A stretch of 48,194 nucleotides of DNA from a virus. Position numbers and translations under genes: made by a program. The notes below the pieces were generated by a model. It was not told the origin of the DNA, did no database searches, and saw nothing but the letters and a program-made list of their open reading frames with translations. This document shows, piece by piece, positions 1-48,194 of the stretch. The first letter of the stretch is position 1; every line of letters begins with the position of its first letter. Location of the stretch: positions 1 to 48,194 of the IMG/VR virus record IMGVR_UViG_3300021067_000002, one strand, 5' to 3'.

Positions 1-127
1 CTCCTCCAGGCGGCCCGCCAAAAACTCCACAATCTTCTTCATATGACGGCAATGTACCACAAGGGGGTAATGCTGTCCAAAAAGTTATCCAGGCGCTGAA
101 AGAAGCAAAGCCCTTAAACAAAGAGCA
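1..127. repeat. Terminal overlap, copy 1 (identical to 48068..48194)
   Basis: Read base by base: the first 127 nt equal the last 127 nt. The length matches a common maximum assembler k-mer, which indicates a circular or concatemeric template. Confidence 0.95.
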
Positions 128-2741
128 AGCGGCGATCTATCGAGCCGAACGATCACGCCGCACCGCCGCCGTTGCGAACATGCAGGCGAAGGGCGAGGCA
201 GGCTTCCACAAACAACTTGGCGCATTGAAAGGTGAAATGCCGAAGGTGCAGTTTGACGCACTCCGCAAATCACTGAAGCAAGAGGACATCGACGAACTGT
301 TTGACATGGTGGAGGCAAACCAGAAAATCCTCCCCCTCGAAAAGATTTCTGCCAAGGGTGCGCTGGCCAAGATCATGACCGGTGCGGTACCGACCCGCAG
401 CGAAGTTGAATTACTTGCCGAGATATTCCCCAAAGACTTTATCAAAGCGATCCTCGACAAGCGCCCACTGTGGGACAAGCTGCTTGAGGTTGTGGGTGAA
501 GTACTAAACGTCCCGCGATCCTTGATGGCAACGATGGACGTGTCAGCCCCGCTGCGCCAGGGCATCTTCTTTGTTGGTCGCATGAAGCAGTGGGCACCAG
601 CGTTTGGGCAGATGTTTAAGTACCTCGTCAGCGAAAAAGCGTATCGCGCCATGCTCGACGACATCGAAGCACGCCCCACCTACAAGGCGATGCGGGAGAG
701 CAAGCTGGCCCTGATGGACACGGCCAACGAAACCCTCACCAAGCGTGAGGAGGCGTTTATGTCCAACCTAGCCGAACGCATCCCAATCTTAGGCCGACCG
801 ATTAAAGCATCCGGCCGGGCCTATACCGGCTTCCTCACCAAACTCCGCGCCGATGTGTTTGACGACCTCGTACGACAGTCGAAGGAACTGAATATCGACG
901 ACAAGGATTTGAACGTAGCCATTGCTCGCTACGTGAACTCCGCTACCGGCCGTGGCGACCTGGGCCGCTTTAACCGTGCCGCAGTAATTTTAAACGCCAC
1001 CTTCTTCTCCCCGCGCCTCATGGCATCCCGCCTTAACCTTTTGAACCCAATCTTTTACGCCAACTTGCCGCCCTTCGTCCGCAAGCAAGCGCTTAAAGAC
1101 CTCTTGGTGTTTGCTGGCTTGGCAGGAAGTGTCTTAAGTGTATCGAAACTTGCAGGAGCCGAAGTAGAGACCGACCCCACCAGTGCAGACTTTGCCAAGG
1201 CGAAGTTTGGCAACACCCGCTACGACGTGTTGGGCGGCTTCCAGCAGTACATCCGTTTAGCGAACCAGCTCATCCAAGGCCGCATTAAATCATCGACCAC
1301 AGGACGCGAAATAACGCTGGGCGAAGGCTACAAACCCCTCACCCGCAAAGACATCCTCATCCGCTTCTTTGAGAGTAAAGAGAGCCCGGTACTATCTTTT
1401 GCCACAGCGCTCATGACTGGCGTAGACACCCAAGGCCGCGAGATAAACGTGCCGAATGAAGTTGTCTCCCGCGCCATTCCCCTTGTGGTGCAGGACATCT
1501 ACGACATCTATCAAGACAAAGGACTTGAGGGACTGGTGTGGTGGCTCCCCGCACCGTTTGGCGTTGGGTCGCAGACCTACGGCAAGGTTGAACTAGCTGA
1601 AGGGCAGAACCCGATTGGCCAAGAGACCGCCCAGGTGCGCCCTGTGCCTGACTTGAGCAAAACGATTGTTGAGAAGTTGACGGGCAAGCAGGACCTAGGA
1701 TCGTCCCGCAACTTTGATGTGGAAGTGTACTACGACCAATTGGTTGCGATGGGACCTGACAAAGCCAAAGAAACCTTAAAGCACATTGCCGAGGTGAACC
1801 CCGAGCTTGCCAAGCAAATCATCCAAGTGAAAAAGGACCGGGATGCCGGAATTACGCCCCACGACCGAGACCTGAAAGATATGGGGGTGAAGTCTGGCGA
1901 TCGCGCGATGGCGATTATTGAAGACTTAAACAAACTAGAGAACGCCGAGGAGAAGAAAGCCCTGCTGAAAGAGATGCAGCGCAAAGGCATTTTGACTGAG
2001 GATGTGTGGGAACAGGTGAAACTGCTACTGGGTAAACAATCGAAGGGTCCCGGCCTTGGCACGCAAATCCTTGGTGCCTTGACCGGTGCCCAGGTTGCCC
2101 AAGCAGATACCGGCGAAGCGACAACCGACGAACCCAACATCTTTGAGAAAGCGATTGGGGGTATTGGCCACGTCATTAACCAGGCTGGACACGCCTTTAA
2201 CCAAACCGCCGCAGCCATTGACGCCTTTGAAGATCGGTTGATTGGCGACATAACCCCCACGACCCGAGCCGTTACCACCATGGACGACGTGCGTAAGGAA
2301 GCACTGGCGCGAGAGAACGCCGAAACCTTTGAGGTGCCCGACCGCAAAGTACGGGTGAACAAGGAGGACCTCGACGAACTCCGCAAAGTCCTCTTTGCCG
2401 AAGTGGGATCACGTGGCCCCGAGAAGACCGAACTCGAAGCCCGCACTGTTACCGACGTGGCCCTCAACCGCCTGGCCAATGGTTTTGGCAAGGCCAAGAC
2501 CCTCAAAGACGTACTGACCGCCCGTATGCAATTCCAGGGCTACAACAGCAAACTCTACAAAGACTTTGAGCGTGCGTCGAAGACCGAAGGTGGCAAGAAA
2601 CGCCTGGAAGCCATCGACAAGATCATTGCGGAGTTGAAAGCCGGAACCCTGACCGACAGTCTTGGCGGGTATCAATTCTACGTCCACCTCCCTGACGGTC
2701 GCATCCGCGCCACGAAGAATTACGACATCTCTGGCCTCTAA
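1..2741 (+). CDS. C-terminal ~913 codons of the junction-spanning giant virion (polyvalent/injection-type) protein. Has hydrophobic central segments and a C-terminal SleB/CwlJ-like cell-wall hydrolase domain.
   Basis: The frame (codons at positions divisible by 3) is open from base 3. It continues the ORF that leaves the window at 48194, because 48068 corresponds to base 1. The ORF-track entry 180..2741 starts at an internal Met. The motif LFAEVGSRG..EARTVTDVALNRLA..LTARMQFQGY..GGYQFYVH resembles the Hydrolase_2 (SleB) family. Confidence 0.8.
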   Translation, partial: PPGGPPKTPQSSSYDGNVPQGGNAVQKVIQALKEAKPLNKEQAAIYRAERSRRTAAVANMQAKGEAGFHKQLGALKGEMPKVQFDALRKSLKQEDIDELFDMVEANQKILPLEKISAKGALAKIMTGAVPTRSEVELLAEIFPKDFIKAILDKRPLWDKLLEVVGEVLNVPRSLMATMDVSAPLRQGIFFVGRMKQWAPAFGQMFKYLVSEKAYRAMLDDIEARPTYKAMRESKLALMDTANETLTKREEAFMSNLAERIPILGRPIKASGRAYTGFLTKLRADVFDDLVRQSKELNIDDKDLNVAIARYVNSATGRGDLGRFNRAAVILNATFFSPRLMASRLNLLNPIFYANLPPFVRKQALKDLLVFAGLAGSVLSVSKLAGAEVETDPTSADFAKAKFGNTRYDVLGGFQQYIRLANQLIQGRIKSSTTGREITLGEGYKPLTRKDILIRFFESKESPVLSFATALMTGVDTQGREINVPNEVVSRAIPLVVQDIYDIYQDKGLEGLVWWLPAPFGVGSQTYGKVELAEGQNPIGQETAQVRPVPDLSKTIVEKLTGKQDLGSSRNFDVEVYYDQLVAMGPDKAKETLKHIAEVNPELAKQIIQVKKDRDAGITPHDRDLKDMGVKSGDRAMAIIEDLNKLENAEEKKALLKEMQRKGILTEDVWEQVKLLLGKQSKGPGLGTQILGALTGAQVAQADTGEATTDEPNIFEKAIGGIGHVINQAGHAFNQTAAAIDAFEDRLIGDITPTTRAVTTMDDVRKEALARENAETFEVPDRKVRVNKEDLDELRKVLFAEVGSRGPEKTELEARTVTDVALNRLANGFGKAKTLKDVLTARMQFQGYNSKLYKDFERASKTEGGKKRLEAIDKIIAELKAGTLTDSLGGYQFYVHLPDGRIRATKNYDISGL

Positions 2742-2769
2742 TCCCCAAGCCTTATTTACTCACTTTACA

Positions 2770-2778
2770 TGTTAAAAT
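2770..2778 (+). promoter_or_regulatory. Extended -10 (TGtTAAAAT) 9 nt upstream of the portal ATG; leaderless-type promoter candidate
   Basis: Sequence is catgttaaaattataagcacATG. There is no SD between the box and the ATG. Confidence 0.4.
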
Positions 2779-2787
2779 TATAAGCAC

Positions 2788-4728
2788 ATGCCAACGGAGA
2801 TTACGCGCAAAGCATATAACCCGACGCCCGAAGAGCAGAAAGCACGCCACAAGGTGTACGAGCGCATTGAGCGTATGCGTGAGCTGAAGAATAAAAAGCT
2901 CCCACACTTTGCGAACCAGTACGGCCAGCGATCGTTTAACGAATACATCGACGACAGTGAGCGTATCTTGAACGGCTATGTCTTTAGCCGCGAGAGCCAG
3001 GGCAAAGAAGATTGGCAATCGAACCTCATGGACAACATGACCCGCGCCAAAATGCGCGGCATTGCGTCCGGTGTGGGACTAAAGGTCCCTGAAATTAAGT
3101 GCCAGTCAACAAACCAAGACGCCTACATGGACCCGGTACGCAGTGAGCTGATTAAGTCTATCTCGAAGCAAACCTTCCACGACGGTAACCCGACCCTGCA
3201 CAACTTCCTCGAAGTCTGGCACCTCCTTTCGCACGGTGTGTTGTTTGAGTACGACGGCTATATGACCGGTGGCCACAAGATCAAGCGTGTCACCGAGTTT
3301 GACAGCGTGACGGGAGATGTGAAGACCGAGACCGTCTACGTCAAAGGCAAGGGCAAACCCTACAACGTGCTCATCAACCCCCAGGAGTTTTATTGGTGGG
3401 ACATGTACGTGCGCGACATCCAAGAACAGCCGCACATTGCTTGGATACAGCACTACACCTACACCGAGGTTGAACGCGAGTTTAGCAAGTACCCGAACTT
3501 TAAGTACGTCAAAGACCGCAAGCAGTGTGCTGACTTTACCAACCTCCAAGACAGCCTCTACTACCAGAAGTGGGCCGACCGCGTGGACAAGGACGGCAAC
3601 GACTACGAAGTCATCCGCTTTTATTCGCTCGAGGACGACAGCTACGAAGTCTGGATTAACGGCGTGGCGATCCTCCGCGCCCCGATGCTGTGGGGCCATG
3701 AGGAGAAGTACTACCCGTTTGCGAAAGCGATTGCCGAGCCCTTTGCCAACACCAACTTCTTTGTGGGCATGTCCTTCCCCGGCATTTTGGAGAGCTACCA
3801 GGACACCAAAAACACCGTCATCAACACGATGATCGATAAGCTGTATCGCTCGATGGACTTCCAAATGTTGATTGGCTTGCAGAACAAAGACCTCTTCGAT
3901 GTTGAAAGCAACTTTGAGGGTGGCGATGGTAAGTACTACGTGCCTGACGTGAACGCCGTGAAGCCCATGCCGGTCAATGGTATTAACGCAGGAGAACTCC
4001 AGTTTTTGCAGTTGATTGACCGGGGCATTGACGGCCTCTCGATCGACCGCTCGCAGCAGGGACTAGAAACCAATGGCGATCGCACCGCCCGCGAGGCCAT
4101 CATTGCCGACGAACGCGCCCGCGAGCTGAAGGGGATGTTCTACCTCTTCCTTGAAGACCTCTGGCTCCAGAAATACAAGCTCCGCACCCGCACCGTGTTG
4201 ACCCACTATCTCAAAGACAAAGCGGCCCGCGGCGATGTGCGCGACAACATCATCACCATCAACGACTACCTGTTTGACAGCGGGGAGAAGGGGGTGCTGG
4301 CGATCCACGTTGCCAAGACCAAAAACACCCTCATGGACATGCCCGAACTTGAGGCACGGGAGCAGGCCGCCGCCCAGGCAGGCCAGGTCTACAAGCTCAT
4401 CTCTATTCCGCAGAGCTGGATGGATGATTGGCACTTTGAGTACGAGATTATCCCTGGCTCATTCCATAATCAGGACCGTCTGCGCCAAGAGACCGAGTTT
4501 GATAGCGAGGTGCAGTGGATGGCCACTATTAACCCGAACTTCTTGGCCTCGAACATTGACCTTTATACCAAAGAGAAATTGAGTTTCCGCGGCAAGAACA
4601 TCGAAGAGTTTAACCCACCGGCCCCGCCCGCAATGCCGATGCCTGGCATGGAGGGCGCACCCCCGGCATCAGGCGCATCGGTATCCGCTGCCCCTGAAGT
4701 CGCTACACCAGTCCTAGGCTTGCAATAA
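2788..4728 (+). CDS. Portal (head-tail connector) protein candidate
   Basis: 646-aa ORF in the structural region. Size and an acidic/Pro-rich C-terminus fit podovirus-type portals. The call rests on recollection of family features only. Confidence 0.55.
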   Translation: MPTEITRKAYNPTPEEQKARHKVYERIERMRELKNKKLPHFANQYGQRSFNEYIDDSERILNGYVFSRESQGKEDWQSNLMDNMTRAKMRGIASGVGLKVPEIKCQSTNQDAYMDPVRSELIKSISKQTFHDGNPTLHNFLEVWHLLSHGVLFEYDGYMTGGHKIKRVTEFDSVTGDVKTETVYVKGKGKPYNVLINPQEFYWWDMYVRDIQEQPHIAWIQHYTYTEVEREFSKYPNFKYVKDRKQCADFTNLQDSLYYQKWADRVDKDGNDYEVIRFYSLEDDSYEVWINGVAILRAPMLWGHEEKYYPFAKAIAEPFANTNFFVGMSFPGILESYQDTKNTVINTMIDKLYRSMDFQMLIGLQNKDLFDVESNFEGGDGKYYVPDVNAVKPMPVNGINAGELQFLQLIDRGIDGLSIDRSQQGLETNGDRTAREAIIADERARELKGMFYLFLEDLWLQKYKLRTRTVLTHYLKDKAARGDVRDNIITINDYLFDSGEKGVLAIHVAKTKNTLMDMPELEAREQAAAQAGQVYKLISIPQSWMDDWHFEYEIIPGSFHNQDRLRQETEFDSEVQWMATINPNFLASNIDLYTKEKLSFRGKNIEEFNPPAPPAMPMPGMEGAPPASGASVSAAPEVATPVLGLQ

Positions 4729-4732
4729 CTGT

Positions 4733-5512
4733 ATGGTACCAAGCGTATTATTCTCAGCATTAAAGGAGGGCTTCCAGTTTTTGGGCAAGAAGCTCGACGG
4801 CATTGCGACTGCTGTCAAAGGCATTGACGTTGACATCTCCCCTGCCGTTAACAAACAGACCGTTGTTTTGGGTAAAGGGCTCGACGCGATCCTCAAAGCG
4901 GTCAATGTCCTGAAAGACCCGAAGATTACCGTAGACCTCGACACCGCCCAACTCTCGGCCGACCTCAAAACGTTTGCCAAGGGGATGAAAGACGTCTTCC
5001 CCAAGACGGACCTGTCGAACGTTGAAGCGTCACTTGCCATCATTGCGAGCTACATCCAAGACGGCAACAAGCAGAAATCCCAACTACTCACTGCGTTGAA
5101 AACTGCAACCGAAGCCATTGAGAACATCAAGGTCAATGTCCCTGCCGCACTGAAGCTCGACGAGATGCAGATGCGAGCACTCACCGCGTCACGGAGTGGT
5201 GGCGGTGGTGTGATGCCTGCCCGCAAGGTCACCGTCGCAAACACCAGCATGGCGTTGGCTAACACTGAATACTCGTACACCTTCCCCGCAAATACCGTGT
5301 CGTGGTCAGTCAAACTCCGCTCGCAAAACACGCTCCTGTTGTACAGTTTTACGACTGGCAAGCTCCCCACCTCGGGTGATGGCTCGGCCTACATGACTGC
5401 GCCGCAGAACTTTGTCCAATCCCAAGATGGTGTCGATTGGTCCGGTAAAACGATCTACGTGCAAACCGGCTCGGCATCGCAAACCTTGGAAGTCACTAGC
5501 TACCAACTCTAA
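4733..5512 (+). CDS. Hypothetical virion-module protein (259 aa; coiled N-terminal half, beta-rich C-terminal half)
   Basis: Long ORF starting 5 nt after the portal stop. Its stop overlaps the next start (TAATG). Confidence 0.6.
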   Translation: MVPSVLFSALKEGFQFLGKKLDGIATAVKGIDVDISPAVNKQTVVLGKGLDAILKAVNVLKDPKITVDLDTAQLSADLKTFAKGMKDVFPKTDLSNVEASLAIIASYIQDGNKQKSQLLTALKTATEAIENIKVNVPAALKLDEMQMRALTASRSGGGGVMPARKVTVANTSMALANTEYSYTFPANTVSWSVKLRSQNTLLLYSFTTGKLPTSGDGSAYMTAPQNFVQSQDGVDWSGKTIYVQTGSASQTLEVTSYQL

Positions 5513-7590
5513 TGCAACGCCTTTTCTACCTACTAGTCCTGATAGCTACGATGTTTGTTACGGCGCTTGGCTTGAGCTACGCGCCGATGGTTTTTGGCCA
5601 AGGTGCGCCGGTATTCTTCCCTGACACTGACGGACCACATTACGTCATTGACATTGACGACGGCTGCGCGGAGTGGGCGAGCAACGTCCTTACCTCGACG
5701 GGAAGCGGCTGTGGTTCTGGCGGTGGTGGGAGTGGTGCAGACCCGTTCCCATCGGGTGCAACATCAACACAACTAACATTCACCGGGGGCATCATCGTCA
5801 ACTCGGCATCATCGACCATCACCAACCTTACTCTCAAAACGTCAACGACTACGCACGCCACAACCACGAGCCTTGCCATTACCGGACGCACCTCGACCGT
5901 CCTCACGACTGACGCCTCTGGTATTGTTGTCGCCTCCTCGACTCTCAATGATAGTTACATTACGGACGCTCTCACAATCAGCTCATCAGGGTCAGTAGCC
6001 GATGGTGCCCTTTCCGCAAATGTCTCACTCCTCGGGCAGACTATTGCTGTTGGAGAGCTTGCATCTGCTGACTTTGGCGACTTTACCTGTAACGGCTCCG
6101 CGTGCACCGTCGATGCTAATTCGGTTGCCCTCACTACAGACACAACCGGCAATTATATCGAGAGCATCACGGGCACTGCAAAGCAGATCACTGTCACCAA
6201 CGGCTCGGGTGCAGAGGACCTAGATGCCACGCTCTCCCTGCCCACGTACGTACTCTTCCCTGGCGACATAGCGGCCACCAACGCCTCAACCACCAACGCC
6301 ACCACGACCGGCGTGTTAGCGGTCACCGGCAGCTACGCCACCACCACCAACTTTTTCGCAAACGGTCTCCGTAGTTGCCACACAGGCAACATGCTCACGT
6401 GGACTAATGGCGCATTTGGTTGCGAGGATGACAGCACAGGTGCAGGAGGAGGAGGCCAGAACTCGAAGTTTGCCACCTCATCAACTGACACAAACGCAAT
6501 TTATCCAAACGCGATCACTAACTCGGTTATTATCGGCAGCAGCCACCTCTTTGGCGAAAATGCTCTCCTGGCACTCTTTGCAACCTCCACCAGCAACAAC
6601 TCTTCTCTTTTGTACGCTTCAACCACCTCTTCCTTTACAGGGAACTACCTCACCTTTGAGGATCACCAAGGTCTGCAACAATTCTCCATCTCAAGTGAAG
6701 GCGAGATATATGCCAAGGGAGAACTCTACTCCGAAACAGGTCTCTCCACTGACGGTGACGTATACAGCGCTTTGGGCCTCGACACTGATGGCCCCCTCGA
6801 CGTAAACGGCATTACATCGGCGCTTACTCTCACTGACGCCGATGGTACCTTTGGCGAATATACAGGTACGTCTTGCACCAACCAGTTTGTCCGCTCGCTC
6901 TCTGTGCTCGGTGTAGCAACCTGCGCCTCGATCAATAATGGGGACTGGTCGGGTACTGACCTCTCCGTAGCGAACGGCGGCACCGGCCTCTCGACCTTTG
7001 GCGGGTCTAACACCATTCTTTACACCACAACTGCCGACACATTAGCGAGCGAGGCAGCGTTTACCTACACAGCATCGAGCGACCGCCTTACCGTCGTGAA
7101 CGCCTCCACGACTGCGCTCAATGCTTCTACATTTTTTGCTGTACCCTCTAGCTCAGGCCAAACAAACTTTGCGGCAGGCTCACTTCATTACGACACCACG
7201 AGCGGCACTTTGGTTATGGGCACCTCGACGACCCAAGGTGTGGTGATTGCCTCCGCCACCTCGACGCTTTGGGCGTTTGGCGTCAGCTCCTCGACGAACT
7301 TTTACTTTGCCAGCGGCCAGTACAAAGAAATATTCCCGAAAACATACCCGACCGTCGTAACGGGCATACTTTGCAAAGTCGTCGGCGGCACCTCAAAGGT
7401 CATAACCTTGAGCGATGACGGCACCAACGACGCCAACAGCGTCACCTGCACATCGTCGTGGACATATTTCCCCCTCACCTCTAACAACACCTTTAACGCC
7501 TACGAGGGTATGCGGATCGAAATGGGTGCCACCACAGGCACCGTCGATGAAGTCTTGATCGACCTCAAGGGCTACCGCACCACTGACTAG
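5512..7590 (+). CDS. Thr/Ser/Gly-rich fibre-like protein with an N-terminal hydrophobic (signal/anchor-like) segment
   Basis: 692-aa ORF. N-terminus is MQRLFYLLVLIATMFVTALGLSYAPMVFGQG. Composition is a low-complexity T/S-rich beta-type pattern typical of fibres. Confidence 0.6.
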   Translation: MQRLFYLLVLIATMFVTALGLSYAPMVFGQGAPVFFPDTDGPHYVIDIDDGCAEWASNVLTSTGSGCGSGGGGSGADPFPSGATSTQLTFTGGIIVNSASSTITNLTLKTSTTTHATTTSLAITGRTSTVLTTDASGIVVASSTLNDSYITDALTISSSGSVADGALSANVSLLGQTIAVGELASADFGDFTCNGSACTVDANSVALTTDTTGNYIESITGTAKQITVTNGSGAEDLDATLSLPTYVLFPGDIAATNASTTNATTTGVLAVTGSYATTTNFFANGLRSCHTGNMLTWTNGAFGCEDDSTGAGGGGQNSKFATSSTDTNAIYPNAITNSVIIGSSHLFGENALLALFATSTSNNSSLLYASTTSSFTGNYLTFEDHQGLQQFSISSEGEIYAKGELYSETGLSTDGDVYSALGLDTDGPLDVNGITSALTLTDADGTFGEYTGTSCTNQFVRSLSVLGVATCASINNGDWSGTDLSVANGGTGLSTFGGSNTILYTTTADTLASEAAFTYTASSDRLTVVNASTTALNASTFFAVPSSSGQTNFAAGSLHYDTTSGTLVMGTSTTQGVVIASATSTLWAFGVSSSTNFYFASGQYKEIFPKTYPTVVTGILCKVVGGTSKVITLSDDGTNDANSVTCTSSWTYFPLTSNNTFNAYEGMRIEMGATTGTVDEVLIDLKGYRTTD

Positions 7591-7592
7591 TT

Positions 7593-9467
7593 ATGAAATG
7601 GGCCTGGCTCCTAGCACCGGTAGTTATCCTCGGCTCCATATTCGTGTTCTTTCAACGTGAGCCTGCACGAGAGCCTGTCTTTGGCTCGCACTCGATCGCG
7701 CTCGACTTTCACAAAACCCAGCCAAACGGCACCTGCAACACCACAGCGACTGGCAACACCATGTCGTTTACTTCTACATCGACAAATGTGCTGCTCCTTG
7801 TTGGAATTGGTGTTGATGCGTCGCGCTCCGTTACTGGAGTGACGTGGGGCGGGCAGTCCCTTACCCAAATTGCCTCAGTCGGCAGCTTTGGTAAAAACGG
7901 TTATCTCTACTACCTCTCGACGACCACGGGCACGACCAACACCATTGCGGTTGATGTAGACCTCAGTACCCCGAACTGCGCTTTTTGGGCGATTGCGCTT
8001 ACAGGCGCAGATGCGGCCGACCCCATCTCTGACTTTGGTGAAGCGGCTGCATTTAGTGCCACGCCCTCGGTCACAGTTACTGTCGATGACGCTAACTCTT
8101 GGATCATCGACTACGTTCAGTCAGACGATAAAACCCTCACCCCAACGTCGGGGCAGACCAAGTTTTCCTCTACGACGGTCACCGATGTGGACGGCGATCC
8201 GAACCTCGGGGTTGCGGGCGGCTACGAAGGCCCTCTTGCGGTAGGCAACCACTCGGCCACCTACTCGATGACCTCTGACAACTGGGACATGATAGCCGCT
8301 GTGGTGCGCCCCGTGCGCCATCTCACCGTCTCATCCGTGGCGGCAAGCAGTGTTAACGCGGACAGTGGGCAACTGAATGGCACAATTGACATCAACCTCG
8401 ATGACGATGTGGTGCAGCATGGCTTTGCCTTTGGCACCGACAGTGCCATGCGCGGGGACAGCGCGACCTCATCGCTTGGTGCCTACTCGGGCACGGGATC
8501 GTTTAACGAAACCGAAAGCGGTTTAACCGAAGAGACCACCTACTTCTTCCGCGCCTACGCCAGTTCAACGTCCAACGGCGTCAAGTACGGCTCGATCTTG
8601 TCCTTTACAACTGACTGTGACGCCTACGATGTTGATGGCTGTCTTGAAACCTACGCGGCGGGGTTTAGCACCTTTACCGTCCCTGCCGATGTTACCTCAC
8701 TCGATATCGCGTGCTGGGGTGCAGGCGGTGGTGGCGGTATTTTAGCGGGCGGCGGTGGTGGGGGAGCTGGAGGCGGAGCCTTTGCGTCATCCACCCACTC
8801 CGTTTCTGCCAGTGATGTAATCCGCATCTTTGTTGGCTCGGGTGGTGCAACCGAAACCGCAGGCGCAACCTCGACCGCCTCGACGACTGCCCCGGCTGCG
8901 ATTGTCGTAGCTGATGGCGGTCAACGAGCCCTTGACCTCGCCGCAGGACGCGGCGGCCTTGCATCCCTCTCCACCGGCACCGTCAAAGCTGACGGTGGCG
9001 ATGGCGGCGCAGGTAACACCACGAACGATGTATCGGGTGGCGGGGGTGGCGCTGGAGGCCCCCATGGTGCGGGGAATGATGGCACTGCCCGTGTAGGAGC
9101 AGACACCACAGGAGGTGCAGGAGGTTCTGGTGACGCAGGATCAGGCGGGAGTGCTGGTACCGCAGACACGAACAACGCAACCACCCCAGGCGGCGGACCA
9201 GGCGGTACATCAACAAACGGTGGCGGAGGCGGTGGTGGTGGCGACGATGGCGACCCAGGTGGTGATGGCGGTAGTCGCGGTGGTGGCGGGGGTGGTGGTG
9301 AAGTCACCGGTTCTGGTACTGAAGGCGGGCAAGGTGCTGATGGCGCGTGTACGATCCAGTACTTTGCAAGCGCCGCTGCGCCTGGCGGAGCTGCACCAAA
9401 AGACCCTGGCATCATCTTTTTCTATACCGACGAAGCCGCGTTCCTCCGCCGAGAAGACCTTGCATAA
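7593..9467 (+). CDS. Fibre/receptor-binding-like protein with an N-terminal TM segment and a C-terminal glycine-rich domain
   Basis: 624-aa ORF. N-terminus is MKWAWLLAPVVILGSIFVFF. The C-terminus FTVPADVTSLDIACWGAGGGGG...ACTIQYF is paralogous to the C-terminus of 41385..43271. Confidence 0.65.
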   Translation: MKWAWLLAPVVILGSIFVFFQREPAREPVFGSHSIALDFHKTQPNGTCNTTATGNTMSFTSTSTNVLLLVGIGVDASRSVTGVTWGGQSLTQIASVGSFGKNGYLYYLSTTTGTTNTIAVDVDLSTPNCAFWAIALTGADAADPISDFGEAAAFSATPSVTVTVDDANSWIIDYVQSDDKTLTPTSGQTKFSSTTVTDVDGDPNLGVAGGYEGPLAVGNHSATYSMTSDNWDMIAAVVRPVRHLTVSSVAASSVNADSGQLNGTIDINLDDDVVQHGFAFGTDSAMRGDSATSSLGAYSGTGSFNETESGLTEETTYFFRAYASSTSNGVKYGSILSFTTDCDAYDVDGCLETYAAGFSTFTVPADVTSLDIACWGAGGGGGILAGGGGGGAGGGAFASSTHSVSASDVIRIFVGSGGATETAGATSTASTTAPAAIVVADGGQRALDLAAGRGGLASLSTGTVKADGGDGGAGNTTNDVSGGGGGAGGPHGAGNDGTARVGADTTGGAGGSGDAGSGGSAGTADTNNATTPGGGPGGTSTNGGGGGGGGDDGDPGGDGGSRGGGGGGGEVTGSGTEGGQGADGACTIQYFASAAAPGGAAPKDPGIIFFYTDEAAFLRREDLA

Positions 9468-9471
9468 CAAA

Positions 9472-9496
9472 AAACCCCCGAAGGGGTTTCTTGTTT
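9472..9496. terminator. Bidirectional intrinsic terminator between convergent genes
   Basis: Sequence aaacccc-cgaa-ggggttt gives a 7-bp stem. It is flanked by an A-run upstream and cttgttt downstream. Confidence 0.7.
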
Positions 9497-9812
9497 AGAA
9501 CGGTCCTTGGTTGACTTTGACCAGCACCGAGCACTGCGTAAACACGGTCCAGGGGTTTTTGCCCCATACATTGAGGTGAAACCAGTTGTCCCCTTTTGGC
9601 TTGACCACGGCCGAGCCGCTCGACGTAGCCACCTTACCCCGTACTCCGGTGAACTCCACCTTTGTTGCATTGGTGGTGGTCCACGTGATCGTAGACGTTT
9701 GTCCCCGATTGATGACTGACGGGGTAGCAGTCAGCGTACAGGTGGGCATCGCTGCGAACGCTACTGCCGGAACAAACAACCCGATAATTGAACCCGCTAG
9801 TACCTTCTTCAT
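9495..9812 (-). CDS. Small secreted Ig-like/beta-sandwich protein (moron)
   Basis: 105 aa with signal peptide MKKVLAGSIIGLFVPAVAFA. It is oriented opposite to the flanking + strand late genes and bracketed by a terminator. Confidence 0.65.
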   Translation of the reverse strand: MKKVLAGSIIGLFVPAVAFAAMPTCTLTATPSVINRGQTSTITWTTTNATKVEFTGVRGKVATSSGSAVVKPKGDNWFHLNVWGKNPWTVFTQCSVLVKVNQGPF

Positions 9813-9922
9813 AAGTAATGAAGTTAGCTATTAAAACAGCTTCCCACTGGTATCCCTGCCGTAAGGGTACCACGCCCCCGGACAGGGACACTGAGTTACC
9901 CACACCTTGGCTTGACACCAAA

Positions 9923-9945
9923 CGGGACAGTTATGGTGGTACAAT
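9923..9945 (+). promoter_or_regulatory. Promoter candidate: CGGGACAGTT box plus extended -10 TGGTACAAT
   Basis: Sequence is cgggacagttatggTGGTACAATtt. The same two blocks recur at 21763..21783. The ATG at 9961 lies 15 nt after the -10. Confidence 0.4.
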
Positions 9946-9960
9946 TTACCTGTAATTTAT

Positions 9961-11250
9961 ATGAACCCCACTGGCCTGGAGCCGATAAAACCAGACCGCC
10001 GAGACTATTCCGTAGTTCATACGTTTGGCGCGACCGTTGACCCCAAGGGCTTACCGGACAGCTTTTCCATCTACGACGGCCGCGAAGTCCCCAACCAAAA
10101 CCGAGAAGACACCCGCTTTACCCCTGCGGTGCGTCCACTACCCATGGGCTGCACCGGAGAGAGCCAAACCTTTTTAGCGGGTATTGCTGATGGAGCGCTC
10201 TACCGCCCTGATGATTTGTACGACCACACACCACCTGGCATTGATGGCCAAGGCCGAGGGATGCGTGAGAGTTTGAAGGCGACCAAGGAACGAGGGTTTG
10301 TCACACAGCCTGACAGCGAACCTGTGGAGAAGCGTAAGGGCTACTTCAACTGCTATGGCGCAGGCAAGATTGATGATTTTGATGCGACCCGCATAGCGCT
10401 CTGGCTTAACCAGGGAGAGAAGCGCGGCGTCACCGTGGGCACCTACTGGTATACCGAGTTTAATAATCCCAAACCCGACCACACCCTCCGCGTCCCGTCG
10501 TTTAACACGAACCTTGGCTCACTCCACAACTGGGTAGCTACTGGCTGGAAGCGCATCAAAGACGTAGACCACCTCGAAGTAATCCCCTGGATGGGAAGTG
10601 GCTACGGCAACAATGGCCGCGCCTACATGTCCCGTGCGATCTACAACGCACTCATGGCCCAGCCGTACACCGGAGCCTTTACCTTTACCAAGTACCAGGG
10701 CAACGACCCCATCCCGGTGGGCATCCGCGCCATCATCGACAACTTTGTCTACTGGTTTAACAATCTCATCGGCAATAAGCCCGCCGTCGCGGAGCCCAAG
10801 GAGCAGGACACAGCTCCACAAAAGCCGCTGGAGCCACTCCCTGAGAGCAATCGCGAGAAGCTCCACGAGATGGCGTTGCTCTATCTCGACCAGGACGCCT
10901 CGCCCTCTGACATTGCCGACGATGAAGTTGGTTGTGCCGAGAGTGTCTCGACGATCTTGCACGAGGTGTACCCCGACTTCCCCGTCAAAGTCTCCACCAT
11001 CCGCCTGAATGAGTTTTTGAAAGCAGACAAGCGGTTTAAAGCAACATTGGAGGCAAAGCCCGGCAACATCATCATCTCACCCACGGTAGGCAAGACCATC
11101 GGCCACTGCGGCATCTTTACCGAAGGCCAGCGCATCTTGAACAACAACAGCAAGAACGGGCTGTGGCAGAACACCTACTCGCTGGATAGTTGGGTCAAGT
11201 ACTTCCGCTACCAGAAAGGATTGCACTTGTACTTTTACGAGCCGCTCTAA
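9961..11250 (+). CDS. Endolysin candidate with two cysteine-peptidase-like domains: N-terminal papain/C1-like and C-terminal CHAP/NlpC-P60-like
   Basis: N-terminal motifs are VPNQN..GCTGESQTF, LHNWVATGW and WMGSGYGNNGRAYM. C-terminal motifs are VGCAESVS...GHCGIF. A holin-like ORF lies next to it. Confidence 0.55.
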   Translation: MNPTGLEPIKPDRRDYSVVHTFGATVDPKGLPDSFSIYDGREVPNQNREDTRFTPAVRPLPMGCTGESQTFLAGIADGALYRPDDLYDHTPPGIDGQGRGMRESLKATKERGFVTQPDSEPVEKRKGYFNCYGAGKIDDFDATRIALWLNQGEKRGVTVGTYWYTEFNNPKPDHTLRVPSFNTNLGSLHNWVATGWKRIKDVDHLEVIPWMGSGYGNNGRAYMSRAIYNALMAQPYTGAFTFTKYQGNDPIPVGIRAIIDNFVYWFNNLIGNKPAVAEPKEQDTAPQKPLEPLPESNREKLHEMALLYLDQDASPSDIADDEVGCAESVSTILHEVYPDFPVKVSTIRLNEFLKADKRFKATLEAKPGNIIISPTVGKTIGHCGIFTEGQRILNNNSKNGLWQNTYSLDSWVKYFRYQKGLHLYFYEPL

Positions 11251-11317
11251 GTCGCGCCTGGCGTCCCCTGGCCTCACCTTCGCACACAAATTTAGAAGGG
11301 CGAGAGGCTGGGGGACG

Positions 11318-11521
11318 GTGGATACGACCACCAATTATCAAATAACACTGAATTGGATGCTTACCTCATTCGATAAGGCACTCGTTCCCGCAATCGTGCT
11401 GCTCGTCCTTGGTGGCCTCGGCTACATGGGTATTACGGAGGGTATGACTGTGGGTGACGCTGTGACCTTGTTGGTCTCGTCTGGTCTGGTCTGGCTCGTT
11501 CCCAACGCCCGCAAGGCCTAG
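11318..11521 (+). CDS. Holin-like small membrane protein (2 predicted TM segments)
   Basis: 67 aa with a GTG start. Hydrophobic stretches are ALVPAIVLLVLGGLGYMGI and AVTLLVSSGLVWLV. It lies directly downstream of the endolysin candidate. Confidence 0.5.
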   Translation: MDTTTNYQITLNWMLTSFDKALVPAIVLLVLGGLGYMGITEGMTVGDAVTLLVSSGLVWLVPNARKA

Positions 11522-11543
11522 GTCACTTTTCGTAGAACATGTG

Positions 11544-11578
11544 CAGCAAAGTAGCCCCTATCAAAGGGGGCTTTGCTG
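11544..11578. terminator. Hairpin at the end of the lysis cassette
   Basis: Sequence is cagcaa(agt)agcccc-tatcaaa-ggggct-ttgctg, giving 12 bp with one bulge. The U-tract is poor. Confidence 0.4.
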
Positions 11579-11715
11579 TCTCTAGCTCCTAAGCGCATAT
11601 GGCCGCCAAACGCCGTAAAATCGCTCAGGACGCGTTTCCGTGCGTCATCTGGGAAAAGGCAGGGGTAGCTGTCTCATACCCCCAAAATCGTATCAAAACC
11701 ACCTGATGCCCCTAT

Positions 11716-11748
11716 GAAGCAAAACGCTACGGGGTCGATGCCGTAGCG
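11716..11748 (-). terminator. Intrinsic terminator of the leftward operon
   Basis: On the minus strand: cgctacgg-catcgacc-ccgtagcg followed by ttttgcttc. Confidence 0.6.
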
Positions 11749-11863
11749 CTGCTGGGCCGATGGTATTTATCCGCGTTCGAGAGGAGAGCCGAGCCGTGGG
11801 GTTTGTACGGGCGGCAAACAAAAATATGATAACGCGGGAGCGAGCGGCCTACGGGGAATAATA

Positions 11864-12229
11864 TCACGATTTTAATAGCTCTCTGTGAGGACAAACCCCA
11901 TGCGCCCATTTGCCTTGATTGCAGTTGTGACAGAGAACTTGAAATCCAGGCGGGTACTTTTCTCTGCGAAGCCAAAAGTAAAAGCGGATGCCCGTTCCGA
12001 CCCCAATACTTTCACGGTGTTTTCGCCCTCCGCCATTGATGTGGTCGATGCTTAGAAACGGTAGACCTGTAGCACCACAACATTTACACGCCAATGTGCC
12101 GTCACTGTAGTGCGAGAACACCTCACGCTTTACTTTGTTGTGGTACGCCTTAACGCGGGTGAGCCGCCCTTCTCGGTTCTTTGCGTACGACTTTCTGTTG
12201 TATGCGTTCTGTCGCAGTCGCAAATCCAT
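11864..12229 (-). CDS. HNH endonuclease
   Basis: Motifs are CKCCG...LSIDHINGGGRKH...LCHNCNQGK. Confidence 0.75.
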   Translation of the reverse strand: MDLRLRQNAYNRKSYAKNREGRLTRVKAYHNKVKREVFSHYSDGTLACKCCGATGLPFLSIDHINGGGRKHRESIGVGTGIRFYFWLRREKYPPGFQVLCHNCNQGKWAHGVCPHRELLKS

Positions 12230-12232
12230 ACA

Positions 12233-12613
12233 CTAGCTAAGCAAGTCTTTATTCTCGTAGATGTTGCCAATGACGATACAATCGGGGCTACCGGTTTTGT
12301 CGAACGTGACGCGGGCGGACGGCAGGCCGACAAAGCCTGCCACCGTCGCATCCCAACGCACTTCTTCGGTTATACCGTTGTGCCAACGCACAACATCCCC
12401 TTCGTATATCTCCTTCCCATTTTTATCCTTGAGGCCGGTGAATTGCATTACCGCCCAGTCGTCATCTATGACGATGCCGTCTTCTGGGTCGGTGTAGTAC
12501 CAAGTCCACCTTTGAAGATAGATGGGTTCATCCGAATGAAACCCCCGCAAAGTCACGTCGTTCGTCATGTATTTGTGCGTCTTTTGCCACGCCCTAAACT
12601 TTATCTCTCGCAT
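12233..12613 (-). CDS. YopX-family protein
   Basis: Motifs are MREIKFRAW...QFTGLKDKNGKEIYEGDVV, the characteristic YopX N-terminus and core. Confidence 0.8.
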   Translation of the reverse strand: MREIKFRAWQKTHKYMTNDVTLRGFHSDEPIYLQRWTWYYTDPEDGIVIDDDWAVMQFTGLKDKNGKEIYEGDVVRWHNGITEEVRWDATVAGFVGLPSARVTFDKTGSPDCIVIGNIYENKDLLS

Positions 12614-12623
12614 ACCTTCAATG

Positions 12624-12767
12624 TTAATTACTAATACTTCCCGCGTACCATGAGGCGTGGCGACCTAACCGACACCACCAGTACCAGGACGTACCCCACT
12701 GTAGCTTCTCTTGTGCCGTCTCGGTGCGACATTTCATGCACAAAGCAAAGCGTACATCTTTGGTCAT
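12624..12767 (-). CDS. Small Cys/Trp-rich hypothetical protein (47 aa)
   Basis: Translated by hand as MTKDVRFALCMKCRTETAQEKLQWGTSWYWWCRL... It fills the gap between neighbouring genes, and an SD (gaagg) for yopX follows its stop. Confidence 0.35.
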   Translation of the reverse strand: MTKDVRFALCMKCRTETAQEKLQWGTSWYWWCRLGRHASWYAGSISN

Positions 12768-12771
12768 GGTT

Positions 12772-12939
12772 TTATTCTAAGTCGTAACTTTTGCGGCGCT
12801 CATCCAGCACGATACGCCAACCCTTCTTTGTGTTGAGACGAACGATAATCTCTTTTGGTAAGTTACAAGGCCACGGATGCTCTATCTTCAGCATCTTCGC
12901 TATGGTATGTGCCAGCTCTACTCGTTTCTTCTCCTCCAT
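12772..12939 (-). CDS. Small hypothetical protein (55 aa)
   Basis: Translated by hand as MEEKKRVELAHTIAKMLKIEHPWPCNLPKEIIVRLNTKKGWRIVLDERRKSYDLE. It is tightly packed with the next ORF. Confidence 0.35.
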   Translation of the reverse strand: MEEKKRVELAHTIAKMLKIEHPWPCNLPKEIIVRLNTKKGWRIVLDERRKSYDLE

Positions 12940-12988
12940 ACGCTTCTAGTTAGTGAGTAATGGTTCGTACAATATGCATTGTGCGGCT

Positions 12989-13219
12989 CTATATTAATTC
13001 TAATTGCTTCTCCTTAAGCCGGTAGTAGGCGTGCCCCTTACGATACTCGACTTCCAACACCCCCTCCTCTGCCAGCTCTCGCAACCGGCGTCCCACGTTC
13101 TGCGGCGTGTACGATGTTTTCTCCATTACCAGTCGCTGCACGGCGCCAGAGGCTATCCAAAATGAGTGGTTGCGCCTGAAGTATGCGGCCAAACGGTCTT
13201 TGAGGGATGCGCGGCTCAT
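12989..13219 (-). CDS. Winged-helix DNA-binding protein (candidate regulator)
   Basis: 76 aa. The pattern NVGRRLRELAEEGVLEVEYRKGHAYYRL is wHTH-like. Confidence 0.5.
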   Translation of the reverse strand: MSRASLKDRLAAYFRRNHSFWIASGAVQRLVMEKTSYTPQNVGRRLRELAEEGVLEVEYRKGHAYYRLKEKQLELI

Positions 13220-13518
13220 ACATTGGTTTGATTAAACTTATCGTACGATGCACGGACGTATCGCGCGAGCAGTGGGTGTGTCTTTGGATGTAGGGGGTCA
13301 AGACGCCCACCCTTCATGCGATTACAGCCAAAGCACAACGGCTCGAAGTTATCCTCATCGTCATATGCCAAGTCTCCAAGCCCCAAGTCGGTTAGAACGA
13401 ACGCGGGGACAATGTGCTCGACCGTAAGAGAGGGGTAGTGTTTGTTGCACTTCTTACACACGCCACCTCGGCTGTATTCCTTTTGCCTCTCTCCAAGTTT
13501 TGTCCCCTTGCCTTTCAT
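13216..13518 (-). CDS. HNH endonuclease
   Basis: Motifs are CKKCNKHYPSLTVEHIVP...NFEPLCFGCNRMKGG. Confidence 0.7.
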   Translation of the reverse strand: MKGKGTKLGERQKEYSRGGVCKKCNKHYPSLTVEHIVPAFVLTDLGLGDLAYDDEDNFEPLCFGCNRMKGGRLDPLHPKTHPLLARYVRASYDKFNQTNV

Positions 13519-13523
13519 GGTGG

Positions 13524-13787
13524 TTAAAAGGGCGGCTCCTCCGTACTCTCATCCTGCGGCTGTTCGACCACACCAGGCTTCTCTGGCTTATATGTATTTA
13601 GTGCGCCGTAGGGTTTGTTCTCTCGCCCCATGAGTAGGTCAATATCAACCCAGCCGTTGTTTTTGACGTTGGCCTCTAAGAAGTCCATAAACTCATCGAC
13701 CTTGATGCCGAGCCGTGCGATGACAAAGTCTGGTTTGTTCTCTGGCACCTTGACCACTAACCCCTTCGTAAAGATTTTGTCGGCCAT
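13524..13787 (-). CDS. Small SSB-like/annealase-partner protein with an acidic C-terminal tip
   Basis: 87 aa ending ...QPQDESTEEPPF, which resembles the SSB acidic tail (..DDDIPF). It lies immediately downstream of the ERF gene. Confidence 0.4.
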   Translation of the reverse strand: MADKIFTKGLVVKVPENKPDFVIARLGIKVDEFMDFLEANVKNNGWVDIDLLMGRENKPYGALNTYKPEKPGVVEQPQDESTEEPPF

Positions 13788-13788
13788 G

Positions 13789-14409
13789 TTAGTTTTGTTG
13801 CGCCTCCAAGGCGTCGATAATACTCTCGTAATTTTCCTCTTTTAGTTCGTAGCCCGTATTCTCTTTGATGTATTTGCCGTACGCCTCGGGCGTTTGATCT
13901 AGCGGCTCCAATACAATTCCGTCTACCAACTCCTGTATACGCTTCTTTTGCACTTTGCGTTTATCTGCTACCTGCTTAGGGGGGACGGGCTTGGCAAACT
14001 TACCAGGGTCGTTAGCCTTCTGGGGCTTTGCCGTGGTGTTGTCATCCGCGTCAGCATCTTTGCCGTCATCAATGCAGAACAGGCCACAGAGGGCGTATTT
14101 GCGGGCGTAGGATGATGCCGCACCCGTTATCTGTGCCTCATCCATGCCCTTCTTATCGTGCGCTTCGCGGGCGTAGGCGTGTGCAATCGCTTGTGTGCCG
14201 TTTTCATCTGTCAGGATGGCGTACGCCTTGATGTAAACCCGGTCATTGACGTTCGCCAACTCATCTTGGAGGACGAGCGTGCCCTTTCCCAACAGCGGCT
14301 TGACCGCCTCTAATATGTCCTCACAGTTTCGATAGTGATATTTGCTAAACGAGTTGAATTGCCCTTTTGGTACCTTCAGCTCGCGTTGTATCTTCGCAAG
14401 TAGTTCCAT
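13789..14409 (-). CDS. erf: ERF-family single-strand annealing recombinase
   Basis: Motifs are FNSFSKYHYRNCEDILEAVKPLL...AREAHDKKGMDEAQITGAASSYARKYALCGLF. Confidence 0.75.
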   Translation of the reverse strand: MELLAKIQRELKVPKGQFNSFSKYHYRNCEDILEAVKPLLGKGTLVLQDELANVNDRVYIKAYAILTDENGTQAIAHAYAREAHDKKGMDEAQITGAASSYARKYALCGLFCIDDGKDADADDNTTAKPQKANDPGKFAKPVPPKQVADKRKVQKKRIQELVDGIVLEPLDQTPEAYGKYIKENTGYELKEENYESIIDALEAQQN

Positions 14410-14420
14410 AAATTTTATTG

Positions 14421-14609
14421 TTAGCTTCTATGTCTATCCTCTCCATGTTTGGCCTGCAGCTCTTCGTGGAGCCACTGACGCTCCCAGTGCTTGTCATCCT
14501 TGCGTATCATGTCGCGCAACACTGACTTGCTGTGTTCATCCATCTCGCCGTTGTAGACACGCTTGTTGTACTCCTCGACCTTTGCCTCTATCTCCTTTGG
14601 CGTAATCAT
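14421..14609 (-). CDS. Hypothetical protein (62 aa, charged/helical)
   Basis: ORF in an operon-like array. Its start overlaps the upstream stop. Confidence 0.5.
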   Translation of the reverse strand: MITPKEIEAKVEEYNKRVYNGEMDEHSKSVLRDMIRKDDKHWERQWLHEELQAKHGEDRHRS

Positions 14610-14794
14610 GGGACGATGATGCTTATAAACCTTTTAATGGGTGACCGCGATGATGTTTGCGGTTGGTGCGGGGGAATGGTTTTGCACTCTGGCGTCTCCC
14701 GCTGCGCCCAAGCCACCATGTCCTCTAGCTCTATTTGCTTCTCGATTGCGCGGCGCAATGAGAACTCGGGGTCATGGCCGTCTACTAATTTCAT
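14606..14794 (-). CDS. Hypothetical protein (62 aa)
   Basis: ORF in the operon array with ATGA overlaps on both sides. Confidence 0.5.
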   Translation of the reverse strand: MKLVDGHDPEFSLRRAIEKQIELEDMVAWAQRETPECKTIPPHQPQTSSRSPIKRFISIIVP

Positions 14795-14898
14795 AAGAAG
14801 TATCGGTACACAATCAGCCCAATTATTCCAATAAAGTAACAGAGCACTATCAATGCGACTAAGAGTGGCGGCTCATTCCCGTTCTTCTGGTTCTTCAT
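14791..14898 (-). CDS. Micro-ORF, single-pass membrane peptide (35 aa)
   Basis: Translated by hand as MKNQKNGNEPPLLVALIVLCYFIGIIGLIVYRYFL. Its stop overlaps the next ATG (ATGA). Confidence 0.3.
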   Translation of the reverse strand: MKNQKNGNEPPLLVALIVLCYFIGIIGLIVYRYFL

Positions 14899-14986
14899 AG
14901 TCTGCCAGTGTACACAACACGCAGTCGCACACATTTACTTTGATAATCCTCTCGCCCTCCAAATGCTCGACCTTCAACTGTTTCAT
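14873..14986 (-). CDS. Micro-ORF (37 aa, Cys-containing, acidic tail)
   Basis: Translated by hand as MKQLKVEHLEGERIIKVNVCDCVLCTLADYEEPEERE. It starts 1 nt after the upstream stop and overlaps the next micro-ORF by 26 nt. Confidence 0.25.
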   Translation of the reverse strand: MKQLKVEHLEGERIIKVNVCDCVLCTLADYEEPEERE

Positions 14987-14987
14987 G

Positions 14988-15197
14988 TTAGTTGTTCTTT
15001 AGGCAACTAATACCAGTGCCTGTGCTGCCGCCTGTGAGGGCGTAACAAATAACGTTGGCGTCCTTGTCGTAGAACTTTCGTAGTGAGTGGTAGACGAACT
15101 TTGTTTCATCTACCAAACTTATCCCGCTTGCTGCCCACACTTGCGCTCCTACCATCACCCCCGCCCCAACAACCGCACCCAACATAACTTTTTTCAT
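14988..15197 (-). CDS. Small secreted protein
   Basis: 69 aa with signal-like N-terminus MKKVMLGAVVGAGVMVGAQVWA. Confidence 0.5.
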   Translation of the reverse strand: MKKVMLGAVVGAGVMVGAQVWAASGISLVDETKFVYHSLRKFYDKDANVICYALTGGSTGTGISCLKNN

Positions 15198-15286
15198 AGA
15201 TTTTCCGCTTCACTGCCCTCGATGGTTTCCCTAGCCGCCACCTTACGAGAGGCTGCAATTAACACCGAGGACAGAGAGACAGACAT
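15194..15286 (-). CDS. Micro-ORF (30 aa)
   Basis: Translated by hand as MSVSLSSVLIAASRKVAARETIEGSEAENL. It has an ATGA overlap with the next gene. Confidence 0.2.
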   Translation of the reverse strand: MSVSLSSVLIAASRKVAARETIEGSEAENL

Positions 15287-15293
15287 AAGGTTA

Positions 15294-15458
15294 TTAGTTA
15301 AGAACAATCTGCGTTGCCAACTCCGCGTTCAGCATGAACGCCATGACAAGCGGGAGCGCCGCAATGACCGCACAGAGAACGACAAACCACACACTGACTT
15401 TGCGCTGATTGTAAGTGTGATAGCTACCTACCGACTTACGATTGATGTTAATATCCAT
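15294..15458 (-). CDS. Small membrane protein (54 aa, 1 TM)
   Basis: Translated by hand as MDININRKSVGSYHTYNQRKVSVWFVVLCAVIAALPLVMAFML... It is the first substantial ORF of the leftward operon. Confidence 0.4.
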   Translation of the reverse strand: MDININRKSVGSYHTYNQRKVSVWFVVLCAVIAALPLVMAFMLNAELATQIVLN

Positions 15459-15713
15459 ATCATCCACAACGCTATTGATAATGTGATTACGAACAAAACC
15501 ACTTCCATAACTTTTAAATGAGCTAATAAATAAAAGAGGTGTGACTGGCGATAGTCCCAGTAGGAGGCTTTGAGTAGAGTGGGCGAGATTTTGTTTCTTT
15601 GTTCCTCGCGTCTCGGCGTTTCACCGACTAGCTTGCGCTGCCACTCTTTTCAAAGTCCCGAACCAAAACGTCGCTGTCAATCGCCCTCTGTTATCTATTC
15701 AAACATGCCTACG

Positions 15714-15740
15714 GTGCTACGCAAGTGCTACGCATAGCAC
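15714..15740. promoter_or_regulatory. Operator-like repeats: GTGCTACGCA twice with an 11-bp period. The second copy forms the palindrome GTGCTA-CGCA-TAGCAC.
   Basis: Seen directly in the divergent early intergenic region (15459..15817). Confidence 0.45.
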
Positions 15741-15789
15741 GCGTGGGGATAGTGGCTCTGTCAAGGTGTGAATAGCTCACGAGCGTGAA

Positions 15790-15809
15790 TGCTACGCACG
15801 TGATACAAT
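15790..15809 (+). promoter_or_regulatory. Third TGCTACGCA box abutting the extended -10 TGATACAAT; rightward early promoter candidate
   Basis: Sequence is aaTGCTACGCAcgTGATACAATgcacttatATG, with 8 nt from the -10 to the ATG at 15818. Confidence 0.45.
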
Positions 15810-15817
15810 GCACTTAT

Positions 15818-15946
15818 ATGAAGATGACTAAGGCGGAAGCGGGACGTAAGGGCGCATTTATTAGGTGGTCGCGCATCTCTAAGAAGAAGCGCAAGAAGAT
15901 TATGAGTGCGGTTGCTAAAGCGCGGTACGCCGCTAAACAAATATGA
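15818..15946 (+). CDS. Small basic protein (42 aa)
   Basis: Translated by hand as MKMTKAEAGRKGAFIRWSRISKKKRKKIMSAVAKARYAAKQI. It has a leaderless-type promoter, and its stop overlaps the next ATG. Confidence 0.45.
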   Translation: MKMTKAEAGRKGAFIRWSRISKKKRKKIMSAVAKARYAAKQI

Positions 15947-16266
15947 TGTACGAAGGATGGCGGATTGAAATTCAAGACCGTCCAGCAATGTTTTACAGTG
16001 ACATTTGGATTTATCGAAGAGGCCCCGACAACAAGACGATTTTGTATCGCATGGACGGGCAGACTGACACGGCTACAGAAAGCACGCACGAATACGGCTC
16101 GCACCTCCCGGCCACCCTTACGATAGAGACAGACCTATTACCTCTTCTTATGGAGGCTCTCACAAAGAAGGGTGTGAAGCCACCCGCTCACAGCTTCGTT
16201 GAAGGGAAGCTAGACGCCACCGAGCGCCATCTGCAAGATATGCGGAAGATGCTGAAACTCAATTAG
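15943..16266 (+). CDS. Hypothetical protein (107 aa)
   Basis: ORF coupled translationally to the upstream micro-ORF. Confidence 0.55.
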   Translation: MMYEGWRIEIQDRPAMFYSDIWIYRRGPDNKTILYRMDGQTDTATESTHEYGSHLPATLTIETDLLPLLMEALTKKGVKPPAHSFVEGKLDATERHLQDMRKMLKLN

Positions 16267-16276
16267 GGGAGCCCCC

Positions 16277-16489
16277 ATGTCCAATCTCGTACACAACGAG
16301 CGCCTCAAGTTAGAGGCTACCTTCTACAACAACTTGGCCGCTGGCTTCCTCTTGGGCGGCATCCTGCTGCCGTATTACGCAACCGACAAGCACCACTGGA
16401 CTGATGCGCTCTATGCTTTAGCTGGGGTAGTCGTTTGCGTCTTCCTGCACTGGAACGCCCGCAATATCCTGCTCAAGATGAGGGAGTGA
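16277..16489 (+). CDS. Small membrane protein (70 aa, 2 TM)
   Basis: SD ggggag lies upstream. Hydrophobic segments are LAAGFLLGGILLPYY and ALAGVVVCVFL. Confidence 0.55.
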   Translation: MSNLVHNERLKLEATFYNNLAAGFLLGGILLPYYATDKHHWTDALYALAGVVVCVFLHWNARNILLKMRE

Positions 16490-16491
16490 CT

Positions 16492-16722
16492 GTGTTGCTC
16501 TGGCTCGTCTTTAAACGTGGCACTAAAACCGAGGTGGTCATCTACCCCGCGCAAGACCCGTCATTTGCCCGCATCAAACTCGCCATCGACCTGAAGTACG
16601 AGGCTCCCCTTAAAGAGTTTTACAGGCTGGACGCTAAGACAGCTCGTAAAGTACCGAAGAACATGATCGGCAAGGTGCTCTCACAGCGTCAGGCTGCGGC
16701 GGTGTTGAAGAAGATTGGTTGA
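16492..16722 (+). CDS. Hypothetical protein (about 76 aa; GTG start chosen after SD agggag)
   Basis: The ORF-track frame 16435..16722 overlaps the upstream gene. GTG at 16492 has a 5-nt spacer from the SD. Confidence 0.45.
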   Translation: MLLWLVFKRGTKTEVVIYPAQDPSFARIKLAIDLKYEAPLKEFYRLDAKTARKVPKNMIGKVLSQRQAAAVLKKIG

Positions 16723-17035
16723 CCACTGCACAACTACACCCCTGATAAAAGTGTCTACCGTGGTTTCGCCCGTCTTTATGTCTGCACCGCTCCGCTTTGA
16801 TTTCAATACCTGTCTGCTACCCCTGTTGAGCTAGACATCTCGGGATAAATCCTAAGCGGCGAAAATTGAAAAGTTGCTGGTGGGGAACTAGGAACTGATA
16901 CGTGACTTAGGTTATAGCGATTTTACCTTTCCTCACTTCGTTTAGCCGCTCATCGCAAAGCGCCTTCAGTTCAACCACGTATGTCCCCCATCAACAACCT
17001 TTCAAAGTTCTCTTTTGTTCGCGAGCTGGTCAGGT

Positions 17036-17072
17036 CGCCCGTTGTCATGTGCGCGACAGTGCGGGCGCTTTT
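17036..17072 (+). terminator. Terminator-like hairpin in the long non-coding stretch
   Basis: Sequence is cgcccg-t-tgtc / gaca-gtg-cgggcg, giving 10 bp with an internal loop. It is followed by cTTTT. Confidence 0.35.
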
Positions 17073-17149
17073 CACCAACTCACGAACGCATGGGGCCAAA
17101 GTTTATAGTCCGTAGGGCCGCAACAGACTTCGGTGCGTCCTGGAACAAG

Positions 17150-17266
17150 TTAGGGCCACCATTGCTGGCGGCCCGTACTTGGTATGAATGCCCATATGTC
17201 GCACCCCGAAAGCATAACATTAGTTACACCCTCAAGGCACGTTGCGACATAATAATTGGCCTTCAT
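17150..17266 (-). CDS. Micro-ORF (38 aa) behind a leaderless-type promoter
   Basis: Translated by hand as MKANYYVATCLEGVTNVMLSGCDIWAFIPSTGRQQWWP. The ATG lies 9 nt after TGCTATACT. Confidence 0.25.
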   Translation of the reverse strand: MKANYYVATCLEGVTNVMLSGCDIWAFIPSTGRQQWWP

Positions 17267-17275
17267 ACGCTTTTC

Positions 17276-17284
17276 AGTATAGCA
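17276..17284 (-). promoter_or_regulatory. Extended -10 TGCTATACT (minus strand)
   Basis: It lies about 65 bp from, and divergent to, the TATAAT at 17347. Confidence 0.35.
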
Positions 17285-17346
17285 CACCGCACAAAGTCAA
17301 TATCCACACCCTGTTCACCTCCCTCTTAGGCCAACGGGTGCGGGTG

Positions 17347-17352
17347 TATAAT
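17347..17352 (+). promoter_or_regulatory. -10 TATAAT in the context gggtgTATAATTatgtAGGAAGT
   Basis: The context resembles cagggTATAATTaggcAGGAAGT at 28084. Confidence 0.4.
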
Positions 17353-17364
17353 TATGTAGGAAGT

Positions 17365-17555
17365 GTGAAGGAGAGACGGGGGAGTGGACAAACGAGTGAG
17401 CCTAGGTAGTAACCCTCGCACGTCCCGTTCAGCCGAAGTCACGTAATAAGCTGAAGCCTCCCCGCCTCCCCTTCACCAGGTTCTCCTCCCCCGAGCGTCA
17501 TTATTAGTTAGCTTGCAGCCGGTGCGAACGTCCTTCTTGCAAGCGGGGCGTTCGC
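17365..17555 (+). promoter_or_regulatory. Structured 5' leader: a long-range purine/pyrimidine helix plus two interleaved 7-bp stems with H-type pseudoknot topology
   Basis: Positions 17365-17381 pair with 17460-17476. GCTTGCA (17511-17) pairs with TGCAAGC (17538-44). GCGAACG (17524-30) pairs with CGTTCGC (17549-55). Confidence 0.4.
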
Positions 17556-17570
17556 TCTGGCCGTTTATCT

Positions 17571-18092
17571 ATGGAGATATGGAAGCCCGTTGCGGGCTAT
17601 GAGGGTCTGTACGAGGTTAGTAACCTTGGTCGCGTTAAGAGCTTTCACGGGCAGTACGGCGTCAAAGAACGCATCCTAAAACCGAGAACCCACCAAGGGT
17701 ACTTCGCCGTCAACTTAGCAAAAGACGGCACTGTTACCTGCAAATGGGTTGCGCGGTTGGTCGCTATTGCATTTGTCCCGAACCCAAACAACCTGCCGGT
17801 GGTCAACCACATCAACGGTGTCAAAACAGATAACCGTCCCGAAAATCTTGAGTGGGTGACGGTTGGCGACAACACGCGCCACGCGTTTAGAACCGGTCTT
17901 TTGAAAGGCGGGTACGGTGCAAAAATTAGTGCCGACACTGCCAGCCACATCAAGGCCCGGCTTGTTAATGGTGACCGACCAAGCGTCATTGCCAGAGAAA
18001 TGTCCCTACCAGACACACTGGTCTACGCTATCAGTTGCGGTCAGTCGTGGAGGAAGCTCGAACCGAGCATCCACCCCAAATCCCCGTGTTAA
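17571..18092 (+). CDS. HNH homing endonuclease (NUMOD4-like N-terminus plus HNH_3-like core)
   Basis: Motifs are WKPVAGYEGLYEVSNLGRVKS and VNHINGVKTDNRPENLEWVT..NTRHA. Confidence 0.8.
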   Translation: MEIWKPVAGYEGLYEVSNLGRVKSFHGQYGVKERILKPRTHQGYFAVNLAKDGTVTCKWVARLVAIAFVPNPNNLPVVNHINGVKTDNRPENLEWVTVGDNTRHAFRTGLLKGGYGAKISADTASHIKARLVNGDRPSVIAREMSLPDTLVYAISCGQSWRKLEPSIHPKSPC

Positions 18093-18134
18093 AATTAGTA
18101 GCGGCCAAGTTCATCCAAACTTCAGGAGGCCGCT

Positions 18135-18545
18135 ATGCGTTCACTCCTTGTCATCCTGACTGTCGCCTTTACGGTCATGTTTTGGCGGCAGGGCGTTGGT
18201 GCAGAGAAAAGCCAATGGGCCAATGCGCCCCACAAAGACTGGTACGAAAAGCAGGCACCCACGCCCGACACTCTCAAACAGTACGAGATTGCGTGGAAGT
18301 CCTGCTGCGACCACGGCGACGTGTGCCAAGATTGCGTCGTCTATCGGGTGCAAGACAAGCCCCCGTGGAAGGACGGCTGGTACTACTTGAAAGACGGCGT
18401 GCCGCAGCAATTGCCGCCGCACATCGTCGAGTACGTCCCGTGGACGCCCACCGGTAAGCCTGTGCTCTTCGTCGCTCCCCACGCATCGGGGAAGATGAAA
18501 ATAGGCGACCCAGTGTGCCTCAAAAGTCCTGCGGGGGGTGTCTAA
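18135..18545 (+). CDS. Secreted Cys-containing hypothetical protein
   Basis: SD aggagg lies upstream. Signal-like N-terminus is MRSLLVILTVAFTVMFW, and there is a WKSCCDHGDVCQDC motif. Confidence 0.6.
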   Translation: MRSLLVILTVAFTVMFWRQGVGAEKSQWANAPHKDWYEKQAPTPDTLKQYEIAWKSCCDHGDVCQDCVVYRVQDKPPWKDGWYYLKDGVPQQLPPHIVEYVPWTPTGKPVLFVAPHASGKMKIGDPVCLKSPAGGV

Positions 18546-18676
18546 TGGACGAAGAACACATCGTCCACGAGGGCTCTTGGTACAAGATTGTTTACGTCCC
18601 TCACGACGTAGCACTCTTACCAGCCCACCTGACCGTCCTCATCACCTACTTCTTCCTCAAGATGGGAGGCTGGTGA
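18545..18676 (+). CDS. Micro-ORF (43 aa, C-terminal hydrophobic)
   Basis: Translated by hand. It has a TAATG overlap upstream and a TGATG overlap downstream. Confidence 0.35.
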   Translation: MDEEHIVHEGSWYKIVYVPHDVALLPAHLTVLITYFFLKMGGW

Positions 18677-19071
18677 TGGACTGGACGCCCGAGATGGTGG
18701 AGCGCCTAAGAACGCTCCACGTAGAAGGCAAGACCGCGACGCAGTGTGCTCTAGAGTTTCACTGCACGCGCAACGCCATCATCGGTGCTTGGCATCGCAA
18801 CGGACTTGTCCGTGGCCGCCGCACTGGCCGCCAAGCATCGCCCCGCCTACGCAAACCGAGAGGGCGACCCCGCTTAGTGTGGAGCCGCCCTGACCCTGTA
18901 GTGGTACCCGAGTTCATCCCTGACCCAGCCGCGCAACGCCCGCTCATCGAACTGACGAACGAGCAATGCCACTGGCCCACGGGAGACCTCTTCTGCGGCT
19001 CTCCCCGCTTCAAGGGGAGCTACTGCTCTCACCACCATAGTAGGAGCTTGGCATGCTCTACAAACACGTAA
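18676..19071 (+). CDS. GcrA-like cell-cycle regulator homologue
   Basis: Motifs are MDWTPEMVERLRTLHVEGKTATQCALEFHCTRNAIIGAWHRNGL and, at the C-terminus, CHWPTGD..FCG....YCSHH. Confidence 0.7.
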   Translation: MDWTPEMVERLRTLHVEGKTATQCALEFHCTRNAIIGAWHRNGLVRGRRTGRQASPRLRKPRGRPRLVWSRPDPVVVPEFIPDPAAQRPLIELTNEQCHWPTGDLFCGSPRFKGSYCSHHHSRSLACSTNT

Positions 19072-19235
19072 ACGGGAGCGTTGTGTGCCCCACGTGTCGG
19101 CAAATTCTGCGGATACTGGGGGACAAGGAGCGCTTCGTCGAAGGCTACAAGACGAGCAGTGGCAAAATTTTCTGCTCGGAATTTTGTGCCGAAGACGAAC
19201 CGCCCACGTACCTCACTCCAAGGGGGCTGCAATGA
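19053..19235 (+). CDS. Small zinc-ribbon-like protein (60 aa)
   Basis: Cysteine pattern is CPTC...CSEFC. It overlaps both neighbours. Confidence 0.4.
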   Translation: MLYKHVNGSVVCPTCRQILRILGDKERFVEGYKTSSGKIFCSEFCAEDEPPTYLTPRGLQ

Positions 19236-19405
19236 AGCGGTGCGATTACTGCAACGGAAGGTTCGGCCTCGTACGCCACACCAAGTTCCGTCGCGCCTTT
19301 TGCTCCAAGGGATGCCAGCGAAACTACGCTGCCCTCAAAGAGCAGAACGCCAAGCGGCGCAGAGAGTTCTACGAATGGCTCACCAAGCCCCCGAGAACTA
19401 CCTGA
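19232..19405 (+). CDS. Small zinc-ribbon protein (57 aa)
   Basis: Sequence begins MKRCDYCNGRFGLVRH..FCSKGCQ. It has an ATGA overlap with the upstream ORF. The ORF-track frame 19085..19405 is trimmed to this Met. Confidence 0.5.
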   Translation: MKRCDYCNGRFGLVRHTKFRRAFCSKGCQRNYAALKEQNAKRRREFYEWLTKPPRTT

Positions 19406-19425
19406 CTGGCCGCTTGCCCAACAAC

Positions 19426-19451
19426 TAGTCCCCACCTCACGGCGGGGACTA
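19426..19451 (+). terminator. Hairpin after the rightward early genes
   Basis: Sequence is tagtcccc-acctcacggc-ggggacta, with a weak U-tract. Confidence 0.4.
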
Positions 19452-19462
19452 ACCTTTCGATA

Positions 19463-19471
19463 TGGTACAAT
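19463..19471 (+). promoter_or_regulatory. Extended -10 TGGTACAAT, 6 nt before the ATG at 19478 (leaderless)
   Basis: Sequence is tatGGTACAATaacggtATG. Confidence 0.5.
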
Positions 19472-19477
19472 AACGGT

Positions 19478-19756
19478 ATGACACACGAACTAATGAAAGA
19501 GCTTCAGGACGCCGGGTTTCCTGGCAACATCCCGGATGATGAAGCTGTTAAAAGTGACTTTCGTGACCCCACCCTCACCAACCTTTTAGAGGCGTGTGGG
19601 GAGAGGTTCAGTAGTCTGAATAAACTTCAAAGTGAGTGGTGTGCTCTCGCACGTTGCAAGTTAAATCCAGAGGAAGACTTCGACGAGGCGCACGGCCAGA
19701 CACCCGAGGAAGCCGTTGCCCGCTTGTGGCTCGCACTCAACCAGCCAAAATCTTAG
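19478..19756 (+). CDS. Conserved phage hypothetical protein (92 aa)
   Basis: Clean ORF. The pattern PTLTNLLEACGERF...TPEEAVARLWLALN is recalled from many prophages. It overlaps the int 3' end convergently by 20 nt. Confidence 0.55.
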   Translation: MTHELMKELQDAGFPGNIPDDEAVKSDFRDPTLTNLLEACGERFSSLNKLQSEWCALARCKLNPEEDFDEAHGQTPEEAVARLWLALNQPKS

Positions 19757-20756
19757 TTAGGTGCTGCTCCCATTTGAGCAACGCCTCACGCTTCTCCTCC
19801 ACAGGGTCATGAGTGTCATACGTCTCATCGAGCGGATCACGGGCATGATTTAAAATACGCCGCGCAATCCACGGCGGCACCCGTAGCGCCGCTAATCCAG
19901 ATCGCACGGTGCGCCTGCAATCTCTCAGTTGCCAATCCCTGACCCCCGACGCCTCATCCAACGCAATCTTGTTTCGGCTCCAATCAAAGATGGGGTAGTC
20001 CTGAATGAATGGCCGCGCCAGCGGACAAATCGGGAGCGTGTTTGCCCGATGATTTTTGGAGAACTCCTCGGGGATGACAAATGTATCTTGTGCCACTACC
20101 GCATGAACAAGTTCGGTGCGGCGCTGGCCGGTACAGAGAAGCCCTCGCACATAGTCCGCAAACTTGCCTGGCACAGCCCACAGAGCGCGTATTTCATCAT
20201 CAGTGAGGGTACGGGTGCGGCGCTTGGTTTTCGCCTTCTCCAAACCCATCGTAGGGTCGCGCTCGATGTAGTGGCGCTTGACCGCCCACCGAAAGAACAC
20301 CCGTGCGGCGACTAACAGGTGGTCACGCTCGCTGGGAAACTTGACCTTGTTTAACTGCCGCGCAAACTCGTGAGGATTGACATCGAGGAGCTGGCCGAAC
20401 CGCAACCGCTTTAACAGCCGCTCATACTCGACCACCGTTCCGCGTTTGCGGGATTTCGCCTTTTCCTGAATGAACAGCTCCACCCCTTGCAGATAGGTGA
20501 TGCTCTGGGGGCGAACTTTGCCCAGCGTAAACTCTGCCAACAATCGCTTGGCCTCGGTGCGAGCTTGCGAAAGGCTGATAGTTGGAAACCGACCAATGGT
20601 GATGTAGCGCCGGTCATTGCCGTAGATGACCACAAAAGATTTGGTGCCTGCTTGGGAGACGCGCACCCCAAACCCCGGCACCACGTCATCCCGATAGGTT
20701 TTCTGCCCCTTATCAGGGGCGGGGAGTGACCGTACCGTTGTATCCTCCAGCCTCAT
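19737..20756 (-). CDS. int: Tyrosine integrase, P4-like with a DUF4102-type arm-binding N-terminus
   Basis: N-terminal motif is LPAPDKGQKTYRDDVVPGFGVRVSQAGTKSFVVIY. Catalytic region shows TGQRRTEL, RDCRRT, LNHA and ..TYDTH. Confidence 0.9.
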   Translation of the reverse strand: MRLEDTTVRSLPAPDKGQKTYRDDVVPGFGVRVSQAGTKSFVVIYGNDRRYITIGRFPTISLSQARTEAKRLLAEFTLGKVRPQSITYLQGVELFIQEKAKSRKRGTVVEYERLLKRLRFGQLLDVNPHEFARQLNKVKFPSERDHLLVAARVFFRWAVKRHYIERDPTMGLEKAKTKRRTRTLTDDEIRALWAVPGKFADYVRGLLCTGQRRTELVHAVVAQDTFVIPEEFSKNHRANTLPICPLARPFIQDYPIFDWSRNKIALDEASGVRDWQLRDCRRTVRSGLAALRVPPWIARRILNHARDPLDETYDTHDPVEEKREALLKWEQHLTKILAG

Positions 20757-20886
20757 CCTAGCCTCGCCAGACCCGTGTGCTGTGGTGTATCACGAAGAAC
20801 ACTATGTACACCCTTCCTGTTGATTTGTCAGGACTTTTATCTGGTGCAGTGCAGTATGTATCACGGCGTCCATGCTGGTTAACAGT

Positions 20887-20941
20887 CTCAAAATCTGGTG
20901 TCTTCACGGACGTGCCCGTTCGATCCGGGCCAGGGGCACCA
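20887..20941 (+). other. attP core candidate: the 3' two-thirds of a class II tRNA (anticodon loop CTCAAAA, so Leu-CAA-like; variable arm; T-arm; acceptor 3' strand; ACCA)
   Basis: The T-arm and acceptor read gcccg-TTCGATC-cgggc-caggggc-A-CCA at 20914..20941. A 5-bp variable stem lies at 20899..20912. No matching 5' acceptor strand is present upstream. Confidence 0.6.
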
Positions 20942-21007
20942 AGTTTTTCAAGGACTTATACGAACCACTCTTCAGCACCAAATTCCTTAGCCTCAAGGGA
21001 GCCTCAC

Positions 21008-21130
21008 ATGACCAAACGAGAACAACTGGCAATGATCCTCCTGCGGGAGTTCGTCAAACGACAACTTCTCCGCATGGGCATCAAAGCCACTGTTCGCAAA
21101 GCCTTGCGAAAGCGGCGCACCCTCCACTAG
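21008..21130 (+). CDS. Possible small basic protein (40 aa)
   Basis: Sequence is MTKREQLAMILLREFVKRQLLRMGIKATVRKALRKRRTLH, with a weak SD (gggag). Confidence 0.25.
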   Translation: MTKREQLAMILLREFVKRQLLRMGIKATVRKALRKRRTLH

Positions 21131-21187
21131 ACTTGTCCCGCGCGCCCTAGGGCACGCCATGGCCTGCTCGCAACCACGAGCAAAGTC

Positions 21188-21460
21188 ATGGAGACAGATA
21201 TTTACCTGACACTAGACGAGTGTGCTGCTCGTTTTCGGGTAAAGCGCATCACCATTAAGCGGTGGATTGCGAAACGGGGTTTTCCCCGAGGAAAGATACC
21301 GGGTGAGGTGAAAGAAGTTACCTCCTCATCCAAGTTTGGCGAGGAGTACAAACGCCACCACAATGGCCGAGTGCTCTACCCAAAAGTCGAAGTTGACGAT
21401 TGGGACGCCAAATTGCCTCGGGAGCCGATCCCGGTCATCCCTGATCAGGATGACGAATAG
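21188..21460 (+). CDS. xis: Excisionase/AlpA-like HTH protein
   Basis: The motif LTLDECAARFRVKRITIKRWIAKRGFP resembles the MerR-type excisionase HTH. It lies next to int and attP. Confidence 0.6.
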   Translation: METDIYLTLDECAARFRVKRITIKRWIAKRGFPRGKIPGEVKEVTSSSKFGEEYKRHHNGRVLYPKVEVDDWDAKLPREPIPVIPDQDDE

Positions 21461-21471
21461 ACCGAACGGAG

Positions 21472-21506
21472 ACCCCGGCAGGCCAACCCTGACCGGGGTT
21501 TCTGCT
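21472..21506 (+). terminator. Intrinsic terminator after xis
   Basis: Stem accccggcagg / cctg(a)ccggggt is followed by tttctgctgt. Confidence 0.55.
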
Positions 21507-21601
21507 GTGTAACGTATCGTGCTACTGGTTACACATGCGGCTTATACGCGAAAACGCGATAAAGCCTTGTGTATCAACACTTCCCGCCACAACTGGCCCG
21601 T

Positions 21602-21744
21602 CGCTATTGCGCCGAGCTTTCTGGACCGAATGGTCTATATGCGCTTGAGCCGCACAGCGCCTCAAAGCCGCAACGACCATCCACGCTCGTGTCGGGCAGA
21701 TTTGCCACTACACGCGCGGGGGTCCAGAAAGCTCGGCGCTAGCG
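21602..21744. repeat. Perfect 19-bp inverted repeat (24 bp with one 2-nt bulge) closing a 93-nt insert that itself folds into two hairpins
   Basis: GCGCCGAGCTTTCTGGACC (21609-27) pairs with GGTCCAGAAAGCTCGGCGC (21721-39). cgcta (21602-06) pairs with tagcg (21740-44). Inner stems are 21630-35/21675-80, 21643-49/21661-68, 21688-92/21710-14 and 21695-98/21703-06. Confidence 0.7.
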
Positions 21745-21762
21745 CACGAGGGCACAGTTGGG

Positions 21763-21783
21763 CGGGACAGTTCGTGGTACAAT
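21763..21783 (+). promoter_or_regulatory. CGGGACAGTT box plus extended -10 TGGTACAAT, 6 nt before the ATG at 21790 (leaderless)
   Basis: Sequence is cgggacagttcgTGGTACAATttccgcATG. Confidence 0.5.
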
Positions 21784-21789
21784 TTCCGC

Positions 21790-22188
21790 ATGGTCAAATG
21801 CTCACACTGTAAGCAGATGTTCGATTTGGCGGACACAATTTGTTACAAACGCGGCCCCACAAACTCCTACTATTACTGCCGTATCTGCGCGGCCAAACTA
21901 TCGAACAACCGCGCCCGTTATGCCCACCGTCATCGGCCTGAAATACTAAGGCGTTCGACTGCACGCGCCAAAGCCAAATTTCCTGAAAAAAACAAGGCGC
22001 GCGACATCCTCAACAAAGCAATTCGCCACAATAAACTTTCACGCCCGGCAGTCTGTGAGATTGGCTGCACCACCCGTCGCATACACGCGCACCACGACGA
22101 CTACACTAAGCCCCTCGAAGTCCGCTGGCTGTGTACACTTCACCATGCTGACCTCCACAAAGGGCGACCACTTAGGCCTATTGTGTGA
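21790..22188 (+). CDS. HNH endonuclease with an N-terminal zinc ribbon
   Basis: Cysteine pattern is CSHC...CRIC. Core motif is IHAHHDDYTKPLEVRWLCTLHHADLH. Confidence 0.7.
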   Translation: MVKCSHCKQMFDLADTICYKRGPTNSYYYCRICAAKLSNNRARYAHRHRPEILRRSTARAKAKFPEKNKARDILNKAIRHNKLSRPAVCEIGCTTRRIHAHHDDYTKPLEVRWLCTLHHADLHKGRPLRPIV

Positions 22189-22221
22189 TAAAAGTGTAGG
22201 GGACAACGGAGGGGACAGCAC

Positions 22222-22413
22222 ATGTATCCAATGATGATGGGCGCGTTCGTTGGTGCGAGTTTGCTGCTGACATTTTTGGCGGGCTGGTCGTGGTTTATGC
22301 TTTACCACGAGAAAAGAATGAAACTCGACAAGACTGACAACCTGCACCTCGCACTTTTCTACACCGCGATTGCTCTCGCAGGATGGGCTGCGACTGTTTA
22401 TTTCTTGATATAA
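22222..22413 (+). CDS. Small membrane protein (63 aa, 2 TM)
   Basis: SD ggagggg lies upstream. Hydrophobic segments are GAFVGASLLLTFLAGWSWFML and LALFYTAIALAGWAATVYFLI. Confidence 0.55.
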   Translation: MYPMMMGAFVGASLLLTFLAGWSWFMLYHEKRMKLDKTDNLHLALFYTAIALAGWAATVYFLI

Positions 22414-22418
22414 TTAGG
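22409..22418 (+). promoter_or_regulatory. -10 TATAAT in the TATAATTAGG context
   Basis: Sequence is cttgaTATAATTAGGttgg. The same decamer occurs at 28084..28093. Confidence 0.35.
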
Positions 22419-22505
22419 TTGGACTGCTCATTTTGCGGTTGGCAGTCCCCGCGCAATCTTCGATAGGCACGAAGCGCTACGCGGCACATGGCCGCCAACC
22501 GCCCA

Positions 22506-23299
22506 TGAACTCCTTACACGTCGGCACCAAAGGTTTGCACGAGTGGCTCTCTACAAAACGAGAACCAAACTCTTTGATAATTGCCGATGACCCACAACCC
22601 TTTCTTACAAAACGGGTGCGCGTTTTTGACCCTGCAAAACATCACTTTAATCCGCTGACAAACATCACCCCTGAAGGGGCTACCGAGCTTGCCGACATCG
22701 TTTACCTCGCAGACCCCGGTGGTGAGAACACGCTGACGGTGCGGAATGGCAAACGTGCCCTAGCCAAGTTGCTGGTTAACACCACAGCCCTCGACACACT
22801 CGACGGCAACAAAACAGACCCGTACCAAGCTGAAGCCATGGCCGCAGTTGACGCTTTGCTGTTTTACCCCCTGCTGAAGAAAGTCCTGTGCAGTGGCAAA
22901 CCGTTTAACTTCAGCGGTACAGTCGTGGCAAAGATTGACCGCGCCAAACTAGGGGACAAGCAGTCGCTCGCCCTCGCCCTCATGCTGATTTCACAGTTTA
23001 AAGGACACGTTGTTGTCCTTGATGGGGGCTTTTATTTACGTCCTTTACATGTGTCCTTGATACGGCAAAATAGGCTGACCTGTGGTGTGCAGTACCTAGC
23101 AGAGCTCGAAAAAGACATGCGCCAAGCCGTGCTCCTCATCAAAGACAAAACCGGCGACGGGTGCACCTACGAGGACGCGGTAGTGTTAGCGAACTACGCG
23201 GGCTTGCGTCCTGACCCACTACGAGACGACAGCGACTACAACAAGTTTGTGCGAGAGCGAATGGGAGCGGGGGATGCAACTCAATCAGTGGCCGTTTAA
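22506..23299 (+). CDS. Soluble T4CP/TraD-like paralogue lacking Walker A (probably a degenerate ATPase)
   Basis: Motifs are VRVFDPAKHHFNPL and GHVVVLDGGFYL (a Walker-B-like strand with DG instead of DE). No GxxxxGK[ST] motif is present. The start is ambiguous: ATG at 22506 or TTG at 22433. Confidence 0.45.
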
Positions 23300-25424
23300 T
23301 CGCGGTTGGTGGCCGCGCACACAACTCCAACTGTTCATCTATTCGTTTTTTTATTTTGCCTTCTTTCTCGGTGTTTTGTGGCTTGTGTTTTCGTGGTACT
23401 TCCGGCTCCCCGGCTACGACATTGTTGACTACGGCTGCATAGCGATCATCCTCACCACCATTGTCGCCGGTGTCGCGGGTATGTCCATCGAGGAGCGAAA
23501 CTTTGACCTTGTAAAAACAATTGGTACGCCAGAGCACAGAACCAGACGACAGCAAAAAGCCTACAAGCAACTCATCGCCCACCCGCGCCGGTACTTTTTC
23601 GGCGTGTACGTTTTTGCATTGGGCGCACTGTATTTGACCTATTACGGTTACACGGTGGGCTTCCCCACGAGACAAACCCCAACATTTACCCTCATCGAAG
23701 TTGCTTTGCTCCTCACTATGACTGGTGTTTTTCTTGTTGTCTCCCACCACCAACATCGTCTTTACAACGAAGCCTACGAGCTTGCGTACCCGGCCGCCCC
23801 TGCGCCACCCCCCGCTCCACCACCTGACCTCTTGCGCCTTGCCGCCGAGCACGACGCCGCGCTCCCCCCAGAGAGCGTGAGGCCACTGTTACTGACCCTG
23901 CCCCAACCCGCTATTGTTGCGTACCTGAAACATTTGCCTCGCAGTGAGGATGGCCCATTCCGCCAAGCGTTTTACAACGCGGCGAACCTCAAACAATTTT
24001 CTATGGAGTTTATGCCCCATCTCAAGGACACGCCCGCCTACGAAGCCTATTACCAAAACGTGTTGCGGATGACCCCCAAAAAATCGTCCGTATTTATGTG
24101 GCCGCAAAATTACAAAGGCACCAACGCCGAAATCTACCGAAACTATTTTGCCAACAGCCCACTGCGGCCGCTCTTTGAAGTCACGACGCCCTTTAGAGTG
24201 TTTGATGACCACCGCTTTTCCCATAGCTGGGTTATGGGCAAGCAACGCAGTGGCAAAACCACCCTGCTTAGCGCACAGATTTGGGACGACTTACAGCGCA
24301 TGGGTCAAGGGGAGTGCTCCATCTTTGTAATGGACAGCCAAGACAAAGAAGCGTTTGTCAGGAGCCTCGTAAAGCTGAAGCAGTTTGCACCAGGCGGGAA
24401 GTGGCACGACAAGCTGGTCTACATCGAGCCTGACCTCTCTTACACGCCTGCCATCAATCCGTTGGACATTGGCGATGTAACCAGACTAAGCGAGAACGAC
24501 CGCTACGAGACCATCCAAACCGCAAGTGTAGTGTTAAACTCGCTGTTCTCATCGCTCCTCGACTTTCCCCTCACGGGCAAGCAAGGGATACTCTTTGGCT
24601 ATCTCGTGTCGGCGGCCGTCACCGTCCCCAAAGCCACCCTAACCACCCTCATCGACCTCTTAAAACCCGGTGGCTACGAGCAATATCGCAACAACATTGC
24701 CCACGCCCCGCCGCAGACTGCGCAGTGGTTTAAAGACCACATGCGGGTGAAGCAAAAGGGCGAGACCACAAGCCAGTTTAAGGAGACGGCCGAGGAACTG
24801 CGGGTGCGTCTCGAAGGGCTGATGAACGATGACCTGTTTGCGCGGATGCTGAACCCCACCACCACCGACGAAACAACCAAGGTTGACCTCCTCGACCTGT
24901 TAAGTGAGCCGAGGCTGGTAGTGATAAATACGATGCAGGGCAGGTTGGCTGAAAAAAAGGTAGAGGCGTTTGGCCGCTTCTTTATCTCCCAGCTCCTTCT
25001 TACGATGCAAAAGCGCCCCGAGCGTGCCCTCAAATGCTTTGCCTACATCGACGAGGCCACCGACTACCTGAAAAATGACGAAAAAGTTGCAACCCTTATC
25101 TTTAAAGGCCGCAAGCAAAACATGGCACTAACGATTGCCCACCATGTGGAGAGCGACCTGCACCCCCGAGTACACGACGCGCTCCAAAAAGCCGAAGTCA
25201 AATACACCCCTGCGAAGGACTATCACTGGAATGTGGATATCAACGATGGCGAGCTGAAAGCCACGGTGCTGCCCCAGCATGTGGACTTCTCCAAGATGCC
25301 CCTCATGAGCGACAGGGAGTGGCGTGCAGTGTTAACCGAGCAGAGGGCCAAGTACTGCGTGCAGTATCGCAAGACCCCCCCTGCATCCCCAGCCCCGCCA
25401 CGGGAGTTTGGCAAGGGATGGTAG
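23247..25424 (+). CDS. Membrane-anchored FtsK/HerA-superfamily DNA translocase, type IV coupling protein (TraD/VirD4)-like
   Basis: About 4 N-terminal hydrophobic helices, then the Pro-rich linker PAAPAPPPAPPP. Walker A is MGKQRSGKTT, followed by INPLD, Walker B-like CFAYIDEATD, and ALTIAHH. The start may instead be ATG at 23274. Confidence 0.6.
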   Translation: MCESEWERGMQLNQWPFNRGWWPRTQLQLFIYSFFYFAFFLGVLWLVFSWYFRLPGYDIVDYGCIAIILTTIVAGVAGMSIEERNFDLVKTIGTPEHRTRRQQKAYKQLIAHPRRYFFGVYVFALGALYLTYYGYTVGFPTRQTPTFTLIEVALLLTMTGVFLVVSHHQHRLYNEAYELAYPAAPAPPPAPPPDLLRLAAEHDAALPPESVRPLLLTLPQPAIVAYLKHLPRSEDGPFRQAFYNAANLKQFSMEFMPHLKDTPAYEAYYQNVLRMTPKKSSVFMWPQNYKGTNAEIYRNYFANSPLRPLFEVTTPFRVFDDHRFSHSWVMGKQRSGKTTLLSAQIWDDLQRMGQGECSIFVMDSQDKEAFVRSLVKLKQFAPGGKWHDKLVYIEPDLSYTPAINPLDIGDVTRLSENDRYETIQTASVVLNSLFSSLLDFPLTGKQGILFGYLVSAAVTVPKATLTTLIDLLKPGGYEQYRNNIAHAPPQTAQWFKDHMRVKQKGETTSQFKETAEELRVRLEGLMNDDLFARMLNPTTTDETTKVDLLDLLSEPRLVVINTMQGRLAEKKVEAFGRFFISQLLLTMQKRPERALKCFAYIDEATDYLKNDEKVATLIFKGRKQNMALTIAHHVESDLHPRVHDALQKAEVKYTPAKDYHWNVDINDGELKATVLPQHVDFSKMPLMSDREWRAVLTEQRAKYCVQYRKTPPASPAPPREFGKGW

Positions 25425-25427
25425 AAT
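25419..25427 (+). promoter_or_regulatory. Extended -10 TGGTAGAAT, 9 nt before the GTG at 25437
   Basis: Sequence is gaTGGTAGAATacggacataGTG. It overlaps the stop codon of the upstream gene. Confidence 0.35.
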
Positions 25428-25436
25428 ACGGACATA

Positions 25437-26411
25437 GTGGACTTAGAACCGCTAGTCACGGCCCCATACACTCCGTCTATGCGAACGCGCATCGACGACT
25501 TAAATCCCCCGCCGCCCCCCGGTGACTTAGACCTTACGCCGAAACGTGCGGCCGTCTTAGACCTGTTTACGCGGTATGAAATCTTACCCGCCAACTACAT
25601 CAACGTTGCGGCTGACGTAGGCTGGAAGCCTATATGCGACCTGAAAAAGTATCACTACATCGGCGTCCCCGACATGGAAGGGGCACGGCCGCTTGACGCT
25701 CGTAACCGCGTCCGCGCCCTCGCGTTGCTCCCGCGAGGCGAGAGCCTCTTAGGCCGCAAGGGGTATCACTCAGCAGACAACAGCTTTAAGCACAAGCTCC
25801 TTATCTCCCTTGCTAAGTTTTCGTTTGACCGTGCCACGGCTGAAATCCCCGGCCTACGCAAGTTAGAGCTGGCGGACATCCTGTCACATCCCCAGTGCCC
25901 GCCCGAAACAGCGGCCGAGGAGCACCCCAACAACATCCCTATAGGTGGGTATGTCATCAAGCCCGACGCAGAATTGTTTGGCTACGAGCTAAACGGCCGA
26001 TACATTTTCATCCACGGCTTTGAGGCTGACCGGGGGACAGAACGGGGGACACCGAACAGCGAGTTTAAAAAGAAGTCCATCGAAAGCATGGTGCGTAACT
26101 ACGGTACCTACATTCGAGAGAGTATCTACTACCACCGCTACGGCTTTGTGAACGTGCTGTGTCCCTTCATCTGCGACACCCCGCAAGCCCTCGCCCGCAT
26201 CATGCACATAGTGCACCGTGATATCGAACCCGAGCTGTGGGAGAACTTCCCCGGTATGGTGCTATCGACCGACCCACGAAACTACCCGCCGCCCACGGCC
26301 CACTTGGTAACAAACGACTGGCAGTTGGCGGACGGCTCGCCCTTCAACATCCTAGGAGTACTCGATGCAAACCGACCCCAAGACACTGGCTCGACTGAAA
26401 GAGCTGCTTGA
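25437..26411 (+). CDS. Replication-relaxation (Replic_Relax)-like protein
   Basis: N-terminal wHTH-like LTPKRAAVLDLFTRYEILPANYI. The core IKPDAELFGYELNGRYIFIHGFEADRGTE matches the recalled PDa...lEvDrgTE signature. Confidence 0.5.
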   Translation: MDLEPLVTAPYTPSMRTRIDDLNPPPPPGDLDLTPKRAAVLDLFTRYEILPANYINVAADVGWKPICDLKKYHYIGVPDMEGARPLDARNRVRALALLPRGESLLGRKGYHSADNSFKHKLLISLAKFSFDRATAEIPGLRKLELADILSHPQCPPETAAEEHPNNIPIGGYVIKPDAELFGYELNGRYIFIHGFEADRGTERGTPNSEFKKKSIESMVRNYGTYIRESIYYHRYGFVNVLCPFICDTPQALARIMHIVHRDIEPELWENFPGMVLSTDPRNYPPPTAHLVTNDWQLADGSPFNILGVLDANRPQDTGSTERAA

Positions 26412-26532
26412 GCTGAAAGAAAAGACCGATGCTGAAATCGACAGCATCGTAACGGGAGTAGAGAAGCCTAAGAGAACGTGGACGAGACGCAGCAACGGCG
26501 CAGAACCACTCCCCGAGCACACTGTGGTATGA
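26365..26532 (+). CDS. Small coiled-coil protein (55 aa)
   Basis: SD aggag lies 6 nt upstream. Translated by hand as MQTDPKTLARLKELLELKEKTDAEIDSIVTG... It overlaps the 3' end of the previous gene. Confidence 0.4.
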   Translation: MQTDPKTLARLKELLELKEKTDAEIDSIVTGVEKPKRTWTRRSNGAEPLPEHTVV

Positions 26533-26554
26533 TTTAAGCGTCACGTGGTAGGTG

Positions 26555-26590
26555 AAAGGCCCAGATCACTCTGGGCCTTTTGCTTTTCTA
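26555..26590. terminator. Strong bidirectional intrinsic terminator
   Basis: Sequence is aaaggcccaga-tcac-tctgggccttt, an 11-bp perfect stem. It is followed by tgcttttc and preceded by an A-run. Confidence 0.85.
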
Positions 26591-26764
26591 TTCGTCACGT
26601 CTGGGGAACAACACCAGGCGGCCATCAGTCGGGAGAGCTTGCAGCTCGACCGAGATGCCATCCTTGGCGACATTCCAACCAGCACCAACAGTGGTGTAGT
26701 GGTTCTTGTCGTCGCTACCTTTGCGCGACACGCAGACGTTATAGTCGGGCTTTTTGCCAGCCAT
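26588..26764 (-). CDS. DUF736-like small protein (58 aa)
   Basis: SD aaaggag lies upstream. The sequence MAGKKPDYNVCVSRKG..HYTTVGAGWNVAKDGISVELQALP resembles DUF736 (PDYRI...IGAAW...). The ORF-track frame is trimmed to this Met. Confidence 0.4.
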   Translation of the reverse strand: MAGKKPDYNVCVSRKGSDDKNHYTTVGAGWNVAKDGISVELQALPTDGRLVLFPRRDE

Positions 26765-26907
26765 GAGTTCACTCCTTTCTGGCTCCCGCTGTTGATTGAG
26801 ATGCGGGAGGGGAGCGGACACCATTCACCGTTATAACCATGGATTACGGCTCTAGTGCTGGCACCCCCCGTCCACACCCCAATCTCTGCCACCAGCATAA
26901 CATAGGA

Positions 26908-26913
26908 TATAAT
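26908..26913 (+). promoter_or_regulatory. -10 TATAAT upstream of the primase-like gene (SD-led transcript)
   Basis: Sequence is taggaTATAATTcagctAGGCAG... followed by acAGGAGGctctcATG. Confidence 0.4.
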
Positions 26914-26944
26914 TCAGCTAGGCAGTTCTACACAGGAGGCTCTC

Positions 26945-27601
26945 ATGCCGGGCAAACGCGACTTCAAGAAAATTGCGGAGAGCGTTGATGTCGCGCAGGT
27001 GGTCTCGCACCTCGGCATCACGCTTAAGGGCAACAGGGCGCAGTGCCCCGCGTGCCAAACCGAAGACCCCCGCTCGCTACAGGTCTACCCAGACACGAAT
27101 AGCTTTTCGTGCTGGGCCGCTAAGGTGTCTGGCGATGTGATTAGCCTCTGGGCGCACATCCACGGCTACCAAGGCATGTACCGCGCGGCGTGTGAGGTAG
27201 AGGACATGTTCCTGTCCGTACCCGGACATGTAGAACAAGTCCGGGAAGTTTCAAGAGGTACCGCTCCACAAAAGCCGGGGGACACGGGTTCTCCTGCTTT
27301 GACGGCCTCTCCTGCTCCCAAGAAAGGGCAGGAGAGTGCCGCCCCCTTCGATCCTGATGCGTATGCATCCAAGCTGACCTACACCGACGAGGTGAAGGCG
27401 CTTGGCTTGAGTGAAGCGGACGCCGCGACGTTCCAAATTGGATACGCCACGACGGGTTTCCATCGTGGCGCTGTGGTGTTCCCCATCCGCCATCCTTCAG
27501 GAGAGATAGCGGGCTTTGCTGGCTTTAAGGACGGCCAGTTTAAGTTTCCGCGTCAGTATCTCCCCCCGAAGGTTGTCCCCCTACGTCGGCAGTCGGCGTA
27601 G
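26945..27601 (+). CDS. CHC2 zinc-finger primase-like protein (short form)
   Basis: Motifs are AQCPACQTEDPRSLQVYPDTNSFSCWAAKVSGDVISL and, at the C-terminus, VVFPIRHPSGEIAGFAGF (DnaG-like strand). Confidence 0.6.
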   Translation: MPGKRDFKKIAESVDVAQVVSHLGITLKGNRAQCPACQTEDPRSLQVYPDTNSFSCWAAKVSGDVISLWAHIHGYQGMYRAACEVEDMFLSVPGHVEQVREVSRGTAPQKPGDTGSPALTASPAPKKGQESAAPFDPDAYASKLTYTDEVKALGLSEADAATFQIGYATTGFHRGAVVFPIRHPSGEIAGFAGFKDGQFKFPRQYLPPKVVPLRRQSA

Positions 27602-28010
27602 CGTTTCCTCCCTGACTTGGCTCCTGCGTAACTGCGGGAGCCTCTTTTTTTGCCTCCCGTGCTTCTTGTGCCGCCACCGCTTTTGCCGTTAGCTCACGGT
27701 CAGCACGCTCACGCGCCTCCCGTTCTTTTGCAGCACGTTCAGCCTTCGCAGCAGCGTTTGCCCGCTCCTCCCACTCCTCCATCGCCTTCGTACCGGGCGG
27801 AGCACGTTGGGCTTCGATGAAACCCAGCAACCCGCCTGTAGGTTTTTTCTTTTTCTCCTTTCGTATGTCCGCAAATCGCGGCAAGTCCTCATCCACTCTG
27901 CCTAGACATATGGACTTGGATTTCATCCGGCCGTTCTCTCTCCATCTGTACTCCTCGTACCGATAGGCGTTGTTTCCAATCACGCGCACACGCTGAAATA
28001 CCGAGACCAT
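27540..28010 (-). CDS. Hypothetical protein with a Lys/Glu/Ala-rich coiled coil (156 aa)
   Basis: SD aaggagg lies upstream of the Met at 28010. It overlaps the previous gene convergently by 62 nt. Confidence 0.5.
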   Translation of the reverse strand: MVSVFQRVRVIGNNAYRYEEYRWRENGRMKSKSICLGRVDEDLPRFADIRKEKKKKPTGGLLGFIEAQRAPPGTKAMEEWEERANAAAKAERAAKEREARERADRELTAKAVAAQEAREAKKEAPAVTQEPSQGGNATPTADVGGQPSGGDTDAET

Positions 28011-28083
28011 CGTCACCTCCTTTGTTGGAAGTGGCAAAAAATGGCTCAACCAGGCCGTAAAACAACGTCCACTATGTTCAGGG

Positions 28084-28093
28084 TATAATTAGG
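28084..28093 (+). promoter_or_regulatory. -10 TATAAT in the TATAATTAGG context
   Basis: Sequence is cagggTATAATTAGGcaggaagt, 23 nt before the ATG at 28113. Confidence 0.4.
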
Positions 28094-28112
28094 CAGGAAG
28101 TCCACTCACACC

Positions 28113-28841
28113 ATGGAGACTGTCATGTCCCTGTGCTTACACGCGGGGGCAAACCCCGTGACGTACGACGACCTGCGCCAAGTCGCAGTGCCCGAGGCTA
28201 CGGATACTCACATCCCCGTGCCGCACCACGAGATTGTGGAGCTGCTCCGCTACACACTCGGCTTTTATGGACACGAAATCGTCCAAGAAGATCACGCCAT
28301 CATGCCCGATGGACAACGCTACTTTGGGCTGATGACCCTGCGCTCCCCGTATGGAGATTACGGCGACGTTGTCGGTTTGCGTAACTCACATGACAAGTCG
28401 TTCCCCATCGGCATCGCGTTTGGATCGCGCGTGTTTGTGTGCGATAACACGGCCTTCATTGGCGAGCACGTCATCAAGCGCAAGCACACCGTGAAAGCGA
28501 AACGCGAGCTGCCGGGCCTCGTCACTGAAATCGTGGCCCCCTTGCAGGCCCAGCGCCTCGCCCAGAACCAGAAGCTCGTCGGCTACCAGAACATGGTCCT
28601 TAGTGACGTTCTTGCTGACCACGCAGTGATGGAGATGTACCGCCGAGAGGTCATTGGGGTACAGGCCATCGCCCATGTGCTTAAGGCATGGGAAGAGCCG
28701 CCGCACGACTGGGGCTCCAAAACCTGCTGGCGGTTGTTTAACGCTGCTACCTTTGCCCTCGCTGGCAAGGTCGCAGAACGGCCGCAACTCACGAAGAACT
28801 TGCACACCATCATTGACGGTGTTTGCGAGCGAGTGCACTAG
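28113..28841 (+). CDS. DUF932-like (phage/plasmid-like) protein
   Basis: Motifs are GLRNSHDKSFPIGIAFGSRVFVCDNTAF and the overall pattern recalled from DUF932 of ICEs and plasmids. Confidence 0.55.
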   Translation: METVMSLCLHAGANPVTYDDLRQVAVPEATDTHIPVPHHEIVELLRYTLGFYGHEIVQEDHAIMPDGQRYFGLMTLRSPYGDYGDVVGLRNSHDKSFPIGIAFGSRVFVCDNTAFIGEHVIKRKHTVKAKRELPGLVTEIVAPLQAQRLAQNQKLVGYQNMVLSDVLADHAVMEMYRREVIGVQAIAHVLKAWEEPPHDWGSKTCWRLFNAATFALAGKVAERPQLTKNLHTIIDGVCERVH

Positions 28842-28850
28842 TTACTCACA

Positions 28851-28877
28851 CCCCGCGCAAATGCGGGGTTTTTGTTT
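28851..28877 (+). terminator. Intrinsic terminator
   Basis: Sequence is ccccgc-gcaaat-gcgggg followed by tttttgttt. Confidence 0.8.
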
Positions 28878-28885
28878 GATATGAT
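28877..28885 (+). promoter_or_regulatory. Extended -10 TGATATGAT, 6 nt before the ATG at 28892 (leaderless)
   Basis: Sequence is ttTGATATGATtgggtaATG. Confidence 0.4.
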
Positions 28886-28891
28886 TGGGTA

Positions 28892-29437
28892 ATGAATTGC
28901 CATTGCAAGAACGTTAGCTTTGGGGACTACAGCAACACCGTTACAATGATTGCGCCGTTCGACCTGTACGACATTCTGGGCGATAAGAAGCGAGACAACA
29001 CCGCAATTATAGATACCTGTATTGCCACCGAGATTGGGTATCTCTGGCATCAGGGCGTACAGACCTTCAATAGCTGTTGCGGCCACCAGAAAATGCGGCC
29101 CACTGTAGTTATCGAAAAGCAATCTATCGAGCGCATGAAAGAGCTGGGCTACGAGCTAGTAGAACCCGAGGGATGGGCAAACCCCGACATTACTTTTTAC
29201 CTCAAGGGTTCTGTCCCCGCCCCTCAAGGGAGTAAGTGTTGCGAGAAGTGCAATGGGGTTTTGGATCAACCAGGCCAGCCCCGCTATTGCCGTGAGCCGT
29301 GGTGCCCCTGCCACCAAGTGAAGCCGTATCACGAGACCGACCACTACCATTGCTTTGAGGATGATGAGAGCCCTTCAGCCAAGGGTCATGAGAAGCACTT
29401 GGCGTGTTGCCTGTGCCAGGTGAAGCCGAACGAATGA
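28892..29437 (+). CDS. Cys-rich hypothetical protein (181 aa)
   Basis: Contains the motif IDTCIATEIGYLWHQGVQTFNSCCGH and a C-terminal Cys/His-rich tail. Confidence 0.6.
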   Translation: MNCHCKNVSFGDYSNTVTMIAPFDLYDILGDKKRDNTAIIDTCIATEIGYLWHQGVQTFNSCCGHQKMRPTVVIEKQSIERMKELGYELVEPEGWANPDITFYLKGSVPAPQGSKCCEKCNGVLDQPGQPRYCREPWCPCHQVKPYHETDHYHCFEDDESPSAKGHEKHLACCLCQVKPNE

Positions 29438-29553
29438 GTATGGAGCCACCTGTAAAAGAGAAGTGCGGTTACTGGGTCTGCGGCGCATGGGTGCTTGACC
29501 ACGAACAATGGGAGGCCGCACGGGATTACTGGCTATCCACCCTGGAGAGATGA
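29434..29553 (+). CDS. Micro-ORF (39 aa)
   Basis: Translated by hand as MSMEPPVKEKCGYWVCGAWVLDHEQWEAARDYWLSTLER. It has ATGA overlaps on both sides. Confidence 0.35.
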   Translation: MSMEPPVKEKCGYWVCGAWVLDHEQWEAARDYWLSTLER

Positions 29554-30047
29554 AACGTGGCGGCCCGTTAAAGCGCAAGACGAGCCTTAAGCGCGGCACC
29601 AAGCGATTAAAGAAACAGAGGCTCGACAGCATCGGCAAACTCAAAAAAATACTTGAACAGTTACAAAAACAGTTAGTTATCAAGCTATATGGAAACGACT
29701 GCTTTACTTGTCCTGCGCGTGCTTTGGAGGGGAGAAATCTACAGTTGGGCCATGTACCGTGGCCGCGCTCGGTGCTTTCAGCGGCTTGCAAATACAGTCA
29801 CGAGTATGCTCGCCCGCAATGTATGGTTTGCAATATTCACCGAGGCGGAATGGGAGCAGTTGCGTACGAACGGATGGTACACGACGGCATAGACGTAGAG
29901 GAACTAAAGCGCCGCAACGTCCACACACGCGGACTTCAATACGATAGGCTGTGGTATACTAACAAAATAAAGGAGTATGAGGATTTGCTCAAAATGCAAA
30001 ACAGCCAAACCGATGGACAGCTACTACAAAGAGAAGCGCGCGCCTGA
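29550..30047 (+). CDS. ninG: NinG/Rap-like recombination endonuclease
   Basis: Basic N-terminus MKRGGPLKRKTSLKRGTKRLKKQ, followed by CFTCPA...GHV...CMVCNIHRGG. Confidence 0.5.
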   Translation: MKRGGPLKRKTSLKRGTKRLKKQRLDSIGKLKKILEQLQKQLVIKLYGNDCFTCPARALEGRNLQLGHVPWPRSVLSAACKYSHEYARPQCMVCNIHRGGMGAVAYERMVHDGIDVEELKRRNVHTRGLQYDRLWYTNKIKEYEDLLKMQNSQTDGQLLQREARA

Positions 30048-30423
30048 CGGTTTAATGGCTGTGTGCCGCCTCTGTCACAACGCTAGAATGCGCGTGTACA
30101 ACAAGACATATAAGCCTAAGCGCAAGCACGACTACTCCAAAACTCCTGGCTACATCATTTGTAAGATGTATCACCACGCCATAGAGCGTACCAAAAGACA
30201 GCGTAGCTATTTTGGACGAGTAGTTGGGTTCTCTCTACAAGAGTTCAAAGAGTTTGTAGCCCGCGATGACGTTTTTGAGAACCTTTTCGAGGCGTGGCGT
30301 GCGAGCGGGTGGGACAAACGATTTTCTCCGTCACTCGACCGCATTGACAACTCACAGGGCTACACGCTCGACAATATCCAACTTATGACCAAATCGGCCA
30401 ATTGCCGCAAATTCACTTCATGA
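29977..30423 (+). CDS. HNH endonuclease (N-terminal zinc ribbon, HNH_3-like C-terminus)
   Basis: Cysteine pattern is CSKC...CRLCHN. Core motif is SLDRIDNSQGYTLDNIQLMTKSAN. It overlaps the NinG-like 3' end by 71 nt. Confidence 0.6.
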   Translation: MRICSKCKTAKPMDSYYKEKRAPDGLMAVCRLCHNARMRVYNKTYKPKRKHDYSKTPGYIICKMYHHAIERTKRQRSYFGRVVGFSLQEFKEFVARDDVFENLFEAWRASGWDKRFSPSLDRIDNSQGYTLDNIQLMTKSANCRKFTS

Positions 30424-30602
30424 CCCCTCGCCAAGCCATACTCCAGTTGATCTTTCAACACGCCACCGAGCCGCACGCCATTCGCTTTCTTAGAAATCAA
30501 TTCAAGCTGAACCACCACCGCGCTAAGGAGATGCTGAAACGCCAGGGCATCCAATTCTCTCTCAAACACTCTGAGTTCTGCACCTTCACCCCCCATGGCT
30601 AA
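30420..30602 (+). CDS. Small hypothetical protein (60 aa)
   Basis: ATGA overlap with the upstream stop. The ORF-track frame is trimmed to this Met. Confidence 0.4.
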   Translation: MTPRQAILQLIFQHATEPHAIRFLRNQFKLNHHRAKEMLKRQGIQFSLKHSEFCTFTPHG

Positions 30603-30765
30603 CCGACACGCTAAACGCCCTCACGGTGTCCCCTCCCCCCATAGCCTTCGATTAAAAGGCACCTATCGCTGTGACGGTTGCAGTAAGGAGGTAGGCCAGG
30701 TGACGAGGGATAAGGCATGGGGATGGCGGGAGCTGTGCGGGCGTTGTCGTGATACAATTAAGTGA
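30595..30765 (+). CDS. Small zinc-ribbon protein (56 aa)
   Basis: Translated by hand as ...YRCDGCSKEV...ELCGRCRDTIK. Confidence 0.4.
   Translation: MANRHAKRPHGVPSPHSLRLKGTYRCDGCSKEVGQVTRDKAWGWRELCGRCRDTIK
30750..30758 (+). promoter_or_regulatory. Extended -10 TGATACAAT, 8 nt before the ATG at 30767
   Basis: The block cgTGATACAATtaagtgatATG shares CGTGATACAAT with the site at 15799. Confidence 0.4.
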
Positions 30766-30766
30766 T

Positions 30767-30988
30767 ATGGAGCGGTTAGAACTACTGGAAGAGTTTAACA
30801 AGAAAGGCGTTTGTGTCCGGCGCACCCTTAACGGCCACGAGCTATCACCAGATACCGAGCCAAGCGCAGTCATTTTCCGCAACGTCACCAACCTCACTCA
30901 AAAGTTCTTCCTGACCCCGCAAGAGGCGCAACATCGATACGGCTTTGCCCCATCCAACCGCAAGAAAGGTAAGAAGCGGCCGTGTTGA
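30767..30988 (+). CDS. Hypothetical protein (73 aa)
   Basis: ORF trimmed to the Met located after the promoter-like box. Confidence 0.45.
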   Translation: MERLELLEEFNKKGVCVRRTLNGHELSPDTEPSAVIFRNVTNLTQKFFLTPQEAQHRYGFAPSNRKKGKKRPC

Positions 30989-30991
30989 TTT

Positions 30992-31435
30992 ATGGCTCGA
31001 CCAACTAAACTTACACCCGAGCTAATCAAGAAAGCCAAGAGCTATCTGGCTACCTGTAAGGACGACATCATTGAAACTGACAAAGGTGCACTGGCCTATG
31101 TCGATGTGGAGCTACCATCTCAGGTAGGTTTAGCCCGACACTTAGGCATCAACAAAGACACGATCACTGAGTGGTGCAAACTTGAAGACGAACTTGCAAA
31201 AGAGTTTTCCGTAATCGTCAAGGATATTCACGACGAACAAGAGCGGCGATTGATAAACAAGTCGCTTGGTGGGCTCTACACGCCAAAGATAGCGGGCATG
31301 ATGCTGGGTAAGCATGGCTATGTTGAGAAGCAGGAGGTGACTGGCAACGATGGAGGAGCGATCCAGATTGATATAAGCGGCCCTCTTTCCAAAGTGTATG
31401 GACCACCTACTACAGACTTGCCTACAGACAGCTAG
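30992..31435 (+). CDS. terS: Terminase small subunit
   Basis: Motifs are MARPTKLTPELIKKAKSYL and LPSQVGLARHLGINKDTITEWCK (HTH). It lies directly upstream of terL. Confidence 0.7.
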   Translation: MARPTKLTPELIKKAKSYLATCKDDIIETDKGALAYVDVELPSQVGLARHLGINKDTITEWCKLEDELAKEFSVIVKDIHDEQERRLINKSLGGLYTPKIAGMMLGKHGYVEKQEVTGNDGGAIQIDISGPLSKVYGPPTTDLPTDS

Positions 31436-32879
31436 AGACGCTGGTGTACCGAGAGACCAGGCAGAGCGACTAGTATCTCACGGTTATATTCCGTACCCCT
31501 GGCAGTGGCGCTTTCACGCAGCCGCGCGAGAAGCAGACGAGCAAGGTGGCCCGGTAGACATTGGGCTAGGCGGCGCACGAGGCCCCGGTAAGTCTCACGC
31601 CGTACTCTCTCAAGCGGCGCTCGACGACTGCCAGCGCATCCAGAACCTCAAAGGTTTGTTCCTTCGCCAAACCGGTGTAGCGGCGAAAGAGAGTTTCGAC
31701 GACCTTGTAACCAAGGTTGTCGCTGGCCGTGTGCCATATGAGCGAGCAAATAATACCCTTCGTTTTCCAAACACTAACTCGCGCATTATTCTCGGTGGAT
31801 TTAAGGACGAGAACGATATCGATAAGTACATCGGTATCGAATACGACTTCATCATTATTGAAGAGCTAAATCAGCTTACTGAAGAAAAATATCAAAAGCT
31901 TCGCGGCTCATTGCGTACCAGTAAACCCAACTGGCGACCGCGCATGTATACCTCATTTAACCCCGGCGGGTTAGGCCACGGTTTTGTTAAGCAGCGTTAC
32001 GTCATTCCCAAGCGCATGATGGAGGAGCGTGAGACCCGCTTCATTCCCTCGACTTATAAACAAAATCCCAACCTCAACACTGAATACATTGAATACCTAG
32101 AGAGCCTGACGGGTGATTTGGGCAAGGCATGGCGTGAAGGCGACTTTGACCTCTTTGCTGGCCAATACTTCAGTGAGTGGCGATACGACATCCATGTGCG
32201 TGAGCCCTTTGCTATACCAGATGATTGGAGACGCTTTTGCGCCCTGGACTACGGCTACAACGCGCCCAGTGCGTTGGGCTGGTTCGCGATCGACCCGACC
32301 GGACAGTTGTACCTGTACCGCGAGCTGTACCAGAACGAACTGACCTACACGCAGTTGGCTGAAGCCTATGCGTCCATGACCGGGGTGCATGAGAACATCG
32401 AATACTTGGTTGCTGACCCAGCATTTTGGGCCAAGAAGGGGGAACGAGATGACGCCTTAAGCGGTGCGGAGGTGTTTGAGCGGCGGGTGCGAGAGCTGAC
32501 GTTAAACCTCACCACCAAGAAACACCGCTGTCCCTTACTCCAGCGGGGTATCAACGACCGCGTCACCGGCTGGCGCGAGGTGCGTGAATATCTGCGCCCC
32601 TACCAGTTTGAAGAGGAGCTGACTGCCAAGCTCCAGGTGTTTAGTACCTGCACCGAGTTTATCCGCACGTTCCCGAGCTTAATCCACGACGAGCACAATC
32701 CCGAGGATGTTGATAGCGACGGGGAGGACCACGCGGGAGACATGCTACGATATGCAGTAATGAGTAGGCCGAAGCCAAGCAAGACGGCGGATGAACGGGC
32801 AGAGTATCACTTTAACAAGCGCATGAAAGAGAAGGCGAAGAAGCGAGAACGAGGACCGCTGTTTGTAACCAACCGATGA
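31398..32879 (+). CDS. terL: Terminase large subunit
   Basis: Walker A is GGARGPGKSH and Walker B is YDFIIIEE. The C-terminal nuclease region reads CALDYGYNAPSA...DHAGDMLRY. Confidence 0.9.
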   Translation: MDHLLQTCLQTARDAGVPRDQAERLVSHGYIPYPWQWRFHAAAREADEQGGPVDIGLGGARGPGKSHAVLSQAALDDCQRIQNLKGLFLRQTGVAAKESFDDLVTKVVAGRVPYERANNTLRFPNTNSRIILGGFKDENDIDKYIGIEYDFIIIEELNQLTEEKYQKLRGSLRTSKPNWRPRMYTSFNPGGLGHGFVKQRYVIPKRMMEERETRFIPSTYKQNPNLNTEYIEYLESLTGDLGKAWREGDFDLFAGQYFSEWRYDIHVREPFAIPDDWRRFCALDYGYNAPSALGWFAIDPTGQLYLYRELYQNELTYTQLAEAYASMTGVHENIEYLVADPAFWAKKGERDDALSGAEVFERRVRELTLNLTTKKHRCPLLQRGINDRVTGWREVREYLRPYQFEEELTAKLQVFSTCTEFIRTFPSLIHDEHNPEDVDSDGEDHAGDMLRYAVMSRPKPSKTADERAEYHFNKRMKEKAKKRERGPLFVTNR

Positions 32880-32995
32880 AACGTAAATGCTACGTCTGCC
32901 GCAAACCCATCAAAGGCAAGAGCCTGTTTTGTAAGAAGTGCGAGAACAAACCAATCCCACCAGGCCCCATATTAAAAATCTACGACAAGATATGA
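32876..32995 (+). CDS. Micro-ORF, zinc-ribbon-like (39 aa)
   Basis: Sequence begins MKRKCYVCRKPIKGKSLFCKKCEN... It has an ATGA overlap with terL. Confidence 0.35.
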   Translation: MKRKCYVCRKPIKGKSLFCKKCENKPIPPGPILKIYDKI

Positions 32996-33162
32996 AGAAG
33001 ACCATCGAGGAGACAGTCAAACGCGAGGTGTTGGTGTGCGACTTTTGTCACGAAGAGATAGTACACTATGCCGACGCAATCCCCGCGCACCGTGAGATTG
33101 GCGACAAACACGTCCATGGGGGCTGTGTAAACGAATTAATCTTTGACTACTTCGCCAAATGA
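32992..33162 (+). CDS. Small Cys/His protein (56 aa)
   Basis: Sequence is MKKTIEETVKREVLVCDFCHEEI...HVHGGCV. It has ATGA overlaps. Confidence 0.4.
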   Translation: MKKTIEETVKREVLVCDFCHEEIVHYADAIPAHREIGDKHVHGGCVNELIFDYFAK

Positions 33163-33449
33163 TTACCCCCACCCGTAACCGCCTGCTCGTCAAGCCCGAC
33201 CCAAAAGAGAAAGTCATCAAGGGCACTGGCGGTATTGAGCTAGTCCTGACCCAGGCCAACATCAAACAAGGCGGTACTCTACGCTGGGCAACCGTTGAAG
33301 CCATTGGCGCGATCGACAAGGACAAGAGTGAGCCCGCGATCCGCGTCGGCTCCCGCGTGCTCATCAACGACTACGACGGCTACGAGGTGCAGGGCGACAA
33401 AGACGGTCGCGTGCTCATCCCCGTCGAAGGGATTTACGGCGTTGAGTAA
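33159..33449 (+). CDS. groES: GroES/Cpn10-like co-chaperonin
   Basis: The pattern ITPTRNRLLVKPD...GGIEL...ATVEAIG...IRVGSRVLINDYDGYEV...LIPVEGIYGV follows the Cpn10 pattern. Confidence 0.65.
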   Translation: MITPTRNRLLVKPDPKEKVIKGTGGIELVLTQANIKQGGTLRWATVEAIGAIDKDKSEPAIRVGSRVLINDYDGYEVQGDKDGRVLIPVEGIYGVE

Positions 33450-33479
33450 AGTTACTAACACCCTTGCATTTTAAAAACC

Positions 33480-33785
33480 GTGATAAAATTAAGACGTTGG
33501 TTCATTGACATCCTGATACGCCTGACCGAACGCGAGCTGTACGCCACGCCGGTCAAATATCTGCAAGACCAAAAGCACCGAGAGAACTTCTTTGTCACCC
33601 TCTATGAGCTGCCCGGCTTTAAAGAGCACGTGGCAGAACGTGAGACCCGCATCGTCCACGCCCAGGCCCGAAAATGGCAGGAGAGTGTACAAGGTCAGCG
33701 GGTAGAGAACGCCTTGCTGTTCCAGAAGGCCAAGGCTGCATACGACCGCAGACAAGAGGCTCTAGCGCGAGAGAAGAAGGATTAG
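33480..33785 (+). CDS. Hypothetical protein (101 aa, GTG start uncertain)
   Basis: Open frame with helical, charged composition. It has no internal Met and no SD. Confidence 0.4.
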   Translation: MIKLRRWFIDILIRLTERELYATPVKYLQDQKHRENFFVTLYELPGFKEHVAERETRIVHAQARKWQESVQGQRVENALLFQKAKAAYDRRQEALAREKKD

Positions 33786-33842
33786 CACCTGCACTTCTTC
33801 CCTCACGCAAGCGCAAGCTTGTTAACAACTAGTCGCGTCACT

Positions 33843-34397
33843 ATGAAAGAAGACGATAACCAACCCGAAGCCGTTGAGGTGGAGAACACGGAGGTAGAAG
33901 CTCCTTCACAAGAGCCCTCACCAAGCGGTGATCCGTTTGATTTGATTGAGGACCCTACTGTCCGTGGTGAAGCGAAGAAATATCGCTCCATCGCACAGCG
34001 TAAGGCAAGCAAGCCCGAGACGAAGGTGGAAACACCTGCGCCCCAGCCCACTACCCTTACCCGTGACGATCTTGTGCGTATTAACGCCAAGACGGCGAAG
34101 GAATTGGTTGATGCTCCCATCCAGGAGCATTGGAGTGAGTTGATAGACTACATTCCACCCAAGTATCGCAATGCGGAGACCCCTGCTGAAATAGCACAGG
34201 GTATGAAGCTTGCGTACGTTGCTTACCAGGCCGAACATCCTGAGAAAGCAACAAGCAACCCGGCTGCTGACTTGCAGACCACCCCGAGCGTGAAGCGCAC
34301 CTCTGGTGCCCCAACCGCGACGGGTGAGCGACAGACACAGCCGATCTTGCGGAAAACCACGTCGATGACCGACTGGTATCCCAAACCTCAAAAATAA
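33843..34397 (+). CDS. Scaffolding-protein candidate (acidic N-terminus, Pro/Ala-rich)
   Basis: Assigned from its position upstream of the decoration and capsid genes, and from its composition. No family motif was recognised. Confidence 0.35.
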   Translation: MKEDDNQPEAVEVENTEVEAPSQEPSPSGDPFDLIEDPTVRGEAKKYRSIAQRKASKPETKVETPAPQPTTLTRDDLVRINAKTAKELVDAPIQEHWSELIDYIPPKYRNAETPAEIAQGMKLAYVAYQAEHPEKATSNPAADLQTTPSVKRTSGAPTATGERQTQPILRKTTSMTDWYPKPQK

Positions 34398-34436
34398 CAA
34401 ACTGCCACCGCTCTTACTAAACTAGTTAAGAGCAAC

Positions 34437-34844
34437 ATGTTTAAACCTGAAAGCAACTTTCAGCACCAGCTCGTCCGGGTTGGCGTGGCTAACTCCACGA
34501 CCGTTACCAAGGGCGACGCAATGGTGGACAACGGCTCGGGCTATCTCACGACAGCATCGGCCGGGGGTAACGTAGACATCCATTACGTTGCCATGGAGAC
34601 GGTCACCACAACCGCCGATGGCCAGCTCGTCCTTATGTGCCGCACTGACGGAGTTACCTTCGTTGCGGACACTGACGCTAACCCGGCACAGACCGACGTT
34701 GGCACTGAGGCCGACCTTGCTGCCGCTGGTCAGGTAGACCCTGACGCGTCCACCGACGACATCTTCTACATTGAGGCTATCGTTGGTGCGGTAGGCGATA
34801 AGAAAGTCCGCGGTCACTTCATGCGCGGCGTCCCGAACTCCTAA
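34437..34844 (+). CDS. Head decoration/cement-like protein (DUF2190-like)
   Basis: 135-aa beta-rich protein directly upstream of the capsid gene. Family membership is recalled only loosely. Confidence 0.4.
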   Translation: MFKPESNFQHQLVRVGVANSTTVTKGDAMVDNGSGYLTTASAGGNVDIHYVAMETVTTTADGQLVLMCRTDGVTFVADTDANPAQTDVGTEADLAAAGQVDPDASTDDIFYIEAIVGAVGDKKVRGHFMRGVPNS

Positions 34845-34868
34845 TTAACCTAGGGGTTCTCTTCATGT

Positions 34869-35402
34869 ATGTGCAGAAATTGCGAACAACCTATTCCACA
34901 AACTGCTAGCCACTGGCGTACTGCGAAATATTGCAGGCGCACTTGCTGGAAGTCTCATTGGAAAGGCGTAAACACACATATGTGGGGGGTAAAAGGGAAG
35001 CTGCACCCAACCTTCGGCCGTAAGCACACGGATGAAGCGAAGGCGAAAATCGCAGCTAGCATGAAAATCCAAGATCGTTCAGGTTCTAGGTCGCCTGTTT
35101 GGATTGCTGACCGTTCAAAGTTGGCAAAGGCAGACGAGCATCGCAACGATACTTCGCATCATGAATGGTCGAAGAACGTTAAGAACCGCGACGGCTGGAC
35201 ATGCAAAATTGACAACCAAGACTGCGAAGGGAGATTAGAAGCTCATCACATCCTTTCGTACAAAGAATATCCAGAGCTTCGTTATCAGATTACCAACGGC
35301 ATCACCTTATGCCACGCACACCACCCGTTCGGGCGTGCGGAAGAGAAGCGGCTTGCGCCTGAGTTTCAGGCAATGGTGTCAGCATCAAAGGCACTTAATT
35401 GA
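34869..35402 (+). CDS. HNH homing endonuclease with a NUMOD3-like motif
   Basis: Motifs are GKLHPTFGRKHTDEAKAKIAASM and WTCKI..CEGRLEAHHILSYKEYPELRYQITNGITLCHAHH. It is a paralogue of 40841..41392. Confidence 0.75.
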   Translation: MCRNCEQPIPQTASHWRTAKYCRRTCWKSHWKGVNTHMWGVKGKLHPTFGRKHTDEAKAKIAASMKIQDRSGSRSPVWIADRSKLAKADEHRNDTSHHEWSKNVKNRDGWTCKIDNQDCEGRLEAHHILSYKEYPELRYQITNGITLCHAHHPFGRAEEKRLAPEFQAMVSASKALN

Positions 35403-36376
35403 TTACTCGATCAGATTTCGCCAGTCTCACTGACGATTTGCAGGGCATCTTCAACGAGCAAGCTGCAAACTCCGTCGCTGAGATGGTGGGTCCCAAAATC
35501 TTCGAGGTGAAGGATACGGATCGCCGCACCTTCGACCACCTCATCCTCCACGGCGTGGCAGGTATCCAAGAGGTTGGCGATGGCCAGGACTTCCCGTCTG
35601 TTACCTCGGTAGAGGGTGATAGCATCACCTACACGCAGCGCCACTTCGCAGCCATCGTGCCCGTCACGAAGGACATGCGTAAGTTTGACCTGCATGACCA
35701 GATAGAAACCACGGTTAAAAGCATCACTCAGGACGCCTTCCACAAAGTGGATCAGTCCTATGCTGATGTGCTGACCAACGGCTGGAGCACCAGCTACACC
35801 GACGTATACGGCCGCTCGATCGGCGCAACGGGTCCTGACGGCCTTGCGCTCTTCTCGTCTGTACACTCGAACAACATCAACAGCTCGACGTTCTCGAACT
35901 TGCTGCTTGACGACGCAGGTAACGCTGACCCGGTGCTCTCTCGCGCAGCAATCGTCGAGAGCCGCGCCCGCGCCATGCGCTATTCGGACCCGAATGGTTT
36001 GGTCCGCCCCATCAACCTCAACACGTTGGTTGTGTCGGCCGCCAATGAGGACCTTGCAGAGCGCATTGTGTTCTCGTCTGGCGTCCAGGGCACCCCGAAC
36101 GTGGACAACAACCCGCTCAAGGGTAAGGTCAGCCAGATTATCGTCTGGCCGCGCCTCGATGTCCGCACCGGTGGCACTGACACCGACCAGTACTGGTTCA
36201 TGTGCGACAGCTCGAAGGTAGGCGAGAGCCTCAAGTCGAAGTTTGCAGAGCGCCCATCGCTCGACGCGCCTGAAGAGGTGTATGAGAACAAGACCTGGGA
36301 GTACTCGATCGACTACTACTACACCACTGGCTTGGGCTTCCCTGCCTACATCCGTGGCTCACGCGGCACTGTTTAA
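35399..36376 (+). CDS. Major capsid protein candidate
   Basis: 325 aa at the expected position. Its sequence resembles gpT/HK97-fold capsid proteins. The TTG start overlaps the HNH stop. Confidence 0.6.
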   Translation: MITRSDFASLTDDLQGIFNEQAANSVAEMVGPKIFEVKDTDRRTFDHLILHGVAGIQEVGDGQDFPSVTSVEGDSITYTQRHFAAIVPVTKDMRKFDLHDQIETTVKSITQDAFHKVDQSYADVLTNGWSTSYTDVYGRSIGATGPDGLALFSSVHSNNINSSTFSNLLLDDAGNADPVLSRAAIVESRARAMRYSDPNGLVRPINLNTLVVSAANEDLAERIVFSSGVQGTPNVDNNPLKGKVSQIIVWPRLDVRTGGTDTDQYWFMCDSSKVGESLKSKFAERPSLDAPEEVYENKTWEYSIDYYYTTGLGFPAYIRGSRGTV

Positions 36377-36409
36377 CCATTAGCCATTATCAGCTAATCC
36401 CTAACTCTT

Positions 36410-36697
36410 ATGCCTAAATGGGCAAATCTCGTAGCACAGGGGCGCGTCAAATCGATCGGCGTACCGTGGAGTGATGCAGAGGCCGCAGCACGCGCCCTCG
36501 GTATCCCCGCTGAGTACGTCCGCTCTGGCGTCTTGACCCTGGACGACTACGAAAAAGCCAAAGCATCAGACTTGAAGAAAGGTGTCACGATTGAAACCCT
36601 GCCCAGCGGTGAAAAAGTCCGCAGTGGTACGGATATGAAAATCGGCGATACCGTCATCAAAGTCTCGAAGGCGAAGACGGGGACCAAAAAGAAATAG
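36410..36697 (+). CDS. Hypothetical protein (95 aa, Lys-rich tail)
   Basis: Clean ORF in the structural array. Confidence 0.5.
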   Translation: MPKWANLVAQGRVKSIGVPWSDAEAAARALGIPAEYVRSGVLTLDDYEKAKASDLKKGVTIETLPSGEKVRSGTDMKIGDTVIKVSKAKTGTKKK

Positions 36698-36700
36698 CAT

Positions 36701-37159
36701 ATGGCTACATTGATGAAATACAGTGCTGTTGCGATCGTCTGTTTGGCCCTCGGGTACTTCGTGGCTCCTGCCGCACTAACTATGTTTGGTGCGAACACGT
36801 ACGTCACGACGCTTACCAATCCGCACAAACAAGGTACCAACGGCTCCAGTAACGTGGAGGCGAAGGCAACTACTTGTGATCTTGCGAACGCTGACACATC
36901 AATTGCGGCGTCCTCGACCGGGTACACGTACTGCACAGTAACGGGTGTTGCTTCTGGCGACATCGTGCTCGCGCAGCTCTCGACTACCACTGGCAACACC
37001 TTGTTTGGCGGGTGGGCAATCCAGAGCGCGAAAGCCTCTACCACTGCCAACAAGATTGACATCATGTTGACGAACCTCACTGGCGCGGCTGCGGTACCAT
37101 CCGCAAACAACGCAAAGGTCGGTTCTTCGACAAATATCTGGGTCGTAGACACGCTCTAG
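36701..37159 (+). CDS. Beta-rich protein with an N-terminal hydrophobic segment (152 aa)
   Basis: N-terminus is MATLMKYSAVAIVCLALGYFVAPAALT. Confidence 0.55.
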   Translation: MATLMKYSAVAIVCLALGYFVAPAALTMFGANTYVTTLTNPHKQGTNGSSNVEAKATTCDLANADTSIAASSTGYTYCTVTGVASGDIVLAQLSTTTGNTLFGGWAIQSAKASTTANKIDIMLTNLTGAAAVPSANNAKVGSSTNIWVVDTL

Positions 37160-37169
37160 TGCTCAATCT

Positions 37170-37189
37170 CAGCCCCTCACGAGGGGTTG
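37170..37189 (+). terminator. Hairpin after the capsid-proximal genes
   Basis: Sequence is cagcccc-tcacga-ggggttg, with no clear U-tract. Confidence 0.3.
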
Positions 37190-37215
37190 GGAATTGGGCG
37201 CTACCAATTACCAAA

Positions 37216-37221
37216 TAAATT
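37216..37221 (+). promoter_or_regulatory. -10-like TAAATT, 6 nt before the ATG at 37228
   Basis: Sequence is aaaTAAATTaacatcATG, with no SD. Confidence 0.3.
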
Positions 37222-37227
37222 AACATC

Positions 37228-37650
37228 ATGGCACTCTCAAAAAACAAAACGATCATGTGTCTCTTTGCAGGCATCTTGTTCCTTATACTGGCACTTGGCA
37301 TCAAGACCAGCGATGCAAACGGCTTTACTGGGTATGGTGGACCAAGCGGCGTCCCTGTTGTGGCATCATCGACGACCTTTACAGTTACAACTGGCGCATC
37401 ACTCCGCATCCTGGCGACCTCGACCAACCGCGTTGCCGCATCGGTTGAAACCTACAACTGCGCTGCCAACAGCTCACTCTTTATGCGGTTTAACGATGTG
37501 ACAGCGACCGCTGCAACTGGAAAGGCGTTGCACTCGACCTCTACCACCGAGTTTGGTGGGGACGTACCTATGCAACGCGGATCGGTCCAAGCAATCGCTG
37601 GTACCGGTACCTGCACCGTATTAGTCACTGAGTGGCGCACGGCGAACTAA
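37228..37650 (+). CDS. Beta-rich protein with an N-terminal TM/signal segment (140 aa)
   Basis: N-terminus is MALSKNKTIMCLFAGILFLILALGIKT. Confidence 0.55.
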   Translation: MALSKNKTIMCLFAGILFLILALGIKTSDANGFTGYGGPSGVPVVASSTTFTVTTGASLRILATSTNRVAASVETYNCAANSSLFMRFNDVTATAATGKALHSTSTTEFGGDVPMQRGSVQAIAGTGTCTVLVTEWRTAN

Positions 37651-37652
37651 CC

Positions 37653-37922
37653 ATGGACGAACACACGAAGCGTGAGATTAGAGAAGCCGTACAAGACGCC
37701 TTCTCAGCGGGAGTGGAGAATAAACGCTTCGTGGACGTGTCCCGTGTGCCGCTGATTTGCCAGAGTATTGTCTCGCTTGCAGACGACATGAAAGACCTCA
37801 AAGAGAGCATGGTAACGCAAGATCAGTTCTGGCCGGTCAAAACACTGGTCTACACCATCGTCGGCATTATGCTCACCTCTATGGTACTCGCATTAGTCAG
37901 CATGGTCTTAATCAACCAATAA
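37653..37922 (+). CDS. Small protein with a C-terminal TM helix (89 aa)
   Basis: The Met at 37653 follows the upstream stop. The C-terminus is TLVYTIVGIMLTSMVLALVSMVLI. Confidence 0.5.
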   Translation: MDEHTKREIREAVQDAFSAGVENKRFVDVSRVPLICQSIVSLADDMKDLKESMVTQDQFWPVKTLVYTIVGIMLTSMVLALVSMVLINQ

Positions 37923-37923
37923 C

Positions 37924-39369
37924 GTGATCCCACTCCTCCAACACCGCAACGGCACGCTCTTTATCGACAACACGGAGCTTCAATCTGGTGCGGTGGCGGA
38001 GAGCTACCTCACCGCTGAAGGTACGTCAGGCAGCGGCACCATTACGGTCAAAAACATCCTGGGCTTTGGTATCAACCAGATACTCTTGATCGAAGACCTG
38101 GGCAGCGAGAACGCGGAAATCATCCTGACCCACGCCTCGACCACACCCTCTGGTACGACAGTGACGCTTGCGTCGAACCTCGTCAAAACGCACCCAGTCG
38201 GCTCGAAAGTCCGCGTTATTATCTACAACCAATTTGAGCTGAAGCGGGGCACAACCACAGTTGCCGCTGACGCCACCGCACTCACCGTCGCGACAACCGC
38301 GAACTTCAACCCCGTCTCCTCCCTTGGCTCGGGATTGGTCGCGGTAGACCCCACCTTAAAGGTGCAGTCGCATGAGAGCAGCGAGCACACCTCGGGCTAC
38401 TACTTTGCCCGCTACAAGAACTCGATCACCTCAGACTTCAGTGGCTACACCGATGCAGTCATTTACGGCGGATGGGCGCAGAACACCGTGGGCTACCTGA
38501 TTGAGACCGCGTTGCGCGAACTGGGCTTGACCCTAAGCGAGATGGTCACGCGCCTGGACTGCTACCGTTGGGTCAACGAGTGCCTCAAAGAGATTGAAGG
38601 CAAGCAGATTAAATGGCCCGAGCACTTTAAGTTTAACTACTCCCTGACAAACCTCACGGCCGGTGACTACCAATACTCCCTGCCCACCGACATCTACGAC
38701 GACGAGAGCAATCGAAGCATCATCGGCGTCCGCATTGGCTCGAAAGGCGAACCCCTTAACTACATATCACCGACCGAGTTTGAGGAGCTGCTGGACGGCA
38801 TTGCGATCACAACCGCAGCTGAAGCGGGATCGGTGGGAGAGACGGACATTGACCTGACCAGTGCCGCTGACTTCGTTGATAGTGGCACCGTGTACTACTT
38901 TGCCTCCGGTGTGCAGTACTCCTTCACGTACACCGGCAAATCATCGAACACCCTCACGGGTATTCCGGCCTCGGGTACGGGGTCAATCACCCAAGCCTTT
39001 AGCTCGGGCGACACCATGTACCAAAGCCTCACCATAGGGGTTCCTGCCCATTACACGGTGCGCGAAGGCTCACTCGACTTCTTCCCCTTCCCTGGCGCTG
39101 ATGAGCACGGCCTATCCGTCGCCCTGGACTACGCCACTGTGGTTACGGCCGTAGACAGCGATGGCGATGAACTGGACCTGCATCGCGCCGATATCGTGCA
39201 GCCCTACTTGCAGTGGCGTATCCGCTGCAAAGCGAAGTTGAGCAACATGCTCGATCGCAACGACGGCTACTACATGACCTACAAGGAGCGCTTGAATGAC
39301 GCCATACGAACGGCGGCACGTGTTACCTCCCGTATGCAGCCCCGCATTAATCGTATGCGTAAAAAATGA
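37924..39369 (+). CDS. Virion structural protein (481 aa; tail/adaptor candidate)
   Basis: Long ORF with a GTG start and coupled stops. No family motif was recognised. Confidence 0.55.
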   Translation: MIPLLQHRNGTLFIDNTELQSGAVAESYLTAEGTSGSGTITVKNILGFGINQILLIEDLGSENAEIILTHASTTPSGTTVTLASNLVKTHPVGSKVRVIIYNQFELKRGTTTVAADATALTVATTANFNPVSSLGSGLVAVDPTLKVQSHESSEHTSGYYFARYKNSITSDFSGYTDAVIYGGWAQNTVGYLIETALRELGLTLSEMVTRLDCYRWVNECLKEIEGKQIKWPEHFKFNYSLTNLTAGDYQYSLPTDIYDDESNRSIIGVRIGSKGEPLNYISPTEFEELLDGIAITTAAEAGSVGETDIDLTSAADFVDSGTVYYFASGVQYSFTYTGKSSNTLTGIPASGTGSITQAFSSGDTMYQSLTIGVPAHYTVREGSLDFFPFPGADEHGLSVALDYATVVTAVDSDGDELDLHRADIVQPYLQWRIRCKAKLSNMLDRNDGYYMTYKERLNDAIRTAARVTSRMQPRINRMRKK

Positions 39370-40844
39370 GACTACCTAACGGCTTTCACAAATCAGACTT
39401 CTCGGCAGGACAGGTAAACAACGTCTCGCCCAACTTGGTCCCCAAAAACTCAGTAGAGCTTGGTGTCAACGTTGTATTTGACGAGGAGATTGGGTCAGCA
39501 GCCTCGCGCCTTGGCACTGCAATAGTCGGGAGCCAGTTGGTGGACAACATGACCATCCTCGGTCTGCACCAGCACATCGACACTGACAACGCCTCGAACA
39601 ACATCCTCTTCGCCACGTTGAACGCCTCGGGCGGGGCGACTTCTAAAGTGATGAATGTAACCGCTGGTACGAACGTCGTCACCGGTCTTACGGCAAATAC
39701 CAAAATGCGCTTCCTTACCTTTGGTGGGGAGACCTTGGCGATTAACGGCGCGGATGCCGAGCGAAGCTGGAACGGCTCAAGCTGGATTACGACCGGTGGT
39801 GTGTTTGACCTCGCTGATTACCCCGGCTCGAACTCCTGCGATTTGGCCATTGAGTTTTTGGACCGCATCTACACCGCAGGGGACAGCACCCACCCGTCGC
39901 GCCTGCACTTCTCCACTATCTTTGACGGCTCGGCCATTACCTGGAACAGCGATTACATCGACATTGAAAAGGAGGACGCGGGGGGACCGATCACCGCTTT
40001 AGCAAAAGTTCCTGGCTACGTGCTCATCTTTAAGGAGCGCAGCTTGCATCGCTTTAACGGGCAATCCACCTTCCCCGAAAGCCTTATCCAAATCGGCACC
40101 CCGACGCAGGAAAGCGTGGTGATGGCTGGTGGGTTGTGCGCCTTTTACTCGAACTCCAATGAGAACGCGAAGGGCTTTTACATTACGGACGGTCGCAGGC
40201 CCGTCCCGATCAGTCACGACAACACGCGACCGATTAAGAAGTGGGTTGACGCGATATCGAGCGATACGGCTGTTGCAGGCTACGCCACTGACCGTGGATT
40301 TGCGTGGTCCATTGGTGACGTAACCGTAGACGGTGAAGCGTGGACCAACGTACACCTCAACTACAATCGCCACCTTAACCAGTGGAGCGTCTCGACCTAC
40401 CCGACCCAGCACAGCGTCTTTGCAAGCTATTTGGTGGGCGGGGTGAACACCACCGTTGCAGGGGATGATGACGGCACAATCTACCGCATCAACAAGGCCG
40501 CCACCTACTCGGACAACGGCACGGCGATCCCCTGGCGCGTCCGGGATCGGTGGGAGGACTTTGGCCTTAACCAACTCAAAGAGATTAGCGACCACGTGTA
40601 CGTGCGGGGCAAGAACCTACAAGGTGCCCAGGTGCGCGTATACCGCGATGAGAACGTAGAAGACTTCGTATCCGTAGGTGCCCCCACCCTCTTTCAAAAG
40701 CTCCTCTCCTGGCTCCAAATCGGCGTGGTGATCCGCGGCACATCCTTTGCGGTTGAAATCCTCGGTGAAACATCGAATGCCCGCGCCTACGTGCGAGAGT
40801 TTGAGTTACCGGCCATTGACGTGCTCACCAGCTACAAGCAATGA
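39366..40844 (+). CDS. Virion structural protein (492 aa; beta-propeller-like tail/nozzle candidate)
   Basis: ATGA-coupled to its neighbour. A repetitive beta-strand pattern is present (..GPITALAKVPGYVLIFKERSLHRF..). Confidence 0.55.
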   Translation: MRLPNGFHKSDFSAGQVNNVSPNLVPKNSVELGVNVVFDEEIGSAASRLGTAIVGSQLVDNMTILGLHQHIDTDNASNNILFATLNASGGATSKVMNVTAGTNVVTGLTANTKMRFLTFGGETLAINGADAERSWNGSSWITTGGVFDLADYPGSNSCDLAIEFLDRIYTAGDSTHPSRLHFSTIFDGSAITWNSDYIDIEKEDAGGPITALAKVPGYVLIFKERSLHRFNGQSTFPESLIQIGTPTQESVVMAGGLCAFYSNSNENAKGFYITDGRRPVPISHDNTRPIKKWVDAISSDTAVAGYATDRGFAWSIGDVTVDGEAWTNVHLNYNRHLNQWSVSTYPTQHSVFASYLVGGVNTTVAGDDDGTIYRINKAATYSDNGTAIPWRVRDRWEDFGLNQLKEISDHVYVRGKNLQGAQVRVYRDENVEDFVSVGAPTLFQKLLSWLQIGVVIRGTSFAVEILGETSNARAYVREFELPAIDVLTSYKQ

Positions 40845-41392
40845 GACAGCAGACTGGCAAAACTCTGGAGTGCCTTCAGTGTAAGAAGTCTTTTTACGCT
40901 CCACCCCACCGCCTCAAGGCAGGTGCGGAGTTTTGTTCAGTGCGTTGTTCCGCTCTCTCCCATTGGCAGCGTCCGGCATATCGCACGAAAATGAAACATG
41001 CTCATAGTGGTAATACTGCGTCTCCCGAGACGCGCCACAAAATGAGCTTGGCACAAAAGGCACACATCGCTCGCTCCGGTGCAAACCGCGGTTTTGTTGG
41101 CATAGCCAGTCAAGACCACTGGAATTGGAAAGGTGGAATAACAACTCTAACTGAAAAGCTCCGCAAATCATCCCGGTATACTCAATGGCGGACCAGCGTC
41201 TTCGCACGTGACGACTATGTATGCCAAGCCTGTGGCGAACGTGGCGGTAGGCTTCACGCCCACCATGACCTACCCTTTTCTCAATTTCCTGATCTACGTT
41301 TTGAAGTATTGAATGGAATGACGCTTTGCGTTCCCTGCCACAAGAAAACCCCGACTTTTGGAGGTGCGATAACCAACAGCGTCTATGCGTAA
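40841..41392 (+). CDS. HNH homing endonuclease with a NUMOD3-like motif
   Basis: Motifs are SPETRHKMSLAQK and WRTSVFARDDYVCQACGERGGRLHAHHDLPFSQFPDLRFEVLNGMTLCVPCH. Confidence 0.75.
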   Translation: MRQQTGKTLECLQCKKSFYAPPHRLKAGAEFCSVRCSALSHWQRPAYRTKMKHAHSGNTASPETRHKMSLAQKAHIARSGANRGFVGIASQDHWNWKGGITTLTEKLRKSSRYTQWRTSVFARDDYVCQACGERGGRLHAHHDLPFSQFPDLRFEVLNGMTLCVPCHKKTPTFGGAITNSVYA

Positions 41393-43271
41393 CCTTTCTT
41401 ACACCATAGACGACCTTGGCATCCAGCCTGTCCAGTTTGGCGACGAGGCATTGCCTGATGCAGAAAGCTCATTCTTTGGTGGCATATCACCCGGCTCGAT
41501 TGGGTCGGGTCAAGTCCTGTCAAACCTCGAACAGAAAGCAGGCACGCTCTACAACGGCAAGACCGCGTTTACGAATACTGACACCGGATATCGTTTAGGC
41601 GTTGATGACAGCGATGGTCTAGTTAAGTTTTACATTGGTAACAGCTCCAGCTTCCTTAATTGGACCGGCACCGCGCTTAACATCTCGGGTGCGTTGACTG
41701 CTTCGACAATCGACATTGGCGGCGCTGATGCGACTTCGTTTCATGTCGATGTTGACGGCAACATGTGGTTGGGTGCCTCCACGTTTGCCGCCGCACCCGC
41801 CAAGATTTCAAACGCAGGCGCTGGCACCTTTTCCAGCATGACCATTACGGGCGGCTCGGTATCGGGCACGCCCATCTCTTCGATCCCCAACAACTCATCC
41901 ACGGACCTCTCTCTCTTAGAGAAGACCTGGACGATGGTCTTCAGCTCCACGGACCTCAACACGGTCTCATGGACTTCCGGCACCATCACCCTATCGAACG
42001 GCCGCACGTTTTCAATCTCTGCCGGAAACACCGGCAACATGGCGGCGCTCACCTACATCTATCTTGATCCTGCCGTTTCCTCGACCGTCCTTCAGACGAC
42101 GACAACCGCTGCTACTGCCATGGGTGCCAACAAGGCCCTCATCGGCACCGCGCAGAACAACTCGGTTACGGCGTCGTTCATCCCCTATGGTCCTGGTCAG
42201 CCCTTAGTAGACGGCGCGAACATCGGCGCACTCTCGGTCGTGGCAAACAACATCGCAACCGCGACGATTACCGCGGTCAAGATGAATGTCTCGCAGCTCT
42301 CCGGTATCGCGGCCGACTTAGGCACGATCACTGCGGGGACGGTCACGGGAGCAACCGTGCAGACGGCATCCAGTGGCTCTCGCTTCGTGATGACCTCGAC
42401 CGCCTTCCAAGGAAAGAACTCGGGCGGTGACAACATTTTTGAAGTAGTTATCAACGGCGCGAATGCGGGCGATGTGACGATGGGTAAAGTCTCATCGGGC
42501 AAATACGCGCAGTGGGACGACAGCGCCGGTACTTTTACCATCTTTGGCGCAACAGGAGCAGGCAATGACGTACAGACGTTTAATGCAGACGGCACGTGGA
42601 CCAAACCAACGGCCGGTAACTACACCTATGCTCGTGTCCAAGCGTGGGGTGCAGGAGGCTCGGGTGCGCGCTCGGTAGCAACCGACCCTGCATCCGGTGG
42701 TGGGGGTGGAGAGTATTGCGAGAAAATCTACTTACTGAGTGCGCTTGGATCGACAGAAAGCGTCATCGTAGGAACAGGCGGTGCTGCGGTTACATCCAGC
42801 AGTGCTAACGGCAATGACGGCGAGGACACGACCTTTGACGACTTGACCGCTGCTGGGGGCAAAGGAGGCAAGTACACCGGGGACAGCGTGGTCGCGGGTG
42901 GCAATGGAGGGGACAGCATCTCTTTTGGACAACCCTACTCAGGCAACGGCTCGACCGAAAGCGAACTAGACGGCATATACTCGGGAGCCGGTGGCTGTTC
43001 TCTCTCGTCTGAAAGCACCACCGCACAAGAAGGCGGCAAATCCATATTTGGCGGAGCTGGAGGTGGCGGCGCACGCACCAGCGATGGTGCGAATAAAGCG
43101 GGCGGTTTTTCAAAGAATGGCGGTAACGGCGGTGCGAGCAGTATCACCAATGGTGTCAACGCGACGGCCGGTACCGCTCCAGGCGGCGGAGGAGGCGCTT
43201 TTCACTTTAATGGTGGCTCGGGTAACTCCGGTGCGGGGGCGAACGGCCGTGTAGTAGTAACCTGTTTCTAA
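41385..43271 (+). CDS. Tail fibre/receptor-binding protein with a C-terminal glycine-rich domain
   Basis: 628 aa. The C-terminus reads DVQTFNADGTWTKPTAGNYTYARVQAWGAGGSG...GRVVVTCF. Confidence 0.65.
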   Translation: MRNLSYTIDDLGIQPVQFGDEALPDAESSFFGGISPGSIGSGQVLSNLEQKAGTLYNGKTAFTNTDTGYRLGVDDSDGLVKFYIGNSSSFLNWTGTALNISGALTASTIDIGGADATSFHVDVDGNMWLGASTFAAAPAKISNAGAGTFSSMTITGGSVSGTPISSIPNNSSTDLSLLEKTWTMVFSSTDLNTVSWTSGTITLSNGRTFSISAGNTGNMAALTYIYLDPAVSSTVLQTTTTAATAMGANKALIGTAQNNSVTASFIPYGPGQPLVDGANIGALSVVANNIATATITAVKMNVSQLSGIAADLGTITAGTVTGATVQTASSGSRFVMTSTAFQGKNSGGDNIFEVVINGANAGDVTMGKVSSGKYAQWDDSAGTFTIFGATGAGNDVQTFNADGTWTKPTAGNYTYARVQAWGAGGSGARSVATDPASGGGGGEYCEKIYLLSALGSTESVIVGTGGAAVTSSSANGNDGEDTTFDDLTAAGGKGGKYTGDSVVAGGNGGDSISFGQPYSGNGSTESELDGIYSGAGGCSLSSESTTAQEGGKSIFGGAGGGGARTSDGANKAGGFSKNGGNGGASSITNGVNATAGTAPGGGGGAFHFNGGSGNSGAGANGRVVVTCF

Positions 43272-43273
43272 TT

Positions 43274-43507
43274 ATGAAAAACATCACACTCACCTCAGTC
43301 AAAGTGCGCGAAATCCGTTACCGGCCCAACGACAGCGAGCCAGCCGTCACGATCTTTTATGACGTGCTTGACGGGGACGGAAACGTGGTCGGGCAAAAGG
43401 ATCACTCGTTAAAAATCGAGACACTCACCACCCAGCCGAAAAACGCGATTGCGACCTTTCTCACGCGGTTGTCCACGTTGATCGAAGAGCGCGAACTAGG
43501 GATTTAA
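43274..43507 (+). CDS. Hypothetical protein (77 aa)
   Basis: Clean ORF directly after the fibre gene. It could be a fibre chaperone, but this is a guess from position only. Confidence 0.5.
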   Translation: MKNITLTSVKVREIRYRPNDSEPAVTIFYDVLDGDGNVVGQKDHSLKIETLTTQPKNAIATFLTRLSTLIEERELGI

Positions 43508-43511
43508 ATAG

Positions 43512-43517
43512 TATAAT
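43512..43517 (+). promoter_or_regulatory. -10 TATAAT, 8 nt before the ATG at 43526 (leaderless)
   Basis: Sequence is aaatagTATAATtacaccacATG. Confidence 0.4.
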
Positions 43518-43525
43518 TACACCAC

Positions 43526-44659
43526 ATGGCAAAAGCTGAACCAACTAAGTTCCTCGCTGATAACATGATCGACGGCCAGTCGATTGTGTACGGTGAACAA
43601 GTGCCGAATGAGCGACCCGGCGTGCGCTACGCATTTATCCCAAACGGACAAGGTGGCGTTGATATGTATGTGGTCGGGCGCGAAACGGACGCCCAAGGAA
43701 ACCCATCGTATTCGTACAATATGGGGACCACCCCAGCCATCGCCGCGTCTCTTTATGGCTACACCGGGTACACTCCTACTGCGGCTGAGCAAGCACACTA
43801 TGGCAGTGTCGAGCAAAATATGTTGGCCGGAGCTGGGACGCCTGCGCCTGGCACGCAAGGTACGCCGCCACTCGGACAAGGCGGAACGAGCAGCCAGGCT
43901 ACCCAAGCCGCTGCCGCGACCGACCAGCAGTTTACCGAATGGCTCAACTCGCAAAATCTCTCCAGCGACCAGAAGGCGGCGATTACCTCGCTCTACAACG
44001 CAGTCGGTACGAATGACCTCGAAACAGCCGAGCGCATCAAGAAAGCGATTGCGGCTGGTACTGCATACAGTGATCCATACTTTAAAGCCCAGGCCGCGTT
44101 GCTGACTGACGCGCTTGACCGCGGCATGAACAATATCGACGGCGATTTGGCCTTTAATGAGCAGTCGTTGAACAACCGTCTCCAGGACATCCAAAAAACG
44201 CTCCAGCAATCCGGCGAGTATTTATCCTTCCAGCATACGCAGGAATTAAAAGACCTCGAACGCAAACTGACTGCGGATATGGAAGGTTTGCAAGAAGACA
44301 TGGCCTCCCGCGGCTTTACCAACTCCAGCATCCGCACGAAAAAAACAAACATCCTGACCGACGTGTATGGCGACTTACGAGAAAGCTCGAACCGCGCCTT
44401 CCAATACAAGGTGGACACCAGCACCAACCAGTTGAACACCGCACAGCGTGATACCGCCCTAGAGGTGCAGCGCCTCCAGCAACTTGCCGCCCAGGGCAAA
44501 CTTGATTTGCTCCGCAAGGCCGAGAGCCAGCTTGGCTCTAGTGCGGTCAACAACTTGGGCTACCAAAGTCAGACCCTTGGCGGGATTGGGGGAGAATTAC
44601 CACGGGCGCAAATGCAAGACGCATTAAGTTTTGCATCTAATTCAGGCTTCGTCTTTTAA
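43526..44659 (+). CDS. Internal virion/ejection-protein candidate (377 aa, long coiled coil)
   Basis: Assigned from its Q/L/A-rich helical composition and its position before the giant virion protein. Confidence 0.45.
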   Translation: MAKAEPTKFLADNMIDGQSIVYGEQVPNERPGVRYAFIPNGQGGVDMYVVGRETDAQGNPSYSYNMGTTPAIAASLYGYTGYTPTAAEQAHYGSVEQNMLAGAGTPAPGTQGTPPLGQGGTSSQATQAAAATDQQFTEWLNSQNLSSDQKAAITSLYNAVGTNDLETAERIKKAIAAGTAYSDPYFKAQAALLTDALDRGMNNIDGDLAFNEQSLNNRLQDIQKTLQQSGEYLSFQHTQELKDLERKLTADMEGLQEDMASRGFTNSSIRTKKTNILTDVYGDLRESSNRAFQYKVDTSTNQLNTAQRDTALEVQRLQQLAAQGKLDLLRKAESQLGSSAVNNLGYQSQTLGGIGGELPRAQMQDALSFASNSGFVF

Positions 44660-44660
44660 T

Positions 44661-45755
44661 ATGGCTACCTACAAAGGAATACAGATACCCCCAGGGATGC
44701 AGGGCGCGGAACTCCAAGCCTTCATGGCGTCGATCGACATGTCCCAGGGATCGGCACCCGTCTCAAACACGTCGTCTCTCCCCCCGCTTGATACGCCGAA
44801 AGGTCAAAGCGGTACGATTAATCGCAATCTTGGCACTGCACCCGTATCGTCTGCACCCATGCTCGACACGCCCAAGGGACAGGCAGGCACCATCAACCGC
44901 AACACCAATACCTTGACGAGTAGCCCCACAAGTGCTGGCGGCTTTGGCCTTGGCGGTTTTAAACAGCAACCCAAACAATCGTCGCTCCTCGACTTTGCTA
45001 ACTCGATTGACCAAGCCGTGAACATGGCACAACAGAAGCGCAACGCACTCTCACTTGACATGATGATGCCCTCGCAAGGAACACTCATGGCTAGCGACTT
45101 CAATGGGATTTTGAGCAACCTTAACCAAGCATCCGCTAATTACTCGGGTGATTTGACCAACCGTGCGCTTGAGGCTGCAAAAGGTCCGACCTACAGCTAC
45201 GGCACCGCGACCGACAACGCAGGTAACCTATATCAAGTGCAGTACGACGAGAACGGCATGATGATTGGCCAGCAATTATTGAGCCAAGCTGCGCCACAAA
45301 AACCACTCGAAGTCTCGCCTGGCGCGTCCCTGTATGACACACAGACCGGCCAGCAACTCTATACCGCACCTACGGCTACGCAGATCAACGCGACCAGTGG
45401 TGCTGGCTCATCCCAAACCTCATACTCTGGAACTGGCGGCAGTGGGTCGAGCGGTGGAGCACTCACCATGTCCTCGAAGGATCAAACCGCACTGAAAAAC
45501 GCATTGAACGAGAGCAAGTACCAGGGACCTGAAGCAGACGGCAAATATGTAGACCCGACCTTGTACCTACAAAACTATGAGGCGTGGATACAGGCAGGCG
45601 GATCGAAAGAAGAGTTTTTCCGCATGTTCCCGCCCGCAACCTACATCAACCCCGCAAACACCTGGCTCCCACCTGAGATTATGAACTTTGTTCCTAAACC
45701 GAAATCATCCAGCTCATCATCAAGCCTCGACGACGACATCAACAACGCTTTCTAG
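44661..45755 (+). CDS. Internal virion-protein candidate (364 aa; low complexity, with a tandem LDTPKGQxGTINRN repeat)
   Basis: The Met at 44661 lies 2 nt after the upstream stop. Composition is S/G/Q-rich. Confidence 0.45.
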   Translation: MATYKGIQIPPGMQGAELQAFMASIDMSQGSAPVSNTSSLPPLDTPKGQSGTINRNLGTAPVSSAPMLDTPKGQAGTINRNTNTLTSSPTSAGGFGLGGFKQQPKQSSLLDFANSIDQAVNMAQQKRNALSLDMMMPSQGTLMASDFNGILSNLNQASANYSGDLTNRALEAAKGPTYSYGTATDNAGNLYQVQYDENGMMIGQQLLSQAAPQKPLEVSPGASLYDTQTGQQLYTAPTATQINATSGAGSSQTSYSGTGGSGSSGGALTMSSKDQTALKNALNESKYQGPEADGKYVDPTLYLQNYEAWIQAGGSKEEFFRMFPPATYINPANTWLPPEIMNFVPKPKSSSSSSSLDDDINNAF

Positions 45756-45756
45756 C

Positions 45757-48194
45757 ATGGCCAGCTTTTCCCCAATCCTAAAAAAGAAAACGACCTTTAC
45801 GCCGATACTCTCGACGAAGAGCCAGCAGCAGCAACCGAACTTGAGTATGCAAATTGGTGGGCAGACCACCGCGCAAGTTGCTGGTCCTGGCCATTACGCA
45901 CAAGGCCCTGCACCTTTGGGTGCCGCATTACTTGTCGGTGCGGTGCAAGCCCCCTTTAAAGCGACGGGATCGTTGCTTGCGTCGGCAGAACAGGCGGTCA
46001 CGGGCAAACCCACCACCTTCCAACCCAACGCGATCCAGCGCCCCTTTATGGGGAGTGAGCCCATCTCATCGCTCCAAACCGCTGCGAGTGAGACGTACGC
46101 GGGCCAGCGTGCCCAAGGCTATTCCCCCGCCTTCTCGGGCCTTACCACGGGCTTAGCGGTCTTTGGCGGCACTGCCCTGGACCTTGCCCCATTTGGCGGA
46201 CCCAAGAGTACGGTACGCATGTTAGCCGCAACCAATGATGTAAAAGAAACGGCCAAGATACTCCGCACCATTGGTGTGCAAAACGAGTTTGTCCTGGACT
46301 ACGCCAAACTGATTGCGAGCATGGACAACACGAAGCAGATCGAACAAACCCTCACCAACCTTAACCAACTCCAATCCACCACCAAGGCGAACATAGTGAA
46401 CGGTGTCTCGGCTACCGCCCCGGCTACACTTCCACAAAAGCCGGGAGCTGGAGTATGGCCTACTACTGCGTCAAAACAATCAAAGGCAGACGGTACCTCT
46501 ACTGGCAGCGCACCTACCGGAAAGGAGGGCGTGTCTGCACAGAAAGCAGGTACGTCGGCCCCTTTTGCGGGCAACATCCCCGCTGTGGTCAACCCACCTG
46601 CATTTAGGGGGTTCAAAGATTTAACGACCAAACTTCTTGAAGACCTGAAAGGCCGCTCCACCGTCTCCAAGCAGTACATTCTTGACGCCACCAACCGCCC
46701 TGATCTGAAGCAAGCCGAGCGTGACCTGTTCCGCCGTGTGTTAGACGACATGGATGGCACCACGGTTGACGTGAAGAGCTTTGCCGACCGGGTGAAGGGC
46801 GAGTTGCTGCCGTTGAAGGTGTTCGATAACAAGGCCGCTGGAGGTTATAAAGACAGCCGCATCTACGAAAACATTGTGCTTCCTGACGACTTGCGAGGTC
46901 CTATCGCTAACTACGATGAACATATTTATCAAAGCCCCATTAAAACAAGCGCGGGCGACGTGCATTTTTCCTACTTCAGAGGTATGCCAGAGGAACCTCA
47001 GAGTTACTTCGCCCACTCCCGCATAGAGGACACCACCAAGGACACCCGCCGTGTCATCGAAATCCAATCCGACCTCTTTCAAAAGGGGCGGTTGGAGCTA
47101 GAAGGAAAGCCGCGCGACTACGGCAGCGCGATGGAAGGGAAGTTCTTGCCTGCTGCTGAACAAGCAGAGTTGAAAGAAATCACCCGCGCCATCACGCGCC
47201 AACCGGACGGCCTCACCCCAGCTCAAGAGAAACGCTACAACGAGTTAATCGCCAAAGATAAGCCCGCCGACCGCGCGGCCGAACTCGCCAAACTCGAACC
47301 CTACCGCAACACCTGGTGGGAGCGCGTCATCCGCGAGGAGCTGAAGCAAGCCGCCAAAGATGGCAAGACCAAGCTCCAGTTCCCCACGGGCGAGACCGCG
47401 ATGAAGATTGAGGGGTTGGGCGGCTCAGAACGCATCGCCTTCAACTTCAAAAGCGCCGATGATGGCTACGTTACACCCGAGAAACTCACCAAGGATGCTA
47501 TCGGTAAAGAGGTTGAGGACGTTGCTCACCAATCATGGATCATCACCGACGTGCTCGGTGACGGGAAGTTTAAAGCAATACCAAAACACAAAATCAGCAA
47601 ATACGAAGAGCAGGAGTTGGCTAACGGCAATCTCGTGAATGACGTTGGCAACAGCCGAGACGTGGAAGAGTTCGACATCTCCGGCAAGGTAGACACCGCA
47701 AACCCCATCTACCGCTTTTACGAGAAAGACGTGCAGAAGTACCTGACGAACAAGTTGGGTGCCAAGCGAGTTAAAGACGAGCGCGGTGTGGAGTGGATGG
47801 AGGTGAATGTCTCGAAGGCGATGGCCAAAGCGCCTGTGGAAGCGTTTGGTGGTGCCGCTGGCTTACAGTACGACGAGGAAGGTAACTTGACCTTTGACCC
47901 CGTGGCAGGTGCCGCTGGAGCCTTGGGTATTGGCATGGCACGGAAGGTAAGCAAGAAACTTGAGGGAGGTACGCCAACAGGCGACCGCCCTTTTGACGCA
48001 CGCGCTATACCAGAGCGCTCTCTATCAAAATCGCAACCGCCGCCAGGATCAGGAACCCCATCACGACCTCCTCCAGGCGGCCCGCCAAAAACTCCACAAT
48101 CTTCTTCATATGACGGCAATGTACCACAAGGGGGTAATGCTGTCCAAAAAGTTATCCAGGCGCTGAAAGAAGCAAAGCCCTTAAACAAAGAGCA
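45757..48194 (+). CDS. N-terminal ~770 codons (plus the repeated overlap) of the junction-spanning giant virion polyvalent protein
   Basis: ATG at 45757 lies 1 nt after the upstream stop. I translated the frame by hand to the window end and found no stop. The frame joins 3..2741 across the 127-bp overlap. It contains the motif HFSYF..YFAHSRIED..RRVIEIQSDLFQKGR. Confidence 0.8.
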   Translation, partial: MASFSPILKKKTTFTPILSTKSQQQQPNLSMQIGGQTTAQVAGPGHYAQGPAPLGAALLVGAVQAPFKATGSLLASAEQAVTGKPTTFQPNAIQRPFMGSEPISSLQTAASETYAGQRAQGYSPAFSGLTTGLAVFGGTALDLAPFGGPKSTVRMLAATNDVKETAKILRTIGVQNEFVLDYAKLIASMDNTKQIEQTLTNLNQLQSTTKANIVNGVSATAPATLPQKPGAGVWPTTASKQSKADGTSTGSAPTGKEGVSAQKAGTSAPFAGNIPAVVNPPAFRGFKDLTTKLLEDLKGRSTVSKQYILDATNRPDLKQAERDLFRRVLDDMDGTTVDVKSFADRVKGELLPLKVFDNKAAGGYKDSRIYENIVLPDDLRGPIANYDEHIYQSPIKTSAGDVHFSYFRGMPEEPQSYFAHSRIEDTTKDTRRVIEIQSDLFQKGRLELEGKPRDYGSAMEGKFLPAAEQAELKEITRAITRQPDGLTPAQEKRYNELIAKDKPADRAAELAKLEPYRNTWWERVIREELKQAAKDGKTKLQFPTGETAMKIEGLGGSERIAFNFKSADDGYVTPEKLTKDAIGKEVEDVAHQSWIITDVLGDGKFKAIPKHKISKYEEQELANGNLVNDVGNSRDVEEFDISGKVDTANPIYRFYEKDVQKYLTNKLGAKRVKDERGVEWMEVNVSKAMAKAPVEAFGGAAGLQYDEEGNLTFDPVAGAAGALGIGMARKVSKKLEGGTPTGDRPFDARAIPERSLSKSQPPPGSGTPSRPPPGGPPKTPQSSSYDGNVPQGGNAVQKVIQALKEAKPLNKE
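48068..48194. repeat. Terminal overlap, copy 2 (identical to 1..127)
   Basis: See copy 1. Confidence 0.95.

Follow-up and report, generated by a model that had tools for sequence, protein, structure and literature searches.

A coupling-protein-like ATPase and a MOB_C-family protein encoded side by side in a temperate alphaproteobacterial phage: a candidate DNA-processing module of the CloDF13 kind

MOB_C relaxases, the family also called Replic_Relax, a name taken in part from CloDF13 MobC, are described with a DEE motif (PMC6736028). In CloDF13, a plasmid without a T4SS, the coupling protein MobB (a 653-aa T4CP whose transmembrane domain, residues 1-184, has three helices) is required for both relaxation and coupling. 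A relaxase paired with an ATPase has been known in phages since 2012, when a 'DNA translocation operon' was described in the Bacillus phages 0305phi8-36, SPO1, GBSV1, BV1 and Gamma/Cherry/Fah/Wbeta (Pathria et al. 2012, PMC3357382); its deletion from 0305phi8-36 gave no laboratory phenotype, marking it as non-essential, and its authors speculated about propagation by translocation. Later Bacillus phage papers likewise annotate a MobC-like relaxase with a VirD4-like ATPase, and the pair has been interpreted in this literature as plasmid-type replication or segregation genes. Here we describe a variant of that arrangement. An earlier note on this DNA had judged such a module not typical of Caudoviricetes, which is too strong in view of the Bacillus operon and is countered again by our finding that a trio of its genes is lineage-wide in alphaproteobacterial prophages.

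The window, that is, the whole 48,194-nucleotide stretch analysed (IMG/VR record IMGVR_UViG_3300021067_000002), comes from a tailed phage encoding TerS, TerL, a capsid protein, an SU10-type portal and adaptor, ERF and an integrase. Its ends share a 127-nt overlap, which indicates a complete circular assembly, and the genome is that of a complete temperate phage with an alphaproteobacterial host. The region of interest is organised as follows:

19737-20756, minus strand: integrase (Arm-DNA-bind_3 and PHROG 1), upstream of the excisionase-like gene
21188-21460, plus strand: excisionase/AlpA-like HTH gene (Pfam HTH_17, 3.3e-6; PHROG 66 'excisionase'; TIGR01764), preceding the module
21609-21739, no strand: long perfect inverted repeat of 131 bp, with 19-nt arms and a 93-nt structured spacer
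21790-22188, plus strand: HNH-type endonuclease gene (PHROG 2340 'endonuclease', 1.3e-19, as sole basis; no Pfam match)
22222-22413, plus strand: 63-aa peptide with two TM helices predicted by hydropathy (residues 4-22 and 45-63)
22505-23299, plus strand: p264 (P0019), 264-aa predicted pseudo-ATPase, a T4CP/VirB4-like nucleotide-binding fold without Walker A
23274-25424, plus strand: T4CP-like ATPase (P0001), 716 aa, predicted to be membrane-anchored, with 3-4 N-terminal TM helices and a Pro-rich linker
25479-26411, plus strand: Replic_Relax protein (P0013), 310 aa, probably of MOB_C relaxase type, PD-(D/E)XK, with invariant D177, E196 and E202 (numbered on the 324-aa ORF)
26365-26532, plus strand: 55-aa ORF overlapping the 3' end of the Replic_Relax gene
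26550-26585, plus strand: terminator-like hairpin of intrinsic type (16-bp stem and T-run), closing the cluster
26588-26824, minus strand: small conserved gene separating the module from the primase-like gene
26945-27601, plus strand: CHC2 zinc-finger (DnaG-type) primase-like protein, 218 aa (Pfam Zn_ribbon_DnaG, 2.2e-5; TIGR01391, 1.3e-7)

The six ORFs reported between 21790 and 26532 were all found on the plus strand with the coordinates claimed, and they form one co-directional cluster. Because the genes overlap or pack tightly and the terminal hairpin follows them, a single operon is plausible. Family alignments and database gene calls moved three starts inward, so that the 288-, 725- and 324-aa ORFs become the 264-, 716- and 310-aa products listed above, and these three genes are the conserved core. 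The other members fare differently. Neither the HNH gene nor the 2-TM peptide, both of which had been counted in the module, is present at the syntenic position in relatives: the former is probably a free-standing insert outside the module, in a phage with at least four HNH-type genes (the others at 17571, 34869 and 40841), and the latter, whose two TM segments hydropathy does bear out, gave no tblastn match in related loci and looks like an insert as well. The description of the endonuclease as leaderless corresponds to a TGnTACAAT-like -10 element alone, ending 6 nt before the ATG, and its HNH assignment holds through PHROG 2340 only. At the other end a small ORF is kept in position: in L006, L007 and L009 the Replic_Relax gene is followed by one of 50-55 aa, and the 55-aa ORF has tblastn matches in L016 (59%) and L057 (43%). 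The reverse-strand gene beyond it is syntenic in many loci at 32-71% identity and gave no match in family searches, and the primase-like gene is syntenic with the module in L003, L007-L009 and many UViGs.

Scanned directly against Pfam, the three core proteins gave zero matches; their assignments come from models and relatives. The ATPase ORF contains every motif reported for it (PAAPAPPPAPPP, GKQRSGKTT, INPLD and FAYIDEATD), and alignments place Walker A at G336 K337 T338, an NPL motif at N404, Walker B at D602 E603 and an invariant arginine at R622, with a helical insertion at about 410-545 between the two Walker motifs. Of the roughly four N-terminal TM helices proposed, hydropathy predicts three strong segments, the fourth, also N-terminal, being weaker, and 21 of 77 family members have no predicted TM segment. 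The AF2 model (pLDDT above 90 across residues 210-710) is about equally near to HerA (4.5e-10) and TrwB (2.6e-9, TMt 0.55) by Foldseek E-value; Cagβ is also matched, and FtsK is not among the top 50 PDB matches. Viral fold matches comprise Bacillus phage JL, phage G gp156, A7KUX5 and an uncultured siphovirus 'Conjugal transfer protein'. The window protein itself has no significant match to any T4CP model, whereas among 65 family members the profiles DUF87 (28), TrwB_AAD_bind (21), FtsK_SpoIIIE (11) and T4SS-DNA_transf (7) are matched, as is TraG-D_C, and homologues on plasmids carry the annotation T4SS conjugative DNA transfer family protein. These model and family matches support the membrane-anchored pump of the earlier note as an ATPase in the T4CP/HerA/FtsK superfamily, with TrwB, Cagβ and HerA as nearest folds.

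For p264, whose ORF contains the motifs FDPAKHHFNPL and VVVLDGG, the AF2 model (pLDDT 95.4) has significant Foldseek PDB matches to T4SS ATPases only: Cagβ (3.8e-5), VirB4 (7.7e-5, TMq up to 0.61), TrwK and TrwB. More than 265 homologues have no conserved P-loop lysine among them, and the family corresponds to no Pfam family. On this modelled fold p264 is a Walker-A-less T4CP/VirB4-like domain, as had been proposed; profile alignment by hhalign of its family with the ATPase family is colinear and not significant (probability 4.6%).

The third protein carries both reported motifs, IKPDAELF and FEADRGTE, in its 324-aa ORF. PF13814 matches five of nine aligned orthologues (best 3.6e-9), and the family HMM matches a PGAP-annotated 'replication-relaxation family protein' of a Sulfitobacter plasmid at 1e-34. 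The Replic_Relax (MOB_C) membership claimed for it is therefore supported by transitivity through orthologues, and the invariant D/E/E residues, which fit the MOB_C DEE motif, count towards a relaxase-type reading.

Upstream of the module, the inverted repeat folds as a single strand at -82.3 kcal/mol (z = -9.1). Of 24 related trio loci, 21 have an equivalent repeat upstream of the 264-aa gene, with arms that differ in sequence and keep their complementarity around a common CGACC core; long inverted repeats are rare at loci with the 264-aa gene alone and absent near the ATPase-Replic_Relax pair in L005, L006 and L010. The repeat is a candidate cis site of the module, which might serve as oriT/ori or in regulation.

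The trio occurs in 18 of 30 IMG/VR contigs with the 264-aa gene (the other 12 UViGs have that gene without its two partners) and at about 12 genome loci. It adjoins int/xis in many alphaproteobacterial prophages and is kept across the phage lineage at 27-50% identity, with primase-like, ArdC-like and methyltransferase genes downstream in lineage members, as in conjugative leading regions. Among cultured phages only Microcystis phage Mwe-JY31 gave a detectable sequence match, and that match is weak. To the question of whether such pairs occur in other phages or only in ICEs, the survey returned phages and prophages, plasmids with separate replicons and, in L005, a small island bounded by int in which no phage genes could be recognised. 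On the Sulfitobacter plasmid repA/repB lie about 77 kb from the pair, and Methylomagnum pRS11DPr5 carries, besides the pair, two Rep genes, MipZ, a CHC2 zinc-finger gene and an SprT-like gene.

We tentatively propose that the trio serves to process and translocate DNA, as a MOB_C-type module of the CloDF13 kind, which may make the phage genome mobilisable by a co-resident T4SS. The Replic_Relax protein would bind the phage DNA in its circular, excised form and nick it at a cis site, for which the 131-bp repeat is the best candidate; the T4CP-like ATPase, probably a hexamer, would aid nicking and engage the nicked DNA at the inner membrane; and the Walker-A-less paralogue would be a non-catalytic accessory or regulatory partner. 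The T4SS of a co-resident conjugative plasmid or ICE would then mobilise the phage genome; the excised element might also use that nick to prime its rolling-circle replication, as with ICE relaxases. Conjugative mobilisation of the phage by the module is plausible. The pair's presence on plasmids with separate replicons and on the non-phage island speaks for mobilisation; against it speak the deletion of the analogous 0305phi8-36 operon without laboratory phenotype, the near-equal closeness of the ATPase fold to HerA, the weak profile comparison with MobB, the family members that have no predicted TM segment, the UViGs with the 264-aa gene alone and the pairs that have no inverted repeat nearby, and lineage-wide retention resembles a core more than an accessory function.

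That retention argues for a core role, which might be one in replication or maintenance only, a reading that we consider rather unlikely: the nickase would start rolling-circle (or nick-primed) replication at the inverted repeat, the ATPase and its inactive paralogue would act as loader, motor or membrane tether, the CHC2 primase-like protein would prime the other strand, and no DNA would leave the cell by this route. Searches of the 48-kb genome recognised no further replication initiator, helicase or polymerase, which would leave the module as a possible replicon; the many unannotated small ORFs could, however, conceal an initiator. The trio is int/xis-proximal, early and beside a primase-like gene in every lineage member, ICE relaxase-type proteins drive autonomous rolling-circle replication (PMC5714925), and the Bacillus phage literature leans the same way; yet the plasmids with the pair encode Rep/Par systems of their own elsewhere, no replication role is known for a membrane-anchored T4CP-type motor, and the analogous Bacillus operon is dispensable in lytic growth.

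It is improbable that the trio is a conflict system in which an ATPase-nuclease pair with a decoy paralogue excludes or degrades the DNA of rival phages or conjugative elements, or in which the inactive T4CP-like protein poisons the coupling proteins of rival plasmids. HerA-nuclease pairs (HerA-NurA; SIR2-HerA, DUF4297-HerA) do resemble the locus in placing a hexameric FtsK/HerA-superfamily ATPase beside a nuclease, with strong Foldseek matches that include the HerA subunits of SIR2-HerA and related defence complexes and DndH/DptH; the best, marginal, matches in a profile search of PDB sequences are also defence HerA, PADLOC gives a weak mad8 match (3.5e-8), and the 264-aa gene stands alone in many phages, as an inhibitor might. 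However, PADLOC matched no system as a whole and neither the nuclease nor p264, the model is mostly helical ahead of Walker A, with no HerA-type N-terminal (HAS-like) barrel, the ATPase here is membrane-anchored, its partner is a MOB_C-family protein rather than a known defence nuclease, and fixed synteny with vertical, lineage-wide retention is unlike variable defence islands.

Least probable, and by our estimate very much so, is export independent of any T4SS, which would be the capsid-independent spread of the earlier note without a helper. The membrane ATPase alone would drive phage DNA, nicked or double-stranded, out of the cell or into a neighbouring one, as has been proposed for Streptomyces TraB or Thermus TdtA 'transjugation': the phage ORFs scanned contain no T4SS genes, as the earlier note had stated, the ATPase has its own membrane anchor, PMC5365140 describes a Thermus HerA/FtsK-like donor ATPase acting without a T4SS and Pathria et al. 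(PMC3357382) voiced a kindred speculation, but the hosts are diderm Alphaproteobacteria and no component for the outer membrane is evident, the fold is nearer T4CP/HerA than FtsK/TraB (FtsK falling outside those top 50), and a MOB_C relaxase partner points to single-strand, T4SS-coupled processing.

Returning to mobilisation by a co-resident T4SS, three known systems frame the comparison. In pAD1, the MOB_C relaxase TraX carries a DEE metal-binding motif and a winged HTH at its N terminus, and works with the TraG-like TraW. Within oriT2 lies a large inverted repeat, about 140 bp long, in which TraX nicks and which the 131-bp element resembles; pAD1 differs in being a Gram-positive plasmid that is self-transmissible through a mating apparatus of its own, and in that the TraX binding site consists of five direct repeats, against a 2-copy direct repeat here. 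The Bacillus phages share a MobC-like relaxase gene adjoining a VirD4/TraG-like ATPase in Caudoviricetes, their temperate members keep the operon beside integration genes, and phages JL and G are among the closest viral fold matches of our ATPase; their hosts, however, are Firmicutes, the 0305phi8-36 ATPase has no TM helices and is accompanied by separate membrane proteins, and neither a pseudo-ATPase paralogue nor a long inverted repeat is reported there. The closest known arrangement is CloDF13 MobB/MobC of the MOB_C1 plasmids, which fits better than the actinomycete TraB-type single translocase suggested earlier. Differences are nonetheless present: (i) the genes are carried by a tailed temperate phage here and by a small plasmid there; (ii) an extra Walker-A-less T4CP-like paralogue is encoded; (iii) similarity to MobB is not significant (profile probability 32%, the MobB record being frameshifted); and (iv) the oriT is here a candidate and nicking a prediction. 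What the two have in common is a coupling-protein-type gene adjoining a Replic_Relax/MOB_C PD-(D/E)XK relaxase-type gene, a long N-terminal TM domain (here a region of about 160-190 aa with 3-4 helices in 716 aa) and an element lacking its own T4SS (in the phage, among the ORFs scanned).

The window holds a complete phage genome: positions 1-127 and 48068-48194 are identical, which indicates a circular assembly of 48,067 unique bp and not an integrated prophage fragment. In addition to the terminase and capsid genes listed below, this phage encodes an SU10-type adaptor and portal, tail-fibre-like proteins, ERF, an integrase and an excisionase-like HTH protein, while Rfam and tRNA scans of the window gave no match. 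Our analysis centres on three adjacent genes (the trio), which lie within a six-ORF cluster and are preceded by a long inverted repeat:

21609-21627 and 21721-21739, perfect 19-nt inverted repeat with a 93-nt spacer, between xis and the HNH gene
21790-22188, + strand, HNH gene
22222-22413, + strand, 63-aa peptide with two predicted TM segments
22505-23299, + strand, 264-aa pseudo-ATPase (trio)
23274-25424, + strand, 716-aa T4CP-like ATPase (trio)
25479-26411, + strand, 310-aa Replic_Relax protein (trio)
26365-26532, + strand, 55-aa ORF
26550-26585, hairpin with a 16-bp stem and a T-run, at the cluster end
30992-31435, TerS
31398-32879, TerL
35399-36376, capsid protein

The six ORFs that the earlier note had described were all recovered on the + strand at the positions it gave, together with every motif quoted from them. 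Family alignments and the gene calls of identical database proteins place the true starts of the trio slightly inside the maximal ORFs, at 22505 (264 aa, database protein P0019), 23274 (716 aa, P0001) and 25479 (310 aa, P0013). Successive genes are separated by gaps of 33 and 91 nt, an overlap of 26 nt, a gap of 54 nt and an overlap of 47 nt. This close packing and the terminal hairpin agree with the single operon proposed for the cluster, although one transcription unit is plausible only.

Direct Pfam, NCBIfam and PADLOC scans of the trio gave nothing significant (PADLOC returned nothing usable, with one weak mad8 match), and the family assignments proposed for these proteins therefore needed deeper evidence. 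The ATPase itself had no match in Pfam, its match to TIGR03743 (E=0.032) covered 37 residues only (a TraD/EccC P-loop match), and phmmer and profile searches against PDB sequences returned noise or marginal HerA matches only. The family is very large: a profile built from 12 homologues retrieved 20,025 cluster representatives at E<=1e-3 and, at the stricter E<=1e-30, still 4,985. In an alignment of 77 members seven residues are invariant (G336, K337, D602, E603, R577, R590 and R622), and T338, N404 (in INPLD), D363 and N561 nearly so. The nucleotide-binding domain is RecA-like, carries both Walker motifs (A and B) and is of the FtsK/HerA/T4CP superfamily. When 65 members were scanned singly, all matches were weak: DUF87 (HerA central) in 28, TrwB_AAD_bind in 21, FtsK_SpoIIIE (PF01580) in 11 (best 1.3e-4, the window protein unmatched), T4SS-DNA_transf in seven and TraG-D_C in six. 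The curated T4CP models considered were PF02534, PF10412, PF12696 and TIGR03743. On plasmids, homologues sharing 23-29% identity carry the annotation VirD4 or 'type IV secretory system conjugative DNA transfer family protein', and the ATPase gene adjoins a MOB_C-type gene.

The AlphaFold model of the ATPase has a pLDDT >90 over residues 210-710, and Foldseek against the PDB matched it to HerA (4.5e-10) and to TrwB (2.6e-9; TM-score 0.55 on the TrwB length, about 440 aligned columns), with a probability of 1.00 for TrwB, Cagβ and HerA. Further matches were defence-system HerA proteins and DndH, and the top viral matches by fold were Bacillus phage JL, phage G gp156, A7KUX5 and a siphovirus 'Conjugal transfer protein'. 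Seven helices (416-535), flanked by strands 399-401 and 557-561, separate the NPL motif from Walker B in the model, at the place where TrwB has its all-alpha domain; HerA too has a helical insertion. Hydropathy points to three strong and one weaker hydrophobic segments before residue 160, followed by a Pro-rich linker, and at least one TM segment precedes Walker A in 56 of the 77 family members. Residues 195-325, also before Walker A, are mostly helical in a confident region of the model; a HAS beta-barrel of the HerA type is not present before the RecA-like domain, the N-terminus being the TM region. No FtsK chain was among the best 50 Foldseek PDB matches, FtsK reached E=0.35 when PDB sequences were searched with the profile, and neither FtsK/SpoIIIE nor a Streptomyces TraB-type motor was the best match. 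For the membrane-anchored FtsK/TraD-type pump proposed earlier, the TM helices are supported and the fold is of the T4CP/HerA kind, but an FtsK/TraB type is not supported, and nothing placed the protein in a routine phage family unrelated to T4CP/FtsK. In two Xanthobacteraceae MAGs (loci L008, 5208-7015, and L019) the ATPase is encoded in two pieces, a 93-aa gene at the position of the N-terminal membrane region and a soluble ATPase of 508 aa. The membrane anchor looks like a module that can be detached.

For the third gene of the trio, PF13814 gave no match to the window protein at E<=0.1, but it matched five of nine aligned sequences (this protein and eight orthologues; best 3.6e-9). Precomputed PF13814 matches exist for the ATPase-neighbour genes of three related loci (L005, L006 and L007), and at 1e-34 the Replic_Relax family HMM matched a Sulfitobacter plasmid protein that PGAP annotates as 'replication-relaxation family protein'. 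The proposed Replic_Relax similarity of this protein, first described as a 324-aa ORF, is thus supported through its orthologues and the family HMM, the protein itself being unmatched. Replic_Relax is the MOB_C relaxase class (PMC5357655) and a PD-(D/E)XK family, its 'relaxation' reference being the CloDF13 MobB/MobC paper (PMC3424549), and a DEE metal-binding motif is ascribed to MOB_C relaxases (PMC6736028). D177, E196 and E202 (numbered on the 324-aa ORF) are invariant in the orthologue alignment and, judged by sequence, fit this motif.

The 264-aa protein has >265 homologues with 45-70% identity, named only 'hypothetical protein', and its family has no Pfam entry; PADLOC, Pfam and NCBIfam scans of it gave nothing significant. 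Its predicted model (pLDDT 95.4) matched only type IV secretion ATPases in the PDB at E<=1e-2 (Cagβ, VirB4, TrwK and TrwB), with TM-scores of 0.5-0.6 on the query. The family consensus starts MNxLxxGxxD, lacks a GK[ST] P-loop and keeps an Asp at the Walker-B-like position (VPDFGFY). When hhalign was used to compare this family with the ATPase family, the two were colinear but the match fell short of significance (probability 4.6%), so the paralogy rests on fold, not on sequence; on that footing, the description of this protein as a T4CP-like paralogue without Walker A holds. The gene is also found alone, with neither the ATPase nor the Replic_Relax gene, in 12 of 30 IMG/VR viral contigs (UViGs) and many genome loci, some of which are fragmentary, and can therefore function, or persist, without the other two. 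Loci of this kind include L050, L052-L055, L058, L059, L062, L064, L066, L068, L069 and L075, and also L015, L020 and L023-L028; the solitary gene is often the only one on its strand amid reverse-strand genes.

Comparison of loci revealed a conserved order, recurring in contigs from many samples: int, (AlpA/xis), the 264-aa gene, the ATPase gene, the Replic_Relax gene, an ORF of about 50 aa, a small reverse gene and a CHC2 zinc-finger primase-like gene, often with ArdC-like, methyltransferase and DUF932 genes downstream. It was found in 18 of the 30 IMG/VR viral contigs (35-51 kb) bearing the 264-aa gene and in about 12 of 34 genome loci, all from Alphaproteobacteria (Sphingomonas, Bradyrhizobium, Hyphomicrobium, Bauldia, Xanthobacteraceae, Pseudolabrys and Parerythrobacter). 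The trio is also present in the cultured hosts Bradyrhizobium sp. AUGA SZCCT0431 and Parerythrobacter lacustris RS5-5, and in one integrated copy a GpA-type terminase lies 10 kb downstream. The small reverse gene of the window (26588-26824, - strand), between the Replic_Relax and primase-like genes, shows 32-71% identity across the lineage and had no family match; the DUF932 protein (28113-28841), encoded beyond the primase-like gene, is the most strongly conserved early product of the lineage, with an identity of 52-80% in many loci.

The HNH gene and the 2-TM peptide, which had been counted as parts of the module, were not found at the syntenic position in relatives, and from this comparison of sequences we read both as inserts, not as module components. 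PHROG 2340 is the sole support for the HNH gene, probably a homing-endonuclease-like insert at the cluster head. At least four HNH/NUMOD-type homing-endonuclease-like genes are dispersed in this genome (17571-18092, 21790-22188, 34869-35402 and 40841-41392), some of them between structural genes.

The ATPase and Replic_Relax genes (the pair) were also found without the 264-aa gene: in a small int-bounded island (L005), in a 136-kb Sulfitobacter plasmid whose repA/repB replicon lies about 77 kb off, and in the 35-kb Methylomagnum plasmid pRS11DPr5. The last (L077, NZ_AP019788.1) is a circular plasmid of the gammaproteobacterial methanotroph Methylomagnum ishizawai, with a T4CP-like gene (unlisted, beside a transposase), Replic_Relax, CHC2 zinc-finger, SprT-like, two Rep and MipZ genes; this content indicates that the gene set travels together outside phages. 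Nested inverted repeats lie at 4058-4158 of pRS11DPr5, upstream of its Replic_Relax gene. Among 50,697 phage records, tblastn gave no match to the 264-aa protein and a single one to the ATPase, in Microcystis phage Mwe-JY31 (26% identity); the cassette was not found to be widespread in strictly virulent phages as a replication module. The Mwe-JY31 record (L011, PP438423.1) is 22 kb long and has a ParA-like gene; its ATPase homologue (7341-10285) is preceded, about 110 nt upstream, by an 18-nt AT-rich inverted repeat, and the Replic_Relax family HMM gave no match to the downstream gene (299 aa).

The inverted repeat upstream of the trio is a feature of the lineage. As a single strand the window element folds into a three-way junction (-82.3 kcal/mol, z = -9.1), and every element tested folds far better than shuffles (z -3 to -12). 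In the 900 nt upstream of the 264-aa gene of 24 trio loci, the longest perfect inverted repeat averages 14.8 nt, against 8.5 nt in coding controls and 8.1 nt downstream of the module; arms reach at least 11 nt in 21 of these loci and at least 14 nt in 15. Arms of 11-21 nt enclose spacers of 23-131 nt. An outer core close to CCACGACC(C)AATG (GCGCCGAGC... in the window) is common to the arms, while the inner part of the arm varies in sequence by locus and complementarity stays perfect. Because the MAFFT alignment of the elements was poor and unfit for a formal pair-count test, arm detection and folding were done per locus. Equivalents in other loci include:

L001, 8745-8830, inverted repeat
L003, 8484-8612, inverted repeat
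L013, 9265-9400, inverted repeat
L051, 1634-1765, inverted repeat
L074, 9620-9708, inverted repeat

The repeat was found in only three of 19 loci bearing the 264-aa gene alone and not near the pair in three pair-only loci (L005, L006 and L010), and so marks the trio-bearing phage lineage. The pAD1 oriT, of the MOB_C type, contains a large inverted repeat of about 140 bp within which TraX nicks. Inverted repeats are a documented feature of this oriT, as is the binding of TraX to five direct repeats that lie 70-120 bp from the nic site. Our element is a candidate oriT, ori or operator complex. It is unlikely to be attP, since it lies 1-2 kb inside integrated copies, or an invertible promoter, since no conserved invertase gene is close by and the spacers (23-131 nt) are short for an inverting segment. 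Between the xis terminator hairpin (21469-21502) and the repeat lies a palindrome that resembles an operator, TGTGTAAC-N14-GTTACACA (21506-21535).

What might such a module do? By analogy with CloDF13 we lean, at less than even confidence, towards a MOB_C module for mobilisation, possibly with replication. The Replic_Relax protein would nick the circular phage DNA, the membrane ATPase would assist nicking and present the DNA to a helper T4SS (none is encoded in the window), and the dead 264-aa paralogue would be an accessory subunit or a regulator. The downstream primase-like and ArdC-like genes would fit single-strand DNA entry into a recipient, but are equally ordinary phage early genes. A fuller version, possible but doubtful, gives the lineage two transfer routes, virions and conjugation of the nicked, excised genome through a helper T4SS: the MOB_C-type protein would nick the excised genome at the conserved inverted repeat, the phage's own coupling protein would deliver it to the T4SS, and the catalytically inactive T4CP paralogue would modulate this process or block competing plasmids. 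The prophage would then be a combined phage and integrative mobilisable element, reaching cells without the phage receptor. The main rival holds that the module serves replication or maintenance only, and we rate it as a possibility short of a probability: the module is kept across the whole lineage, and besides the trio no replication initiator or helicase was recognised in the phage genome, but the plasmids with the pair have their own Rep genes, so that there the pair is not the primary replicon. Since ICE relaxases drive rolling-circle replication (PMC5714925), mobilisation and replication need not exclude each other. A part in conflict or exclusion seems improbable to us, and export of DNA independent of a T4SS very improbable.

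Phages and conjugative elements are usually regarded as distinct routes of gene transfer. That a coupling-protein and relaxase module has lasted across a tailed temperate lineage suggests either that some phage genomes can be handled like mobilisable plasmids or that phages have reused a relaxosome for their own replication. Were conjugative mobilisation true, the predicted host range of these prophages would be wider than receptor specificity, and the classification of relaxase-bearing 'prophages' in mobilome surveys would change. The lineage offers practical handles: a compact conserved trio, an unnamed pseudo-ATPase family of >265 members and a candidate cis site.

Two known systems are relevant here. 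(i) CloDF13, a mobilisable plasmid, belongs to the rare MOB_C1 group and carries its own coupling protein gene; its MobB (653 aa, with a TMD at residues 1-184 and three TM helices) acts with MobC in relaxation and is required for it, as it is for coupling to a foreign T4SS (PMC7431656). MobB and the phage ATPase are alike in having their own TM domain, and hhalign aligned the ATPase family with MobB over the Walker A to NPL stretch (probability 32%), using a record (NC_002119, from PLSDB) in which MobB is frameshifted; BLASTP of the ATPase against that frameshifted MobB gave no match. The analogy with actinomycete TraB drawn in the earlier note is weaker than this comparison with MobB/MobC. 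(ii) Pathria et al. (2012; PMC3357382) described a 'DNA translocation operon' in Bacillus phage 0305phi8-36, with a MobC-like relaxase, a VirD4/TraG-like ATPase and membrane proteins, which is dispensable in the laboratory; partial versions occur in SPO1, GBSV1, BV1, Gamma, Cherry, Fah and Wbeta, and in the temperate ones among them it adjoins integration genes. The same relaxase-ATPase pair is annotated in later Bacillus phage papers, and these phages have posed the same puzzle since 2012. The idea that such a module is foreign to Caudoviricetes was therefore overstated, and the general phenomenon, a relaxase with a VirD4-like ATPase in phages, is already published. New here are an alphaproteobacterial temperate phage lineage in which a pseudo-T4CP, from a family unnamed until now, joins the pair to form a conserved trio, an ATPase with its own TM domain, as in MobB, and a conserved long inverted repeat upstream of the trio.
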